Below are positions 1-64,000 of a DNA stretch of 64,000 bases, piece by piece. The notes below the pieces were generated by a model that searched no databases, had not been told where the DNA came from, and saw only the letters and a list, made by a program, of their open reading frames with translations. Where the stretch lies: the NCBI GenBank assembly GCA_021735655.1, contig JAIPGM010000001.1:224001-288000 (forward strand), read 5' to 3'. This DNA is from Candidatus Omnitrophota bacterium (GTDB lineage Bacteria; Omnitrophota; Gorgyraeia; Duberdicusellales; 4484-171). How positions within the stretch are numbered: the first letter of the stretch is position 1; each line of letters opens with the position of its first letter. A program made the position numbers and the translations under genes.

Positions 1-1
1 G

Positions 2-991
2 AAGCTAAACTTAGATAATCTGCATTCCCGGTTAACTTACCCGGCTAACTTAGCAAAAGAGCTGCTTAAGTTTAAGCCGGATAGTCAAATAGAGTCATTC
101 ATTCAGAGAGGTAAGCCTTATATTAGAGGGGCTTTGTCTTATAAATTACGCTACGATAGTTTGTATTGCCAATGGGCTAAATATCTTCTTAAACGTTTTC
201 CTCAGCCTGATTTTTTTGCCCTTTCTTTGCATGAAATACATTCCTTGTCACATCTTTTCTGGGATTGCCTGCCTCTGGCCAAGAAAAGATTTAAGGGCGC
301 GGTTCATCGGCGTCGACAAAAAAAGTATGGCGGGATAATTGAGGATTATTATCGTTACATTGATAAAAATATTGGCGAAGTATTGAAACTGAGCGATAGT
401 GATTCTACGGTTATGATTCTTTCTCACTACGGCATGGTCGATTCACGAATATTTAAGAAGTACATATTTATGGATAAAATTTATCATAAATTAAATTTTT
501 TCTTTTATGATGACGGTATTGATTGGGATCGAACCAGCGTGTATGATAATGTTAATCCTTGGGGTATATACGCTGTACGAAAGGGTTTTATCCGCGGACG
601 CAACCCCCAAAAAATATTTTTATCTTTAAGCAGGAAAATGAAAAAGATAATCACCAATAAAGGTGAGCCTTTGTTTTTGGATATATCATTTGAAAAACAA
701 GATAATTCATTTAAAGTAGTGCCGAATTACAAGGCCATAAACTATTCGACAAAGATATTAATCAAGGGCGAGGAGATACCAGTAAAGGAGTTAGTAGATT
801 TTAAACCGCATTATTCTATACATAATCCTGAAGGGGTTTTCATTGTCTCAAGTCGCAAGAGACAATCTTTAAAGGTTATCAAGGATAAAGTTGATTTTTT
901 GGACATTTTGCCTACGATTTTTTCCTTTTATGGGATAAAAAAAGATCCTAAAATGTCCGGTGAGGTATTTGTAGACAGAAAAAGGAGGTAA
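2..991 (+). CDS. Alkaline phosphatase superfamily protein (type I phosphodiesterase/sulfatase-like), C-terminal part; 5' end lies outside the window
   Basis: The reading frame is open from nt 2 to the stop at 989-991 with no in-frame stop upstream. The ORF track begins at a TTG at 134. The 'VMILSHYGMVD' segment resembles the conserved SDHG metal-site region of the alkaline phosphatase superfamily. Confidence 0.4.
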   Translation, partial: KLNLDNLHSRLTYPANLAKELLKFKPDSQIESFIQRGKPYIRGALSYKLRYDSLYCQWAKYLLKRFPQPDFFALSLHEIHSLSHLFWDCLPLAKKRFKGAVHRRRQKKYGGIIEDYYRYIDKNIGEVLKLSDSDSTVMILSHYGMVDSRIFKKYIFMDKIYHKLNFFFYDDGIDWDRTSVYDNVNPWGIYAVRKGFIRGRNPQKIFLSLSRKMKKIITNKGEPLFLDISFEKQDNSFKVVPNYKAINYSTKILIKGEEIPVKELVDFKPHYSIHNPEGVFIVSSRKRQSLKVIKDKVDFLDILPTIFSFYGIKKDPKMSGEVFVDRKRR

Positions 992-994
992 GTT

Positions 995-1288
995 ATGAAA
1001 GCCGACCAGTTAAAGGGCAAGTGCATGACTATTAACGAAGAAATTATTTCTTGGCGAGAGATCGACAAAGAGGTAGTATTTCTTAATAAACAGGAAAAAA
1101 GTTTTTACGAATTAAACAAAACAGCTGAGATCATTTGGCGCCAGTTAGCCAAAGGCGGTAAACTGACTCAGGTAATTTCTCAGGTTCAAAAGAAATATAA
1201 GAAAGTAGGTAAGCAAGACATAGAAAGAGATGTAATTGCTTTTATTGCAGATGGAATTAAGAAAAAAATATTTATTGTTAATAAATAA
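995..1288 (+). CDS. PqqD-family RiPP recognition element (peptide chaperone)
   Basis: 97 aa. The stretch 'FYELNKTAEIIWRQL...KKY...ERDVIAFI' matches the PqqD signature (LNxT..IW..L...Y...ErDv..F). AGGAGG lies 8 nt upstream of the ATG. The stop overlaps the next start as TAATG. Confidence 0.8.
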   Translation: MKADQLKGKCMTINEEIISWREIDKEVVFLNKQEKSFYELNKTAEIIWRQLAKGGKLTQVISQVQKKYKKVGKQDIERDVIAFIADGIKKKIFIVNK

Positions 1289-2442
1289 TGGCTAAGAAAA
1301 AACATTTTCTTCAAAATCCATTTTTTATTATCCAATGGCATATAACTGAACGCTGTAATTGGCAGTGTAAGCATTGCTATCAGGACAAGGCGCCGGTGCC
1401 TGAACTGCCTTTTGGCAAGCTAGAAGGGGTTCTTGGCCAATGTATGGAACTGTTTAAGACTCTAAACGTTCCCGCTAAGCAAGCTTACATGCATATAGGG
1501 GGAGGAGAGCCTTTCTTGCGGAAGGATTTTTTTAAATTCTTAAAGTTGCTGAGCGTGCATAATGATTATTTAAGAATTCAGATAATGACTAACGGCTCAT
1601 TACTTACGCAGTCGGTAGTTAAAGAATTAAAAAGAATGAAGGTGAACGCAGTGCAGGTTAGCTTAGAAGGATTTGAGCAAACTAATGATCAAATAAGAGG
1701 TCCGGGAAGTTTTAATAAGGCTTTGCGGGCTATAGAGTTGCTGATAAAGAACAAAATTTCCACCAGAGTTTCGCTTACCTTGACCAGGATGAATTTAAAC
1801 GAAATAGATGATTTAGCTGTGTATCTTAAAAGCCTCGGGGTCAGGTCTTTTGGAATCCGCAGATACTTTCCTGAAGGAGAAGGTGGGCAGCTGAAGGAGT
1901 TCATGCTTTCGCCTTTAGAAATGAAAGAGTATTATCTTAGGCGTGAGGCTTTGAAGAAAAAATTAGATGTACCGGGAAAATTTTGGGTTTCTAAAGTTTG
2001 TGAAGATGCATGCTATCTAAGCAGTCAGGATCAGTCTTGTCCAAGCTGCGGTATTACTAGAGGATGTCATCTAAATATTTTTACCAACGGCGACATTCTC
2101 GCCTGTAGGCGTTGTCCGATAGTAGTTGGTAATGTATTAAAGGATAGGTTGCTTGATGTTTACTTTTCTTCCGATACCTTGTGGGCTTTGCGGAATTTAG
2201 ATAATGTCAATCCAGAATGTAGGAAATGCACCTATTTCGATAGATGCCTCGGTGGTGCTAAGTGCGAGTCTTATTCTTATTTTAATAATCCATTTGCTCC
2301 TGATCCCCAATGTTTTAGGTTATTTACCGATCTCCCGGATCCACAGAGATATAATAGGCAGGCAGAGAAAATGGAAGTACAAAAGGTTAGTGCTTTTAAG
2401 GGAGAAAAAAAGTTTACGGATGAGATTGAAGATGTGATATAA
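1288..2442 (+). CDS. Radical SAM/SPASM-domain peptide-modifying enzyme
   Basis: CNWQCKHC is a CX3CX2C motif and a GGGEPFLR glycine-rich motif follows. The C-terminal half carries many extra Cys (CPSCGITRGC...CRRC...CRKCTYFDRCLGGAKC) typical of SPASM auxiliary clusters. It is translationally coupled to the PqqD-like gene. Confidence 0.85.
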   Translation: MAKKKHFLQNPFFIIQWHITERCNWQCKHCYQDKAPVPELPFGKLEGVLGQCMELFKTLNVPAKQAYMHIGGGEPFLRKDFFKFLKLLSVHNDYLRIQIMTNGSLLTQSVVKELKRMKVNAVQVSLEGFEQTNDQIRGPGSFNKALRAIELLIKNKISTRVSLTLTRMNLNEIDDLAVYLKSLGVRSFGIRRYFPEGEGGQLKEFMLSPLEMKEYYLRREALKKKLDVPGKFWVSKVCEDACYLSSQDQSCPSCGITRGCHLNIFTNGDILACRRCPIVVGNVLKDRLLDVYFSSDTLWALRNLDNVNPECRKCTYFDRCLGGAKCESYSYFNNPFAPDPQCFRLFTDLPDPQRYNRQAEKMEVQKVSAFKGEKKFTDEIEDVI

Positions 2443-2479
2443 TTATAGTGATAATATTATAGTAGACAGGAGATTAGCT

Positions 2480-2653
2480 ATGGTTAGCCATTCGAAAAAG
2501 AAAAAAGAGAAAAACCAAGACAAAATTGCCTCTTCAGTTGCTGCGTACGAAAAACCTAAGTTTAAAAAAATTAAACTGCTCGATCCCAAAGAGGCAGGCA
2601 TTGCCGGAACTACGGCTGGCTGCGGCTGCTGCGGTTGTTGCTGTTGTTGGTAA
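2480..2653 (+). CDS. Candidate RiPP precursor peptide (57 aa) with a Lys-rich leader and a Cys-rich C-terminal core
   Basis: Not in the ORF track (below 60 aa). AGGAG sits 8 nt upstream of the ATG at 2480. The translation is MVSHSKKKKEKNQDKIASSVAAYEKPKFKKIKLLDPKEAGIAGTTAGCGCCGCCCCW*. It lies directly downstream of the PqqD plus rSAM/SPASM pair. Confidence 0.6.
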   Translation: MVSHSKKKKEKNQDKIASSVAAYEKPKFKKIKLLDPKEAGIAGTTAGCGCCGCCCCW

Positions 2654-2668
2654 TTTTCTAACTTTTGT

Positions 2669-3559
2669 ATGAGTAAATACTACAATGTAGGTTACCCTCT
2701 TGCAGGAGATTGTCGTGGAGTTATCCAAATACGTACTAAAAGTAAATACCTGTGGGACCTCTTGTGTGGTAAATATGCTATGCTTTTTGGCCGTAAGGCC
2801 TTAAGTGGAAACAATGCTATCCGACGAGATTTTTTCATAGATTTTAATTTTATCTCTGATTATCAAGGTTTAGCCAAAAAAAACAAATCTAAATCTTTAG
2901 ATTTTTCTTGCCAGTTTGATAAAAAGTCAATAATTTATAACTTGGTTACCCCTAGGGGGTCCTCATTGGAAATAAACTATTTTAAGCGTTACGCCCAAGT
3001 GGGCTTGATTGAAAAAGATCCGATGATAACTTACTTTGTTGACAGGATGATTCTTTTTACCTATTCGTTAGCTAGAATGTTTATGGTCCATGGTGCTTGG
3101 GTAAAAAGAGGTAAATCTTCATTTTTTCTCATTGGTCGCAGTGGGGTAGGTAAAACAACCATAAGTTCTTTGTTAACCAATCAAAGTAAAGATTACAAAC
3201 TTATGGATGATGACAGTCCGTTTATTTTTCAGGCTGATGACACTTTGTTTGCTGCCTCCAGAGATCAGCGGCTAGTTGAATATTCACCAAATTATTTGTT
3301 TTTTATATCGAAGAAACCGCGCTTAAAGAGTGAAGCCTGCCCTTTAAGTTCTAAAGAGTCATTTAAGAGGTTAATTGAACACTCAGACGTAATTTTTAGA
3401 AAAAATGACCCGATGACCGATTATCGTTTGGATGTCTTAAGGAAATTGGCAATGCGTTGTAAATCATATCTATTGATTAACGGCAAAGATTTGATTGGTA
3501 GCAAAGTTTTGGCTTCTACTTTATTTAATGGTATTATCAAAAGGAGAAAAAATGCGTAG
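2669..3559 (+). CDS. HPr kinase-related P-loop kinase (HprK C-terminal-domain-like)
   Basis: 'HGAWVKRGKSSFFLIGRSGVGKTT' matches the HprK C-domain pattern hG..v...g.GvLi.G.SGvGKSe, which is a Walker A motif. Confidence 0.55.
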   Translation: MSKYYNVGYPLAGDCRGVIQIRTKSKYLWDLLCGKYAMLFGRKALSGNNAIRRDFFIDFNFISDYQGLAKKNKSKSLDFSCQFDKKSIIYNLVTPRGSSLEINYFKRYAQVGLIEKDPMITYFVDRMILFTYSLARMFMVHGAWVKRGKSSFFLIGRSGVGKTTISSLLTNQSKDYKLMDDDSPFIFQADDTLFAASRDQRLVEYSPNYLFFISKKPRLKSEACPLSSKESFKRLIEHSDVIFRKNDPMTDYRLDVLRKLAMRCKSYLLINGKDLIGSKVLASTLFNGIIKRRKNA

Positions 3560-4277
3560 TAAAATTATGTTTTATTTAGGGTTAGCGGTATTTAGTATGC
3601 TTGTTAATATAACAGTGTTCGGTGCAGATATTTCATATCAGGATTTGGTTCAGAGTGCTAAAGATAATTTTGCTTACCAGGTTTCAAATATAAAAAGTAT
3701 TGAGTATAAAGTAGTGGTTTCTGATATTGATGCTGAAACTATTTTATATATAGATGTTTGGGCGAAGTCCCCGGGGAGAGTTAAGGTGAAGCGTTTGGAT
3801 GTTCGTCCTGAGGCAAGCGATGATGGTGAATTCATTTTTGATAAAGGCAAAAGTTGGTCTAATTCTTCGATGGTTCCGGTAGAGATGTATATGGGGATGG
3901 TCGAGCAAGCTTTGTCTGGTGACCTAAGAGGTGGGGCGGTTCTAGAAGAGGAGAGCGGCCTAAGAGAAGTTTCTGGTACAACATATGCAGTAGCTACTTT
4001 ATTGTTTTTCGGAAAGTGTAAGGTAAAGGCATATTATAAGATACCTGATTCCCGCCGACCGGATAAATACGAAGTATTTTTGCTTCAGGGAGATAATTGG
4101 AACAAGTTAATGGATCTAAAACCACAGGATTACCAGGAGGTTGAAGGATCAGTATTTCCCCGCAGGACTGTCCAAACTCTTTATGAGCCCGAAGGCCAAG
4201 AGGAAAGGGTTATGGAGTTTTACAAAATAAAGGTTAATCAGGAAATAGATGACAGTATTTTTCAGATTCCTCAATAA
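3552..4277 (+). CDS. Exported hypothetical protein (N-terminal signal peptide)
   Basis: AAGGAG lies 5 nt upstream of the ATG at 3552. The N-terminus is MRSKIMFYLGLAVFSMLVNITVFGA. The ORF track gives a longer ORF from 3495. Confidence 0.5.
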   Translation: MRSKIMFYLGLAVFSMLVNITVFGADISYQDLVQSAKDNFAYQVSNIKSIEYKVVVSDIDAETILYIDVWAKSPGRVKVKRLDVRPEASDDGEFIFDKGKSWSNSSMVPVEMYMGMVEQALSGDLRGGAVLEEESGLREVSGTTYAVATLLFFGKCKVKAYYKIPDSRRPDKYEVFLLQGDNWNKLMDLKPQDYQEVEGSVFPRRTVQTLYEPEGQEERVMEFYKIKVNQEIDDSIFQIPQ

Positions 4278-4345
4278 ATTTTCTTAACTGCATAGATAGG
4301 ATTTTGTTTATAGCATTATCCTTTTTTTACGTCTTGCCTTTTAAA

Positions 4346-5149
4346 ATGAAGAAAAACTATACAGTATCATTTATCGAAAGCGACAGTATGTGGCCGGTCT
4401 TGAGGCCTTCAGATAAGGTATTGATTAAGGCAGTATCTTCTGCTTCGTTAAGAGTAGGAGATATTATTGTTTATCGGAAAAAAGAATTTTCGGTTGCCCA
4501 CCGGATTGTCCGAGTAGTTAATAATAAGGGGTTTTCCACTTATTGGACCAGAGGTGACTTTAATTATAAGCTCGATCAGGTTTCTACTGAAAATATAATT
4601 GGTAAAATAGCTGGAGTTTATCGTGATGGCCACCTAAAGCCAGTAAGAGGTCCTGGGTGCTGCTGGCTGTTTTTTATTGTGTTTTTAGGGAAAGAGGCTT
4701 CAACCAGGGTTTTGGAAGGAATATATTCTCTTGGGTTTTTTCGTAGTTGGATTAAAAGATTGTTTCCTTTAAAGGTTTCTTATGTCGTGGTGGGGGACAT
4801 AAAAAGCAATGATGATTTTAAAAGCTTTTATCATCGGTCATTTGATTCTTTATGTGAAGGTGGAACTCAGACAGGAATTATGGCTTTGTTTAAGGGTAAG
4901 CCCATAGGTAAACTTTGGATTTTAATTGACAAAGAAGGCAGCTTTTTTTTCTATGGTCCTTATGTAAGGTTGCTTTACCGTGTGAGGGGAGTTGCTGGAG
5001 GATTGATTAAGCAAGCTGTGTGCTATCTTGAAGGCTCTGGTTTAAAAAGGTCTAAAGTGTATGCTTTTACAGGAGGTAGCCGAATCCTGCTCAACTGCTT
5101 TAGCCGAGAGGAAATAGAAGCTAGAGGAGATTTTCCAGATAAACTTTAG
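4346..5149 (+). CDS. Signal peptidase I (S26)-like domain fused to a C-terminal GNAT-like domain
   Basis: 'SDSMWPVLRPSDKVLIK...GDIIVYRK...AHRIVRV' resembles the S26 SM(x)P...GD...KR(v) blocks. The C-terminal 'LLYRVRGVAGGLIKQAV' fits GNAT motif A (R/Q-x-x-G-x-G/A). The ORF track starts at a TTG at 4304. ATG 4346 is preferred. Confidence 0.5.
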   Translation: MKKNYTVSFIESDSMWPVLRPSDKVLIKAVSSASLRVGDIIVYRKKEFSVAHRIVRVVNNKGFSTYWTRGDFNYKLDQVSTENIIGKIAGVYRDGHLKPVRGPGCCWLFFIVFLGKEASTRVLEGIYSLGFFRSWIKRLFPLKVSYVVVGDIKSNDDFKSFYHRSFDSLCEGGTQTGIMALFKGKPIGKLWILIDKEGSFFFYGPYVRLLYRVRGVAGGLIKQAVCYLEGSGLKRSKVYAFTGGSRILLNCFSREEIEARGDFPDKL

Positions 5150-5160
5150 AAGAATTAAAA

Positions 5161-6594
5161 ATGGAACAATTTGACTGTGTTTTAATCCATCATTCCGGGC
5201 CGGGCCCTAATGCTAAGCATATTGCTCCTAATGTCTCGATGGGTGTATTTGCTTTGGCAGATATTTTGCAGAGAAACGGCTACAGGACTGAAATAATTCA
5301 TTTAGGCATAGAAGAATATCTTGATAATAGTTTTTCTTTGGCCAGATATTTAAGAGTTAAAAAGCCATTATTGGTTGGAGTTACTTTGCATTGGCATTTA
5401 CAATGCTCTAAAACCGTAGGCTTAGTTAGAAGTATAAAAAAAATAGTTCCTGGCGTTAAAGTTATTTTAGGAGGTTATACGGCAAGCTTTTTTGCCGATC
5501 AAATAATGCCTGAAGTTAAGGAAGTTGATTTTATTATTAGAGGTGATGCTGAGAAACCTCTGCTGGAGTTGATGCGACAGTTAAAAGACGGCCATTTTGA
5601 CTTAAGTTCTGTGCCGAATCTTACTTGGCGTAGAGCCAAAAAGGTAATACATAACAAGCAGAGTTATGTAGCAAAAAAGGAGGATCTTGATCAGTTAAAT
5701 TTCTCTAATTTTAAACTTATGAAAAATAGTCAGTTTTATTTAGGTTCATTAGCTAAAATTTACCAGTCAGTGCAGGATACAGAAACATACAATCTTCTTA
5801 AACTGAATCCTTTTTATCTTTCTGTTGGTCGAGGCTGTCGGTTTAATTGTCTGTTTTGCGGTGGATCGGCAATGGCGCAGAAATTAATTAACAACCGAAA
5901 TAATTTAGTTTTTCGTTCTTCCAAAAAAGTCATCTCTACCATTAAAGACGCTTTTCGAGAAGGAGTAGATACTTTTTGTATTTGTTTTGATCCTAATCTT
6001 GACAAATCTTATTATTTTGATTTATTTCAGTCTATCCGCAAAAATAGAATAAAAATTTCAATGATGTTTGATTGTTGGTCTTTGCCATCATTTGAGTTCA
6101 TTGATGCATTTGCTAAGACTTTTCAAGATGGAAAACATAGTAGCTTAGCCTTATCTCCAGAAACCGGTTCTGAGCGCTTACGAAAAAAGTATAAAGGTTC
6201 ATTCCATACTAACCAGGAATACTTTGAGGTATTTCGTTATTTACGGGCAAAAGGCATAAAATGTGTTGTGCAGTTTGGCTATATATTTCCGGGTGAAAGC
6301 ATGGTAGATTTTAAGAAGACTAGTGACTTCATTGAAACCACCAATGAAATTTTTAAAGGACGAGTGCTTGTAATTATAAATAAATGCGTGATTGACCCGG
6401 CTTCTTTGTTTTATATGTTTCCGAAAAAGTATAAAATAACCAGAAAAGCGGTTAGCTTCTCTGATTATTGTAGATTAGATCCCTGGAAGAGCTATTCTTT
6501 TTTTCCCGCCCAGCAAAAGAAAATGAAAGCTGTTTTAAAGATGTGGCAAAAGGTTGAGGCTCTTCAGTTATTGGATATTGCTGATCCGATCTGA
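5161..6594 (+). CDS. B12-binding-domain radical SAM enzyme (class B rSAM)
   Basis: The N-terminal region looks like a cobalamin-binding Rossmann domain (VKVILGGYTAS...DFIIRGDAE). This is followed by 'LSVGRGCRFNCLFCGG', which carries CX3CX2C. Confidence 0.8.
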   Translation: MEQFDCVLIHHSGPGPNAKHIAPNVSMGVFALADILQRNGYRTEIIHLGIEEYLDNSFSLARYLRVKKPLLVGVTLHWHLQCSKTVGLVRSIKKIVPGVKVILGGYTASFFADQIMPEVKEVDFIIRGDAEKPLLELMRQLKDGHFDLSSVPNLTWRRAKKVIHNKQSYVAKKEDLDQLNFSNFKLMKNSQFYLGSLAKIYQSVQDTETYNLLKLNPFYLSVGRGCRFNCLFCGGSAMAQKLINNRNNLVFRSSKKVISTIKDAFREGVDTFCICFDPNLDKSYYFDLFQSIRKNRIKISMMFDCWSLPSFEFIDAFAKTFQDGKHSSLALSPETGSERLRKKYKGSFHTNQEYFEVFRYLRAKGIKCVVQFGYIFPGESMVDFKKTSDFIETTNEIFKGRVLVIINKCVIDPASLFYMFPKKYKITRKAVSFSDYCRLDPWKSYSFFPAQQKKMKAVLKMWQKVEALQLLDIADPI

Positions 6595-6613
6595 CCGCGT
6601 TTTAAAGGCGCTT

Positions 6614-7774
6614 TTAAAAAATCATCTTGAAAATGTGTTTTATAAGTCTATAGGGTATATAGAAAATTCTTAGGTGGTATTTTCTAGCTGTTGTTACACA
6701 ACGTTGGGGCAGAGAATAATACTTAGCAAATTGTTCCTGTGGTACGGTTAAAATGTATTTTAAGGGGTAGCTTATGGTGTCGTAATAGATAAATTGACAG
6801 AGGGTGTAGATATAAGGTAGATTTTCCATTCTTACTGGGGTGTAGGTAAAGCGCTGCACGATAGAAGATATTAAATATTTTTGCCAACCAGGCACTTTAA
6901 GTTTTTTCAGGAAAAATTTAAGGTCGACATCCAAAACGAATTGCATTTGATATAATAGAAGGTAGAGGCTTGCTTTGGCTTTTTCTTGTTCAGCTGCCTT
7001 TAAGATATATTCCCAGTTAAGATTTTCCTCTTTTAGGATAATCCCCAAGTCACAAATGTATTTTAAATTAAGTATTTTTCCGAACCGTCGCTGATGTAAG
7101 GCAAGGCTTAGAATAGTGTCTTCGGCGCTTAAAGCTCTAAAGGAGTATCCTGGGCCTTGGATTAGGCGCAGGCGATTCCATGCATCAGGCAATACTTTTT
7201 GCTTAAAGCGATTGCAATCTAAAGCCCAGTGCAGTTCGACTAGTGTAGCTTGGCCATTAGTTTCTTTAGTGAAAGAGAGGTGACATTGGTGCTTTCGCCA
7301 GTAAGCTTCGTCAGATCCGAGAAATTCCTTTTTATAGCCCATGGCCAGAAGAAGAAAAGTTGCTTTTTCAAAGTTTTTTTCAGTGGTGAACAGGTCTATG
7401 TCTGATGAAGGACGTATCCCAAAATGCTTGTAGTATTTATCAGGCAAAGAAAAGCCCTTAATCGGAATAATTAGGGTATCGGATTTTTCCGCTTCTTTGA
7501 GTATATTTGATAATTCAATACATAGATTTTCATGGTTAAAAATTTTTAAGCAATAAAACTTTTTATAAAGTTGTTCAAAGCCTTTCGGTATCGGGTATGA
7601 ATTTTCTTTAAGTATAACCTGAAGAAAGTGAGGTAGCTCATGGTAAAAAATAGCATAACCTAGGTTTTTTCCGTGTATGTTTTCTGCTTTGAGGCTTTTT
7701 AGGAGTAGATCACGTTGGTTTCCATAGACTATTTCCTTCGCTAGGTATTTGATTATTTTTTCTTCAGTTTTCAT
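6614..7774 (-). CDS. Nucleotidyltransferase-fold protein (NTP_transf_5/PF14907-like)
   Basis: 'GFSLPDKYYKHFGIRPSSDIDLFT' fits the nucleotidyltransferase motif hG[GS]...DhDh. The start was chosen at CAT 7772-7774 (MKTEEKII...) to avoid an 86-nt overlap. The ORF track extends it to 7882. Confidence 0.5.
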   Translation of the reverse strand: MKTEEKIIKYLAKEIVYGNQRDLLLKSLKAENIHGKNLGYAIFYHELPHFLQVILKENSYPIPKGFEQLYKKFYCLKIFNHENLCIELSNILKEAEKSDTLIIPIKGFSLPDKYYKHFGIRPSSDIDLFTTEKNFEKATFLLLAMGYKKEFLGSDEAYWRKHQCHLSFTKETNGQATLVELHWALDCNRFKQKVLPDAWNRLRLIQGPGYSFRALSAEDTILSLALHQRRFGKILNLKYICDLGIILKEENLNWEYILKAAEQEKAKASLYLLLYQMQFVLDVDLKFFLKKLKVPGWQKYLISSIVQRFTYTPVRMENLPYIYTLCQFIYYDTISYPLKYILTVPQEQFAKYYSLPQRCVTTARKYHLRIFYIPYRLIKHIFKMIF

Positions 7775-7796
7775 CTTGTAGTAATTAAACTTAGTA

Positions 7797-8843
7797 TTAT
7801 AAAAATAAAGGATAAATGGTTTTGCCCGGGCATTCTTCCGGACAGGATTTTCCTTTACGAAAGGTCCGGTATTTTTCTCCATACCATATATCCTTAAAAG
7901 ATAACTTATTTATATTTCCGAGTGATTTTTTTTCGGCATAAACACAACCTAAGACTTCACCTTCTAAAGTTATAACTGATTGAACCCAAGACAGATAGCA
8001 GGGTTTTTGTTTAGTCTGGCTTTGAATTTTCTGAGGTATTTTGTTACCACTGGCAAAATTTAAGAAACTTTTAATATTGTTGGGAATTTTTATCTTACTG
8101 GAAATGCTTGAGATTTTTTCCACGAATTCTTCCTGCTCAGACTCCGGAGGAATAAGTCTTTTATTTAGTTCCGGAGTCATAAGTAGAGGTTTAAACAGCA
8201 GCTTATCTGCCGATAATTTCTGGCTAAGAGCGATCATCTCGGCAGCATTGTGGTAATTAAGATTAGATATTACGTTTACCAGAAACAAGAGAGGGTATCG
8301 TTTTTTGCCTTTTAGGGACTTTATCAGGAAGAGATTGTTTAATAAAGTATTGAAATCTTTTTTGTTTCTGGAGGGCCTGATCCTTTGGAAAGTTTCAGCA
8401 TCCGCGCAATGAAGACTTACCAGAATTTTTTTTACACCCTTTTCTATTAGCTTGGCTATATTAGTTTTATCAAGATAAAAGGCATTGGTCATTAGCTCAA
8501 CATTGATTTTTTGCTCACCGGCTATGCTTATAAGTTTAAACAGATCGGGATGCATTAGTGGTTCACCTTCTCCGGTAAATAAAATAGTGTTTACCTGAAG
8601 GGTTTTTAATTGCTTAACCAGGGCAGAAAATGTATCACAGGAGATATGCTGATCCGGTTTTTTTTTGGATATCGCCCCTGAATGATACCAACACATTTCG
8701 CAAGCCATGTCGCATTTATTGGTTATATCAAGAGTTATCTTAAGCGGTCCGGTAAAAGCTCTGCTTCGGGAAAGTATTCCTAGGAGGCGGAGCATATTGT
8801 GAGAATTTGAAAGATAGTGTAGATTGTTTTTTAACGAAAACAT
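7797..8843 (-). CDS. Radical SAM/SPASM enzyme, family B paralog
   Basis: 'ITLDITNKCDMACEMCWY' carries CX3CX2C and a GEGEPLMH motif follows. The C-terminus has a SPASM-like pattern (KPCYLS...GEVLGCVYAE...GNINKLSFKDIWYG...CPEECPG). An alternative start at 8795 (MLRLLG) matches the paralog N-termini. Confidence 0.8.
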   Translation of the reverse strand: MFSLKNNLHYLSNSHNMLRLLGILSRSRAFTGPLKITLDITNKCDMACEMCWYHSGAISKKKPDQHISCDTFSALVKQLKTLQVNTILFTGEGEPLMHPDLFKLISIAGEQKINVELMTNAFYLDKTNIAKLIEKGVKKILVSLHCADAETFQRIRPSRNKKDFNTLLNNLFLIKSLKGKKRYPLLFLVNVISNLNYHNAAEMIALSQKLSADKLLFKPLLMTPELNKRLIPPESEQEEFVEKISSISSKIKIPNNIKSFLNFASGNKIPQKIQSQTKQKPCYLSWVQSVITLEGEVLGCVYAEKKSLGNINKLSFKDIWYGEKYRTFRKGKSCPEECPGKTIYPLFL

Positions 8844-9059
8844 AAGGTGATGTAATATGAGTACAATTAAAAATTATTATATCATTTTTAGCCCCGTAAA
8901 GACAGGGTTTTGAAGGGGATTTCTAGGCTTAAGACAGGCTATTGTGTTATGGTCATTAAGTATATATAATATATATTCCCAGGTAGATACACTAGTATTT
9001 TTCATAATAGTGCTAATTTTAAAGTTTTTAGTAGAATCTAACAAAGAGCTTGAGTATTT

Positions 9060-9911
9060 ATGAGCAAACCTTTATTATCGGTGATTATCCCAGCTTTTAA
9101 CGCCGAAATTTACATTGAAAAATGTTTGCAACCATTGATTAAGAATCTGTCTGATGGTTTAGAAGTAATTGTTGTCGATAATGGGTCAGTTGATAAAACA
9201 GCAGCTATTGTAACTGAGGGATACCCTCAGGTAACTTTGTTGAAAAATCAGGAAAATCTCGGTGCTTGTAGGGCTAGGAATCAAGCTATCGAAGTCTCAT
9301 CTGGAGAATGGGTTTTGACTCTTGATTGTGATGTGGTTTTGGAAGATGACTTTATTTTAAAAGTATCTCAGTTGATAGATGATCTGCCGTCTGATCGTAT
9401 TGGAATAATCCAGCCAAAAATATTGCAAGCTGACAAAAAAACTATTGATTCCTGTGGAATCCATCTTTCCTGGTTGAGGAGATTCTATGATCTTGGGAAG
9501 GGGAAAACTGACTCCGGCCAATTCAATGAATCTATCTATGTTTTCGGCGCCTGCTCAGCCTGCGCTCTTTATCGGCGGACGATGCTTGAGGATTTAAAAG
9601 AAAGTGGAGAATACTTTGATCAAAAGTTCTTTTTTTTAGTGGAAGATGTGGACTTGGCCTGGCGAGCAAATAATAGGCAGTGGCAATCATTCTTTTTTCC
9701 TTTTATTTCTTGTTGTCATATCGGAAAAAGTTCAGGTTTTCCTAAGAAATTCCGGCAGTATCTTTGTTTTCGCAATCGCTACTACACAATAGCTAAAAAC
9801 GAGGGGTTGGGTAGGTATGCCGGAAAAATTTTACCTGTGATTATATATGATTTTCCTAGGTTGGTTTATTTGGCTTTAACTAATAAATATTTCTGGACTA
9901 GAAAATTGTGA
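9060..9911 (+). CDS. Glycosyltransferase family 2
   Basis: 'LSVIIPAFNAE...VIVVDNGSVDKT' is the GT2 nucleotide-sugar-binding signature. A DxD-like 'LDCDVV' and a 'GACSACALYRR' block are present. Confidence 0.8.
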   Translation: MSKPLLSVIIPAFNAEIYIEKCLQPLIKNLSDGLEVIVVDNGSVDKTAAIVTEGYPQVTLLKNQENLGACRARNQAIEVSSGEWVLTLDCDVVLEDDFILKVSQLIDDLPSDRIGIIQPKILQADKKTIDSCGIHLSWLRRFYDLGKGKTDSGQFNESIYVFGACSACALYRRTMLEDLKESGEYFDQKFFFLVEDVDLAWRANNRQWQSFFFPFISCCHIGKSSGFPKKFRQYLCFRNRYYTIAKNEGLGRYAGKILPVIIYDFPRLVYLALTNKYFWTRKL

Positions 9912-11407
9912 AAACCGAAAACGGAATTACAAACCGGCGTGATTTTTGGATAAAGATTTCTCTGTTCTTTTTTGCTCTTTTTCTGCTTAGGGTATATGGT
10001 CTTAGCCGGCATGAGTTTTGGTATGATGAAATATACTCGGTTGATTTTGCCCGTTCTCCCTTGCTCAGTTGGAACGCCCCTCTTTATTGGATTATTATTC
10101 ATTTTTGGTCAAAGTTATTTGGTTTGTCTGAATTCAGCCTGCGTTTTCCTTCTGCTATTTTTAGTCTGGCTACTTGCGTAGGGACCTATGTTTTGGGAAA
10201 GATGATATTTAGCCGGAGGATCGGGCTTTTGTCAGCTTTGATCATTGGCTTGTCACCTTTCCACCTCTGGTATGCTCAGGAAGCCAGGAATTACAGCCTG
10301 GTAACTTTTTTGGGAATATTTTCTTCTTATTTATTTTTTCGGGCTCTTAATGAGAGAAAAACAATATTTTGGGTTTACTTTGTAGTAATTTCTTTGCTTG
10401 GCGTGTACACAAACTACTTTTATTTGTTTTTGTTGTTTTTTCAAGGGGTCTATTTTGTTTGCTTCCGGGGGGTCAGATTCAAGCTTAAAGAAATATGGCC
10501 TTTTTTAATAGTTCTTGCCGGATTTATGTTTTATTTTCCGGGATTTATCAGTAAGTTTGCTTTTGTAAAATTAGGTTTTTGGGTGCCTAAGCCAGAGCTT
10601 GGGGCACTACTTATTAGTTTTGAGAATTTTCTTTTGGGTTATAGCGGAAACAGATTTTTTTATCTAGTGGCTAGTTTAATAACTTTAGTTTGTATTGGTG
10701 CGTTATTATATAAAGTAATAAAGGATAAGGCTATTTGCCAGGGGGTATTTTTTTGTTTTTGTTTATCGTTTGCTCCGATATTATTGATATTTTTGTTTTC
10801 CAGTATTTTTTTCTCAATTTATTTAGATCGGGGCCTGATGTTGTTCAGTCCTTATTTTTATATTCTTCTTTCTTTGGGATTGTTTTATTTGGTTCGACGC
10901 TGGAGAATCATTGTTTTTATTTCTCTTGTTTTTTTACAGATAGTTGCTATTTTCGGATTTTATCAGGATCGGATGTATCCGCCGCTTAAGCATCATATCG
11001 GAACTTATCTTAAAAAACCGGTTAAACCGGCCATAACTTTTCTTGAGGACAATGTCCGAGAGGGTGATATTGTTGCTTATACTAATCCTTCGGCCATACG
11101 TTCTATGGAATATTATAGCCAGCGGAGATTAGCTGATTTTTATATGTTTTTTGATCCGAGCTTGTCGGAATCATCTTGGCAAAGGCCTATCCAGGAAACA
11201 GCCACTATAGTTCCATATAATAAAATAAGAGGCTTACCTGCTGAACGTATTTGGGTTATTTTTAATGATTGGGGTAGAACCGGTGGCTTGGATGAACATT
11301 CAAAAATAGTAAAGGATTGGATGGATGAAAATCTTACCTTGAAAACTTCCCGGGAATTTGATGGCTTGTGGGTATTGGAGTATACAAAGAAAGTCATTAG
11401 CCCATAG
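9908..11407 (+). CDS. GT-C membrane glycosyltransferase (ArnT/PMT, GT39/GT83-like)
   Basis: It has about 10 or more transmembrane segments. 'RHEFWYDEIYSVDFA' is the periplasmic DE-loop motif of the PMT_2 family. The GTG start overlaps the upstream stop. Confidence 0.65.
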   Translation: MKTENGITNRRDFWIKISLFFFALFLLRVYGLSRHEFWYDEIYSVDFARSPLLSWNAPLYWIIIHFWSKLFGLSEFSLRFPSAIFSLATCVGTYVLGKMIFSRRIGLLSALIIGLSPFHLWYAQEARNYSLVTFLGIFSSYLFFRALNERKTIFWVYFVVISLLGVYTNYFYLFLLFFQGVYFVCFRGVRFKLKEIWPFLIVLAGFMFYFPGFISKFAFVKLGFWVPKPELGALLISFENFLLGYSGNRFFYLVASLITLVCIGALLYKVIKDKAICQGVFFCFCLSFAPILLIFLFSSIFFSIYLDRGLMLFSPYFYILLSLGLFYLVRRWRIIVFISLVFLQIVAIFGFYQDRMYPPLKHHIGTYLKKPVKPAITFLEDNVREGDIVAYTNPSAIRSMEYYSQRRLADFYMFFDPSLSESSWQRPIQETATIVPYNKIRGLPAERIWVIFNDWGRTGGLDEHSKIVKDWMDENLTLKTSREFDGLWVLEYTKKVISP

Positions 11408-11518
11408 TAGGCCTGTGTTTTGTTGATGATTTAGCTGGGGTTATGATAAAATATGTAGACTAATGAGAATTACTGTATTAAACGAGACTCATTTACAGCA
11501 AAAGCTTAACCGAAAACA

Positions 11519-13081
11519 ATGAAAGCCTTATCTAGCAAGAAGCATTTTATAGTAATTTCATTGATAATGATTTTGTCTTTTCATTTTATAAATAACTTTA
11601 TATGGCTGGCAATTGACGATACTCCGGACGGGGTTGACACTGCTTGGCATTTGATAGAGGCCGCAAAATTCCAGATATTGTTTAGGGGGATATCAGAATC
11701 CAAACAATCGTTATTTAGTAAGATAAAACAAATGTTTTATACGTTTAGAGAAGGGAGCGGCCATATAGCTTGGCCGCCACTTATCTATCTTATTTCTTGG
11801 TTATTGGTCCCTTCTCACTTTTCGCTTTTTTCAATCAGGCTGTATGTAGATTTTTTATTTTTTTCCTTGTTGATAATTTCTGTATATTTTTTAGGGAAGA
11901 AGATTTTTAACAAAAAGACTGGTTTGCTGGCTGCTTTTTTGATAAGTTTTTATCCTTCTGTTTATTTTTCTTCTCGGCAATTTGGACTAGACCTACCGTT
12001 GACAACTTTCACGGCTTTGTGTACTTGTTTTATTTTGTATTCTGAGAGTTTTTCCCGGAGAGGCTACTCTTTGTTGTTTGGCTTAAGTCTGGGCCTCGCG
12101 ACTTGGGCTAAGCTGCAGATAGCTTTTTTCCTGCTGGTGCCATTATGCTGGGAAACTTTTAAAATATTTTCTAAAGCTGTGGAAAAAAAATCCAAATCAT
12201 TGTTTAACTTGATTCTTAGCTTGGCGGTAACATTTATTTTATTTTGGGTATATTGGGGTTCTAAGCTTCAATCAGCCTGGGTAAGCTTTTGTGAGTACGC
12301 TACGTTTCTTTATCCTTCTTTTAAGAACAATTTGTTTATTTTAAGCGAACCGGAAATACCGATATTTAGTATAAGTAATATGTTTTTTTACCCGTCTCAG
12401 ATGCTAAACTACACATCTTGGGTTCTTTTTGCCTTATTCGTAATTGCCTTGATATTATCCTGGCGATACAAAATGAAACGAAGAGGCTTCTTCTTAGCAA
12501 GTTTGATTGTGCCTTATCTTATTTATACTTTTATATCTATGAAATGGGCACGTTACACATTGCCGTTTCTTGTATTCATTGCTTTAATTTCTGCTTGGTC
12601 AATTGATAGTCTTAGGCGTAAATACTTAAAGAAATTTATGTTGAGGGGAATAATTATTTATTGCCTAGGAGTTTTTTTCATAATATCTTGGGTAATTCCT
12701 TACAATAAAACACCTTTTTTCTGCGGAGATTTTTTCGGGTATCATCTTCCTTATTTTCGTCCGCCGGCTTTTGATGCTTACGCTGAAACAGTTAGCGAGA
12801 AAGGAATCATTAACGACATTAAGGGTAAAATCAGCGGTAGCGAGGAAGTAACCATAAGCTATAATAATCACGGAGCCCGCACAGTGCTCGTTTTTTACGA
12901 CATTTTTAGTGACTATATTTTGTCTGGTAAAATAAACTTACGAAGGGACGATGAGCTAAGTTTTTCTGATGCCGACTATATAGTTTTAGGAAATCAGGAT
13001 TGGTTTGAAAAAAAAGATATTCTAAAAAAATATAAGGTTTTGTCTAAGTTGAAAGAAGAAACAGTTTTGTTTAAGGAGTAA
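11519..13081 (+). CDS. GT-C-like polytopic membrane glycosyltransferase (ArnT/PMT-like)
   Basis: It is a multi-pass membrane protein. The first loop has an acidic motif (IDDTPDGVDTAWH) and there is a large C-terminal soluble domain. Confidence 0.5.
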   Translation: MKALSSKKHFIVISLIMILSFHFINNFIWLAIDDTPDGVDTAWHLIEAAKFQILFRGISESKQSLFSKIKQMFYTFREGSGHIAWPPLIYLISWLLVPSHFSLFSIRLYVDFLFFSLLIISVYFLGKKIFNKKTGLLAAFLISFYPSVYFSSRQFGLDLPLTTFTALCTCFILYSESFSRRGYSLLFGLSLGLATWAKLQIAFFLLVPLCWETFKIFSKAVEKKSKSLFNLILSLAVTFILFWVYWGSKLQSAWVSFCEYATFLYPSFKNNLFILSEPEIPIFSISNMFFYPSQMLNYTSWVLFALFVIALILSWRYKMKRRGFFLASLIVPYLIYTFISMKWARYTLPFLVFIALISAWSIDSLRRKYLKKFMLRGIIIYCLGVFFIISWVIPYNKTPFFCGDFFGYHLPYFRPPAFDAYAETVSEKGIINDIKGKISGSEEVTISYNNHGARTVLVFYDIFSDYILSGKINLRRDDELSFSDADYIVLGNQDWFEKKDILKKYKVLSKLKEETVLFKE

Positions 13082-13091
13082 GCAGTAGATT

Positions 13092-14288
13092 ATGTTTTTG
13101 TTTCTTTCGTTGTTGCCTTTAATGGTTGTGTTTTATTGGTTCGGCCTGCCCCGAAAGTGGCGAAGCTTATTTTTATTTGCAATGAGCCTTGTGTTTGCCG
13201 CGTCCATTAGCTTAAGGTATACGTTCTATTTTCTTTTCAATATAGTGATAGTTTATGTCGGCGGAGCCTCAATGCGTAAAACCGACAAAAGAAAAAAAAT
13301 TATTCTTAAATTGTTATTAGTTTGGCTGGTTGGTAATATCTGCTTTTTCAAATACATTGGTCTACTAGCTGTTAGCATGTCGAGGATATCTTGGTTTGCA
13401 TCAATGCCAAAAATACCAATGCCGGGGATAGTTTTACCTTTAGGAATTTCTTATATAATATTCAGGCTCATACATTACATTGTTGAGGTTTATAGAAGGA
13501 ATATGCCCGAGAGTTCCTTTAGTGATTTCGGACTATATATTTTATTCTTTCCGACATTTTTAGCTGGTCCGGTTGAAAGATTTCATAATTTTCATTCCCA
13601 AACTAGAGCCCAGAAAAGTATTTCCGCGGGCACCAGCCTTGGCGATATCAATTACGGATTATTTCGCATTATTTGCGGTATGGTTAAGAAATTCATTATC
13701 GGCGATAGTTTAGCAAGATTGATAATGCCGTTGCTTAATTCACCGCAGAATTATTCGCGTTTGCTGGTGTTGGTGTCTATATACGGTTTAGCTGTACGAA
13801 TCTATATGGATTTCTCAGGTTATACTGACATGGCTATTGGAATAGCTAGATTGTTTGGATACCGGATTGTTGAGAATTTTAAAAAGCCCTTTTTTCAAAA
13901 AAATATAGCTTTATTTTGGAGAAATTGGCATATATCAGTGTATACCTGGATAAGAGATTATTTCTTTTTTCCATTTTTCGGCCATCGGGCTTCCAGTGTA
14001 AAAGTTTATGCTGGCGTGTTTTTTTCTATGCTTGTATTTATGTTATGGCACGGAGGAAACTTTAATTTTTTTATTTTAGGAATTTATCATGGCTTGGGTC
14101 TTTTAACCTGGTATGGGTTTCAGGAGATAAAAAGAAAACATCCTGCGATTCGTCGCTTGACCGTCAAGCCTTATCTGGACCCGTTGGCTATTTTTTTTAC
14201 ATTTAGTTTTGTAAGTTTCGGTTTTATTGTTTTCGCTTTGGACATTAATTGTGCAAAGGCTATTTTACAAAGAGTATTTTTTGTTTAG
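13092..14288 (+). CDS. MBOAT-family membrane-bound O-acyltransferase (DltB/AlgI-like)
   Basis: 'FWRNWHISVYTWIRDYFFFP' matches the MBOAT 'WRRWHISLSTWLRDYLY' block, including the catalytic His. Confidence 0.8.
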   Translation: MFLFLSLLPLMVVFYWFGLPRKWRSLFLFAMSLVFAASISLRYTFYFLFNIVIVYVGGASMRKTDKRKKIILKLLLVWLVGNICFFKYIGLLAVSMSRISWFASMPKIPMPGIVLPLGISYIIFRLIHYIVEVYRRNMPESSFSDFGLYILFFPTFLAGPVERFHNFHSQTRAQKSISAGTSLGDINYGLFRIICGMVKKFIIGDSLARLIMPLLNSPQNYSRLLVLVSIYGLAVRIYMDFSGYTDMAIGIARLFGYRIVENFKKPFFQKNIALFWRNWHISVYTWIRDYFFFPFFGHRASSVKVYAGVFFSMLVFMLWHGGNFNFFILGIYHGLGLLTWYGFQEIKRKHPAIRRLTVKPYLDPLAIFFTFSFVSFGFIVFALDINCAKAILQRVFFV

Positions 14289-14307
14289 CTAAAAAAAGGA
14301 GTCACAA

Positions 14308-14544
14308 TTGAAGGACAAAATAAGAAACTTTATCATTAGCAATTTTATGTTTGATGAGGGTAGTTTAGGAGATGATGATTTACTATTTGAGACAGGGATC
14401 ATAGATTCTATGGGATTTATCAAACTGCTCGCTTTCATTGATAAGACATTTAATCTATCTATGGATATGAGTGAAATAAGCATCGATAATTTTAATACTT
14501 TAAACAATATTGTTAAGAGCTTAGAGCGTAAGATTAATAGGTAA
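14308..14544 (+). CDS. Acyl/peptidyl carrier protein (DltC-like)
   Basis: 78 aa. 'GIIDSMGFIKLLAFI' is the DSx phosphopantetheine-attachment motif. Confidence 0.7.
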   Translation: MKDKIRNFIISNFMFDEGSLGDDDLLFETGIIDSMGFIKLLAFIDKTFNLSMDMSEISIDNFNTLNNIVKSLERKINR

Positions 14545-14571
14545 TTATTTTATAAAAAGGAGATTCGGAAT

Positions 14572-15717
14572 ATGAATTTTTCCTGGAGTAAAAATCAAGA
14601 AGAACTCAAAAGGGCGGCAACAAAATTTGCGGCGGCCAAACTCAATGATGATATTATTCAAAGGGACAAGAACGGTAAATTTTCCTTAGACGGCTGGAAG
14701 GCCTGCGCTGACTTTGGTCTCCAGGGCATGTTAATGCCCAAAAAGTATGGTGGATTGGGATTTGGGTTACTTGATATAGTAGCTATCTTGGAAGGTATAG
14801 GCTACGGATGTAAAGATAATGGACTTATATTTTCAATCAATGCCCATATTTGGGGGGCAGAGGCGCCGATTTATCATTTTGGTACAGAAACCCAGAAGAA
14901 AAAATTACTTCCCGGTTTTTGTAACGGTAGCTTAATTGGGGCAAATGCAATGACTGAACCCGGTTCAGGTTCGGATGTCTATTCCCTTAGAACTACCGCT
15001 GTTAAAAAGAATAATTATTACACTTTGAACGGAACCAAGATCTTTGTCACCAATGCCCCTTTGGCTGATATATTTATTGTTTACGCTCGTACCGCTAAGT
15101 CTCGAGGATTCTCCGGTTTATCTTGCTTTTTAGTCGAGAAAGGTACCAAGGGATTAGTTATAGGTGAAAATTTCGAAAAAATGGGGCTTAGGACCAGTCC
15201 GATGTCGGAAGTGATTTTTAATAATTGTAAGATACCGAAAAACAATTTAGTCGGTCAAAAAGGTTCAGGAGCCTTGGTTTTTAATGATAGCATGGAATGG
15301 GAAAGGGTTTTTATTTTAGCTAATTGTGTAGGTATTATGGATCGCCAGCTGAAATATTGCATAGAATACGCAAATTCCAGAAAGTTGGATACCAAGCCAA
15401 TCGGTAAATACCAATCCGTAGCCAATAAGATTGTAGATATCCAGTCGAACCTTGAAGTAAGCCGCTTGCTTCTTCATAAGGCCGCTTGGCTTAAGAGCTG
15501 CAAAGAATCGGCATCAATGGCTTCAGCAATGACAAAATTGTATCTTAGCGAAGCTTATATTAAAAGTATTCGCTGTGTCATGGATATCTTTGGTGGATAT
15601 GGATATATGACTGAGTATGAATTGGAGCGCGAATTGAGAGATGCTCTAGCGAGCACTGCCTATTCGGGAACATCGCAGATACAAAAAAATATCATTGCCG
15701 GTCTTAGCGGATTATAA
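14572..15717 (+). CDS. Acyl-CoA dehydrogenase family flavoenzyme
   Basis: 'GANAMTEPGSGSDV' is the ACAD signature. The C-terminal helical domain ends '...YSGTSQIQKNIIAG'. Confidence 0.8.
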   Translation: MNFSWSKNQEELKRAATKFAAAKLNDDIIQRDKNGKFSLDGWKACADFGLQGMLMPKKYGGLGFGLLDIVAILEGIGYGCKDNGLIFSINAHIWGAEAPIYHFGTETQKKKLLPGFCNGSLIGANAMTEPGSGSDVYSLRTTAVKKNNYYTLNGTKIFVTNAPLADIFIVYARTAKSRGFSGLSCFLVEKGTKGLVIGENFEKMGLRTSPMSEVIFNNCKIPKNNLVGQKGSGALVFNDSMEWERVFILANCVGIMDRQLKYCIEYANSRKLDTKPIGKYQSVANKIVDIQSNLEVSRLLLHKAAWLKSCKESASMASAMTKLYLSEAYIKSIRCVMDIFGGYGYMTEYELERELRDALASTAYSGTSQIQKNIIAGLSGL

Positions 15718-15718
15718 T

Positions 15719-17302
15719 ATGGAATACCGATTACCGACATTATTGCGGCAAAGCGCAAAGAGTCAACCTTTTAAAGTTGCCATTAGACAGGGCGAAGAAG
15801 AACTTTCATATGAAGATTTGAATTTGTTGAGTGATAAGTTGGCCTCTTGCTTAGTCGATAAAGGCCTAAAGGTTGGCGACAGAGTAGGAATATATATAGA
15901 TAAATCGATTGATGCTGTTATTGCTATATTTGGTATTTTAAAATCGGGCGGTTGTTATGTTTCTTTGGATCCTTTGGATAATTCCCGGAGGCAGACCTTA
16001 ATTGTTAAGGATTGTTCATTGAAATATTTGATTTCTTCTTCAAAAAAGTTACCATCTCTGGTTAAAATAATACGCGGTATAGATAGTCTAGAGTATATAT
16101 TTGTAGTTGACGCCAACAAAAAAGAAAGTAGCAGGGATTGGTGCGACATTAAGATGGTTTTTAAAAAGGAGATATTTAATTCAGATGTTAGCATTTCCCC
16201 AAGGTCGAGAAGATTAAAAGACAACAACTCGGCATATATACTTTATACTTCTGGTTCAACCGGAAAACCCAGAGGAGTAGAGATTAGTCATCGGGCTTCA
16301 CTTGCTTTCATAAATTGGGCCAATAAGTATTTTAATATTACTAAAGCCGACATTGTGGCGGCTCAGTCTCCGTTTCATTTCGACCTTTCCATTTTTGATA
16401 TTTTCGTCAGCATAAAGGCCGGCGCGACCATTTGTATTGTTCCTCAGTCTTTATCAATTTTTCCTAAATCTTTGGCAGATTTTATCGAGAGCCAGAAAAT
16501 TAGCACTTGGTATTCTACACCTTCGGTTTTAATCAAGCTTCTTTACTACGGTAATCTTCAGAAAAGGAATTTATCAGCCCTAAAAAGAATTATTTTCGCC
16601 GGTGAGGTATTTCCCCCAAAGCATCTGCATAAGCTAATGAAGATATTGCCGGGAGCTAAATACTATAATTTATACGGACCTACCGAAACGAATGTCTGTA
16701 CTTGTTATTTTTTAAAGCGTATTCCTAAGGTAGATAAACCGATCCCGATAGGGTGTCCTTGTCGCGGCCAATATATTTTCATAGTTGATAAGGCTGGCAA
16801 TCTTGTTAAAAACGGTCAATCGGGCGAATTATGTGTTAGCGGACCCACACTTATGCAGGGATACTGGAATAATTCTCAGGCAACCGAGAAAGCTATGATT
16901 AAGCTCAATTTTTTAAATAAAGCCAGTAAGGTATATAGAACTGGTGATTTGGCCAAAATTAGAAAAAACGGAGATATTCTTTATTGTGGCCGTAATGATG
17001 AAATGTTAAAGGTAAGGGGATATCGGGTTGAGCCGGCTGAAATTGAAGCAGTTTTGCATTCATGTCCGGGAATAAAAGAAGCAGCTGTGGTAGGAGTCTC
17101 AGCTGATGCAGCTGGGGACAGAATCAAAGCCGTGATTAGCCTAAAAACTAACTATTCTGTTTCTGAGAGTAAGGTAAAGCTTTTTTGTTCCAGGCAGTTG
17201 CCTTCCTATATGGTTCCTGCGGAAATATTTTTTAAAAAGTCGTTACCTCGGCTTTCTACCGGAAAAATTGATAGGAAGAAATTGAAAACAATTCGAAGAT
17301 GA
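15719..17302 (+). CDS. Adenylate-forming enzyme (AMP-dependent ligase, DltA/NRPS A-domain-like)
   Basis: Core adenylation motifs are present: 'YILYTSGSTGKPRGVEISH', 'YGPTE', 'YRTGDL' and 'GRNDEMLKVRGYRVEPAEIE'. ATG 15719 is preferred. The ORF track starts at 15695. Confidence 0.85.
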   Translation: MEYRLPTLLRQSAKSQPFKVAIRQGEEELSYEDLNLLSDKLASCLVDKGLKVGDRVGIYIDKSIDAVIAIFGILKSGGCYVSLDPLDNSRRQTLIVKDCSLKYLISSSKKLPSLVKIIRGIDSLEYIFVVDANKKESSRDWCDIKMVFKKEIFNSDVSISPRSRRLKDNNSAYILYTSGSTGKPRGVEISHRASLAFINWANKYFNITKADIVAAQSPFHFDLSIFDIFVSIKAGATICIVPQSLSIFPKSLADFIESQKISTWYSTPSVLIKLLYYGNLQKRNLSALKRIIFAGEVFPPKHLHKLMKILPGAKYYNLYGPTETNVCTCYFLKRIPKVDKPIPIGCPCRGQYIFIVDKAGNLVKNGQSGELCVSGPTLMQGYWNNSQATEKAMIKLNFLNKASKVYRTGDLAKIRKNGDILYCGRNDEMLKVRGYRVEPAEIEAVLHSCPGIKEAAVVGVSADAAGDRIKAVISLKTNYSVSESKVKLFCSRQLPSYMVPAEIFFKKSLPRLSTGKIDRKKLKTIRR

Positions 17303-17421
17303 AAAAAAACCATAAAACACTCATGGTAACAATTGTTCTCTGTGGTATTATATTTATAATCAGCTATATTTTATATTTTTTTATAAAGCCTCCGCTTGAA
17401 TTTATATATCAACAATTCTAG
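17299..17421 (+). CDS. DltX-like 40-aa membrane micropeptide
   Basis: Not in the ORF track. Its ATG overlaps the stop of the adenylation gene as ATGA. The translation is MKKNHKTLMVTIVLCGIIFIISYILYFFIKPPLEFIYQQF*. It has one transmembrane segment, and its C-terminal FIYxxF motif resembles my recollection of the DltX C-terminus (FIYNEF-like), which needs checking against a DltX model. Confidence 0.45.
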   Translation: MKKNHKTLMVTIVLCGIIFIISYILYFFIKPPLEFIYQQF

Positions 17422-17452
17422 GATGGCGAATCTTTTTTAAAGGCATGCTATT

Positions 17453-18748
17453 ATGAAGGATTACAATAAGGAGTCTCTTTTTACTGCAGCTGGAAAGTTT
17501 ATTTTTGGCACAGGTATCATCTTTTTACTGCTTTTTTTATTTTATCAGAAGTCATTAATTCTGTCTTTAGATCCTAATCCAAATTTGTCTGAAATTACAG
17601 TTGAGAAAATAAAACTTACCAGGCTTTATTTATTATCGATATCTTTGGTGTTGATTTTCATATCAGGGGCAGCAAAGATGTTGCCGGTTTTTAACCGTTA
17701 TATAAATCGAATAATGGCAATTAAACCAGTGCGGTATTTTTTGTTGATAATGCTGCCGATAGTTATTTTCGAACTATACTTTCAACCTTTAGCTTTGCAA
17801 AAACCGACAATTTTAATGCGGGATGATGATTTAATCTGGAAATTACGGCCAAATAGCGAATCTATATGGGCTGAAGCGATAGTAAAGATAAATTCCAAAG
17901 GCTTAAGGGGTCCCGAGTTAGATTACGCTAAACCGGCTGATACAAAAAGAATCCTTTATTTGGGCGATTCTATAACTTTTGGTTTTAGCTTGAAAAGCTA
18001 CGATCAAACATTTCCCTGTCAGGTTGAGGAAATTTTAGAGGAAGATAATAATAGAAAAGTTGAAACAATAAATGCCGGTGTGGGCGGTTATTCTCCCTGG
18101 CAGGAATATATCTATTTATCAAAAGAAGGTATTAACTATGATCCGGATTTAGTTGTAGTCGCTTTTACCTTAACCGATGTTAGTGAGAAGCTTGGCTTGA
18201 GACGATTCGGCGGCGACAGCGAAGGGGCTCAGCTGGCAGCTTCGGCTATTACGATATTTGATTGGTTAAGTAACAAAAGCCGCATTTTATATTTCATAAA
18301 GGAGGCGGTTACTAACCTAAGATTCAACGGCGATATTGAAAAAATGGTACCGGTTGAAGAAGGGCTTAAAATTACCCAGCTAATAGATGAAGCAAACGAT
18401 CCGGACATTAAAAATGCATGGGAGATTACCTTAAATAATCTTGGTAAAATATTCGATTTTTGTAAAAGTGGAAATGTCCCGGTAATATTAGTTATTTTTC
18501 CGGTAGCGTCTCAATTTGATGATGTTGAGAACATGTCAGGGCCACAACTTTTTGTGAGCAGGTTTGCTAGTAAAAAAAATGTTCTGTCATTGGACTTGCT
18601 GCCTTTGTTATCTCAGAGAGTCAAAAATAAAAAAGTAGACCTAGAAGATTATTTTTTGGGTCCACTTCACTTATCAGCTGAGGGAAATAAGGTAGTTGCT
18701 GAATTAATAGCTGACTTTATTAAGGAAAGTAATATTTTATATTTTTGA
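17453..18748 (+). CDS. Membrane-anchored SGNH/GDSL hydrolase-fold protein (DltD/AlgX-like)
   Basis: An N-terminal transmembrane helix is present. The GDS block is 'ILYLGDSITFGF', the Gly block is 'NAGVGGYS', and the C-terminal region has a DxxH-like motif. Confidence 0.6.
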   Translation: MKDYNKESLFTAAGKFIFGTGIIFLLLFLFYQKSLILSLDPNPNLSEITVEKIKLTRLYLLSISLVLIFISGAAKMLPVFNRYINRIMAIKPVRYFLLIMLPIVIFELYFQPLALQKPTILMRDDDLIWKLRPNSESIWAEAIVKINSKGLRGPELDYAKPADTKRILYLGDSITFGFSLKSYDQTFPCQVEEILEEDNNRKVETINAGVGGYSPWQEYIYLSKEGINYDPDLVVVAFTLTDVSEKLGLRRFGGDSEGAQLAASAITIFDWLSNKSRILYFIKEAVTNLRFNGDIEKMVPVEEGLKITQLIDEANDPDIKNAWEITLNNLGKIFDFCKSGNVPVILVIFPVASQFDDVENMSGPQLFVSRFASKKNVLSLDLLPLLSQRVKNKKVDLEDYFLGPLHLSAEGNKVVAELIADFIKESNILYF

Positions 18749-19620
18749 CTTTTATCAAAATGAGTAAAACCTTAAATATTGAAGATTTGGATAGGGCTGT
18801 ACTTAGGAAATTGGAAACTCTGCAGAGTATTTTTTCTGATATGGGAAGTGCTTTAATAGCCTATTCCGGAGGTGTAGATAGCACGCTTTTAACCAAGGTG
18901 GCCAAGGATGTTCTAAAAAGTAAGGCGGTTGCTGTGACTTCAGAGTCAGAAACTTATCCTTTACGGGAATCAAGGCAGGCTAAGGAATTGGCAAGGCAGC
19001 TGGGAATAAGGCATATTATTATTAATACCCGTGAACTAGATAATGAAGAGTTTTCTAAAAATTCACCTCAAAGATGTTATTTTTGCAAAAAAGAATTGTT
19101 TTCCAGACTTTTGGATTTAGCAAAACAGCATAGTTTAGATTATGTTGTTGAGGGCTCAAATCACGACGATCGGTCTGATTATCGGCCGGGCCTAAAGGCA
19201 ATAGAGGAACTAGGCATAAGAAGTCCTTTAAAAGAAGCCGAGCTAACCAAGAAAGAAATCAGAATACTTTCGAAGATGTTCGGTTTAAGCTCTTGGAATA
19301 AACCGTCTTTTGCCTGCCTATCTTCAAGATTCCCTTACGGAACTAAAATAACCAAAGATGGATTAATAAAGGTTGATCGGGCTGAGGGGGTGTTGCTTAA
19401 ATTTGGCTTTAGCCAGTTAAGAGTAAGAATACATGGGCCAATAGCAAGGATAGAGGTTCCCAAGGAAGATATTTCTTTATTTTTTAAGGCTGGTTTGTCA
19501 GACAGAGTTGTTGAAGAATTTAAAAAAATCGGTTTTTTCTATGTAACTTTAGATTTGGCAGGTTATGAAACTGGCAGTATGAATAAGCTGCTTAAGAGCG
19601 AGGATAAATTTGGATACTAA
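18745..19620 (+). CDS. larE: LarE-family ATP-dependent sulfur transferase (PP-loop)
   Basis: 'ALIAYSGGVDSTLL' is the PP-loop motif. Conserved Cys are present (CYFCKKELF, CLSSRFPYG). It sits directly upstream of larB and larC homologs. Confidence 0.75.
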   Translation: MTFIKMSKTLNIEDLDRAVLRKLETLQSIFSDMGSALIAYSGGVDSTLLTKVAKDVLKSKAVAVTSESETYPLRESRQAKELARQLGIRHIIINTRELDNEEFSKNSPQRCYFCKKELFSRLLDLAKQHSLDYVVEGSNHDDRSDYRPGLKAIEELGIRSPLKEAELTKKEIRILSKMFGLSSWNKPSFACLSSRFPYGTKITKDGLIKVDRAEGVLLKFGFSQLRVRIHGPIARIEVPKEDISLFFKAGLSDRVVEEFKKIGFFYVTLDLAGYETGSMNKLLKSEDKFGY

Positions 19621-20356
19621 AAGACTAAAAAAATTACTTCAGGATATAAAATCGGGCAAAAAAAATGTAGCCTCAGCTATGCGGGCATTAAAGTCTCTAC
19701 CTTTTGAGGATTTAGGTTTTGCTAAGGTGGATACTCATAGAGATTTACGTTGTGGATTCTCAGAAGTCGTATTCTGTCAGGGGAAAACTTTAAACCAAGT
19801 AACAACTATCGTTAAAAAACTTTCCTTGGTTAACTCTTGTGTTTTGGCAACTAAAGCCGATAAAAAGGTTTATAGGGCTATAAAACGAATCAGAAAGAAT
19901 GCTGTTTATTATGAACAGGCAAAAATAGTAGTTATTGGAAAAAATAAAAAGTTAAAGTCAGAAAAAACTATTTTGGTTGTCAGTGCCGGTACTTCGGATA
20001 TTCCAGTAGCCGAAGAAGCCGCGGTTACAGCCATGGTTTTAGGCAATAAAGTTCAAAAGGTATATGATGTGGGGGTCGCCGGTGTACACCGGTTGCTTAA
20101 ACATAAACAAAAACTGTTTAAAGCCAGTGTGATTATAGTTGTTGCCGGAATGGAGGGGGCCTTGGCAAGTATAGTCGGAGGGTTGGTGGATAAGCCGGTT
20201 ATAGCTGTTCCTACCAGTGTGGGTTATGGAGCAAGCTTTAAGGGACTTTCGGCATTACTTACTATGCTTAATTGCTGTGCTCCGGGAATTACAGTGGTAA
20301 ATATAGATAATGGATTTGGGGCAGGGTACGCTGCTAGTATAATAAATCGACAATGA
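19610..20356 (+). CDS. larB: LarB-like NaAD carboxylase/hydrolase (PurE-fold)
   Basis: An N-terminal LarB-specific region (LKKLLQDIKSG...) precedes the PurE-like 'ILVVSAGTSDIPVAEEAA' domain. Confidence 0.7.
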   Translation: MDTKRLKKLLQDIKSGKKNVASAMRALKSLPFEDLGFAKVDTHRDLRCGFSEVVFCQGKTLNQVTTIVKKLSLVNSCVLATKADKKVYRAIKRIRKNAVYYEQAKIVVIGKNKKLKSEKTILVVSAGTSDIPVAEEAAVTAMVLGNKVQKVYDVGVAGVHRLLKHKQKLFKASVIIVVAGMEGALASIVGGLVDKPVIAVPTSVGYGASFKGLSALLTMLNCCAPGITVVNIDNGFGAGYAASIINRQ

Positions 20357-21534
20357 AGATAGCTTATTTTGATTGTTTTTGTGGGATAAGTGGGGATATG
20401 ATTTTGGGGGCATTTTTGGACTGTGGGTTAGATATTGAAGATTTGCGAAAAGAATTGAATAAGTTAAAGTTATCCGATTATCAAATAAAAATTGAGAAAG
20501 TAAAAAAAGGTGTTATCTCAGGTACTAAATTCAGCGTTGACATAAAAAAACAAAAAATCGAGCGTAGCTTAAAAGATATCCTTAAGATTATAGGAGAAAG
20601 TAATTTGGATGCTGATATAAAAAAATCATCCAGAGAGACATTTGAGTTGTTAGCAAAGGTAGAAGCCGAAATACATAATCAAGATATAGAAAAAATACAT
20701 TTTCATGAAGTAGGGGCAGTTGATTCTATAGTAGATATAGTGGGAGCTTTTATAGGAATAAAACTTTTAGGTATTGAATGTATTTATTCGTCAAAGATTC
20801 ATGTCGGGGATGGCTTTGTTAGGTGTCAGCATGGTACTTTGCCTGTTCCTTCGCCGGCCACGATAGCTTTGCTAAAAGGCATTCCGATTTATTCAAAAGG
20901 GATAGACTCTGAATTGGTTACGCCTACTGGAGCTTGCATTATAAGGAAAGTTTCTAAAGGGTTCGGTCTCTTACCAGACATGGAGATAAAAAAAATAGGC
21001 TATGGCGGAGGAAGAAAAGATTTGTCAATTCCTAATCTTTTAAGAATTTTTATAGGGGAAACCGAGGAGGATAATATATACGATAATGATGAAGTAATAC
21101 TTATTGAGACAAACATAGATGATATGAGCCCCGAGGCAGTAGGCTATATTTCAGAAAGATTGCTTAGCCGAGATGCTTTGGATGTTTTCACTACTCCAAT
21201 TTTTATGAAAAAAAACCGGCCGGCAGTAACTTTAAGTATTTTGACCGAACCTAGCAAGCTCGACGACATGCTTTCTTGTTTATTCTCGGAAACAACTACC
21301 TTTGGTATAAGGATGCGTGGTTTTAAGCGGAGAAAACTTTTACGCAAGATTGCTATGATTGATACAAAGTTTGGTCCGATTGCGGTTAAAGTTGGCCGGA
21401 CTAGTGAAGGGATAAAGACTATCGCTCCTGAATATGAATCTTGTAAACAAGTTGCTCAAAAGGAAAATATTCCTTTTAAAAATATATACAGCGAAGTAAA
21501 GAAAATAGCTGATCAAGTTTTAAAAGAAACCTAA
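20353..21534 (+). CDS. larC: LarC-like nickel insertase (DUF111)
   Basis: 'MKIAYFDCFCGISGDMILGAFLDCGL' is the typical DUF111/LarC N-terminus. The length, about 390 aa, is appropriate. Confidence 0.8.
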   Translation: MKIAYFDCFCGISGDMILGAFLDCGLDIEDLRKELNKLKLSDYQIKIEKVKKGVISGTKFSVDIKKQKIERSLKDILKIIGESNLDADIKKSSRETFELLAKVEAEIHNQDIEKIHFHEVGAVDSIVDIVGAFIGIKLLGIECIYSSKIHVGDGFVRCQHGTLPVPSPATIALLKGIPIYSKGIDSELVTPTGACIIRKVSKGFGLLPDMEIKKIGYGGGRKDLSIPNLLRIFIGETEEDNIYDNDEVILIETNIDDMSPEAVGYISERLLSRDALDVFTTPIFMKKNRPAVTLSILTEPSKLDDMLSCLFSETTTFGIRMRGFKRRKLLRKIAMIDTKFGPIAVKVGRTSEGIKTIAPEYESCKQVAQKENIPFKNIYSEVKKIADQVLKET

Positions 21535-21545
21535 AGGCTTAGCTG

Positions 21546-22760
21546 ATGTCGGTGAAACTTAAGCGTCTATTTGGATCATTTGTGAGATTGTGTTCATTTA
21601 TTGTGCTTATCTTTAGGCCTTACGCCGATAACGAGATTCAGGCATCTAGTGAGCCTTTGCCCGGTGAGCATAAAAATATACCGGCACCTTTCTATCCGCC
21701 GAAAAATTCCAAAATTATATCTTTACCACAACAGAAACAAGTGGTTACGACTGAAGTTTCGATAATAAAAGGTTATAATTTATATTCTATTACCAGAGAA
21801 GCTATCGATGCAATCGGTGGTATGAAAAGTATAGTAAAAAAGGGTAATAAAGTATTTATAAAGCCTAACTATGTAAGTGGCGGCCTTAATGGGCATGATC
21901 CAGTTACAACCGGAGAAATTGCTCATCCGGAAGTAGTTGCTTCGGTAGCGGAAGAATGCTTGAAGGCCGGAGCTAAAGAAGTAATAATTGGTGAGTGGGT
22001 CGAGCGTCCTTATAAAATAAACTTTGGTGGCGAGGAAGGAAAAGATGGTGCTCAAGTTAAGCATTTAATCGATTTATTAAATAAAAAATATGGACATAAG
22101 ATTTATTTGATAAATTTAATGGACCATACTACTAATTTTAAATACTTTCCTTCAAGGACTAAATTAGGCTTTTTGGCAATTCCTGACATAGTAGCTGAAG
22201 CAGATGTAATTATCTCGATCCCTTCTCTGAAAACTCATCATAAACCATGCCCGGTAAGTTTAGGTATGAAGAATTTTATGGGTATTATGCCTTCTATTTT
22301 TTATGGCGAGCCGCGGTATAAATTGCATGAAGCTGGAGTTCATCAGGTAATAGTGGACATTAACCAAGCTTTAAAGCCATCTTTAGTTGTTATCGATGGA
22401 AGCTTTGGGATGGAAAAGGGTGGTGCCTCAGTGTTTTTAGGAGGCAAACCAGTAGATGTTAGCAAGCGTATAGGAGGGTTTTTGGTGATTGCCGGGAGAG
22501 ATCCGGTGGCGACAGACGCAACTGCTACTCGGTTGATTACTAAAGATTGGGGGCCGAGACCTGAAGATTCCAATTTGGGTACTCCTTGGTATGTACATCA
22601 TCTTCGGATGGCTAGCGAACAAGGATTGGGGGTTTTGGATGCTTCGCGAATAATTATTAAGGGTGAGAGCTTAAAAAGCGTTGAAATGAATTGGCAGGCT
22701 TCGGATGATGGAGTATATCCTGAAATTAAGAAAGATGAAAATCCTAAAGACAACAATTAA
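21546..22760 (+). CDS. DUF362-like domain protein with an N-terminal hydrophobic segment
   Basis: 'KGNKVFIKPNYVSG' and 'SIPSLKTHHKPCPVSLGMKNFMG' match my recollection of DUF362 blocks. It sits immediately downstream of larBCE. Confidence 0.45.
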   Translation: MSVKLKRLFGSFVRLCSFIVLIFRPYADNEIQASSEPLPGEHKNIPAPFYPPKNSKIISLPQQKQVVTTEVSIIKGYNLYSITREAIDAIGGMKSIVKKGNKVFIKPNYVSGGLNGHDPVTTGEIAHPEVVASVAEECLKAGAKEVIIGEWVERPYKINFGGEEGKDGAQVKHLIDLLNKKYGHKIYLINLMDHTTNFKYFPSRTKLGFLAIPDIVAEADVIISIPSLKTHHKPCPVSLGMKNFMGIMPSIFYGEPRYKLHEAGVHQVIVDINQALKPSLVVIDGSFGMEKGGASVFLGGKPVDVSKRIGGFLVIAGRDPVATDATATRLITKDWGPRPEDSNLGTPWYVHHLRMASEQGLGVLDASRIIIKGESLKSVEMNWQASDDGVYPEIKKDENPKDNN

Positions 22761-23676
22761 GTGCATATTTTATTGTTTTCTTTTGATTTATTCTACTGGA
22801 GGAGATGTCCGGTCAGAAACCTCTTTGGTAATCGAAACTAATGATTTACAAGGATATTGGAAACAGGGGGTGGTTGGATCAAGAAAAGTAGTTTTTACCG
22901 ATAAGGCAGATAATTTTTCAGAGATTAGAGCATCTGTGCCTAAAGATGGAAAATATAATTTATTGGTATATCTTCATCATGATTGGAGAAATAGAGAAGC
23001 TTTCCCTGGTATTTATGTTGAAGCGGTTGATTCAAAAGGAATCCAGCATAAAGGGTATCACCTAGTTGAAAATATTTGGTATTTAGATGAAGAAGCCCAA
23101 GGTCGTTGGTTTTTTGTTTCCTTATCAAAAAATCCTTATTGGGTTCTCCCTCAAGGAGAGTTGTATTTAAAATTCTGGGCTGTGGGAAAAACCTTTCCCT
23201 GGGAAGGTCAATCCATTCCTTTAGAAGGTAAGGTTTCGATTAATAGTTTTTTTCTTATGCCGGTATTTAACTCCGATTCTGGTATGTTTTCTTTAGGCAT
23301 AATTAATCCTGAAAGCGGCAAGGGGGATTGGGAGGTTCATAATTATCATCCGTTGCATGCCACCAACTTTATTAAGACCGATAAAAAAAATGCACAATTT
23401 TTGTGTGAAACCGATATTGTGAAGGCAGGGTATTATCAAGCATTCCTTTCAGTTTTTTCGCCTTCAGGTGGTAATTTGGAGTTAAACTTGAAAGGCCAGT
23501 CAGACAATAGGGCAACCGTCATCAGATTAGATTCTAGTAAGGAGTGGTTGTTGATTCCAACCGAAACTATGTATTTAGATAAAGGCTATTATTCGTTGAT
23601 GTTTAAAAATTTAACCTCAAAAGAAGTAATGATTGATTTTGTTTTCTTAGCGCCATCGGAAAAATCTTTTAAATGA
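22735..23676 (+). CDS. Exported hypothetical protein
   Basis: The ATG at 22735 gives MKILKTTIKCIFYCFLLIYSTGG, which is signal-peptide-like. The ORF track extends it to 22705. Confidence 0.4.
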   Translation: MKILKTTIKCIFYCFLLIYSTGGDVRSETSLVIETNDLQGYWKQGVVGSRKVVFTDKADNFSEIRASVPKDGKYNLLVYLHHDWRNREAFPGIYVEAVDSKGIQHKGYHLVENIWYLDEEAQGRWFFVSLSKNPYWVLPQGELYLKFWAVGKTFPWEGQSIPLEGKVSINSFFLMPVFNSDSGMFSLGIINPESGKGDWEVHNYHPLHATNFIKTDKKNAQFLCETDIVKAGYYQAFLSVFSPSGGNLELNLKGQSDNRATVIRLDSSKEWLLIPTETMYLDKGYYSLMFKNLTSKEVMIDFVFLAPSEKSFK

Positions 23677-25244
23677 ATTTAAAAGCAATACCACAAAATA
23701 AAGTTTTAATAATTTTTGCTATTTTAATCGTTGGTTTATTACTGCGTGTATATAAGTTAGATAGTAAGAGTCTTTGGTATGATGAAGCCTGCGCTTTAAG
23801 CTTTACTGAGTATAATTTGAGTGATGTGCCGTCTCACCGTTATATAGCTAAACCGGTATATTTTTTAATTTTAAAACCATGGGTTAGTTTATTTGGATCC
23901 AGTGAATCTGCTGGTCGGTCTTTATCAGTTATTTTTGGGTTAGTTTCAATTTTTTTAATCTATAAACTAGCTAAAATACTTTTTGGCCGGTCAGTAGGAG
24001 CGTGGAGTGCTTTTATCTTGGCTATCTCGCCTTATCATATTTATCATTCCCAGCAGCTAAGAAATTACAGCTTATTTGTTTTGCTGGGTATTTTGTCGAT
24101 GTTTTTATTTGTAAAAAGCCTGGAAAAAACCAAAAATAGTTTATATCTTGTTTTTCATACCTTGATCAATGGCCTTCTTATTTATACGCATCCTTACGGA
24201 ATATTTATAATAATTGCTCAGAGTATAGTTTTATTTGCTCAAAGAAAGAGAGTAAAATTTAAAAGAAGATGGGTTATTTCCCAGATAATAGTTTTATTAT
24301 GCTTTATTTCTTTGGTTTCGGTGATAGTCACAAACCCTAAGACTAATGAAATCGATTATATTCAGAAACCCGATCTTGCTTTGGTGCTTGAAACCTTTGA
24401 GGCTTTCAGCTACGGGGGGCCCAGGCAGGCGCATGGTGGTTTGGGGTTTTGGATTGATTCCCAGCGTTTAGTTGTGCCCAGAATTACTGTTTTTATATTT
24501 TTGATTTTCTGTTTAATGGGATTAATCCCTAAAAAGAAATTCAGGAAAGATTCTGACCTTTCTTCTGATCCCTTAGGCGGAATTATTTTGATTTTGCTCT
24601 GGCTGGTAGTGCCGATTATTTGTGCCTATAGTTTTTCAAAGATTTTTTTTCCGATTTATATAACTAGGTATCTCGTTGCTTCCGCCCCGGCTTTTTATAT
24701 CATTGTTGCTAGGGGAATAAGTCAGATGCCAAGATTAACTCGTCAAACAGTTATTCCAGTAGTTATTATTTTTCTGTCAGTATTTTCTTTAAACATTCTA
24801 TATAATCCGCAGGTAAAAGGCGACTGGCGAGATGGGGCTATTTTCTTAAAAGAACGGATAAAAAAAGAAGATGCTATTGTGTTTGTCCCTTTACAGCAAA
24901 TTGTTCCTTTTTGGTATTACTATAAATACGGCCAAAAGCATGCCTTAAAGAACATAGATAGATTTGGCAGGCTGGTAAACGGAAAGCAGTATCGGGAGTT
25001 TTACGATAAGGCTAATTTTATTACGGGTATAGAATTAGATGCCCGGCAAGAGGATATAGAAAATAACTTTAATAATCTAGCTAAGAACGATGAAGATATC
25101 TGGCTTATTGTTTCTCCGGGGTGGATGTCGCAGAAATCCCTTGAGTTTACGCAGAAGTATCTTGATGAATTTTATGTTTTAAAGAGTAAAAGTTCTTATT
25201 CTTATAATGGTGTGGAAATTTTACAATATAGCGTTAAAAATTAA
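23673..25244 (+). CDS. GT-C membrane glycosyltransferase (ArnT/PMT-like)
   Basis: The 'SLWYDEACALSF' DE-loop motif is present and the N-terminal half is polytopic. It is a paralog of the 9908 gene (…YAQEARNYS… / …YHSQQLRNYS…). Confidence 0.65.
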   Translation: MNLKAIPQNKVLIIFAILIVGLLLRVYKLDSKSLWYDEACALSFTEYNLSDVPSHRYIAKPVYFLILKPWVSLFGSSESAGRSLSVIFGLVSIFLIYKLAKILFGRSVGAWSAFILAISPYHIYHSQQLRNYSLFVLLGILSMFLFVKSLEKTKNSLYLVFHTLINGLLIYTHPYGIFIIIAQSIVLFAQRKRVKFKRRWVISQIIVLLCFISLVSVIVTNPKTNEIDYIQKPDLALVLETFEAFSYGGPRQAHGGLGFWIDSQRLVVPRITVFIFLIFCLMGLIPKKKFRKDSDLSSDPLGGIILILLWLVVPIICAYSFSKIFFPIYITRYLVASAPAFYIIVARGISQMPRLTRQTVIPVVIIFLSVFSLNILYNPQVKGDWRDGAIFLKERIKKEDAIVFVPLQQIVPFWYYYKYGQKHALKNIDRFGRLVNGKQYREFYDKANFITGIELDARQEDIENNFNNLAKNDEDIWLIVSPGWMSQKSLEFTQKYLDEFYVLKSKSSYSYNGVEILQYSVKN

Positions 25245-25259
25245 AGGTATATATTTAAA

Positions 25260-27194
25260 ATGATTAAGTTTTTATATCAGGAAATGTACCAGCGCAGAAA
25301 TATTATCGCAATTTTAGTCATTATGCTTATTGTCGGAATGTTCTATTTTCCGACGATAAAGGATATCGATTCTACAATTATAAGCGAGGATGACTGGTTT
25401 GGTTTTTATTACTATGCGGGCATATCAAGATTAACAGCCTTGAAATATCATCAGTTGCCGTTGCGTACTCCTTATCTAGGCGGAGGGTACCCTTCGATTG
25501 CTCACCCTTTCGATTATACCCTAAGCCCTTTTTTCTTTTTTATTTTATTGTTTGGGGAAGTAGCAGGATTAAGGTTGATGGTGTACTTTATTTTTATGTT
25601 TGGTTCTTTGGGGATGTTTTACTTTACTAGATATGTTTTGAAATACAATCTCATGGGAGCTATTTTCTCTTGCTTGACTTTTTCTCTCTGCAGTTGGGGG
25701 GCTTTTGAGGTAGTTGACGGAAATATCCCTAAGATATTTTGTTATCTTTTGCCTTGGCTATTTGCTTTTTTGCTGCAATCTAAAAAAGATAAGCGATTCT
25801 TAATCCTTGCTTGTTTAGTTTTGAGTCCGATTCTGACCCTATCTGGTTTATCTTTTATCCCGGTAGTGCTGGCTTTGTTTTTATTAGCCTGCTTTTATGC
25901 CGTCAGTATAAATAAGGGGTTTAAGTTTAAAATCAGAGGATCGTATATAGCTTTTTTTCTGGCCATAATAATCGGAACCTGTCTTTTATTTGCTATTAAA
26001 GTCATTCCGATGTTTGAACTTTATAAAATGCGCACAGAGTATATTCATTTGCCATACGAGAATTCTTATTCTGCGATTTCCCGAGCCACTAAGGCCTTTG
26101 GCGCTTGTTTGGATATGGAATTACTTAAAAAGTCCTTGTTGGATAAGAGCTTTCGTGGATATTCAACAATGTATTTAGGGTATCTTCCACTCGTTTTTAT
26201 GTTTTTATCGATTTTAATCTATGCAAAAAAAAATATGCGCTACATATTGCTTCTGATCGTATTTGCCCTCATTCAGTTTGGATCGAGAAGTCCCCTGGAT
26301 TTATTTAAGATATTTTGGCAGATTCATCCGTCAGTTCATGGGATATGGAGGCTTAATAAATATTTTGGTTTTTTTATTCCCTTTTTTATTTCTATAATTG
26401 CCGGGAGGTTTTTCTTAATTTTTAGACATAAAAAGATAATTAAACCGCTGGTATTTATAATCATCGGGATTAGTGCATATCATATGTATTCGAATAATAG
26501 ATTGATTTTTAGTCCTATGGTTTACGAAAGAAAGCCGTCTTTGGAGGTGTATGATTCGTTTTTTCCGGTTGAGATAGAAAACACTACCATAGAAAGAGCT
26601 TGGCCGGGATTTCATGAGGTTAAAGACATACGGTCCTATCAGCCTTTTTGGTTGCTGTTACGTCAAAATATAGGAGTGGTGAATTTTAATTGGTCGGGGA
26701 ATTTAAACCTTTCTCAATACGCTCAGCCTAAATATATACTTCCTACTGGTAAACAGGTAGGAGAAATTGTCTATGTCCGTGGTTACGAACAGTTATCCCA
26801 AGATATAAATGTACCAATTGATTTAATGACTGTAGCAAGGGACAACCCTCATTATCAAGGAGAAGTATTTTTTTTGAAAAAAAACAACAAGGTGGACTCG
26901 ACATATCTTAGTCCTAATATAGTAAAAGCTGATGTTAGTCTTAGAAGTCCTGATCGGCTTATTATAAATCAGAATTACCACAAGAGTTGGACAGTGGACA
27001 AGGGCAAGCTGATAAATCACAAAGGCTTGCTGGCAGTTGAGCTTGTAGATCAAGGTGTTCATCAGGTGACATTTAGATATGTTCCTCTAGATTTTTATTT
27101 AGGCGCGATTGTAAGTTTTTTTACACTTATAGGTATGTTGGCTTACTTTTGGTTCGTGCCTGGGAAAAAAATTAGTTTCAATAAAGCTAAATAA
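25260..27194 (+). CDS. Large polytopic membrane protein, YfhO-like (tandem paralog 1)
   Basis: 644 aa with many transmembrane helices. The C-terminus is '…FRYVPLDFYLGAIVSFFTLIG…'. Confidence 0.45.
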   Translation: MIKFLYQEMYQRRNIIAILVIMLIVGMFYFPTIKDIDSTIISEDDWFGFYYYAGISRLTALKYHQLPLRTPYLGGGYPSIAHPFDYTLSPFFFFILLFGEVAGLRLMVYFIFMFGSLGMFYFTRYVLKYNLMGAIFSCLTFSLCSWGAFEVVDGNIPKIFCYLLPWLFAFLLQSKKDKRFLILACLVLSPILTLSGLSFIPVVLALFLLACFYAVSINKGFKFKIRGSYIAFFLAIIIGTCLLFAIKVIPMFELYKMRTEYIHLPYENSYSAISRATKAFGACLDMELLKKSLLDKSFRGYSTMYLGYLPLVFMFLSILIYAKKNMRYILLLIVFALIQFGSRSPLDLFKIFWQIHPSVHGIWRLNKYFGFFIPFFISIIAGRFFLIFRHKKIIKPLVFIIIGISAYHMYSNNRLIFSPMVYERKPSLEVYDSFFPVEIENTTIERAWPGFHEVKDIRSYQPFWLLLRQNIGVVNFNWSGNLNLSQYAQPKYILPTGKQVGEIVYVRGYEQLSQDINVPIDLMTVARDNPHYQGEVFFLKKNNKVDSTYLSPNIVKADVSLRSPDRLIINQNYHKSWTVDKGKLINHKGLLAVELVDQGVHQVTFRYVPLDFYLGAIVSFFTLIGMLAYFWFVPGKKISFNKAK

Positions 27195-29128
27195 TGAGAG
27201 TAGATAAAAAGTATCTTCTAAGTGTATTACTGATAGTTATTATGGTAGCGATGGCTTATTTTCCTTTATTAAAAAATATAAATTCTATGATCACCAGCGA
27301 CAACGATTGGTCTTTTTATACTTTTTATGCTTCTGCCTATCGCACTAGTGTGCTTGAATATAAACAACTTCCGATACGAACTCATCTCTTAGCCGGAGGT
27401 TATCCTTTGATAGCTCATCCTCGTGATTGGAGCTTGAACCCTTTGGCTTTTTTAATCCTTATATTTGGTGAAATCGCCGGACTAAAGCTAAGCATGTTTA
27501 TTTTATTTCTTTTGGGTGGCCTAGGGATGTTTTATTTGGCTAAGAATGTTTTGGGCTATAACTACCTAGGTGCCTTATTTTCTTCATTTTTATATATATT
27601 TTCTAGTTGGGGAGCTTACCATACTGTTCAGGCAAATTTTAGCGTTCTTTTAAGCTATATGCTCCCTTGGGTGATTGCTTTTTATCTTAAATCTATACAT
27701 AAAAGAAAATTTATTATATACGCTTCATTGGCTTTGGCTATGGTAATTACGCTTGGTTCCCTTCTTGTCATACCGACAATTATTTTCTTTTTCATTTTTT
27801 CCCTTATGAAATCTTTAAGCATTCAGAAGCGGTTGAGGTTGAGGTTTAATTCAGGGTATTTAAAGAATTTTACGATGATAGTTTTATGTGCTGTTTTGTT
27901 GTGTTCGGTTAAAATATTGCCTATGGTTGGATTGTTGAATTCACGAACCGATGTCTATTTTCATGGCGCCGGTGAAGAAACCACTTATGATACGATAGAT
28001 CGAAACCATTTTTTTACTTCCGAAAAACTCATTAAGTCAATTTTTGATAAAGGGTACCAACATCGTTTAAAAATTTACTTTGGCTATATTCCTATAGTTT
28101 TTTTTCTGCTAGCTTTATGTTTTTATGGCAAGAAGATGTTTTCGTTTTTCTTTCCGTTCATATTTTTTACCATAGTTATGTTCGGGCCCTATAGCCATCT
28201 AGATTTATATCGATTATTATGGAATTTACACCCTTTCATTCGAGCGATTGTTGAACAAGATAGGTACTTTTTGCCATTTGTTATTTTTCCGGTTGCCCTT
28301 ATATCGGGTAGCGTTTTTCTTTTACTGAAAAGACTAACGAGATTTCGGCCGTTTTGGGCTATCGCAGTAGGAATACTTATAATCTATAGCTTTTTTGATA
28401 CATTTTTTGTTCAGCAAAATATTATGAAGCGGATAGTATATAAGCCAGTTCCGAATACAGCTTCTTTCATTCGGTCACCAGAATCATTTTTCCAGATTGC
28501 CTTTGATGATCCGATTCAAGATATCGAAGAAGAAAAAGGAGAGTTGTCAGTTTGCAGCTCTTCTAATTCCCCTAAGCCTTGTCGGCCGCAGGACTATGTA
28601 TTAATTAAAGATTATACTAAAATATTTCCCCTGATTCGTCAGAATATCGGCGTGGTAACTTTTTGTGGATATGCTGAAAGCTTAGACATAGCCGAATCAG
28701 CAATTCCTAAATATATCATTAATAAGAATAACTACTATGAGCCATTTAGCAATATACATCAATTTAGGTCTATAGCTGATAAACTTGCCGTTAATCCTAA
28801 TTACCGGGGTGAGGCCTTTGCTTTAGGTAAGGACAATAAAATAGAGATTGTGTCACTGGGGCCGACGCGAATAGAAATAAACGCTAATTTTTTAACGCCT
28901 GATACTCTGATTATAAATCAAAATTACCATAGAAGCTGGAAGTCAAACACAGGATTGATTGCTAATCATCAGGGGCTTTTAGCGGTAGATTTACCCGAAG
29001 GAAGGCATGATATTGTATTGCGATATGTTCCTTTAGATTTTTATTTAGGCGCGGCAATTAGCCTGTTGGCTTTGCTGGGTATTGGTGGTTATATTATTTT
29101 TTTAAAGAATGAGCAGGATGGAGAATAA
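27194..29128 (+). CDS. Large polytopic membrane protein, YfhO-like (tandem paralog 2)
   Basis: 644 aa and clearly paralogous to the 25260 gene (…LPIRTHLLAGGYPLIAHPRDW… / …LIINQNYHRSW…LRYVPLDFYLGAAIS…). The start overlaps the upstream stop as ATAATG. Confidence 0.45.
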   Translation: MRVDKKYLLSVLLIVIMVAMAYFPLLKNINSMITSDNDWSFYTFYASAYRTSVLEYKQLPIRTHLLAGGYPLIAHPRDWSLNPLAFLILIFGEIAGLKLSMFILFLLGGLGMFYLAKNVLGYNYLGALFSSFLYIFSSWGAYHTVQANFSVLLSYMLPWVIAFYLKSIHKRKFIIYASLALAMVITLGSLLVIPTIIFFFIFSLMKSLSIQKRLRLRFNSGYLKNFTMIVLCAVLLCSVKILPMVGLLNSRTDVYFHGAGEETTYDTIDRNHFFTSEKLIKSIFDKGYQHRLKIYFGYIPIVFFLLALCFYGKKMFSFFFPFIFFTIVMFGPYSHLDLYRLLWNLHPFIRAIVEQDRYFLPFVIFPVALISGSVFLLLKRLTRFRPFWAIAVGILIIYSFFDTFFVQQNIMKRIVYKPVPNTASFIRSPESFFQIAFDDPIQDIEEEKGELSVCSSSNSPKPCRPQDYVLIKDYTKIFPLIRQNIGVVTFCGYAESLDIAESAIPKYIINKNNYYEPFSNIHQFRSIADKLAVNPNYRGEAFALGKDNKIEIVSLGPTRIEINANFLTPDTLIINQNYHRSWKSNTGLIANHQGLLAVDLPEGRHDIVLRYVPLDFYLGAAISLLALLGIGGYIIFLKNEQDGE

Positions 29129-30101
29129 TAAAGGAATTTCGGTGATAGTGCCTTGTTATAACGATCAGGCGACGTTGAAGCTTTGCCTTGATGCAATCGT
29201 TGCTAACCAATATCCCGATTGTGAAATCATTGTGGTAGATGATAACTCTAAAGATTCATCATTAGCAATCGCACGCTCATATGATGCTCAGGTGATCTCA
29301 TCGGGTGAGAATCTTGGCGCAGGCTGGGCAAGGACTCACGGTGCAAGTTTTGCCAGTAAGGACATATTGCTTTTTATCGATGCAGACATAATAATTCCCG
29401 GTGATTTTCTTAGGCGGATAAGCCAAAAGTTTAGCGGGGGAACCTCGGATGTAATTATGGGGGTTATGGATAAGGAACCTTGTAACCGAGGCTTTATGGC
29501 GTCTCTTTTAGCTTTAGAGGCAAATTTTTACCACTCCTGTAAAGATACTGCCATAGATGAGGTGCATACTTTTAGTTTTGCAATAAGAAGGAGCGTGTTC
29601 TCGGCCAGTGGCGGATTTAGTTCTACCTTTAGGGGTGCCGGCGGCGAGGAATACGAATTCGGATATAAACTGACTAATAAAGGTTGCGTTTTAAAAGTAG
29701 ATCCAAAACTTAAGGTCGGGCATTATTTTGATAGTTTTTTTAAAAGAACTGTTAAATTATTCAGAAGGTCTGTTAATTGGTTTTATGTGTTTGCAAAACA
29801 AAGAAGGTTTGGTGTTAAGGGAACAAGTTTAAGGGTAGGGTTAGGTAAAGTATTCGGGTCACTTTTCTTAATAACCCTAGCAATGTCAGCATTAAAGCCG
29901 CAACCGTTTATATATATAAGTTTGATCGTTTTTATAATCGAGCTGTTGTTACTATCGAACTTTTTTTATTTTATTTATAAAGAGAAGGGTACTTGGTTTT
30001 TATTGAGAGCAGTGTTTATTTTACAGTTTTGGTCTTTAGTCGTAGTGGTTGGTGTAATTGTAGGATTTTTACAGATTTTATTTAAGAGTAGGAAATTATG
30101 A
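29109..30101 (+). CDS. Glycosyltransferase family 2 with a C-terminal membrane anchor
   Basis: 'ISVIVPCYNDQATLKLCL…IIVVDDNSKDSS', 'FIDADII' and a C-terminal hydrophobic tail. Its stop overlaps the next rSAM start as ATGA. Confidence 0.75.
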   Translation: MSRMENNKGISVIVPCYNDQATLKLCLDAIVANQYPDCEIIVVDDNSKDSSLAIARSYDAQVISSGENLGAGWARTHGASFASKDILLFIDADIIIPGDFLRRISQKFSGGTSDVIMGVMDKEPCNRGFMASLLALEANFYHSCKDTAIDEVHTFSFAIRRSVFSASGGFSSTFRGAGGEEYEFGYKLTNKGCVLKVDPKLKVGHYFDSFFKRTVKLFRRSVNWFYVFAKQRRFGVKGTSLRVGLGKVFGSLFLITLAMSALKPQPFIYISLIVFIIELLLLSNFFYFIYKEKGTWFLLRAVFILQFWSLVVVVGVIVGFLQILFKSRKL

Positions 30102-31213
30102 TTGGAAAGTATTTTAAAGCCTTAAAATTTTTATTTTACAATTACCCTACCTATTTAATACTTTTTACTACTGCAAGATGCAATGCTAGATGTCGACACT
30201 GTTTTTACCTTGATTCTATAGATAAGTCTAATGTTGATAGCGAACTTACTTTGGATGAGTATGAAAAAATATCTAAATCTTTGAAACATGTAAAAGCACT
30301 GATTATAACCGGAGGAGAACCTACTCTTAGGGATGATATACCTGAGATTTGCCGTATTTTTTATAAAAATAATGGAGTTCAGTACATAGCAGTACATACT
30401 AACGGTTTTTTTACCGATAAGATAGGGGACATTTCTAAAACGATATTGAATAGCTTACAAGATGCCTATCTGGATGTTAAAATATCCATAGATAATATAG
30501 GCGAAAAACATGATTATATACGTAGCGTAGACGGTATATTTAGTAAAGCGAAAAAGACGATTGGGCTGATAGATAGGATGAGAGAAGATTATCCAAATCT
30601 GGGGTTAGGCGTAGCTACTGTTTTTTCTAGTTATAATTCAAAAGATATACCTGAAGTATTGAATTTTGTAAATGAATTTGAAGTTGATTCTTTTGATTTA
30701 AATTATATGCGCGGCAATGTGGGAATCGAAGCATGCGAAGATATATCGTTAGAGATGTTTGAAAAAGCAATAAATTATGTAAATTTAAATAAAAGGCCTT
30801 CATTGAGGAGCAGCTTGCCGTTGTCGTCTTTTGTCTGGCCAGTGAAAAGCTTGGTATCAAAATATCTCATAGGGGCTTTGCGGAATCGAAAGATGCCTAT
30901 ATCTTGCAGTGTTGCTAAAAAGAAGATGGTTGTTATTTCTGAAGATGGTGAACTGCGGCCTTGTGAGATTTTATCCCAGAGCTACGGTAATTTAAGGAAC
31001 GTTAAGTATGATATATTTAAACTTATCAATTCATCAAAAGCCAAAGAAATTCAGAGGCAGATAGCCAAGGGCGATTGTTATTGTTCTTGGGAGTGCGCTA
31101 TAGTTAACAGCATAGTACACAATTTTAGTACTTACCCTTCAATTTTGAAAGAATGGCTGGCTCAAAGAAAAACTTTTATCAACTTTGTAAAAGAAGAGAC
31201 GAAATTTAAATAA
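30098..31213 (+). CDS. Radical SAM/SPASM enzyme, family B paralog
   Basis: 'FTTARCNARCRHCFY' carries CX3CX2C, followed by 'ITGGEPTLRDD' and a C-terminal SPASM pattern (PCEIL…GN…C.C.WECA). Confidence 0.8.
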   Translation: MIGKYFKALKFLFYNYPTYLILFTTARCNARCRHCFYLDSIDKSNVDSELTLDEYEKISKSLKHVKALIITGGEPTLRDDIPEICRIFYKNNGVQYIAVHTNGFFTDKIGDISKTILNSLQDAYLDVKISIDNIGEKHDYIRSVDGIFSKAKKTIGLIDRMREDYPNLGLGVATVFSSYNSKDIPEVLNFVNEFEVDSFDLNYMRGNVGIEACEDISLEMFEKAINYVNLNKRPSLRSSLPLSSFVWPVKSLVSKYLIGALRNRKMPISCSVAKKKMVVISEDGELRPCEILSQSYGNLRNVKYDIFKLINSSKAKEIQRQIAKGDCYCSWECAIVNSIVHNFSTYPSILKEWLAQRKTFINFVKEETKFK

Positions 31214-32640
31214 TGAAAATAGCCTTAATACATCCATTGTATCGACATAAAATATTTTCCGAGAATTTACGGGTTGTTGATGAAGAGTTTTGTCAGGCAC
31301 CGCCGATAATTTTGGCTTATGTTGCGTCTATTTTACGCCAAGCTGGTCACAAAGTAATTTTAATAGATGCTTACACCCTTAGGCTTTCAAAAAAGAAGGT
31401 TTTGGGTATTTTGCGTAATTTCAAGCCAGATTTTCTTGGGTTTCGGTTGGAATCTTACCATTTTCATAACACTCTTGACTGGATAAAAACTTTAAAGTCG
31501 GAGTTGGGTATTCCAATCATAGTTGGCGGAATCAATCTAAAATTATATCTTAAAGAGTCACTTTTTTATCAGGAGATAGATTACGGCATCTTGGATGATG
31601 CCCTGGAGAGTTTGCCTAAGCTTCTTCGGGCTTTGGCCGAAAGCAGAGACCTTAGAACTATAGAAGGTCTTGCCTATCGGCATAAGGGAAAACTGATGAT
31701 TAACCCGCCTTCCGATAAAGCCATCGGCTTTGACAATTTTCCTTTTCCGGCCCGGGATTTACTTCCTAACGATAAATATGTTTCTTTTCTTTCAAAGAGA
31801 AAGAATTTTACGATTATGGTTACTAGCCGGGGTTGTCCGTATAATTGTTATTTTTGCGCGATTTCTAACAGCCAGGTTTATGAGGAAAGGTCAGCCCAAA
31901 ACGTCGTTGACGAAATCGAAGAGTGCTACCATAAATATAATATTCGTGAGATAGACTTTTTTGACGCCACATTCTTTTTTAATAAGAAAAGATTTTTCGA
32001 GATAAGCAAAGAAATGAAGAAACGAAATATTAAAATTGAGTGGTCTTGTAGATCTAGGGTAGACGTAGTCGATGAGGATATAATTAAAGAGGCTAAATCT
32101 ATAGGATGTAGACAGATATTGTTTGGGATAGAGTCGGCAGACCAACAAGTGCTACAAGGAATCCAAAAAAAAATAAGCATTGAAAAAGTTAAGGACAGCA
32201 TTAAGCTTTGCAGGAAATACAATATTTTAACTATGGGTTTTTTCATGATCGGAAACCCCGGAGAAACCAGGGATAGCATAAATAGATCAATTAAATTCGC
32301 AAAAGATCTAGGCTTGGATTTTGTGCAGTTTTGCAGGGCAATTGCTAAACCTAATTCAGGATTAAACGAGATACTGAAAAGTAAGACTGGTAAGGATTAT
32401 TGGAGCGACTATATGCTTGGTAAGGAAAAGGAACGAAGGATGTTAACTCCTTGGGTTGACCTATCCCAAGAGGAGATAGAATATTATACAGTTAAAGCCT
32501 ACCGTAGTTTTTACTTTCGACCTGTGCATATTCTCAAGATTACCTTAAAAGTAAAATCTTTTTCTGAATTTGTTAAGTATCTCCGGGTTGGATTACGGAT
32601 GCTTTTTGGAAATAAAAAAGAATATGACCTTAAAAGATAA
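31213..32640 (+). CDS. B12-binding-domain radical SAM enzyme
   Basis: An N-terminal B12-binding-like domain (MKIALIHP…IIVGG) precedes 'MVTSRGCPYNCYFCAIS', which carries CX3CX2C. Confidence 0.8.
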   Translation: MKIALIHPLYRHKIFSENLRVVDEEFCQAPPIILAYVASILRQAGHKVILIDAYTLRLSKKKVLGILRNFKPDFLGFRLESYHFHNTLDWIKTLKSELGIPIIVGGINLKLYLKESLFYQEIDYGILDDALESLPKLLRALAESRDLRTIEGLAYRHKGKLMINPPSDKAIGFDNFPFPARDLLPNDKYVSFLSKRKNFTIMVTSRGCPYNCYFCAISNSQVYEERSAQNVVDEIEECYHKYNIREIDFFDATFFFNKKRFFEISKEMKKRNIKIEWSCRSRVDVVDEDIIKEAKSIGCRQILFGIESADQQVLQGIQKKISIEKVKDSIKLCRKYNILTMGFFMIGNPGETRDSINRSIKFAKDLGLDFVQFCRAIAKPNSGLNEILKSKTGKDYWSDYMLGKEKERRMLTPWVDLSQEEIEYYTVKAYRSFYFRPVHILKITLKVKSFSEFVKYLRVGLRMLFGNKKEYDLKR

Positions 32641-33616
32641 ACTTCATTCTTTCAATTGTATGTTTAAAGTAAGGTTTTTAAAAAAAAGAATACCTTTGGC
32701 GGTCCGTCTTCAGGTTACAAATCGCTGTACATTACAATGTAAATATTGCAATCTTTGGAACACAAAAACTGAAGAATTCACCAAAGAAGAAATATTTAGT
32801 CTTATCGATCAATTAGCCGTTTTGGGGGCTAAAAGAATTTCTTTTAGTGGCGGAGAGCCGTTGCTAAGAAAAGATATAGGTGAGATCATAAGCTATTGCC
32901 GAGAAAAAAGTATTTATCCTGAAATGAATTCCAATGGCACATTAGTGCCTGAAAGAGTAGATGAAATTAGTAACTTAGATTTTCTAAAATTGAGTCTAGA
33001 CGGGCCAAAAGAAATACACGATTTATTACGGGGCAAAGGTTCCTATGGACAGGTTCTAGCGGCTGCTGATTCTGTTTCTAAGAAGGGGATGAATTTTGGT
33101 TTTGCCACGACTTTAACAAAGTATAATATAGATCATCTTGATTTTCTTCTTGCTATAGCAGAAAAGTACAATACGATAGTGGCTTTTCAGCCTTTAAAGC
33201 AACTCTATCGAGGGATAAGTGACATTTCTAATTTAGCGCCATCTCAGGATAAATTTAAAAAGGCTATTGATAAGCTTATCCAAACTAAGAAATCCGGTAA
33301 TAGGCATATGCGTAATTCCCTTCGCGGACTTAAGCATATTTATAATTGGCCAAAATATAAAAAACTTAGATGCTGGTCGGGGCGGCTTTTTTGTATTATT
33401 AATGCCGATGGTGAGCTATTTCCTTGCGATAGAATTAATTATAATTCTCCGCTCCCGAATTGTAAAAAACAGGCCTTAAAGTTAGCTTTAGATCAGTTAC
33501 CTCAAGCGCATTGTTCGGGATGCGGTTTTTGTGGCTCTTTAGAGCTAAATTATCTTATGAATTTTAAACTCGATATTATTTCTTCGATAAGAAAGATATT
33601 AGATAAACAAGAATAA
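32624..33616 (+). CDS. Radical SAM/SPASM enzyme, family A paralog
   Basis: 'VTNRCTLQCKYCNLW', 'SGGEPLLRKDI' and a SPASM tail (CSGCGFCGSLELNYL). ATG 32624 was chosen to match paralog N-termini. The ORF track starts at 32570. Confidence 0.8.
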   Translation: MTLKDKLHSFNCMFKVRFLKKRIPLAVRLQVTNRCTLQCKYCNLWNTKTEEFTKEEIFSLIDQLAVLGAKRISFSGGEPLLRKDIGEIISYCREKSIYPEMNSNGTLVPERVDEISNLDFLKLSLDGPKEIHDLLRGKGSYGQVLAAADSVSKKGMNFGFATTLTKYNIDHLDFLLAIAEKYNTIVAFQPLKQLYRGISDISNLAPSQDKFKKAIDKLIQTKKSGNRHMRNSLRGLKHIYNWPKYKKLRCWSGRLFCIINADGELFPCDRINYNSPLPNCKKQALKLALDQLPQAHCSGCGFCGSLELNYLMNFKLDIISSIRKILDKQE

Positions 33617-33626
33617 AGAAGGTTAT

Positions 33627-34916
33627 ATGGTTCAAAATAATTCTGGAAAGTGCTTAAAATTTATATACTCTAGCATAGCGTGTGTAATCGTTAGTTGTAT
33701 ATTATTTGTAACTTTAGAGGTAGGGGCTAGGTATTTATTTCCCAATAATGATCGACTTCAAGAGATACTTCGTGTTTTAGAGCAAGATTCAATACTTTTT
33801 TGGCGCCAGAGGGAAAATTTAGATACAGAATTTCAAAAGACAGGCCTAAAGACAAATTTTATCGGCTTAAGGGACGAGGTTCAGAATTTCGGCAAAAAAG
33901 CAAATCTGGTTAGGGTTATTTGCTTGGGTGCATCGCCGACATTTGGATGGGCAGTGGAAGGTGAAGACTCTTATCCCGACCAGCTAGAAAATATGCTTAA
34001 TCATAACCCCAAAGGCAAAAAAATTTACGAGGTCATAAATGCCGGAGTCATCGGATATAGTTCTTATCAGGGGTTATTATTTTTAAAAAATGAATTGCTC
34101 AGGTTTGATCCGGATATTATTACCATAGCTTATGGAGTTAATGATATGGACAAGCACAGATTCTATCGGAGCAATGGCAAAATGGATAAGGAATTGTATC
34201 CTAAGAATAGGAGCTCAGTTTTTCTGGAGAACATTTTTAATAATAGTAAATTAGTTAGAGTGTGCAGGGATTTTGTTTTATATCTTAAAGGTTACAGGAA
34301 AGATTTTTCAGGAATTAAAGGAAGTACTTTTTCTGATAGCGTAAGAGTATCGCCTCAAGATTATAAAAATAATCTCGATGAGATTTTAAAGATAGCTAAG
34401 AAGAAAGGAATAAAAATCATATTCATTAAAATGCCCATGGACCTATCTTTACCGGAACCAATATCAGACCAAAAAAAACTTAAAGCTGAGGAGTATTTAT
34501 CAATCGGACTAAAGCTCATTAAGGCGAGAGCTATAGACCAAGCGATTGCAAATCTTAAAAAGGCAGCTATAAATAATCCTTATTCAAGCGAAGTTTTTTA
34601 CTATTTAGGAATGTGTTATGAATTAGAAAAAGATTCCCTATCGGCAAAAGATTATTTTTTGAAAGCGAAGGAGGCTCAAGCCTATCAGCATAGGAAAGAT
34701 ATCCAAATTTATCAAGATCTCATGCAGCAATTAGCTGATACTAAAAATATACCTTGCCTGGATGCGATGCGTGCGGTTGTTGGAAGTAATAATAAGAGTT
34801 TTTTTAAAACACCAATCCACCCCAATGCTTCAGGTCATAAAATTATTGCCGGGCTATTATATGATGCTTTAACTGATAATGATTACTTATTAAACGATGA
34901 GGAAAATAGGAGGTAA
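33627..34916 (+). CDS. SGNH-hydrolase-fold protein with a C-terminal TPR-like region
   Basis: An N-terminal transmembrane segment is present. The SGNH blocks are 'ICLGASPTFGW', 'NAGVIGYSS', 'GVNDMD' and 'HPNASGH'. The C-terminal region is TPR-like (…AIANLKKAAINNPYSSEVFYYLGMCYE…). Confidence 0.5.
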   Translation: MVQNNSGKCLKFIYSSIACVIVSCILFVTLEVGARYLFPNNDRLQEILRVLEQDSILFWRQRENLDTEFQKTGLKTNFIGLRDEVQNFGKKANLVRVICLGASPTFGWAVEGEDSYPDQLENMLNHNPKGKKIYEVINAGVIGYSSYQGLLFLKNELLRFDPDIITIAYGVNDMDKHRFYRSNGKMDKELYPKNRSSVFLENIFNNSKLVRVCRDFVLYLKGYRKDFSGIKGSTFSDSVRVSPQDYKNNLDEILKIAKKKGIKIIFIKMPMDLSLPEPISDQKKLKAEEYLSIGLKLIKARAIDQAIANLKKAAINNPYSSEVFYYLGMCYELEKDSLSAKDYFLKAKEAQAYQHRKDIQIYQDLMQQLADTKNIPCLDAMRAVVGSNNKSFFKTPIHPNASGHKIIAGLLYDALTDNDYLLNDEENRR

Positions 34917-34918
34917 TC

Positions 34919-36196
34919 GTGGATAAAAATAATACTCATAATACATCTAAGAAGACCAAATATCGTTTAAGGGCAAAAGTTTGCATAAGTTTGTTTAGTC
35001 TGTTTTTTTCTTTAATCGTACTGGAGGTAGTTTTAAGAATTATTGGGCATGTTTATTTTTCATCGCGACCAACGGCAGATGAAATATTTGCAGAATTCCA
35101 AAATAAACAAGGCGAAAGAGTAATTTTGTGTATTGGTGATTCTTACACAGTTGGGGCTAACGTAGGAGAGAAAAACGCCTGGCCTAGTAAATTGCAGATT
35201 ATGCTGAATGAGGGGTATGGTGAAGGTAAATTTCACGTTGTTAATAGCGGTGTATGCGAGATCAATTCTGCTCAGGTTCTAGAGATATTACCTCGCTACA
35301 TAGAACGTTACAAACCTGAGATAATTATTTTTTTGGTTGGAGTTGCTAACCAATTCAATTTTATTGGATTCGACAGGGAAGCAGAAACCTATTTGAAATT
35401 GCCTAACTTTGTTTATAAGCTCAGAACTTACAAGATGTTAAGGATTGTAGCTTTAAATATTCGGCAAAAGATTTTTAAAGATAGTTTCGAGCAAGATAGT
35501 ACTTTTGCTACTCAAGCATCGCTATCAAAGCGTCAATTGAGTAAAGCTCTTAATCCAGACGAGCACATATTTGCAGAAATAGCAGATGCTGATTATGACT
35601 TAATTGAGCACCTAAGGGCGGCAGGTGAGCACGATAAAGCTTCTGATTTGTTTAGAAAATCGGTGTTGGTCATTGACCCTAATTCAGAATTGTTTGCTTA
35701 TTATGGTCCTGAATTTATACTTGATATATATGACGATATGTATAATAGCAAAACCTTGAGTGTGGATGAGGTGCTTTCTGATTTTAGAAAAAATCTAGAA
35801 AGTAACCCTAGTCTGAAAGATGATAAGGCGTTCATGGACTATTATTCGTATTTACAAAGTATAGATAAATTCTATAAAGCAAAAAGAATTGAGCAGCAGC
35901 TGATAAATGATTTGGATAAGATTATTAGTGTGTGTCGAGACAATAATGTCAGAATTGTTATCCAAAATTACCCTTACCCTTATCCAATGATTGACAAGGT
36001 CATAGCCGATGTAGCTCTCAAATATTCTTTAACTTTAGTCGATCAAGGCAGAATTTTTAGTAGGTTAATTGCTAGGAATAAAAGAGAGATTTATTTTCAA
36101 GATGATCTTCATTGCACCCCTTTGGGGTACCGGATTATGGCAGAAAACATATATAATGTTTTTAAGCAAGAGGATATCGGCAAAATAGAACCATAG
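34919..36196 (+). CDS. SGNH/GDSL hydrolase-fold protein
   Basis: An N-terminal transmembrane segment is present. The blocks are 'ILCIGDSYTVGANVG', 'VNSGVCE' and 'DDLHCTPLGY'. Confidence 0.5.
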   Translation: MDKNNTHNTSKKTKYRLRAKVCISLFSLFFSLIVLEVVLRIIGHVYFSSRPTADEIFAEFQNKQGERVILCIGDSYTVGANVGEKNAWPSKLQIMLNEGYGEGKFHVVNSGVCEINSAQVLEILPRYIERYKPEIIIFLVGVANQFNFIGFDREAETYLKLPNFVYKLRTYKMLRIVALNIRQKIFKDSFEQDSTFATQASLSKRQLSKALNPDEHIFAEIADADYDLIEHLRAAGEHDKASDLFRKSVLVIDPNSELFAYYGPEFILDIYDDMYNSKTLSVDEVLSDFRKNLESNPSLKDDKAFMDYYSYLQSIDKFYKAKRIEQQLINDLDKIISVCRDNNVRIVIQNYPYPYPMIDKVIADVALKYSLTLVDQGRIFSRLIARNKREIYFQDDLHCTPLGYRIMAENIYNVFKQEDIGKIEP

Positions 36197-36208
36197 GGAG
36201 GTTAACAA

Positions 36209-36388
36209 ATGAAAAGAAAAACTAGTTTTAAACAGAATAAAGAGATTCTGTGGCAAATATTCTTTTTGATTAAAGAAAATAAGAAATGGTGGTTACTGCC
36301 TATATTTTTAGTATTAGTAATTTTAGGTTTATTTGTCAGCTTGACAGGAAATCAATCTATTTTGCCTGCAGTTTACGCTTTATTTTAA
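36209..36388 (+). CDS. DUF5989-like small membrane protein (59 aa)
   Basis: Not in the ORF track. GGGAGG lies 7 nt upstream. The translation is MKRKTSFKQNKEILWQIFFLIKENKKWWLLPIFLVLVILGLFVSLTGNQSILPAVYALF*. This matches the DUF5989 pattern (…KKWWLxPI…, C-terminal …P.iYtLF). Confidence 0.5.
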   Translation: MKRKTSFKQNKEILWQIFFLIKENKKWWLLPIFLVLVILGLFVSLTGNQSILPAVYALF

Positions 36389-36403
36389 TATTACTGAAAT
36401 AAA

Positions 36404-36592
36404 ATGGCAACATTATTAAGAAAAGTTATTGCTTCTGTTGTTTGTTCTATAGCATTGCTATTGCCGCATAGACTTAGAATTATCTATTGCGAGATACTTG
36501 GCTGGTCGATGCAATTAATCTTTTGGGCTTATATTTCTATACTTAAATTTATAATAAAGTCACTTAAAGTGGGTAAAATTAAAACGCAATGA
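36404..36592 (+). CDS. Small hydrophobic protein (62 aa), hypothetical
   Basis: The ORF is in the track and has two predicted membrane helices. It sits between the DUF5989-like gene and a PP-loop ATPase. No confident family was recognised. Confidence 0.3.
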   Translation: MATLLRKVIASVVCSIALLLPHRLRIIYCEILGWSMQLIFWAYISILKFIIKSLKVGKIKTQ

Positions 36593-37425
36593 AAGAGCTT
36601 GTTATTTTATACTCTGGCGGAACAGATTCAACCTGTGCCGCAGCTTTAATGGCTAAAGAGTTTGATAAGATCCATTTATTATCTTATACACGTTTTGGTG
36701 TATTTTCGATAGAAAATTCTAAAAAAAATGTCGAAAGGCTTGTAGAAAAATTCGGTAAAGATAAGTTTATTCATAAAATAATCGATGTAGATAAAATATT
36801 TCGAAAGGTATCGTATTCTAACTACATGCATAATCTTAGAAAACATAAGTTTGTTATGCTTACGATGTGTGGTTTGTGTAAAATAACTTTGCATATTCGT
36901 TCTTTAATGTATTGCTTAGACAATGATATAAAGTATGTGTGTGATGGTGTGGATAAAAGCATGGTTTTATTCCCAACCCACATGAGGGAGGTAGTTGGCT
37001 TAATCAAAGATATGTATTTTCGTTACGGAATTATCTATTCGTTGCCAGTATATGAATGTGGCACCCCTAGAAAAATAGGATATTTTGATAAATATAAATT
37101 AGATTTAAACATTTCAGAGCCAGATAATTTCGCTGTTGATTCTGAGTCGAACAATCCTACAACTGGTGAAATATTGCATAAAATGGGCATTTTTCCTTCG
37201 GATAATATTAAAGGAACAAAGCTTGATCATCAGATGCAGTATAGATGTTTTCAATTTATATTAACTTATATATTAGCACTTTGGTATTATTTGCCAAAAG
37301 ATGGTTATGAAAAATATAAGGATGTGTGTATAGAATTCTATAAAGAAAAGATAAATTATTTTTACCCTTTGTTAGATGAATATTTTAATAAAAAAGAAAG
37401 CAGTAGCCTAGCTAGATTGCGATAA
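36589..37425 (+). CDS. PP-loop superfamily ATP pyrophosphatase (QueC/ExsB-like)
   Basis: 'LVILYSGGTDSTCAAALM' is the SGGxDS PP-loop. Additional Cys are present (MCGLCK). Confidence 0.55.
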   Translation: MKELVILYSGGTDSTCAAALMAKEFDKIHLLSYTRFGVFSIENSKKNVERLVEKFGKDKFIHKIIDVDKIFRKVSYSNYMHNLRKHKFVMLTMCGLCKITLHIRSLMYCLDNDIKYVCDGVDKSMVLFPTHMREVVGLIKDMYFRYGIIYSLPVYECGTPRKIGYFDKYKLDLNISEPDNFAVDSESNNPTTGEILHKMGIFPSDNIKGTKLDHQMQYRCFQFILTYILALWYYLPKDGYEKYKDVCIEFYKEKINYFYPLLDEYFNKKESSSLARLR

Positions 37426-37486
37426 AATTTAAAAATAACGAGCCAGTGTGCAGAATTTGCTAAGGATAATAATTTAAATTAAGCCG

Positions 37487-38464
37487 ATGAAAAATATTGA
37501 GAAAGTAAGATTAGCTTGCGCTTTACTGAGAATAAAATTATTGAAAAAAAGAATACCTTTGATAGTTAGCTGGTCGTTAACCTATAGGTGTAATCATAAA
37601 TGTTTATATTGTGGCATTTGGGAAAAAACTTCGGATGAATTAAGCAACGAACAAATTTTTTCACTTATCGACCAAATGGCGGCGGCAGGGACTCAACGGA
37701 TACATTTTACCGGTGGTGAGCCCTTATTAAGAGATGATATCGATAAGATTCTGATTTATTGTAAAAAAAAGGGAATAAGTACTGCATTGAATTCTAATGG
37801 GTTTTTGATTCCTGAAAAAATAAAATCCCTTATTAATCTCGACTTATTGTCGTTAAGCTTAGATGGGCCAGAAGCGGTGCATGATTCCATCAGAGGTAAG
37901 GGCTCTTACCAACAAGTAATGGGAGCGATAGAGGCAGCTAAGAAAAATAATATAAAAATAAAAATAATAACCGTATTGTCAAAGTTAAATCTAGGCCATA
38001 TTGATTTTATTTTGCATAAAGCGCAGGAATTGAAGATTCCGGTTACTTTCCAACCGACGACGATTTCGGTGCTTGAGGGAAGTAAGCCTAACTCCATTGC
38101 CGCTATCAAAGAAGAGTATAATCAAGCAGTTAGCTATTTAATAAAAGAAAAAAGAAAAAACAAATATATAGGTAATTCTTGTTCAGGATTAAAACATCTT
38201 TATGATTGGCCATCACCGTCAAAAATTTCCTGTGTAAATAGTCGCATTATTTGTCGTCTTGAACCTGATGGCCGTCTTTATGGATGCAATGATTATAAAA
38301 ATAAAGGCCTTGCGGTAGATTGCATAACCCTTGGCTTTAAAAAAGCTTTTGATAGCCTTGTGCCTTTTGCTTGTGATGAATGCTGGTGCGCTTCACTTGT
38401 AGAATTAAACTGTTTATTTGCCATAAAATTAGATACTGTTTTTAGTATTATCAAGTTAATTTAA
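37487..38464 (+). CDS. Radical SAM/SPASM enzyme, family A paralog
   Basis: 'LTYRCNHKCLYCGIW', 'TGGEPLLRDDI' and a SPASM tail (CDECWCASLVELNCL). Confidence 0.8.
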   Translation: MKNIEKVRLACALLRIKLLKKRIPLIVSWSLTYRCNHKCLYCGIWEKTSDELSNEQIFSLIDQMAAAGTQRIHFTGGEPLLRDDIDKILIYCKKKGISTALNSNGFLIPEKIKSLINLDLLSLSLDGPEAVHDSIRGKGSYQQVMGAIEAAKKNNIKIKIITVLSKLNLGHIDFILHKAQELKIPVTFQPTTISVLEGSKPNSIAAIKEEYNQAVSYLIKEKRKNKYIGNSCSGLKHLYDWPSPSKISCVNSRIICRLEPDGRLYGCNDYKNKGLAVDCITLGFKKAFDSLVPFACDECWCASLVELNCLFAIKLDTVFSIIKLI

Positions 38465-38473
38465 TGATATGAA

Positions 38474-39463
38474 ATGAAAAAAGCCGAACTATTAGCTGCT
38501 TATAATTTGTCAAAGGCAAAATTTTTTAGGAAGAAAATTCCTTTAGTGGTCGGATGGTCTGTTACTAATAGATGTAACTGGCACTGTGCTTATTGTACGC
38601 GATGGAGTGATCATTCAGAAGAGCTAGATACAAAACAGATTTATTCTATTTTGGACGAATTATTTCAGATGGGCACCTATAGTATTAATTTTACTGGGGG
38701 TGAACCATTGATAAGAGATGATATAGATAGAATAGTTTATTATGCAAAAAGAAAAGGCATCAACGTAACCATTAGCAGTAACGGTTCGTTAGTATCCCAA
38801 AAGATTAAAGAGATTCGTAAAGCTAACCCCCTTATTATTATAAGCTATGATGGGCCGCAAGATGTGCATGGTAGGCAGAGGCAAAAAGATTCTTATCAAT
38901 CTGTGTTGGATGCGATCGAGGCAGCAAAAAAATGTAATATTTTTGTAAAACTTCATACAGTCTTGACTAGGCATAATATAGAGCATGTTGATTCTATATT
39001 AGATTTTGCCAAAAAGTTGGACCTAACTGTGAATTTTGCTGTTGTCGAGTTCACTCCTTTTAGTAAAGAAGAAGCAGTTAAGACTTTATTGCCACCAAAA
39101 GATAAGTATAAATCAGCACTTAAATATCTCATATTTGAAAAAAGAAAAGGTAATAGTAGCGTTAGTAATTCACTTAGTGGTTTGCAATACCTTGAGCAGT
39201 GGCCTGAGTATAGAAAAATAAATTGCTGTGCTGGAAGAATTTACTGTCGGATTGAGTCCAATGGTGATGTTTTTCCTTGTGGCAATTTAATTTTTAAAAG
39301 CAAACCTCGTAACTGTTTAGAATTAGGATTTAAAAATGCTTTCGAGAATATTGAATTTAATGATTGTAAATCCTGTTGGTGTGATACCAGAATTGAGTTG
39401 AATCGTATATATTCTTTTAATTTAGGAGCTATTTTAGAGGTAAAAAGAACTTATAAATTATAA
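38474..39463 (+). CDS. Radical SAM/SPASM enzyme, family A paralog (tandem with the 37487 gene)
   Basis: 'VTNRCNWHCAYCTRW', 'TGGEPLIRDDI' and a SPASM tail (CKSCWCDTRIELN). Confidence 0.8.
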   Translation: MKKAELLAAYNLSKAKFFRKKIPLVVGWSVTNRCNWHCAYCTRWSDHSEELDTKQIYSILDELFQMGTYSINFTGGEPLIRDDIDRIVYYAKRKGINVTISSNGSLVSQKIKEIRKANPLIIISYDGPQDVHGRQRQKDSYQSVLDAIEAAKKCNIFVKLHTVLTRHNIEHVDSILDFAKKLDLTVNFAVVEFTPFSKEEAVKTLLPPKDKYKSALKYLIFEKRKGNSSVSNSLSGLQYLEQWPEYRKINCCAGRIYCRIESNGDVFPCGNLIFKSKPRNCLELGFKNAFENIEFNDCKSCWCDTRIELNRIYSFNLGAILEVKRTYKL

Positions 39464-39466
39464 TAT

Positions 39467-40846
39467 ATGAAACAGATTGAAACCGAAGTGCTTATTCTTG
39501 GTGGCGGGTTGAGCGGGCTAATAGCCGCAGAGCTTTTATCTAAAGAAAGAAAAAAAATATTTATTTTAGAAAAAGAGTCTGTATCCGGTGGTTTAGCAAC
39601 GACAGTTCAATTCGAGGGCTTTAAGTTTGATATCGGAGGGCATAGAGTTTGTTTTAATAAGTCAGAGAATATAAATTATTTTAAAGATATCCTTGGTGAA
39701 AAAAAGTTTTTATTTTTGAAGAGAAAAAGCAAGATCATGTTTAACGATAGATATGTAAATTACCCCTTGAGCATCGGTACCGCATTTAATGTAAAAAAAA
39801 TGCATTTATTAAAAATAGCTTTTGATAGGCTTGGTGTGTATTTAAAAAGACAAAATAACTTGACTCCAGATAATTTTGAAGATTGGATAAAGATACATTA
39901 CGGGAAAACATTGTACAATATGTTTTTCAAGGAATATACAGAGAAAGTCTGGGGCAGGCCGTGTGGCGAGCTTTCTTCTAGCTTGGGGATAAGGAGAATG
40001 GGTAGTAAAAAACTATCAAAATTAACTAAATGTATTTCTAGGGGTGACGATGCTTTCAGGGAAAGCGCCCGCTCTTTTTATTACCCTCAAGAAGGAATGG
40101 AGGCGTTAATTAATGCTTTCGAGCAAAAATTAGGTACTAGTTGTAATATTCACAAAAATGTTCGAATCGGAAAAATTACCAGGTCTAACGGAGGGCTGAG
40201 CTGTTTATTGGCCAGCTCTAAAGGAGAACCTTACAAGATAAATTTTAAATATATCTTTTCTTCAATACCGCTTACAGAGCTTTTTAAAGCATTATCTATT
40301 GATGGGTTAACTTTGCCTCACAATTTAGAAAAAGGAATACAATATAGAAGTTTAGTTTTGGTAAGTATGATTGTTAATAAGAAAAATATCTCCCGGTGGC
40401 ATTGGTGTTATTTTCCTTCCCGGAAAGTTATATTTTCAAGATTACATGAGCCAAAGTTTTGGAGTAATGGTATGGCTGTAGATGAGAACAAGACATTGAT
40501 ATGTGCAGAAGTGTTTTGTAACTACAATGATTCATGTTGGCTTATGAATGATCGTGACCTAGCAATAGCAGTAAAAGAAGGTTTAAAGATTAATAAATTA
40601 ATCGATAGTGATCAAGATGTAGGTAATTTTTGCGTAAAGAGGATAAGATATGCCTATCCGCTACCAACTTATGAGTATAAAAAATATTTATCCATAGCTA
40701 AAAAGGCACTTAGTTCTTTTAATAATCTTTTTTTAATAGGAAGGAATGGAACCCATTCTTATTTTAATATGGAAGAATGCCTCGATGATGTGAAAGAGAA
40801 GGTTAAATTTTTACATGAAAATAGCAGTAATTATCCCCGTAACTAG
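39467..40846 (+). CDS. FAD-dependent oxidoreductase, UDP-galactopyranose mutase-like
   Basis: 'VLILGGGLSGLIAAELL' is a GxGxxG dinucleotide fold. 'YNMFFKEYTEKVWGRPCGELS' resembles the UGM 'YT.KqWG' block. Confidence 0.55.
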   Translation: MKQIETEVLILGGGLSGLIAAELLSKERKKIFILEKESVSGGLATTVQFEGFKFDIGGHRVCFNKSENINYFKDILGEKKFLFLKRKSKIMFNDRYVNYPLSIGTAFNVKKMHLLKIAFDRLGVYLKRQNNLTPDNFEDWIKIHYGKTLYNMFFKEYTEKVWGRPCGELSSSLGIRRMGSKKLSKLTKCISRGDDAFRESARSFYYPQEGMEALINAFEQKLGTSCNIHKNVRIGKITRSNGGLSCLLASSKGEPYKINFKYIFSSIPLTELFKALSIDGLTLPHNLEKGIQYRSLVLVSMIVNKKNISRWHWCYFPSRKVIFSRLHEPKFWSNGMAVDENKTLICAEVFCNYNDSCWLMNDRDLAIAVKEGLKINKLIDSDQDVGNFCVKRIRYAYPLPTYEYKKYLSIAKKALSSFNNLFLIGRNGTHSYFNMEECLDDVKEKVKFLHENSSNYPRN

Positions 40847-41852
40847 ACCAGAGCAGGCCGCTATCTGCGTAGATGCCCTTTCAAAACAAAGTTTTCTTAA
40901 TTCTGAAATTGAAATTATCCTCATTAAAGATAAGGATCAGGTTATAGAATTAAAAAAAACTGATATAAAGATAATTATTATAGAAGAGGAAAATCCGCAC
41001 CCTGCTTTTCGGAGAAATTTAGGAGTAAAGCTAACTAATGCAAGGATATTGGCTTTTTTGGATGATGATACTATACCTTGCTCAGAGTGGCTTAGCGAAG
41101 CAGTTCGATACATCGAGAAAGAATCGGTAGATGGTGTTTGTGGGCCTGAATTGCAGTCGCAAAATAACTTATCACTGGGTTATACTCTGGCCGGGGCAGC
41201 TAATGAGACTTTTTTTGTAGAAGGAGTTGAGCGGATGAATGTTACTAGTGAGGGGCCAGTAAGATTTTATAATATTCGTTTATGTAATGTGATTATGAGG
41301 CGTAAAGTGTGGGAGGCCGTGGGAGGATTCAATGAAATAGCTAATTATCACATTGATGATATCGAGTTTTTTTATTTGGCTTGTAACAAAAAGTACAGGT
41401 TCCATTATATACCGAAGATGCTAGTTCACCATCGGCCAGAACCATTTCCTTTTAGATACCTAAAAAAGAAGTTTAACGAGCGGTTCTATACGGGCATGAA
41501 TGCTATGATGTTTAGGGAGATTTATTCATTGATTCCTCAGATATGGTTTGTATATTTACTATATCCGATCATAATTCTTATTTTTTTATTATTTTTTAGT
41601 AATAGCATGTATATCATGCCATTTTTAGCAATTTATTTTGGGCTAATTTTGTGGTTTTCCTACCCTTGGTTTCGGAAAAATAAAAAGATTTTTATTCTTT
41701 TGCCGATAGTATTTATATCGACGCATATAGTTGAGCTAATAGGTTTTTTAGCAGGTACTTTTTATTTTTTTGTTAACAGAAATTATGGGGATGTAACCGT
41801 TAGGATTAAACAGGGAAGATTAGAAAAATGCTCCGAAAGTTTGACGTTATAA
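40815..41852 (+). CDS. Glycosyltransferase family 2 with a C-terminal membrane anchor
   Basis: 'IAVIIPVTRPEQ…', 'FLDDD' and 'GGFNE'. The C-terminal third has about 4 transmembrane helices. Its 3' end overlaps the next rSAM gene. Confidence 0.7.
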   Translation: MKIAVIIPVTRPEQAAICVDALSKQSFLNSEIEIILIKDKDQVIELKKTDIKIIIIEEENPHPAFRRNLGVKLTNARILAFLDDDTIPCSEWLSEAVRYIEKESVDGVCGPELQSQNNLSLGYTLAGAANETFFVEGVERMNVTSEGPVRFYNIRLCNVIMRRKVWEAVGGFNEIANYHIDDIEFFYLACNKKYRFHYIPKMLVHHRPEPFPFRYLKKKFNERFYTGMNAMMFREIYSLIPQIWFVYLLYPIIILIFLLFFSNSMYIMPFLAIYFGLILWFSYPWFRKNKKIFILLPIVFISTHIVELIGFLAGTFYFFVNRNYGDVTVRIKQGRLEKCSESLTL

Positions 41853-42904
41853 AATTTATTAAGGGATACTCTAAAAAAAGTCCGCCTACTTATGTTGTTT
41901 TTTTTGTCACTGCTCGATGCAATTTAAAATGCAAAATGTGTTTTTATTGGAAACGCATAGAGAATGCCAAGGCGGAGGAAGAGCTAAATTTAAATGAAAT
42001 AGAAGCTATATCTCGGTCTTTTGATTGGATTATGAATCTTGCTATTTCTGGCGGAGAACCTTTCTTGCGTGACGATCTTGACCAAATTTGTTTTATTTTT
42101 TATAAAAACAATCACTTGCGATTTATGAATATTCCTACAAATGGAAGTTTTCCGGCAAAAATAAGTTTGATGACTGAAAAAATATTGCGACTATGCAAAA
42201 AGTCTACGGTTACAATTGAATTATCTATAGATGGCATCGGAGAAGCTCATGATCATATCAGAGGGGTAGGAGGAAGCTTTGATAAACTTGAAGATACATA
42301 TTGGAGGCTATCAAAGCTAAAGAAAAGGTATGGTAATCTACGATTGGCGGCAGCAACAACTTTTTCTTATTACAACCAAAACCAGCTTAAGGAGATCATT
42401 TCGTATATAAAGCAGAAAAATTTTTTAGATGATTTTACTATATCAACGGTTCATGGTAATCCTAGGGATCCTATGGCGAAGAGTTTCGGGTTAGATAAGT
42501 ATACCGAGGCTATGAATTTACTTTATAAAGATAAATTATGTAGCAAAAAGGCTTTTGAAAGAGGGCTTCGTGCTTTAAGAAAATCAGTCACTCAAGAAGT
42601 TGTTAACGTGATAAAATATGGAAGGTTAAGGTCTCCTTGTACAGCAGGGAATAAAATAATTGTCATAGATGAAACGGGGAATGTTTTTCCTTGTGAGCCA
42701 ATTAGCGAAAGAATAGGCAGCCTTCGTGATGATGGTTATGATATAAAAAAAATAATTTACTCTAAAAAAAGATACGATTTTGAGAAAAAATACAAAATAA
42801 ATTCTGAGTGTAGCTGTAATTGGGAGTGCGCCATCCTTAATAATGTAATTTATAATCCGAAAAATTTGCCATATTTGATTAGAAATTGGTTTATTGGTTG
42901 TTAA
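41828..42904 (+). CDS. Radical SAM/SPASM enzyme, family B paralog
   Basis: 'FVTARCNLKCKMCFYW', 'ISGGEPFLRDD' and a SPASM tail (PCEPISERIGSL…CSCNWECA). Confidence 0.8.
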   Translation: MLRKFDVIKFIKGYSKKSPPTYVVFFVTARCNLKCKMCFYWKRIENAKAEEELNLNEIEAISRSFDWIMNLAISGGEPFLRDDLDQICFIFYKNNHLRFMNIPTNGSFPAKISLMTEKILRLCKKSTVTIELSIDGIGEAHDHIRGVGGSFDKLEDTYWRLSKLKKRYGNLRLAAATTFSYYNQNQLKEIISYIKQKNFLDDFTISTVHGNPRDPMAKSFGLDKYTEAMNLLYKDKLCSKKAFERGLRALRKSVTQEVVNVIKYGRLRSPCTAGNKIIVIDETGNVFPCEPISERIGSLRDDGYDIKKIIYSKKRYDFEKKYKINSECSCNWECAILNNVIYNPKNLPYLIRNWFIGC

Positions 42905-42939
42905 TATATTATAATTAATCTATTCATTTTGGAGTGTTG

Positions 42940-43764
42940 ATGCAAGTTGAAAGTGGGCTGAACGCGATAAGTATAGATGTAGAAGAGTGGTACCAAACAA
43001 CGCTTATCAATGGAAATAATTTTAGTAACACAGAATCTACAAGTTTATTAAAAAATATAGATGAGATATTGTCACTTTTTGAGGAGTGTAACACGAAAGC
43101 TACTTTTTTTATTGTAGGATCAGTAGTTAAGCAATATCCTGATATTGTTAGAATGATAGCTGAGCGAGGTCATGAGTTGGCCAGCCATGGTTATTTCCAT
43201 AAATTAGTTTATAGAATGTCTAAGCAGGAGTTCTCTCGTGACCTTGCCCTTTCGTTAGATGTTTTAAGAGAGAGTGCACAGACGAATATTTTAGGATATC
43301 GTGCCCCGACTTGGTCAATTATTAATGATGCTCATTGGGCGGTAGATATTCTTCAGGCGGCAGGATTAAGGTATGATTCAAGTATTTATCCTTTTAGTTT
43401 TAATTTGATAAAATCTCGAAAATTAGAAAGGTTTCCATATAAAATTAATGATAATTTTATTGAATTTCCGCCCTCTACATTCAAATTTTTGAATTACAAC
43501 TTACCTTTTTGTGGAGGCATGTTTTTACGTAATTTTCCGCTTAGTTTTATCAAGAATAAAATTATTGAGATAAACGCAAAAGGCCATCCGGCCATGGTCT
43601 ATCTACACTCTTGGGAGTTTGATAGTCAGGCAGCTAAGTTCAAAATTCCTAATTGGAAAAGATTGATTCAATATAGTAATATAGGCAGCGTGAAAGGAAA
43701 GCTATTAGAACTTTTGCAAAGCTTTAAATTTACTTCAATAAAAGAAGTTTTACAGCTTAGGTAA
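42940..43764 (+). CDS. Polysaccharide deacetylase (CE4, NodB-like)
   Basis: 'ISIDVEEWYQ', 'TFFIVGSVVKQYP…ERGHELASHGYFH' and the His-box 'YRAPTWS' are present. GGAG lies 5 nt upstream of the ATG at 42940. The ORF track starts at a GTG at 42934. Confidence 0.65.
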   Translation: MQVESGLNAISIDVEEWYQTTLINGNNFSNTESTSLLKNIDEILSLFEECNTKATFFIVGSVVKQYPDIVRMIAERGHELASHGYFHKLVYRMSKQEFSRDLALSLDVLRESAQTNILGYRAPTWSIINDAHWAVDILQAAGLRYDSSIYPFSFNLIKSRKLERFPYKINDNFIEFPPSTFKFLNYNLPFCGGMFLRNFPLSFIKNKIIEINAKGHPAMVYLHSWEFDSQAAKFKIPNWKRLIQYSNIGSVKGKLLELLQSFKFTSIKEVLQLR

Positions 43765-43864
43765 TGTAGCATTAAAAGAAGCGTTTGAATCTTTTTTGCT
43801 TATTTTTTAAAGATGGATTTATGATTATTATTTTTTAAATGTTCACTACTTAGAAAGTATTATT

Positions 43865-45559
43865 ATGATGATTACTCGCAGTCGATTTACAAATTTTATT
43901 TTCTATTTAATTATTTTTTTTGTAGTCTTGCTAGCATGTTTATTTATATTTAATAATATAGCGAAGTTTTCCTATTTAACTTATGATAATGAAGAGAGTG
44001 AGAAAGTGTTGCCAGCATTGGTTATTTATCAGGATTTTCGCTCAGGCGACTTAATTTCCTTTCTCAAGCATACATTCGACCAATCAGTGTACCCTTTTTT
44101 AAATTCCTGGTTTCTAGGCTTATATTATTGTATTTTTGGAGTTAGCATAATTAGTTCTCGGGTTTATAGTTTAATTTGTTACTTTTTTTTCCTTATTGTT
44201 TTATATTTTCTCGGTAGAAAAATATGCAAAAGACCTAGCGCTATTTCAGGTTTGATTCCTTGTTTTTTTGCTTTAACTAGTAGCATAGTGCTTATTTATG
44301 CAGCTAAGAGCACTCTTGAATTACCTTACTTATTTGTAGCCTATTGTACATTTGCTTTGTATCTAAATACAATAAACAAGCCCAGTCGCAATAAATTAAT
44401 CGCAGTGAGTTGTTTGATGGCTGCTGGTTTTTTGATCGAGTATGGCTATGGAATTCTAATGGTAATTACGCTTTTAGCAACTCATTTAATAAATAATGGT
44501 TTCAAAGTCAAAAGTATTATAAACAAATCGGTTGCTTATCTCTTTGGACCTTTCATTGTTCTTTCAATTATATGGCTAAGTTTTCCTTTTCGCTTCGTAG
44601 GCTATGTTAGTAAGATTCCTTTTACCGCTTCTTCTTACCTAAAAATTAAACTGCCCTATAAACTTGCTGGACTTTTATATTTGCCAACCTCAGATGTATC
44701 GCACTATAAGATGTTTAGTTGGGAAAATGCTGTTTATTATTTTAAAATAATTAGTAATCAATTTTCAATTTCGCTTATTGTTGCTTTGCTGCTTCTTGTA
44801 TTTTTTTCAGTTTCTTTTCGTGATATAAAAAATAAGAGAACTAATGTTTTTTTGATATATTTTGTTGTTACAATGATATTAGCTTTCCTTTACCCGATTA
44901 AATCTCATCGATACATAATATCAGCTGTTCCCTGCCTTTGGCTTTTAGCCGGTTATCAGATTAATAATTTAATACTTAAGGCAAAAAAGATGTCGCTTGC
45001 TTATAGATATTTCCTTAATCTATTCGTTGTTTTATTTGTATTTTTACATGTTCCAAGCGTGGTTAATCTATACAAGAATTATCCGCAACGCTTATCATGG
45101 GAATATGAGTCTAAAAAAGATCATTTAGAAGTTTACAATTTCATTCTTTCACATATAGATGTTAATAAAAAAGTAGTTGAAGTTGGGTTCCGTGATCCTC
45201 TTTTGATACAAGGACTTACTTGGCATATTCTTGCTAGGCCTTCCAATAAAGATATAAGCTATGATGACTTAAAATTAAGATCTGTTCCTCTCTGGAATTT
45301 AGCAGACGATAGGTTGTATGATGCTAAACATTTAGTTGCGTCTTTACGAGAATATTTGGATGAAAAGGAAGTTGATTATATTGTTTTTACAGAATGGTTA
45401 GGTGATTCGACAGAACATGGAGACCTTCGATATCAGAAAGTTTTGGCTGTCTGCCGAGAGTTATTGAATAATCAAGATTGCTACAAGATAGTAAGGAAAA
45501 AATTATTTAAAGATATCCAAACCGAGGTAGCTATTTACAAAGCAAATAGTTTTTATTAA
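43865..45559 (+). CDS. Polytopic membrane protein, GT-C-like
   Basis: The N-terminal half has about 10 or more transmembrane segments with an early acidic loop (LTYDNEESEKV). A C-terminal soluble domain follows. Confidence 0.4.
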   Translation: MMITRSRFTNFIFYLIIFFVVLLACLFIFNNIAKFSYLTYDNEESEKVLPALVIYQDFRSGDLISFLKHTFDQSVYPFLNSWFLGLYYCIFGVSIISSRVYSLICYFFFLIVLYFLGRKICKRPSAISGLIPCFFALTSSIVLIYAAKSTLELPYLFVAYCTFALYLNTINKPSRNKLIAVSCLMAAGFLIEYGYGILMVITLLATHLINNGFKVKSIINKSVAYLFGPFIVLSIIWLSFPFRFVGYVSKIPFTASSYLKIKLPYKLAGLLYLPTSDVSHYKMFSWENAVYYFKIISNQFSISLIVALLLLVFFSVSFRDIKNKRTNVFLIYFVVTMILAFLYPIKSHRYIISAVPCLWLLAGYQINNLILKAKKMSLAYRYFLNLFVVLFVFLHVPSVVNLYKNYPQRLSWEYESKKDHLEVYNFILSHIDVNKKVVEVGFRDPLLIQGLTWHILARPSNKDISYDDLKLRSVPLWNLADDRLYDAKHLVASLREYLDEKEVDYIVFTEWLGDSTEHGDLRYQKVLAVCRELLNNQDCYKIVRKKLFKDIQTEVAIYKANSFY

Positions 45560-45569
45560 GATTGTAATT

Positions 45570-46586
45570 ATGAAAAAATTAAAAATATTGTTATCTAAAT
45601 ATGCGTCATTGCTGAGGGCGACATTTTATAGCCGGAGATTACCTAACGCCTTTAAATCTTTGCTTTCTTATATGTTTCGAAGGCCTAAGGCGTGGGGTTT
45701 GCCGCCAATTGTCCAGATAGAACCGACCACTAATTGCAATCTGAAATGTGCCCTGTGCCTTACTGGTAGAGGTCAATTAAAGAGGCTTAAAGGAGATATG
45801 TCTTTTGATTTTTTTAAAGAAATAATAAACCAGCTGGAAGATATCATAATTTACTTAGTTATGTATAATTTAGGCGAACCTTTATTAAATAAAGAAATAT
45901 TCAAAATGATAGAGTATGCAAAGATGAAGAAGATTTTTATTAGACTCAGTACCAATGGTGCATTTTTGAGCAAGCAAGACATAGAGAATTTAGTTAGATT
46001 TAAAGTAGACGAGGTGATTATTTCTCTTGATTGTGCAAATTCAGAGATATACGAAAAGTATAAGGGGAGTGATGGTTTCAAAAAAGTTATTGAAAATACA
46101 GGTTTGCTAATTAAACAGCGGGGAGACAACTTGAAGCCTTTCGTTGATTTGCAAGTTTTAGCCATGAGAGGTATTGAGAGGGACATTATTCATTTTAAGG
46201 AATTAGCACGGAATCTGGGGGTTGATCGGGCCTTAATCAAGAAGTTGCGTGTTAACTTTCCAGGAATTCCTTCAGATGAAAGTTTTTTGCCTAAAAATTC
46301 AAGATATGTTCGAAAAGCATATCGAAAAAAAACTTACAAAAGCAATAATTGCTATAAACTGTGGTTATCAACGCTTATTTTGTGGGATGGGGTGGTTGTT
46401 CCTTGTTGTTTTGATATGGAGGGGCATTATTCTTTAGGAAGTATATTGCAGGTGGAATTGAAGCAAATTTGGAATAGCGATAAGTATAAATTATTTCGAA
46501 AGAATGCATCGAAGGGTGCGGGTAAAACATCTTTGTGCAAAGATTGCAGTTTGGGTTGTTTATCGGGGGATTTATCGCTTTTGTGA
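45570..46586 (+). CDS. Radical SAM/SPASM enzyme (singleton family)
   Basis: 'IEPTTNCNLKCALCLTG' carries CX3CX2C. The C-terminal Cys are 'PCCFDMEG…' and 'CKDCSLGC'. Confidence 0.75.
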   Translation: MKKLKILLSKYASLLRATFYSRRLPNAFKSLLSYMFRRPKAWGLPPIVQIEPTTNCNLKCALCLTGRGQLKRLKGDMSFDFFKEIINQLEDIIIYLVMYNLGEPLLNKEIFKMIEYAKMKKIFIRLSTNGAFLSKQDIENLVRFKVDEVIISLDCANSEIYEKYKGSDGFKKVIENTGLLIKQRGDNLKPFVDLQVLAMRGIERDIIHFKELARNLGVDRALIKKLRVNFPGIPSDESFLPKNSRYVRKAYRKKTYKSNNCYKLWLSTLILWDGVVVPCCFDMEGHYSLGSILQVELKQIWNSDKYKLFRKNASKGAGKTSLCKDCSLGCLSGDLSLL

Positions 46587-46608
46587 TAGCAGAATTAATT
46601 GAATATTT

Positions 46609-47466
46609 ATGAAAAAAGTTATAATCAATGCTGATGATTTTGGGTTAACTGAAGGAATTAATAAAGGAATAATAGAAGCACATAAGAAAGGGGCAGTGAC
46701 TAGTGCATCATTAATGACAAATATGCCATCATTTTATGATGCTATAAGGTTAGCTAAAGATAATCCTGGTTTGGGTGTGGGGGTTCATCTTAATATTGTG
46801 CGCGGTGAGCCGGTTCTTCCTTTAGGGAACGTTAGAACGCTTGTTGATAAAGAAGGTTTTTTCCTGCGAAATATTTTTAAAATTATAGCAGGCATATATC
46901 AGAATAAAATAGATTTGATTGAGCTTGAGTCGGAATGGGTTGCTCAGATTGAGAGAGCTTTAGAAAATGGAATGTCAGTTACTCATCTAGATAGCGAAAA
47001 GCATCTGCATTTGATAGGGCCAGCTTTAAAGATTCTTAAAGTGTTGGCAAAACGCTATAAGATATCAAAAATAAGAGCGATTAATGAGCCTATGTATTTT
47101 AATAAGATATTTTCGAACCCTTTTTGCATTTTTAGAAAATGTTTTTATAAAACACTAGTTGTTAATTTGTTATCAAACCAAATGCAGGGCTTAAGATCTA
47201 CTGATTATTTTTACGGTTCTTACGAAGCAGGCAATATGATTTTAGAAAAATATCAAAATTTGTTTTCTTGCCTAGAGGATGGTCTTACTGAAATAATGTG
47301 TCATCCAGGCTATATCATCGGAGAGCAAGAGCGTACTTTACTTAATTATAATAGATATTCGCTAATCGGTAAACGCGAACGCGAATTGCAGGCATTGATT
47401 AATCCAAAGTTCAGCGAATTAGTGAAGCAATTCAATATAAGTTTAGTTAGTTATAAGGATGTATAA
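46609..47466 (+). CDS. YdjC/ChbG-family carbohydrate deacetylase
   Basis: 'MKKVIINADDFGLTEGINKGIIEAHKKGAVTSASLM' is the canonical YdjC N-terminus. Confidence 0.7.
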   Translation: MKKVIINADDFGLTEGINKGIIEAHKKGAVTSASLMTNMPSFYDAIRLAKDNPGLGVGVHLNIVRGEPVLPLGNVRTLVDKEGFFLRNIFKIIAGIYQNKIDLIELESEWVAQIERALENGMSVTHLDSEKHLHLIGPALKILKVLAKRYKISKIRAINEPMYFNKIFSNPFCIFRKCFYKTLVVNLLSNQMQGLRSTDYFYGSYEAGNMILEKYQNLFSCLEDGLTEIMCHPGYIIGEQERTLLNYNRYSLIGKRERELQALINPKFSELVKQFNISLVSYKDV

Positions 47467-47478
47467 GTTAAAGGCGGC

Positions 47479-48219
47479 ATGATAAAAGATATTTCTGTAA
47501 TTATACCTTTGCATAATGAATCCAAGAATATAATGATTCTTTATGACAAGTTAAAAAAGGAATTAGAGCGCTTGAGTAGGGATTATGAGATTATTTTTGT
47601 GGATGATGGGTCCGACGACGATACCTTCAGAATATTAACTGATATTTACGAGAAGGATACCTCAGTAAACATTATTAGTTTTGATAGAAATTATGGCCAA
47701 ACCGCCGGTTTGGCCGCAGGATTTAAGTTTGCAAAGGGAAATATTATTATTACCATGGACGGAGACTTGCAGCATGATCCAGAGGATATTCATAAGTTTA
47801 TCGATAAAATTCAGGACGGTTACGATATGGTAGGTGGGTGGAAAGTTAAAAGATCCGATAACTTTTTTACAAGAAGGCTGCCATCTTTAATTGTAAATAG
47901 AGTAATTTCTTTTTTATTTAAGGTAAAGATGCACGAAGTAAGTTCAACTTATAAGGCTTACAAGAAAGACGTGGTCAAAAATATATTTTTGTACGGTGGT
48001 TTGCATCGTTTTATCCCTTTACTTATTGAAAGCAATTGTTCAGTGTGCGAGGTAGAGATAAGGCACAATAAAAGGCTTTATGGCAAGTCCCATTACAATA
48101 TCGGCAGGGTAGGGAGTGTTATTCACGATTTAGTAATGTTATTGTGGGCGCGTGGTGATAAAAGCTCTAAGCCAAAAAAGCTTGTTTATTCAATAAAAGA
48201 CATGAAATATCATAAGTAA
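47479..48219 (+). CDS. GT2 polyprenyl-phosphate glycosyltransferase (GtrB/DPM1-like)
   Basis: 'ISVIIPLHNESKNI', 'IIFVDDGSDDDT' and 'TMDGDLQHDP' (a DxD motif). Confidence 0.75.
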   Translation: MIKDISVIIPLHNESKNIMILYDKLKKELERLSRDYEIIFVDDGSDDDTFRILTDIYEKDTSVNIISFDRNYGQTAGLAAGFKFAKGNIIITMDGDLQHDPEDIHKFIDKIQDGYDMVGGWKVKRSDNFFTRRLPSLIVNRVISFLFKVKMHEVSSTYKAYKKDVVKNIFLYGGLHRFIPLLIESNCSVCEVEIRHNKRLYGKSHYNIGRVGSVIHDLVMLLWARGDKSSKPKKLVYSIKDMKYHK

Positions 48220-48229
48220 ATATATCATT

Positions 48230-49837
48230 ATGACTACAGCGCGATATTCAAAAAATACAGAAAGACTTTTGTTGGGTATTTTGGCGGTGATTTCTCTTTT
48301 GGTTACTTTATATTGCCAGTACCCTTTGTTGACAAATAAATATGCGATTAACGATGATGTGCGCCAAGAAATCTACTTTTATAGTAATTACAATAATAGT
48401 AATCTTTTTCGGAACGATCCAATAACTGATTATTACCGAAGTTGGAATCCTTCGGGATTAAATACATTTTATTATTTTGCAAGCCTGTTTCATGATCCGA
48501 TAGGGGTTACAAAAATATTACCTTTTTTTCTTTGTGTGTTTTCGGCGCTTTACATGTTCGGGATAGGTAAGATATTGAAAGGTAATCTTTGTGGATTCTT
48601 AAGCGGCCTTTTGTTTATTTCTTTAGCCTGGAGCAGAGAGGCTTTTGAAGTTTTTGGTACCGGCAATGGAGAAGATTTTGCGGTAGTTTTCTGTGTGATG
48701 TTTTTGTATTATCTATTGAAAAAAGATTTACTTAAGTCTAGTATAACTTTGATTTTGCTTTCACTTTTCCACCCGTCCTTACTTCTAATTTGTCTATTGA
48801 CTCAATTTTTAGTTTTGATTATAGATTGCCTGAAACATAATAAATCAGCCTCAAAGAAACTATTGGGTTTTATGATAACCTTAATAATAATATTTTTAAT
48901 ATTGTGGCCAAAATATTTATCTGGTCAAATAAAGCTTACTAAATTAAAAGAGATGAAGGCCATGGAGGAGTTTTATCCCGGAGGGAGAAAACCACTTTTT
49001 TTTGAGTCTAGTTATGAACGCTGGACTAACTACGAGAGTGGTTTGGCAATAGATTATCCTTTGAGATGGTTGTTTGGGGTCGCTTCGATCGCCCTCCTTG
49101 TTCTCAGAAAGAAAATTTTGAAGGTTATGCCACCGCAGCTGTTTTATTTTATATTTATTTCTTTTGTATTGTTTGGGATCGCAAATTTATTCATGTATTC
49201 GCTATACGGTCCTTCAAGATATGTTAGATATCCGTTACCTTTATTTTTAATTTTTATTATAACCTTAGGTGTTAGTGAGATTACACAAAAGATAAAGGTG
49301 TCAGCAGGCAGGATAGCACTTATAACAGGGTTTATCGCCTTGATTGGTTTATCCTTTGCGCCTAAGCTACATGCTCATTATGTCGTAGCTCCCTATCCCG
49401 GCCTTTATAGGTTTTTATCAACGCTTCCTGAAAGTAGTCTTATTGCCGGACACCCGGTTTTAATGGATGATGTGCCTACTTTTGCCAAAAGAATAGTGTT
49501 TATTAGTCAAGAAACCTCTATGCCTTATTACGCTAATTTTTATCCTTTCATTAAGAAGCGCACCTATGATTTTTTCCGGGCCTATTATTCTAATGATTTG
49601 CGAGAAATTGATGATTTTTTTAAAAAGTATAATATAACCCACATGGTTGTCCAAAAAAGTAATTTTTCCGAGGACTACATAAAAAGATCTCAATTTTATT
49701 TTAATCCTTTTAATGCTTACGTTGAAGATATTATAAAGAATAGAAAGAAATTTGCCTTAATGGACGTCCCTCAAGATAGCAGATTGTTTGAGACCGAAGA
49801 TGTTTTTGTGATCGCAAAGGATAGCCTTGTTTTCTAA
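48230..49837 (+). CDS. Polytopic membrane protein, GT-C-like
   Basis: About 12 transmembrane segments. The first loop has an acidic motif (AINDDVRQEIY) and there is a C-terminal soluble domain. Confidence 0.4.
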   Translation: MTTARYSKNTERLLLGILAVISLLVTLYCQYPLLTNKYAINDDVRQEIYFYSNYNNSNLFRNDPITDYYRSWNPSGLNTFYYFASLFHDPIGVTKILPFFLCVFSALYMFGIGKILKGNLCGFLSGLLFISLAWSREAFEVFGTGNGEDFAVVFCVMFLYYLLKKDLLKSSITLILLSLFHPSLLLICLLTQFLVLIIDCLKHNKSASKKLLGFMITLIIIFLILWPKYLSGQIKLTKLKEMKAMEEFYPGGRKPLFFESSYERWTNYESGLAIDYPLRWLFGVASIALLVLRKKILKVMPPQLFYFIFISFVLFGIANLFMYSLYGPSRYVRYPLPLFLIFIITLGVSEITQKIKVSAGRIALITGFIALIGLSFAPKLHAHYVVAPYPGLYRFLSTLPESSLIAGHPVLMDDVPTFAKRIVFISQETSMPYYANFYPFIKKRTYDFFRAYYSNDLREIDDFFKKYNITHMVVQKSNFSEDYIKRSQFYFNPFNAYVEDIIKNRKKFALMDVPQDSRLFETEDVFVIAKDSLVF

Positions 49838-49854
49838 AGGAGTTTACGCTAGCC

Positions 49855-51072
49855 ATGTTTATAAAAGCTATACCACCGCATAGGATAGCCGTTACATATA
49901 AAGAAATGTTAAAGCTATTAAGCCTTTTTTTCCAGAGGAAGCTTATGGAGGGCGATTCTATTGAGGAATTTGAACAGAGGTTTGCTGAATATATCGGAAC
50001 CGAATCGGCCTGTGCTGTTTCCTCGGGAAGATACGGATTGAAATTGATACTAGAGTCTTTAGGGCTAAAAAAAGGCGATGAAATAATTATCCCGGCTTAT
50101 ACTTTTTATGTTGTTCCCGAAGTGGTCAAAAAGGCGGGGTTTGTCCCGGTGTTCGTGGACATAAACGCTAATGATTATAATATAGATACCCGATGTATAG
50201 AAGAGAAAATTACCGAAAAGACAAAAGTTATCATTGCGGTACACCTTTTCGGAAAACCTTGCGAATTGGATAGAATATCAGAGATTGCTAAAAAGCATGG
50301 TTTGTTCGTGATTGAAGATTGTGCACAGTCAATTGGCGCTGAATATCGAAATAAAAAAGTCGGATCTTTCGGTAATTGTGCCTATTTCAGTTTTGAAACA
50401 GTAAAACCTTTTCATACTTTCGGCGGAGGAATGATAGTAACTAGTAACAAATCATTACATCAAAAGTTAAAAAAAGCTACGCAGGTATGTTCTTACCCGA
50501 AGTATTCGGGAGTTGCTAAGAAGATATTTTTTACCATTATGGAATCAATGTTAACCAGCTATTTTTTGTTCACAATTTTTATATACCCACTTTTTTTCCT
50601 GGCCATGATTTTTGGTAAAGATCTTAAGAAAGTCGCCAAGCGGACAAAGGGAAAATTTAAGTTGCTTCAGACAAGGTATACTAATTTTCAGGCTTCAATA
50701 GGAATTCTTAAATTTGGAGCCTTAGATTTTCAACTTGAAAGAATGATTATGAATGTAAAGCTTCTAAATGAAAGATTAGATCAAAGTATAGCCACTCAGA
50801 ATTTAGACGACCATACTAAGCCTATATTTTATTACTTTGTTGTTAAAAGCAAAAATAGGAAGAATTTTTCTAATGTTTTATTCCGTAAGGGGATAATCGG
50901 GACTACTAATATGGCACAAAATTGCTGTAAGGATAGTTCTCTCGGCGATTATTATCCGGTTGCCCGGGAAGCGGATGCCGATCTTTTTCAAATACCGGTA
51001 TACAGTAATTTTTCTTTAAAAGACATTGAGCGTTTGTCTAGCATTCTAAATAGGTATTTTAAACAAGAATAG
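49855..51072 (+). CDS. DegT/DnrJ/EryC1-family PLP-dependent sugar aminotransferase
   Basis: 'HLFGKPCEL', 'EDCAQSIGAEY' and 'SFETVKPFHTFGGG' with the Schiff-base Lys are present. An internal hydrophobic segment (SYFLFTIFIYPLFFLAMIFG) is unusual. Confidence 0.6.
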   Translation: MFIKAIPPHRIAVTYKEMLKLLSLFFQRKLMEGDSIEEFEQRFAEYIGTESACAVSSGRYGLKLILESLGLKKGDEIIIPAYTFYVVPEVVKKAGFVPVFVDINANDYNIDTRCIEEKITEKTKVIIAVHLFGKPCELDRISEIAKKHGLFVIEDCAQSIGAEYRNKKVGSFGNCAYFSFETVKPFHTFGGGMIVTSNKSLHQKLKKATQVCSYPKYSGVAKKIFFTIMESMLTSYFLFTIFIYPLFFLAMIFGKDLKKVAKRTKGKFKLLQTRYTNFQASIGILKFGALDFQLERMIMNVKLLNERLDQSIATQNLDDHTKPIFYYFVVKSKNRKNFSNVLFRKGIIGTTNMAQNCCKDSSLGDYYPVAREADADLFQIPVYSNFSLKDIERLSSILNRYFKQE

Positions 51073-51077
51073 CGAAA

Positions 51078-52058
51078 ATGAAGTCGTATAAAAAATTATT
51101 GGTTGGCGGTGCTATACTCGGAAAAATATTGTTGAAGAAAAGGACACCACTTCTGGTTAGTTGGGTAATCACCGAGAGGTGTAATTATCGTTGTAAATAT
51201 TGCAGTATTTGGAATAAAAAAGTAAGAGATTTAGATTATCAGAATGTTTGCGCTGTCATTGATAAATTATCGAAATGGGGAACTAAAGCTATAGCTTTCA
51301 TTGGAGGCGAACCGCTTTTGCGTGATGATATAGGAAAGATTTTAAAGTATTGTTATCAGAAAGGAATATATACCAAGTTAACCACCAATGGTTCTTTAAT
51401 TTCTAAAAAGCTAGACCAGATTAAAGACGTCGGGTCTGTTAAGTTGAGTTTTGACGGCCCCAAAGAGGTACATGATTCAAACCGCCAGTCGGGTTCTTAT
51501 GAGCATGCTATCGGCGCTGCAGAGCTGCTAAAGAAATCCAAGATTAAAGTGATCTTTAATTGTGTTATTTCTAAAACGAATGTGGAAAGGCTTGATTACG
51601 TATTGTTAATTGCCGCTAAGCTCGGTATCAGAGTTACTTTCCAACCTTTGGAGTTTCGCAATGATCAGGATTTCATATTCGACAATATGCCTTCGGAAGC
51701 TAAATATAAAAAAGCCATAAATAGGCTTATATATGAAAAGAAAAGAGGAAATAGGTACATTGCTAATTCGCTGCCCGGCTTACGATATTTGTATAATTGG
51801 CCCCATGGCAAAGAGTTAAAGTGCTGGGCCGGAACGCTTCATTTTAGGATAGGTCCTCAAGGCAGTTTTTCTGCTTGTGACAGGATTCCTGACGGCTACT
51901 TACCGTTTGATATTTTGAAAGGAGATTTTAAGTCAGCCCTTAAGGGTATGCGGCCCCCCAACTGTAGCCAAGGTTGCTGGCGGAACACAACCATTGAGTT
52001 AAATTATCTTTTATCTCTGCATCCTTTGGCGATATTAAATGCGGTTAATGTCTTTTAA
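51078..52058 (+). CDS. Radical SAM/SPASM enzyme, family A paralog
   Basis: 'ITERCNYRCKYCSIW', 'IGGEPLLRDDI' and a SPASM tail (CSQGCWRNTTIELNYL). Confidence 0.8.
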   Translation: MKSYKKLLVGGAILGKILLKKRTPLLVSWVITERCNYRCKYCSIWNKKVRDLDYQNVCAVIDKLSKWGTKAIAFIGGEPLLRDDIGKILKYCYQKGIYTKLTTNGSLISKKLDQIKDVGSVKLSFDGPKEVHDSNRQSGSYEHAIGAAELLKKSKIKVIFNCVISKTNVERLDYVLLIAAKLGIRVTFQPLEFRNDQDFIFDNMPSEAKYKKAINRLIYEKKRGNRYIANSLPGLRYLYNWPHGKELKCWAGTLHFRIGPQGSFSACDRIPDGYLPFDILKGDFKSALKGMRPPNCSQGCWRNTTIELNYLLSLHPLAILNAVNVF

Positions 52059-52065
52059 ATGGGTA

Positions 52066-53049
52066 ATGAAATTAATAAATAAAATAGCTTCTCTTAAATC
52101 TATCCTAAAGGCTAAATGCTTTTCTTACCGGATTCCTTTAATAGTAAGTTGGCATTTGGTTAATCGATGCAATCGAAAATGTAAATATTGTTATCGATGG
52201 AGCACCGTTGAGAAAGAACTATCCAGCGATGAGGTTTTTTGCGTAATCGATGTATTGTCTCAAATGGGCAACCAGGTGATAATATTTAGCGGCGGAGAGC
52301 CTTTACTTAGGGATGATATAGGTAAAATCATAGATTATAGTCAGGCTAAGGGTATCTTTACGGGGTTGACCTCTAACGGTGATTTAGTCCCAGAAAGAAT
52401 AAATGAGATTAAGGGATTGGATATGCTAAAGATAAGTTTCGATGGTCCGAAAGATGTACATGATTTTTTAAGGGGTAAAGGGTCATATGACAATGTTATG
52501 GTGGCCATTGAAACGGCAAAAAAATACAACATCAAGGTTAAGTTCAATACTACTTTAACTAAATATAATATAGAATATATAGATTTCATTTTGGAAAAGG
52601 CAAAGCAATTAAATGTAAAAGTAAAATTTCAACCGGTTAGCCATGTGCACTCAGCCGGAAAAGACATTCGCGATTTTTTTCCCGAGATTAAAGAGTATAA
52701 ACAGGCGGTTCAAAGGTTGATCGACTCAAAAAGGACTAATAAATTTATTATTAATTCGATTGCTAGCCTTAACTATCTTAGTACTTGGCCGCACCCTCTA
52801 AAATTAAAATGTTATGCCGGAAAATTAATCTGTTGCATCACAGCTAATGGAAAAGTTTGGCCTTGTTCAGCGGCGCGTGAGGAATCTTATCATTTGAACT
52901 GTTTAGACCCAAAATTTAAAAAGATGTTTGCTCGAGGGTTGGCTATGCCATTTTGTCAGGGCTGTTGGTGCTCAAGTACTTTGGAACTAAATTGCCTGAT
53001 GAAGTTTAACCTTAATACAATTTTAAACATTAGAAGATTATTTGATTGA
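52066..53049 (+). CDS. Radical SAM/SPASM enzyme, family A paralog (tandem with the 51078 gene)
   Basis: 'LVNRCNRKCKYCYRW', 'SGGEPLLRDDI' and a SPASM tail (CQGCWCSSTLELNCL). ATG 52066 was chosen. The ORF track starts at 52039, inside the upstream gene. Confidence 0.8.
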   Translation: MKLINKIASLKSILKAKCFSYRIPLIVSWHLVNRCNRKCKYCYRWSTVEKELSSDEVFCVIDVLSQMGNQVIIFSGGEPLLRDDIGKIIDYSQAKGIFTGLTSNGDLVPERINEIKGLDMLKISFDGPKDVHDFLRGKGSYDNVMVAIETAKKYNIKVKFNTTLTKYNIEYIDFILEKAKQLNVKVKFQPVSHVHSAGKDIRDFFPEIKEYKQAVQRLIDSKRTNKFIINSIASLNYLSTWPHPLKLKCYAGKLICCITANGKVWPCSAAREESYHLNCLDPKFKKMFARGLAMPFCQGCWCSSTLELNCLMKFNLNTILNIRRLFD

Positions 53050-53074
53050 TATCTGATAATTTCTAAACTAGAAT

Positions 53075-54058
53075 ATGGATATTTCAGTAATAATTCCATC
53101 GTATCGACCAGCTGACATAAAAGAATGTTTGAAATCTATTTTTGAATCTGATCTTAGGCCTTGTGAGATTATCTTGGTAGATGATTGTTCAACTCTTGAT
53201 TATTTCAGAGAAATAGATAGTTTTTGCCAGATAATTAAGTTGAAAGAACACGTCGGTCCGGCCAAAGCCAGAAATATTGGTGCTTGTCAAGCAAAAGGGG
53301 ATATTTTTTGTTTCATTGATTCCGATGTTAAAATATTTAGCAATACCTTGAGATTAATAAGTGATTCATTTCAATCTTTACCAGAAATTGCTGCCGTTCA
53401 AACTGCATGCACAGAATATTGTAGATTCACGAATTTTGCAAGCCAATATCATAATTTATACCTATATTTTCACATTGAAGCAATCAGGTGTAAATATATT
53501 AGGACTTTCATCGGAAATTGTTTTGCAGTAAAAAAAGAAGACTTTGTTTCGGTAGGAGGGTTTAATGAAAATATTAAAAATGCAAGCGTCGAGGATGGTG
53601 ATTTTGGTATGCGACTGTCTGAGCAGGAAAGAATAATATATCTAAATAAAAACATTAAAATTGAGCACAGAAGTTATATTAAATTACGAGGCGTACTAAA
53701 AAGAATGTTTATTCAATCCCAAGATAAAGTGTATACTTTAATGAAAAATAAAAGTTTATTTAAATTTTCTCCGGATAAAACTCCTCACTCGAAGGAAAAA
53801 ATATTTTCAGTATTATTGTCGCCTTTGTTGCTGATCAGTTCCATTATTTTAATTTTTGCTCCAAAAACGTATGTAATTTTTCTCTCAGCCTTATTGCTAT
53901 ATTTATTGTCTAGCAGGCAGTTTATCTATTTTACCTTGAAATCCAAAGGGATAATGTTTGCAATTAAAGCTGCTGTTTTTTATTACCTTAATTGCTTAGT
54001 TGCTTTCGTTGGCATAACCTGGGGTGTAATCAAGTTTGGGGGGGGTAATATTATCTAA
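53075..54058 (+). CDS. Glycosyltransferase family 2 with a C-terminal membrane anchor
   Basis: 'ISVIIPSYRPADIKECL…IILVDDCS', 'FIDSDV' and 'GGFNE'. The C-terminal helices are transmembrane. Its stop overlaps the next start as TAATG. Confidence 0.75.
   Translation: MDISVIIPSYRPADIKECLKSIFESDLRPCEIILVDDCSTLDYFREIDSFCQIIKLKEHVGPAKARNIGACQAKGDIFCFIDSDVKIFSNTLRLISDSFQSLPEIAAVQTACTEYCRFTNFASQYHNLYLYFHIEAIRCKYIRTFIGNCFAVKKEDFVSVGGFNENIKNASVEDGDFGMRLSEQERIIYLNKNIKIEHRSYIKLRGVLKRMFIQSQDKVYTLMKNKSLFKFSPDKTPHSKEKIFSVLLSPLLLISSIILIFAPKTYVIFLSALLLYLLSSRQFIYFTLKSKGIMFAIKAAVFYYLNCLVAFVGITWGVIKFGGGNII
54038..54045. repeat. Homopolymeric G8 tract in the last codons of the GT2 gene, 13 nt before the coupled rSAM start
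   Basis: The sequence is tttGGGGGGGGtaat and encodes …FGGGNII*. G8 is rare in this AT-rich sequence. Confidence 0.9.
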
Positions 54059-55164
54059 TGCAGTATATTAAACAAATTTTTAAACTGATTAATAAGAAAA
54101 GTGTGAATCCAGAATATGTTACATTTTTTATTACTAATAAATGCAATGCAAAGTGTAAGCACTGCTTATATTGGTCTAGCCTTAATTCAGACGAAAACGA
54201 ATTGTCTTGTGAGGAGGTTAAAAAGATATCGCAAAATATGGGCAACTTTATATTTTTACTTATCACCGGCGGTGAGCCATTCATGAGAGAAGATATTTCA
54301 GAGATTGCTCGTATTTTTTATGAGAATAACAACATTAAAAAACTTTCCCTAGTGACCAATGGCTATTTTACTGATAAAATAATTGGACATACTAAGGAAA
54401 TATTAAGAAGGTGTCCAAAATTACAGTTGAACCTAAGTATTTCCTTGGATGGCATTGGCAAAAGGCACGATGAAATTAGAGGCCTAGAGGGTATTTTTCA
54501 AAGAGCAATTAATACCATTGGCAATCTAAAAAAAGTTCAGAATTCTTATCCGAAATTATCTATTTCAACCGTTTGCTCATTTTCAGTTTTAAATCAAAAC
54601 GATATTTTTGATATTTATCATTACGCAAGGGATGTTCTTAAACTTGATTCATTTAATTGTCCTTTAGTTCGCGGTAATTTAAAAGACAACTCAATAAAAT
54701 CAAGTGATATAGCTATATACAAAAAGCTTTCAGAGGTTGTGAGAGCTGATGTTGTCAGCGGTAAATTAAAAGGGGCCAGCGATCATTTTATATCTAATGT
54801 AATATCTGCGGCTAAATTTATTGCGACAGATTTAAGCGTAAAGACTTTTGAGGCTGACAAATATATAACTCCCTGTTATGCCGGTAAAATAAATGTAGTT
54901 ATTTACCCTGACGGAGGGGTGTTTCCTTGTGAATTGCGAAAGGAAAAGTTGGGAGATTTAAGGACGGCGAATTATGATTTTAAAAAAATATGGTTTTCAA
55001 AAAAATCAAAAAGAGTTCTTGAGAAAATAAAAGAAACTAAATGCCATTGTTTTCATGGTTGTAATATGTTACCTAATGTTTTATATAATTCTCGATATAT
55101 ACCTAAGATGACTGTGAATTATATAAATGTATTATTAAAGAGATCAGGCAATAACTACAATTGA
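54058..55164 (+). CDS. Radical SAM/SPASM enzyme, family B paralog
   Basis: 'FITNKCNAKCKHCLYW', 'ITGGEPFMREDI' and a SPASM tail (PCELRKEKLGDL…CHCFHGCN). Confidence 0.8.
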   Translation: MQYIKQIFKLINKKSVNPEYVTFFITNKCNAKCKHCLYWSSLNSDENELSCEEVKKISQNMGNFIFLLITGGEPFMREDISEIARIFYENNNIKKLSLVTNGYFTDKIIGHTKEILRRCPKLQLNLSISLDGIGKRHDEIRGLEGIFQRAINTIGNLKKVQNSYPKLSISTVCSFSVLNQNDIFDIYHYARDVLKLDSFNCPLVRGNLKDNSIKSSDIAIYKKLSEVVRADVVSGKLKGASDHFISNVISAAKFIATDLSVKTFEADKYITPCYAGKINVVIYPDGGVFPCELRKEKLGDLRTANYDFKKIWFSKKSKRVLEKIKETKCHCFHGCNMLPNVLYNSRYIPKMTVNYINVLLKRSGNNYN

Positions 55165-55165
55165 T

Positions 55166-56107
55166 ATGTTGACTAAAATTAACCTTCAAAAAATAAAATC
55201 TTTTACGATATCTATTGTTACGATAATTATTTTCGTTGTATTGTTTTCTAAGATAAATATTTATCAATTTGCCGAGCATCTCAAAGAGGCAAATCTATTT
55301 TTTTTATTATTAGGAGTCGGTATATTTATATTTACCGAATTATTTATTTCTTCTGTTCAGTGGGTAGAAATACTTCGACAGCTCAATTGCCATATTAGCT
55401 TGAAGGAAGCAATGTTTATAAGGATTGGAAGTATTCCGGCAAAATCGATGTTGCCATTTCGAAGCGGAGAGTTGTTAAGAGCTTTTTATCTTAAAAAACA
55501 GAAGCAATTTCCAGTTTCTTTGGGGGTTGGTTCTTTACTCTTTCAGCTCATAATTAATCTTTTAGTTTTAATTAGCATTATGTCGTCTGCTTACATTTAT
55601 TTTTTTAAATTAGATAACATTATTTTTTTCTCATTAATCTTAGCATTTCTATTCATTTTTTGTATATTATCATTTAAATTTATAAATAAGTTTATTCTTT
55701 ATTTGGCTAAAAAAGTAAATTTTCAATTTTATGAGTCTCTAAAGGCTTTATTCAATATTCACAGGAATTTTAAATTAAAAAGTTTAGTGGTGATACTTTT
55801 TTATTCGGTTATTATGTGGGTCGGTGAATTGTTTATATTTATTTTTATATTTAAGACAGTCGGTTTAGATATACCACTATACGCGATACTTATATTTGTA
55901 CCTTGGACAATCATAATAAGTAATATCCCCATAACCATTTCGGGTTTAGGGACAAGGGAGGCTAGCATAGTTTTACTTTTTTTACAATTTGGCTCACCTG
56001 AAAAATTATTGAGCAGTGGAGTGCTTATGTCATTTATCCAATTTGTTTTACCATTAACATTCAGTTTGTTATTCCTTAGAAAGTTTTTGAAAAAGATTAT
56101 GGTCTGA
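55166..56107 (+). CDS. Flippase-like membrane protein (UPF0104, LPG-synthase transmembrane-domain-like)
   Basis: 313 aa with about 8 transmembrane helices. The family is typically encoded next to GT2 genes. Confidence 0.5.
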   Translation: MLTKINLQKIKSFTISIVTIIIFVVLFSKINIYQFAEHLKEANLFFLLLGVGIFIFTELFISSVQWVEILRQLNCHISLKEAMFIRIGSIPAKSMLPFRSGELLRAFYLKKQKQFPVSLGVGSLLFQLIINLLVLISIMSSAYIYFFKLDNIIFFSLILAFLFIFCILSFKFINKFILYLAKKVNFQFYESLKALFNIHRNFKLKSLVVILFYSVIMWVGELFIFIFIFKTVGLDIPLYAILIFVPWTIIISNIPITISGLGTREASIVLLFLQFGSPEKLLSSGVLMSFIQFVLPLTFSLLFLRKFLKKIMV

Positions 56108-56238
56108 TTAATATTTTATGGTTTCTAGGAGAGTTTTTAAAGGTTAGTAATGCGGAAATATTTGGCTAGATAAATAATTTATTATTTTTGAGCGGCAAAA
56201 AAAGATATATAGCATTAAGGTAGCAAAATGAGTATACG

Positions 56239-56982
56239 ATGAGCAAGATAATAGCAATTATCCCTACTTACAATGAGGCTGGGAATATTTTACCTTTGTT
56301 AGGTAAACTTTTTTCTCTGGCAAGTAATATTTCTGTTTTGATAGTGGATGATAGCTCGCCTGACGGGACATCTCAAATAGTAATAAAGTTGCAAAGAGAA
56401 TATCCTAAGCTACATTTAATAACTCGGGCATGTCGTCAAGGCTTGGGCAGTGCTTATATAGAGGGGTTTAAATATGCCCTAAAGAAAGGTTACGATATAA
56501 TAATTCAAATGGACGCAGATTTATCTCACGCTCCGCGTGAGGTGTTAAAGATGATCGCTTTAATTGAGAGGTATGATCTAGTTATTGGCAGCAGATATAT
56601 TAAGGGTGGAGGAGTCTACGATTGGTCATATCCGAGAGTTTTGTTGAGCCGCTGGGCAAATATTTTTTCAAAAATATTGCTTAGGACGCAGGTCTATGAC
56701 TTAACCAGCGGATTCAAATGCTTGCGAAAGAATGTATTGGAAGAAATAGATTTCCAAACTATATCTTCCAGAGGGTATGCTTTCCAGATTGAAATGGTTT
56801 TTAGAGCTTTAAGGAAAGGCTTTAAGGTAATTGAGCATCCAATTATCTTTCAAGGAAGAAGATATGATAAGTCTAAAATGTCTTTGCCGATTGTCATAGA
56901 GGCTTTTATTAGAGTTTTGTGTTTGTTTTTTAATCGATTCTCCAGGGGGCGCAATACAGGATCAAATATTATCAATAAATAA
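56239..56982 (+). CDS. GT2 polyprenyl-phosphate glycosyltransferase (Dpm1-like)
   Basis: 'IIAIIPTYNEAGNI', 'VDDSSPDGT' and 'QMDADLSHAPRE' (a DxD motif). Confidence 0.8.
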   Translation: MSKIIAIIPTYNEAGNILPLLGKLFSLASNISVLIVDDSSPDGTSQIVIKLQREYPKLHLITRACRQGLGSAYIEGFKYALKKGYDIIIQMDADLSHAPREVLKMIALIERYDLVIGSRYIKGGGVYDWSYPRVLLSRWANIFSKILLRTQVYDLTSGFKCLRKNVLEEIDFQTISSRGYAFQIEMVFRALRKGFKVIEHPIIFQGRRYDKSKMSLPIVIEAFIRVLCLFFNRFSRGRNTGSNIINK

Positions 56983-57133
56983 AGGCCTTTCGACTTAAAG
57001 GTTAGGGAAATTTTTTAAGAAATACGATTAAAAAAGTATTTGATTCTATATAGAATATGATAAAATTAAGGGATAAAGAAGTGTGTTTTTATATTAGATG
57101 CACAATTTACAATGCTAAAGGGAGGTGTCCAAA

Positions 57134-57886
57134 ATGATTAGGACCATGGAAACTTTATGTTTTGCGGCTTTGATTTTTGCAATAACATTTGCTTTTACTC
57201 CATTAGCTTTAGCTTATGATTTAAGTAAGTATTACCCTTTAAATGAAGGTGATAGTTGGGAGTATTTAACAAGCGGAATAGGCTACGTTGAGGGTGGAGC
57301 AGATAAGGCAGAATTTTCCGATATGATTGAAGTAGATAAAATAGAATCAAAAGAATCTATTTCCGGTAAAAGGACCATGGTAAAGGTTTCGGGAGCCTTA
57401 GAGGAAAAAGAATGTTTGGCTGTAGACTCAGAAGGACTAAAACTGTACAAGTTAATAGATGGTCCAGGTGGTTATGATATATTTACCCCGCCGTTCATGC
57501 AGTTGGCAAATCTTGCAGTTGGAGAGAGTAAAACTTTCTTAAGCAATGCAATCGGGTATGGTGATCGCTCAAGTGAAGGAGCCAGACTGAATACAAATAC
57601 GATAACATTGGAATCAGTGGAAAGAGTAGAAGTTCCCGCAGGATTATTTGATGATTGCCTTAAATTTACGTCGACGGGTGAAAGAGCCTACGCAGATGGC
57701 AATTATGAAAATATTGAGTCTACCGTTTGGCTTGCTTTAGGGGTAGGTGTAGTTAAGGCTGATTATATTTATATCGAACATGATTTTTCTTCAGGCGAGG
57801 ATAGTACTACTACCAACAAGCGAAATTTGGTTTCAGCAAAGGTAAATGGTCAACAAATCGGAACTCCAAAGGAAAGTCAAGAATAA
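57134..57886 (+). CDS. Exported hypothetical protein
   Basis: AAGGGAGG lies upstream of the ATG at 57134. The N-terminus is MIRTMETLCFAALIFAITFAFTPLALA, a signal peptide. The ORF track starts at a GTG at 57125. Confidence 0.5.
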   Translation: MIRTMETLCFAALIFAITFAFTPLALAYDLSKYYPLNEGDSWEYLTSGIGYVEGGADKAEFSDMIEVDKIESKESISGKRTMVKVSGALEEKECLAVDSEGLKLYKLIDGPGGYDIFTPPFMQLANLAVGESKTFLSNAIGYGDRSSEGARLNTNTITLESVERVEVPAGLFDDCLKFTSTGERAYADGNYENIESTVWLALGVGVVKADYIYIEHDFSSGEDSTTTNKRNLVSAKVNGQQIGTPKESQE

Positions 57887-57899
57887 TAAGGCCAGCGTG

Positions 57900-57936
57900 C
57901 AAGTTTTAGCTAATGAAACTTGATAATTTTTTTATT
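57900..57936 (+). terminator. Rho-independent terminator
   Basis: An 8-bp stem, CAAGTTTT (57900-57907) paired with GAAACTTG (57915-57922, one G·U pair), encloses a 7-nt loop. It is followed by ataaTTTTTTTaTT. It lies 14 nt after the stop of the upstream gene. Confidence 0.55.
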
Positions 57937-57986
57937 GCAGTTTCATAAATCCTTCTATACGATTCAAATTCAATATTACAATTTAT

Positions 57987-57995
57987 GGGGGGGGG
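57987..57995. repeat. Homopolymeric G9 tract in the intergenic region upstream of a GT4 gene
   Basis: The sequence is atttatGGGGGGGGGttaat. It is located about 120 nt upstream of the ATG at 58117 and downstream of the terminator. Confidence 0.9.
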
Positions 57996-58116
57996 TTAAT
58001 CCGATCAACATGTGAAGTTCCTCATGAATTGCAGTCTTATCAAAATACGCATAAACATAAAATACGAATTAATAAAGATGTTAAGCTATATATAGTTGAT
58101 AGTTGTAGGGCGAAAA

Positions 58117-59220
58117 ATGAAAAAAATTCTGGTTTTTAACGCTGGAGCTTATATCTACGGAGCAGAAAGAGGGTTAATTAATTTTATTAGAACTTTGTCT
58201 GATAAATTTGAAATAACGGTAGTCTTGCCTTCCCAAGGCCCCCTTTCTAAAAAAATCGAAAAATTAAATGTATCTTTAAAAATATTTCCGATACCGATCC
58301 TTAAAATCTCGCTTTCACCGCTATATTATATTTTTTTTCCTTTTCATTTTATTTTTTCCGTTATTTATTTTAGCATTTATGCAATCCGCAAAGATATTGA
58401 AATAATTTGTAGTAATTCTTTACTTTTAGTTTTTCCGGCTATTGTTGCTAAATTTACCAAAAAAAGACATATCTGGTATTTAAGAGAGTTTCTGCCTTCT
58501 AGTTTTTTGAATAAAGCTCTAGGGGCATTCATTATCAGATTTTCAAACCAAATAATATGTCAATCTCAAGCTATTAGGGAAGCCTTGCTTGGCAAAGAAA
58601 GGGGCATTATTATTTATGAACCTTTAAATGCTACGGACTATAAAATCTACAAATCAGATCTTGCAAGAAGTGAGCTAAATATCCCTATAAAATCAACGGT
58701 TATTTCAATAATTTCTCGAGTGCATCCTTCTAAGGGACAGTATGAATTTATAGTTGATATTAAAAGGACATTAAAGAAAAATCCCAACATCCTTTTGGTT
58801 ATCGCCGGTGATATATCGCCGAACAATTTAAGAAATCGTTTATATAAAGCAAAAATAGAAAAATTGATAGAGGGGGATACTCTAAAAAATGTAGTCCTTT
58901 TAGGTTTTAGAGATGATGTTGATAGGATACTTTCTTTAAGCAATATTTGCGTTTTTCCTTTTAAAAGAAAAGAACCGTTTGGAATTTCTGTAGCTGAAAG
59001 TTTAACTTTTGGTAAAATAACTTTTTTTCCTCAGGTTGGAGGTCTAAAAGAAGTACGTGATATCTTTGGTCGGGGAAACGATTTTAGTATAGATAGGATT
59101 TGTGAGATAGCCTCAAACTTTGAACCAGCACGAGTAGAAAAGCTCCAAGAATTATATATCCCTGAAGAGCTTTCTATCGCGACATACAAAAATAAACTTA
59201 TTCCTATTTTTGAAAATTAA
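58117..59220 (+). CDS. Glycosyltransferase family 4 (GT-B)
   Basis: The EX7E-type C-terminal block 'FKRKEPFGISVAESLTFGKITF' is present. ATG 58117 was chosen (MKKILVFNAGA…). The ORF track starts at 58096. Confidence 0.7.
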   Translation: MKKILVFNAGAYIYGAERGLINFIRTLSDKFEITVVLPSQGPLSKKIEKLNVSLKIFPIPILKISLSPLYYIFFPFHFIFSVIYFSIYAIRKDIEIICSNSLLLVFPAIVAKFTKKRHIWYLREFLPSSFLNKALGAFIIRFSNQIICQSQAIREALLGKERGIIIYEPLNATDYKIYKSDLARSELNIPIKSTVISIISRVHPSKGQYEFIVDIKRTLKKNPNILLVIAGDISPNNLRNRLYKAKIEKLIEGDTLKNVVLLGFRDDVDRILSLSNICVFPFKRKEPFGISVAESLTFGKITFFPQVGGLKEVRDIFGRGNDFSIDRICEIASNFEPARVEKLQELYIPEELSIATYKNKLIPIFEN

Positions 59221-60348
59221 ATGAAGCCGTTTAAAAAAAAGATACTTTTTATTATTACCCACCTTGAATTGGGAGGAGCTCAGGGTCAGTTGCTTTTGCT
59301 TGTAAAAAATCTAGATAGAAACAAGTACTCACTGTATTTATCTTCCGGAGACCAGGGCTATCTCAAGGAAGAATTTTTAAAACTCCCATATTTACATATA
59401 AAATTAATTCCGGAGTTGATAAGAAATATTAATCCTTTCTACGATTTTATTGCTTTTTTGAAATTATATTTCTATATCAAAAAAAATAAATTCGATATAG
59501 TTCATACTAATTCCCCTAAAGCTTCTATTTTGGGAAGATGGGCGGCTTATCTGGCAGGCGTAAAAGGTATTATTTACACTGTACACGGTTGGCCTTTTCA
59601 TAAATTCATGAATCCGATAGTGCATTATTTATATATTTTAATTGAAAAAGTGACCGCCAAGATTACAAAAAAGATAATAGTTGTTTCTGAAGCAGACCTT
59701 AGAACAGGAATAGAGAATGAAATCGCCGATAAAAATAGAATTTTTCTTGTTCATTATGGCATAGAAATAGATAAGTTTAATAAGGTGTATGATCAAAGAA
59801 GCGAAATTTTTCCTGGTAATACTGTTTTTACAATCTCTTCGTTTAAGCCTCAAAAGGATATTTTTAATTTTTTGAAATTAGCAAAAATGCTTCTTGATAG
59901 AAATCCTCAGTTGAATTTTATCATAGCCGGAGACGGACCTTTGCGTAAGAGAGTGGAGAAAAGGATAGAGTTACTAGGGCTAAGCGGTAAGGTGCACCTA
60001 AAGGGCTGGTCTGACGATGTTTCTCTTTTATTTAAAATGGCATCGTTGTTTGTGCTCACTTCTTTATGGGAAGGTCTACCAGTGTCTTTGATTGAAGCGG
60101 TTGTATCAGGAGTTCCGGTGGTAGTCACTAATACCGGTGGCATTTTCGATATAGTGAAAAGCGGCAATCAGGGGGTGGTCGTCAATCCAACCAATATTTT
60201 AGAAATAGAGAGCGCTTGTTGGGAAATATTGAAAAACTATGATAATTGGAGTACAATTGTCAGGAATGGCCGGAAAAAGTTAAATTTAAAATATTGGTCT
60301 TTTGCTAGAACGCTGAGAGAAATAGAAAATATTTATGCTACTATTTAA
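59221..60348 (+). CDS. Glycosyltransferase family 4 (GT-B)
   Basis: 'ILFIITHLELGGAQ', 'LTSLWEGLPVSLIEAVVSGVPVVVTNTGG' (an EX7E-like motif) and 'HTNSP' are present. Confidence 0.8.
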   Translation: MKPFKKKILFIITHLELGGAQGQLLLLVKNLDRNKYSLYLSSGDQGYLKEEFLKLPYLHIKLIPELIRNINPFYDFIAFLKLYFYIKKNKFDIVHTNSPKASILGRWAAYLAGVKGIIYTVHGWPFHKFMNPIVHYLYILIEKVTAKITKKIIVVSEADLRTGIENEIADKNRIFLVHYGIEIDKFNKVYDQRSEIFPGNTVFTISSFKPQKDIFNFLKLAKMLLDRNPQLNFIIAGDGPLRKRVEKRIELLGLSGKVHLKGWSDDVSLLFKMASLFVLTSLWEGLPVSLIEAVVSGVPVVVTNTGGIFDIVKSGNQGVVVNPTNILEIESACWEILKNYDNWSTIVRNGRKKLNLKYWSFARTLREIENIYATI

Positions 60349-61339
60349 GTTGATAGAGCTGTTAGCGCTTTTCTTTTTTGCTTTTACGCTCAGTATATTT
60401 TTTCTTGCTATTTCAAGAAAGCTATCTTTAAAACACAATCTTTTTATCAGAGATAGAAATATACCTTATATTGGGGGGGTTAGTTTTTCTCTGGTTTTTA
60501 TCATTTGCCTTATTTTATTTTCTTTTATTAAAGCTAAAGTTGTGCCTTTTCAGTTTATTTGGATAATTACCTTTTCATTTATATTGTTGTTGGTTGAGTG
60601 GATAGACGATTTGAAGGATTTAAAGCTTAAGGCCAGAGTCCTGATTCAAATCATTTTTGTATTTTTATTTCTCCTTTACGGAAAGCAAATCCAGATTTAT
60701 TTTTTACCAAACTGGGCTAATTATCTTATTTCTTTTTTATGGATAGTAGGGATAACCAATGCTTTTAATCATCTTGATGTCGCTGATGGGCTATGTGCAG
60801 GTATAGCTTTGATTGTTAGCTTGGCATGTTTAGTGATAGCTTTAAAGACTGGAAGCTTTTTATTGTTTGTTTTTGTTGCTCTTTTTGGGGTTCTTTTGGC
60901 TTTTCTTTTGTTTAATTTCCCTCCGGCTAAAATATTCATGGGTAATGCTGGAAGTCACTTTTTAGGCTTCTTGTTTGCAACCTTAAGCATTTATGGAGAC
61001 TATGCCAGCTTCGATAATATTTTAGCCATTTTTTTGCCCCTGTTGGTTCTAGGATTGCCGATTGTTGACACATTTTATCTCATTGTGGTGCGTGCTAGTA
61101 AGAAAATCTCTCCTTTACGGAAAAGTGATGATCACATCATTTTACGTTATTTGTTAAAGGGCTATTCTTACAAGCGGTCTTTGGCAAGTATTTATTTTTT
61201 AACTGCGGTTTGGTGTTTAAGTGCAATTCTTTTATTGAATGGTCCAGGCCTATGGTGTTTAATTTTTCTGATTATTGCCTTTTTGGGAACAATTCTTATG
61301 ATCATTAAGGCTAATGTCAGTAAATTTTCTAGTTGTTAG
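60335..61339 (+). CDS. Polyprenyl-phosphate N-acetylhexosamine-1-phosphate transferase (MraY/WecA family)
   Basis: 'WIVGITNAFNHLDVADGL' matches the MraY/WecA NxxNxxDGxDGL block. It is a polytopic membrane protein. It contains a G7 tract at 60473-60479. Confidence 0.75.
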   Translation: MLLFKLIELLALFFFAFTLSIFFLAISRKLSLKHNLFIRDRNIPYIGGVSFSLVFIICLILFSFIKAKVVPFQFIWIITFSFILLLVEWIDDLKDLKLKARVLIQIIFVFLFLLYGKQIQIYFLPNWANYLISFLWIVGITNAFNHLDVADGLCAGIALIVSLACLVIALKTGSFLLFVFVALFGVLLAFLLFNFPPAKIFMGNAGSHFLGFLFATLSIYGDYASFDNILAIFLPLLVLGLPIVDTFYLIVVRASKKISPLRKSDDHIILRYLLKGYSYKRSLASIYFLTAVWCLSAILLLNGPGLWCLIFLIIAFLGTILMIIKANVSKFSSC

Positions 61340-62524
61340 TCCGAGGATTATCCACCAGAGAAAAGCTACTTGAGGAATAAAGAAAGAGAAATCGACAATA
61401 TTATGCAGGAGAAACGACAACCCAGCTGCGAATATAGCTAATGATAGTAATGTGTTTTTCGAAGCTATAAGTATTTTTAAGTTCATTCTTACATAATTAA
61501 AAACTATCACTAGCCAGCTTAAAATTCCTATCATTCCAAGCTCACCCCAAATTTGAAGATAAGAGTTGTGGCTATAGCGAGACCCGGGCAAATAAAAATT
61601 GCCTAAACCGACGCCGACAAAAGGGTGTTGTTTGATTATTTCAGTTGTTCCGCGCCAGTAAGCGACTCTTTGGTGAATAGAAAAAAAGGGGTTGGTTATT
61701 TTTTCCGGATTGTTCAGACGTAGATAAAAAACAATTATTGATAATAAGCCGATTACAAGAATAGCGGTAATGCTTTTTTTGTTTATTTTTTTACGCCAAA
61801 ATAGTAGAAAAGGCAACAGACTAAGCAAGGATAACCATCCGCCGATAGATTTAGTAAAGAAGAAGGCAATAAAAGAAATAAGGACGCAAAAAAAGGCCAG
61901 GTATTTATCAAATACCCATTTAGCTTCTTCTTTTTTTTGTAAAAGTAGGCCAAGGCTGATGAAGATTAGTATTATTAGATAACCGGCTAAAAGATTGGGG
62001 TTAATGAAAGGGGCCAAGGCTCTTGATTGCGATAATAGCTCTTTTACAAAATAGTTATTAAATAATGCCCAAAGGCTGTAAATGGCCACAAAGCAGCAAC
62101 TCAGGAGGAGTGTTTTTATCAGAACTATTTGATTGTTTTTTGGGGTAAGCTTAGCGAAGTAAAATAATAACAGAATGATAAAAAAGTCATAAACTTTATT
62201 TAGATTTGATACAAGATCAGAAACAAACAGTGCTGAACCAAATAGGTTTAAGAAAAAAACTATGATTATTAAGTTAAAAAAACTTTTCTTGATATTTTTT
62301 CGGAAGATAAAAATATATAAAAGGCTAGAGCAAAAAATTACAAAATTAACTGTTGAATCAAGCATCCTAGAGCCAAATATCGGCAGAAGCGGGTAAAGGA
62401 AAATACAGCTAACTATAATTTTCCATATTGCTGACTGTAGTTTTAATTTCTGTTTTTCAGTCAGAGGCCTGAGCGGTGAATTAAGTTTATTCGCTATTGA
62501 TTTGGTTAAAGTAATTATTGGCAT
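61259..62524 (-). CDS. O-antigen ligase/polymerase-like membrane protein (Wzy_C domain)
   Basis: 'HNSYLQIWGELGMIGIL' matches the Wzy_C signature (H.H..y…E.G..G). About 10 transmembrane helices. Its 3' end overlaps the convergent MraY-like gene by 81 nt. Confidence 0.6.
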   Translation of the reverse strand: MPIITLTKSIANKLNSPLRPLTEKQKLKLQSAIWKIIVSCIFLYPLLPIFGSRMLDSTVNFVIFCSSLLYIFIFRKNIKKSFFNLIIIVFFLNLFGSALFVSDLVSNLNKVYDFFIILLLFYFAKLTPKNNQIVLIKTLLLSCCFVAIYSLWALFNNYFVKELLSQSRALAPFINPNLLAGYLIILIFISLGLLLQKKEEAKWVFDKYLAFFCVLISFIAFFFTKSIGGWLSLLSLLPFLLFWRKKINKKSITAILVIGLLSIIVFYLRLNNPEKITNPFFSIHQRVAYWRGTTEIIKQHPFVGVGLGNFYLPGSRYSHNSYLQIWGELGMIGILSWLVIVFNYVRMNLKILIASKNTLLSLAIFAAGLSFLLHNIVDFSFFIPQVAFLWWIILGLTTRKFTDISLNDHKNCSQKGNNQKN

Positions 62525-62612
62525 ATTTTTTAGGTTTGTTACTATTATAACTAGAATTTGACATATAGTAAAAAGATTTATATACTTTAAAGGTAGATTT
62601 AAAAGGTAAAAC

Positions 62613-63899
62613 GTGAAAAAATTATTTTTAACTATAATTATTTTCGGGCTGTTATTTTTGATATCTAGCTATCTCGAAGCTGCTATCTCTTATCGGTCGA
62701 GTAAGGTTTTTTTTGAGGGAAAACAGCTTTTAGTAGCTAAACCTGATAGTCAGGGTCGATATAGCCAGGCTTCTCCCTTTATAATCAAAGGAGTTACCTG
62801 GTCTCCGGAGACAGCCGCTCCTGATTTTGGTCCTAACCCAATATGCCCAAACGAAACTGTAGAATATGGTTTTTTCTTTGATTGGGCCGGCCGTATACCT
62901 CAGGGGCATGAGATTTTTGTTTATTGGAAGGAGCGGCAGTTTGTTAAGCATTACTTAACTGATGTTCCGCTGATGAGGAAGATGAATTTAAATACAGTTA
63001 GGGTTTATAGTTCCTTCGGCGATGATTTTAGAGAGGGCCGTAAGGTTTTAGATGAGTTATTCGATAATGGGATTATGATTATTATGAATGTAGCAATGTC
63101 TAAAGTTGACATTGATAACCAGAAGTATTTAAAAGTAGTCGAAGCTTACAAAGATCATCCGGCAATTCTTTTTTGGGCGATCGGTAACGAGTGGAATCTT
63201 GACTATAATAAATATTGGGGTTATGAAACAGTAGAAGCAGCAGCCCAAGCTACAAACCAGGTAGCTAAAGCAATAAAGCAAGTTGATCCAGATCATCCGG
63301 TGACCTCAGTTTTGGGTGATCGTTTTAGTGATTGCGATTTTGAAGATTCGGTAAGCCACATACTTGATATTTGTTTAGAGATAGATGTTTGGGGTTTTAA
63401 TGTTTACCGGGGAAAAAGCTTTAGAGATTTTTTTTCACAAGTTGAGAGCTTAACTGAAAGACCTTTTTATATCTCTGAGTTTGGAACCGACTCTTTTCGT
63501 ACTACTAAATTCAAGGTGGTTGATGAGCATCAGGCTGACAACTGCAAAGGTTGGGAGCATGAGGCTTTACAGGCAAAGTTTGTTTTAGGCCTTTGGCGGG
63601 AGATAGAAAGTAATCTTTCGGGAATTCATTCCGATAAGCAGTGTTTAGGCGGCCTGGTCCATGAGTTTAATGATTCGCTTTGGAAGGTTGGCTCTTATCA
63701 TGTAGGTTTAGGAGGTTTAGTTGACTATTACTCCGAAGAAAGATCTAGTTTTAGAACTTATAATACCGAAGGGTTTTATCTTCCTGGGGGTCACCCTGAT
63801 GATGTGGCTAACGAGGAGTATTTCGGTATAGTTAACGCTGAACGCAAGCCTAAAGAAATATTCTTTAAATTGCAGGAATATTACGCTAAGTTAAAGTGA
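62613..63899 (+). CDS. Exported clan GH-A (GH5-like) glycoside hydrolase
   Basis: A signal peptide is present (MKKLFLTIIIFGLLFLISSYLEA). 'ILFWAIGNEWN' is an NE acid/base motif and 'YISEFGTDSF' is an E-nucleophile motif. The start is a GTG. Confidence 0.5.
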   Translation: MKKLFLTIIIFGLLFLISSYLEAAISYRSSKVFFEGKQLLVAKPDSQGRYSQASPFIIKGVTWSPETAAPDFGPNPICPNETVEYGFFFDWAGRIPQGHEIFVYWKERQFVKHYLTDVPLMRKMNLNTVRVYSSFGDDFREGRKVLDELFDNGIMIIMNVAMSKVDIDNQKYLKVVEAYKDHPAILFWAIGNEWNLDYNKYWGYETVEAAAQATNQVAKAIKQVDPDHPVTSVLGDRFSDCDFEDSVSHILDICLEIDVWGFNVYRGKSFRDFFSQVESLTERPFYISEFGTDSFRTTKFKVVDEHQADNCKGWEHEALQAKFVLGLWREIESNLSGIHSDKQCLGGLVHEFNDSLWKVGSYHVGLGGLVDYYSEERSSFRTYNTEGFYLPGGHPDDVANEEYFGIVNAERKPKEIFFKLQEYYAKLK

Positions 63900-63900
63900 T

Positions 63901-63929
63901 TTGACATATCAAGGTATATTCTATATAAT
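63901..63929 (+). promoter_or_regulatory. Consensus sigma70-type promoter
   Basis: TTGACA (63901-63906), a 17-nt spacer, then TATAAT (63924-63929). Confidence 0.55.
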
Positions 63930-63938
63930 CAATACATC

Positions 63939-64000
63939 ATGGAATTGAATGAAAAACTAGAGAAAATAAGCGAAGAGTTTGGTAACCCCTTCTTGGAGAC
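63939..64000 (+). CDS. 5' end of an ORF running off the window (MELNEKLEKISEEFGNPFLE…), possibly leaderless
   Basis: The ATG lies 10 nt after the -10 hexamer with no room for an SD. The frame is open to the window end. Confidence 0.25.
   Translation, partial: MELNEKLEKISEEFGNPFLE

Follow-up and report, generated by a model that had tools for sequence, protein, structure and literature searches.

The 64-kb stretch of DNA analysed here (hereafter the window) comes from a Candidatus Omnitrophota MAG, that is, from an uncultivated bacterium, and carries a cassette of glycosyltransferase and related genes preceded by a non-coding gap of 230 nt in which a run of nine G (G9) is found. The GC content is 35% in the window and 31% in the gap. 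The genes and elements around the tract are the following:

57125-57886, + strand: orphan secreted protein K9L86_00620, upstream of the gap (deposited as a hypothetical protein of 250 aa with its start at 57134)
57900-57933, + strand: weak intrinsic-terminator-like element (hairpin at 57900-57922, ATAA, T7 at 57927-57933)
57954-57982, + strand: promoter-like site a, TCTATA-17-TACAAT (8 of 12; consensus match only)
57987-57995, + strand: G9 homopolymer, non-coding (direct read and run scan)
58069-58096, + strand: promoter-like site b, TTAATA-16-TATAGT (9 of 12; consensus match)
58107-58110, + strand: Shine-Dalgarno-like AGGG, 6 nt before the ATG at 58117 (direct read)
58117-59220, + strand: GT4 glycosyltransferase, first gene of the cassette (Pfam; 56% identical to the orthologue in the related locus L083)
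59221-60348, + strand: second GT4 glycosyltransferase (Pfam; 60% identical to the L083 orthologue)
60335-61339, + strand: WecA/MraY-family polyprenyl-phosphate sugar-phosphate transferase (Pfam Glycos_transf_4; it holds a G7 run)
61259-62524, - strand: Wzy_C protein (O-antigen ligase/polymerase-like), convergent, last gene of the cassette (Pfam; 35% identical to the orthologue in the related locus L084)

The start of the first GT4 gene at ATG 58117 is secure, because its translation matches the deposited protein MCF7907372.1 (Candidatus Omnitrophica MAG, 341-kb contig) at 100% identity over 367 aa and its orthologues begin with MKKI. A GT4/GT4/MraY-like operon starting at 58117 had been proposed in a preliminary description of this DNA, and the Pfam assignments of the genes at 58117, 59221 and 60335 (GT4, GT4, and Glycos_transf_4, respectively) are in full accordance with it. 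On the other side of the gap, K9L86_00620 has a signal-peptide-like N-terminus and a weak, sub-threshold DUF3108-like match. This gene is inserted between a GT2 gene and the conserved cassette, and the relatives do not have it at that place. Its homologues among 5.8 billion protein clusters are just two, both distant (35-36% identity) and both on contigs of <2 kb, so that this search gave no support to the idea that K9L86_00620 and the G9 tract had moved as a unit. The hairpin at 57900-57922 has 9 bp, is AU-rich with two G-C pairs (-8.0 kcal/mol, z -2.0), and is followed by a 4-nt spacer, AUAA, and then by U7 (57927-57933). A consensus terminator scan returned no terminator-like sites, and this hairpin fails the criteria of the scan. 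The element is a plausible yet weak terminator; of the Rho-independent terminator formerly placed at 57900-57936, the AU-rich hairpin followed by U7 has been retained, although it is not one that a consensus scan accepts.

Several observations on the wider glycan locus can be added. A RiPP-like trio is found at 1025-2653, consisting of a PqqD-family ORF (1025-1288), a radical SAM/SPASM ORF (1288-2442) whose best NCBIfam match is the ACGX-system rSAM, below cutoff, and a 57-aa peptide (2480-2653) that has a good Shine-Dalgarno sequence and ends in ...AGCGCCGCCCCW. Further along, at 13092-18748, there is a Dlt-like acylation module with genes for an MBOAT protein (13092), an acyl-CoA dehydrogenase (14572), an AMP-ligase (15695) and a GDSL hydrolase (17453), in which an apparent "gap" at 14308-14544 encodes a 78-aa PP-binding carrier protein. 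Genes for LarE-like, LarB (AIRC), LarC (Ni_insertion, E 3e-143) and DUF362 proteins are present among the glycosyltransferase genes at 18745-22760; this is a nickel-pincer cofactor set, unexpected in such a context. Two tandem ORFs at 25260-29128, of 644 aa each and with no Pfam match, are possibly paralogues. Radical SAM genes, several of them with SPASM or B12-binding domains, number at least 11 over 1288-55164, in a strand-coherent locus of ~60 kb that also includes at least six GT2, four PMT_2/STT3-like and three GDSL genes; such a density of radical SAM genes is unusual for a glycan locus.

The tract itself (GGGGGGGGG, nine G) occupies exactly positions 57987-57995 of the + strand in non-coding DNA, as established by reading the sequence and by a run scan of the window. 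In this respect the nine intergenic G reported earlier have been found where they were said to be, flanked by the ORF end at 57886 and by the ATG at 58117. The stop of the orphan secreted-protein gene is 100 nt ahead of the tract, and the GT4 ATG follows the tract after 121 nt, the first G being 130 nt ahead of that codon. The tract is contained in no stop-free frame of at least 120 aa, and the exact 20-mer spanning it occurs a single time in the window. No other G or C run in the 64 kb is as long, the only others of at least 7 nt being a G8 at 54038-54045 and a G7 at 60473-60479. Run expectations were derived analytically from the composition of the window and from the observed run-length series (103, 25, 4, 1, 1 and 1 runs for lengths 4-9; P(G|GGG)=0.26). 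From composition, between 0.03 (order 0) and 0.15 (order 1) G runs of at least 9 nt are expected in 64 kb, and extrapolation of the run-length series gives ~0.15 per window, in agreement with the order 1 value. The tract is unusual for non-coding DNA here, because by our own calculation ~0.006 such runs are expected in the 2,907 non-coding bases of the window (G fraction 0.185); in the non-coding DNA of a whole genome of 2-3 Mb, about 0.5 to 1 would occur by chance. The two shorter runs do not reach the usual thresholds, and coding accounts for both. The G8 specifies F-G-G-G in the GT2 gene at 53075-54058, seven codons from its stop and 12 nt ahead of the radical-SAM start at 54058. The G7, in the 5' part of its gene, corresponds to the Gly-Gly of NIPYIGGV in the WecA-like protein, a motif conserved in an orthologue as NIPLLGGV. 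The clustering of the three runs within 6.5 kb (own estimate, p ~0.03) was considered as evidence and judged weak, the G8 and the G7 being coding.

An error of assembly or sequencing in the MAG, such that the true run differs from nine, is a very improbable explanation of the tract. Homopolymers are error-prone on several sequencing platforms. Errors of this kind have been noted, for example, for 454 data (PMC2651432). On the other hand, the nearby coding G8 and G7 are in frame, every ORF in the window is long and unbroken, contrary to what systematic errors in homopolymers would produce, and the tract is not at a contig end but in mid-contig (341 kb).

In phasome screens (PhasomeIt), poly-G/C tracts of at least 9 nt are regarded as hypermutable, and those within 200 bp of an ATG are assigned to the transcriptional class (PMC5953494). 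The G9 tract falls within both limits, in view of its length and of the 130 nt between its first G and the ATG. A translational switch by frameshift is excluded, because the tract is non-coding and because no length from G6 to G13, with three frames examined for each, joins the GT4 frame. Translation might also be affected through an upstream ORF beginning at ATG 57985, whose length would depend on that of the tract: with nine G it reads MGGG-stop, with eight it has 9 codons, and with G7, G10 or G13 it has 51 codons, crosses the GT4 ribosome-binding site and start, and ends at 58139, so that it could couple or occlude GT4 translation. However, no Shine-Dalgarno-like sequence precedes ATG 57985, unlike what is seen for real genes here, the ORF has neither homologues nor coding signal, and it would need transcription from upstream of the tract, all of which makes this mechanism extremely unlikely.

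With regard to transcription, a consensus scan detected no sigma-70-like -35/-10 pair bracketing the tract, the candidates ending at 57982 or starting at 58069. The number of promoter-like sites in the scan (1 vs. 2.2 ± 1.6 in shuffles) is not above chance. In the same window, a near-consensus sigma-70 promoter, TTGACA-17-TATACT (11 of 12), is present at 62558-62586, within the divergent gap of 88 nt that precedes the GH2-like gene at 62613, an indication that canonical promoters are in use in this Omnitrophota genome. Site b starts 73 nt past the tract, and its predicted transcription start is at ~58103. Site a is closer, with 4 nt between its TACAAT (57977-57982) and the tract, and the start predicted from it is at ~57989, inside the run. 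If so, the tract would be the transcript start, and its length, or reiterative addition of G, would determine where a leader of 120 nt begins. A precedent exists in the tprL gene of Treponema pallidum, in which transcription starts at the fourth nucleotide past a poly-G whose length ranges from 7 to 11 within isolates, and in which the output of a reporter differs between G8 and G10 (PMC7864442). This alternative is nevertheless improbable: the -35 hexamer of site a is poor (3 of 6 matches), an extended -10 is lacking, hexamers resembling a -10 are frequent in AT-rich DNA, and the leader predicted from this start is not more structured than shuffles (z +1.72).

The preliminary description had proposed a slipped-strand phase-variation switch, in which changes in tract length would alter promoter spacing or the 5' structure of the transcript. 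Neither of these mechanisms is supported, since the consensus scan puts the tract in no -35/-10 spacer, an Rfam search of the gap yielded no family (the lone match, with E=9, being at chance level), and the gap and the putative leader are not more stably folded than shuffles (z +0.35, +0.26 and the value given above for the leader). Regulator sites and repeats were likewise sought in the gap, with the result that just short two-copy matches at chance level appeared, none of them significant in flanking the tract; they include ATTGCAGT at 57934 and 58028, and another one that corresponds to an alternative pairing of the 3' arm of the terminator. Sigma-54 (GG-N10-GC) and ops/JUMPstart-like motifs are absent from the gap by eye.

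Comparison with relatives has provided a further view of the tract. The protein clusters of the two genes flanking it have one member on one contig each, and a scan of metagenome contigs in which both 14-nt flanks had to match exactly, with the tract replaced by an N{3,18} gap, gave 0 matches. The nearest GT4 relatives are at most 56% identical; in a scan of a genome collection with the GT4 sequence, the best match (49% identical) was in another Omnitrophota MAG. The GT4-GT4-WecA-Wzy cassette is conserved in relatives (56, 60, 51 and 35% identity, respectively, to L083/L084), but the context upstream of it is unconserved. In the related loci L083, L084 and L085, a GT4-GT2 pair runs straight into the GT4 start, and in 16 of the 20 orthologous loci GT4 is preceded by a same-strand ORF at a gap of no more than 75 nt, with overlap in 10. 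No G/C run of at least 7 nt exists within 400 nt upstream of GT4 in the 20 orthologous loci. In 264 kb of related loci such runs number 11, every one inside a coding frame, and besides the G9 tract no intergenic run of this kind is present in 328 kb of Omnitrophota DNA. The tract and its spacer are thus lineage-specific and lie at a synteny breakpoint on the 5' edge of the cassette, because the orthologous loci are devoid of the tract and the upstream context is unconserved.

Two candidates for length variation among relatives were rejected. The G6/G6/G9 series of loci L018-L020, some 202 nt upstream of GT4, is a run of Gly codons inside the frame of the upstream GT2 gene, and its alignment is gap-free, the differences being substitutions and not indels. 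The differences between L083 and L084 in the gene calls for Wzy and an epimerase, which might have been taken for frameshift variation, concern DNA that is 100% identical.

A more elaborate possibility is distal transcriptional phase variation. In such a mechanism, slippage in the tract would alter the helical phasing or the distance of an upstream activator, a bending site or an UP-like site with respect to a core promoter at ~58069-58096, and would in this way tune the glycan-initiating cassette stochastically. The length of the tract and its position at <200 bp from the ATG agree with the transcriptional class of PhasomeIt (PMC5953494), a run like this is improbable by chance in non-coding DNA, the downstream genes build surface glycan according to Pfam, and the presence of the weak upstream terminator means that the gap probably needs its own promoter. 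Nonetheless, 73 nt separate the tract from the -35 of the candidate promoter, the tract is flanked by no regulator site or significant repeat (short two-copy matches only), no equivalent has been seen in the 20 orthologous loci or elsewhere between genes in the 328 kb, and no paper in the collection searched links the Omnitrophota with phase variation. Altogether, a distal switch of this type is unlikely.

Known systems help to place the tract. SSR-using species, such as Campylobacter and Neisseria, concentrate many tracts in their glycan loci. The genome of Campylobacter jejuni is AT-rich as well, and its capsule, LOS and flagellin-glycosylation loci combine tracts on the G9 scale with clusters of glycosyltransferase genes. 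The poly-G tracts of C. jejuni are mostly intragenic, act by frameshift and are many per glycan locus, in contrast to the G9 tract, which is non-coding, does not create a GT4 frame at any length, and is the single run of at least 9 nt in the 60-kb glycan super-locus. In other cases the tract modulates expression from outside the -35/-10 spacer, as do the TAAA repeats of nadA in Neisseria and the poly-C of fim in Bordetella, the latter located between the activator site and the -10. The G9 tract, too, is outside such a spacer and might work by changing how upstream sites are phased; however, nadA and fim have defined sites (for NadR/IHF and BvgA, respectively), and near G9 no such site is recognisable. 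In Neisseria meningitidis, the poly-G of porA and the poly-C of opc and fetA are, like G9, G/C homopolymers of about 9 nt or more, at most 200 bp from the ATG of a gene for a surface structure (PMC5953494, PMC7864442). In this species, the tract is situated between -35 and -10 (porA) or overlaps the -35 (opc), whereas G9 is outside any recognisable core promoter; moreover, the length polymorphism and its effects on expression have been demonstrated, and Neisseria genomes have 15-19 poly-G tracts each (PMC5953494), whereas G9 is the lone tract seen. Similarly, a poly-G of about 9 nt is found upstream of envelope-related genes of T. pallidum (tprE/G/J, tprL and tp0126). The start of tprL adjoins its poly-G, and the -10-like hexamer ahead of G9 would put a start in or next to the tract. 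In T. pallidum, however, lengths of 7-11 have been measured, reporters respond to length and the tracts recur at paralogues, whereas in the case of G9 there is no recurrence in relatives: no comparable tract is present at the 20 orthologous GT4 loci and the related runs are all coding. By the consensus scan, neither is G9 placed in a core promoter.

The reading favoured here, with a probability of roughly 0.45, is that the G9 tract is a genuine lineage-specific homopolymer, slippage-prone but incidental, and not positioned as a switch. A non-coding run of nine G does exist at this position, and relatives lack it. The cassette would probably be transcribed by read-through past the weak terminator, and/or from the predicted sigma-70-like promoter ~75-110 nt downstream of the tract. 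With such transcription, gain or loss of one G would shift distal upstream DNA alone, and no -35/-10 spacing, no frame and no structured leader would be affected. In this scheme, we infer both the location of the promoter and the lack of a regulatory effect of the tract. Several considerations count against an incidental homopolymer. The expectation of ~0.006 makes the run rare by chance in non-coding DNA of ~30% GC, the tract is within the limits of the phasome screens and precedes a type of gene that is often phase-variable, and the promoters are predicted by consensus only. In addition, modulation of promoters by distal repeat tracts is known from other species. In the absence of selection, long runs of G tend to shrink, so the persistence of this one hints at a recent origin or at selection. 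A true switch at G9 is possible but unlikely, and the tract is only a weak candidate for an on/off switch.

The significance of the tract depends on this distinction. So far it is one isolated homopolymer that reaches formal screening thresholds only, and its value lies in the cheap check that it offers at the level of reads. The claim that it is a working contingency switch, the first case of SSR phase variation in Omnitrophota, by which GT4-GT4-WecA would be turned up or down from a promoter-distal position or from the transcription start, is doubtful, and at most it would add one case to a well-known class of SSR switches. Members of the Omnitrophota have been described as ultra-small cells with host-dependent traits (PMC10066038). 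If the switch were real, it would point to host, prey or phage pressure on the cell surface, the tract would be a simple marker of population heterogeneity in metagenomes, and stochastic variation of surface glycans would extend to the Omnitrophota, an uncultivated and putatively host-dependent group.
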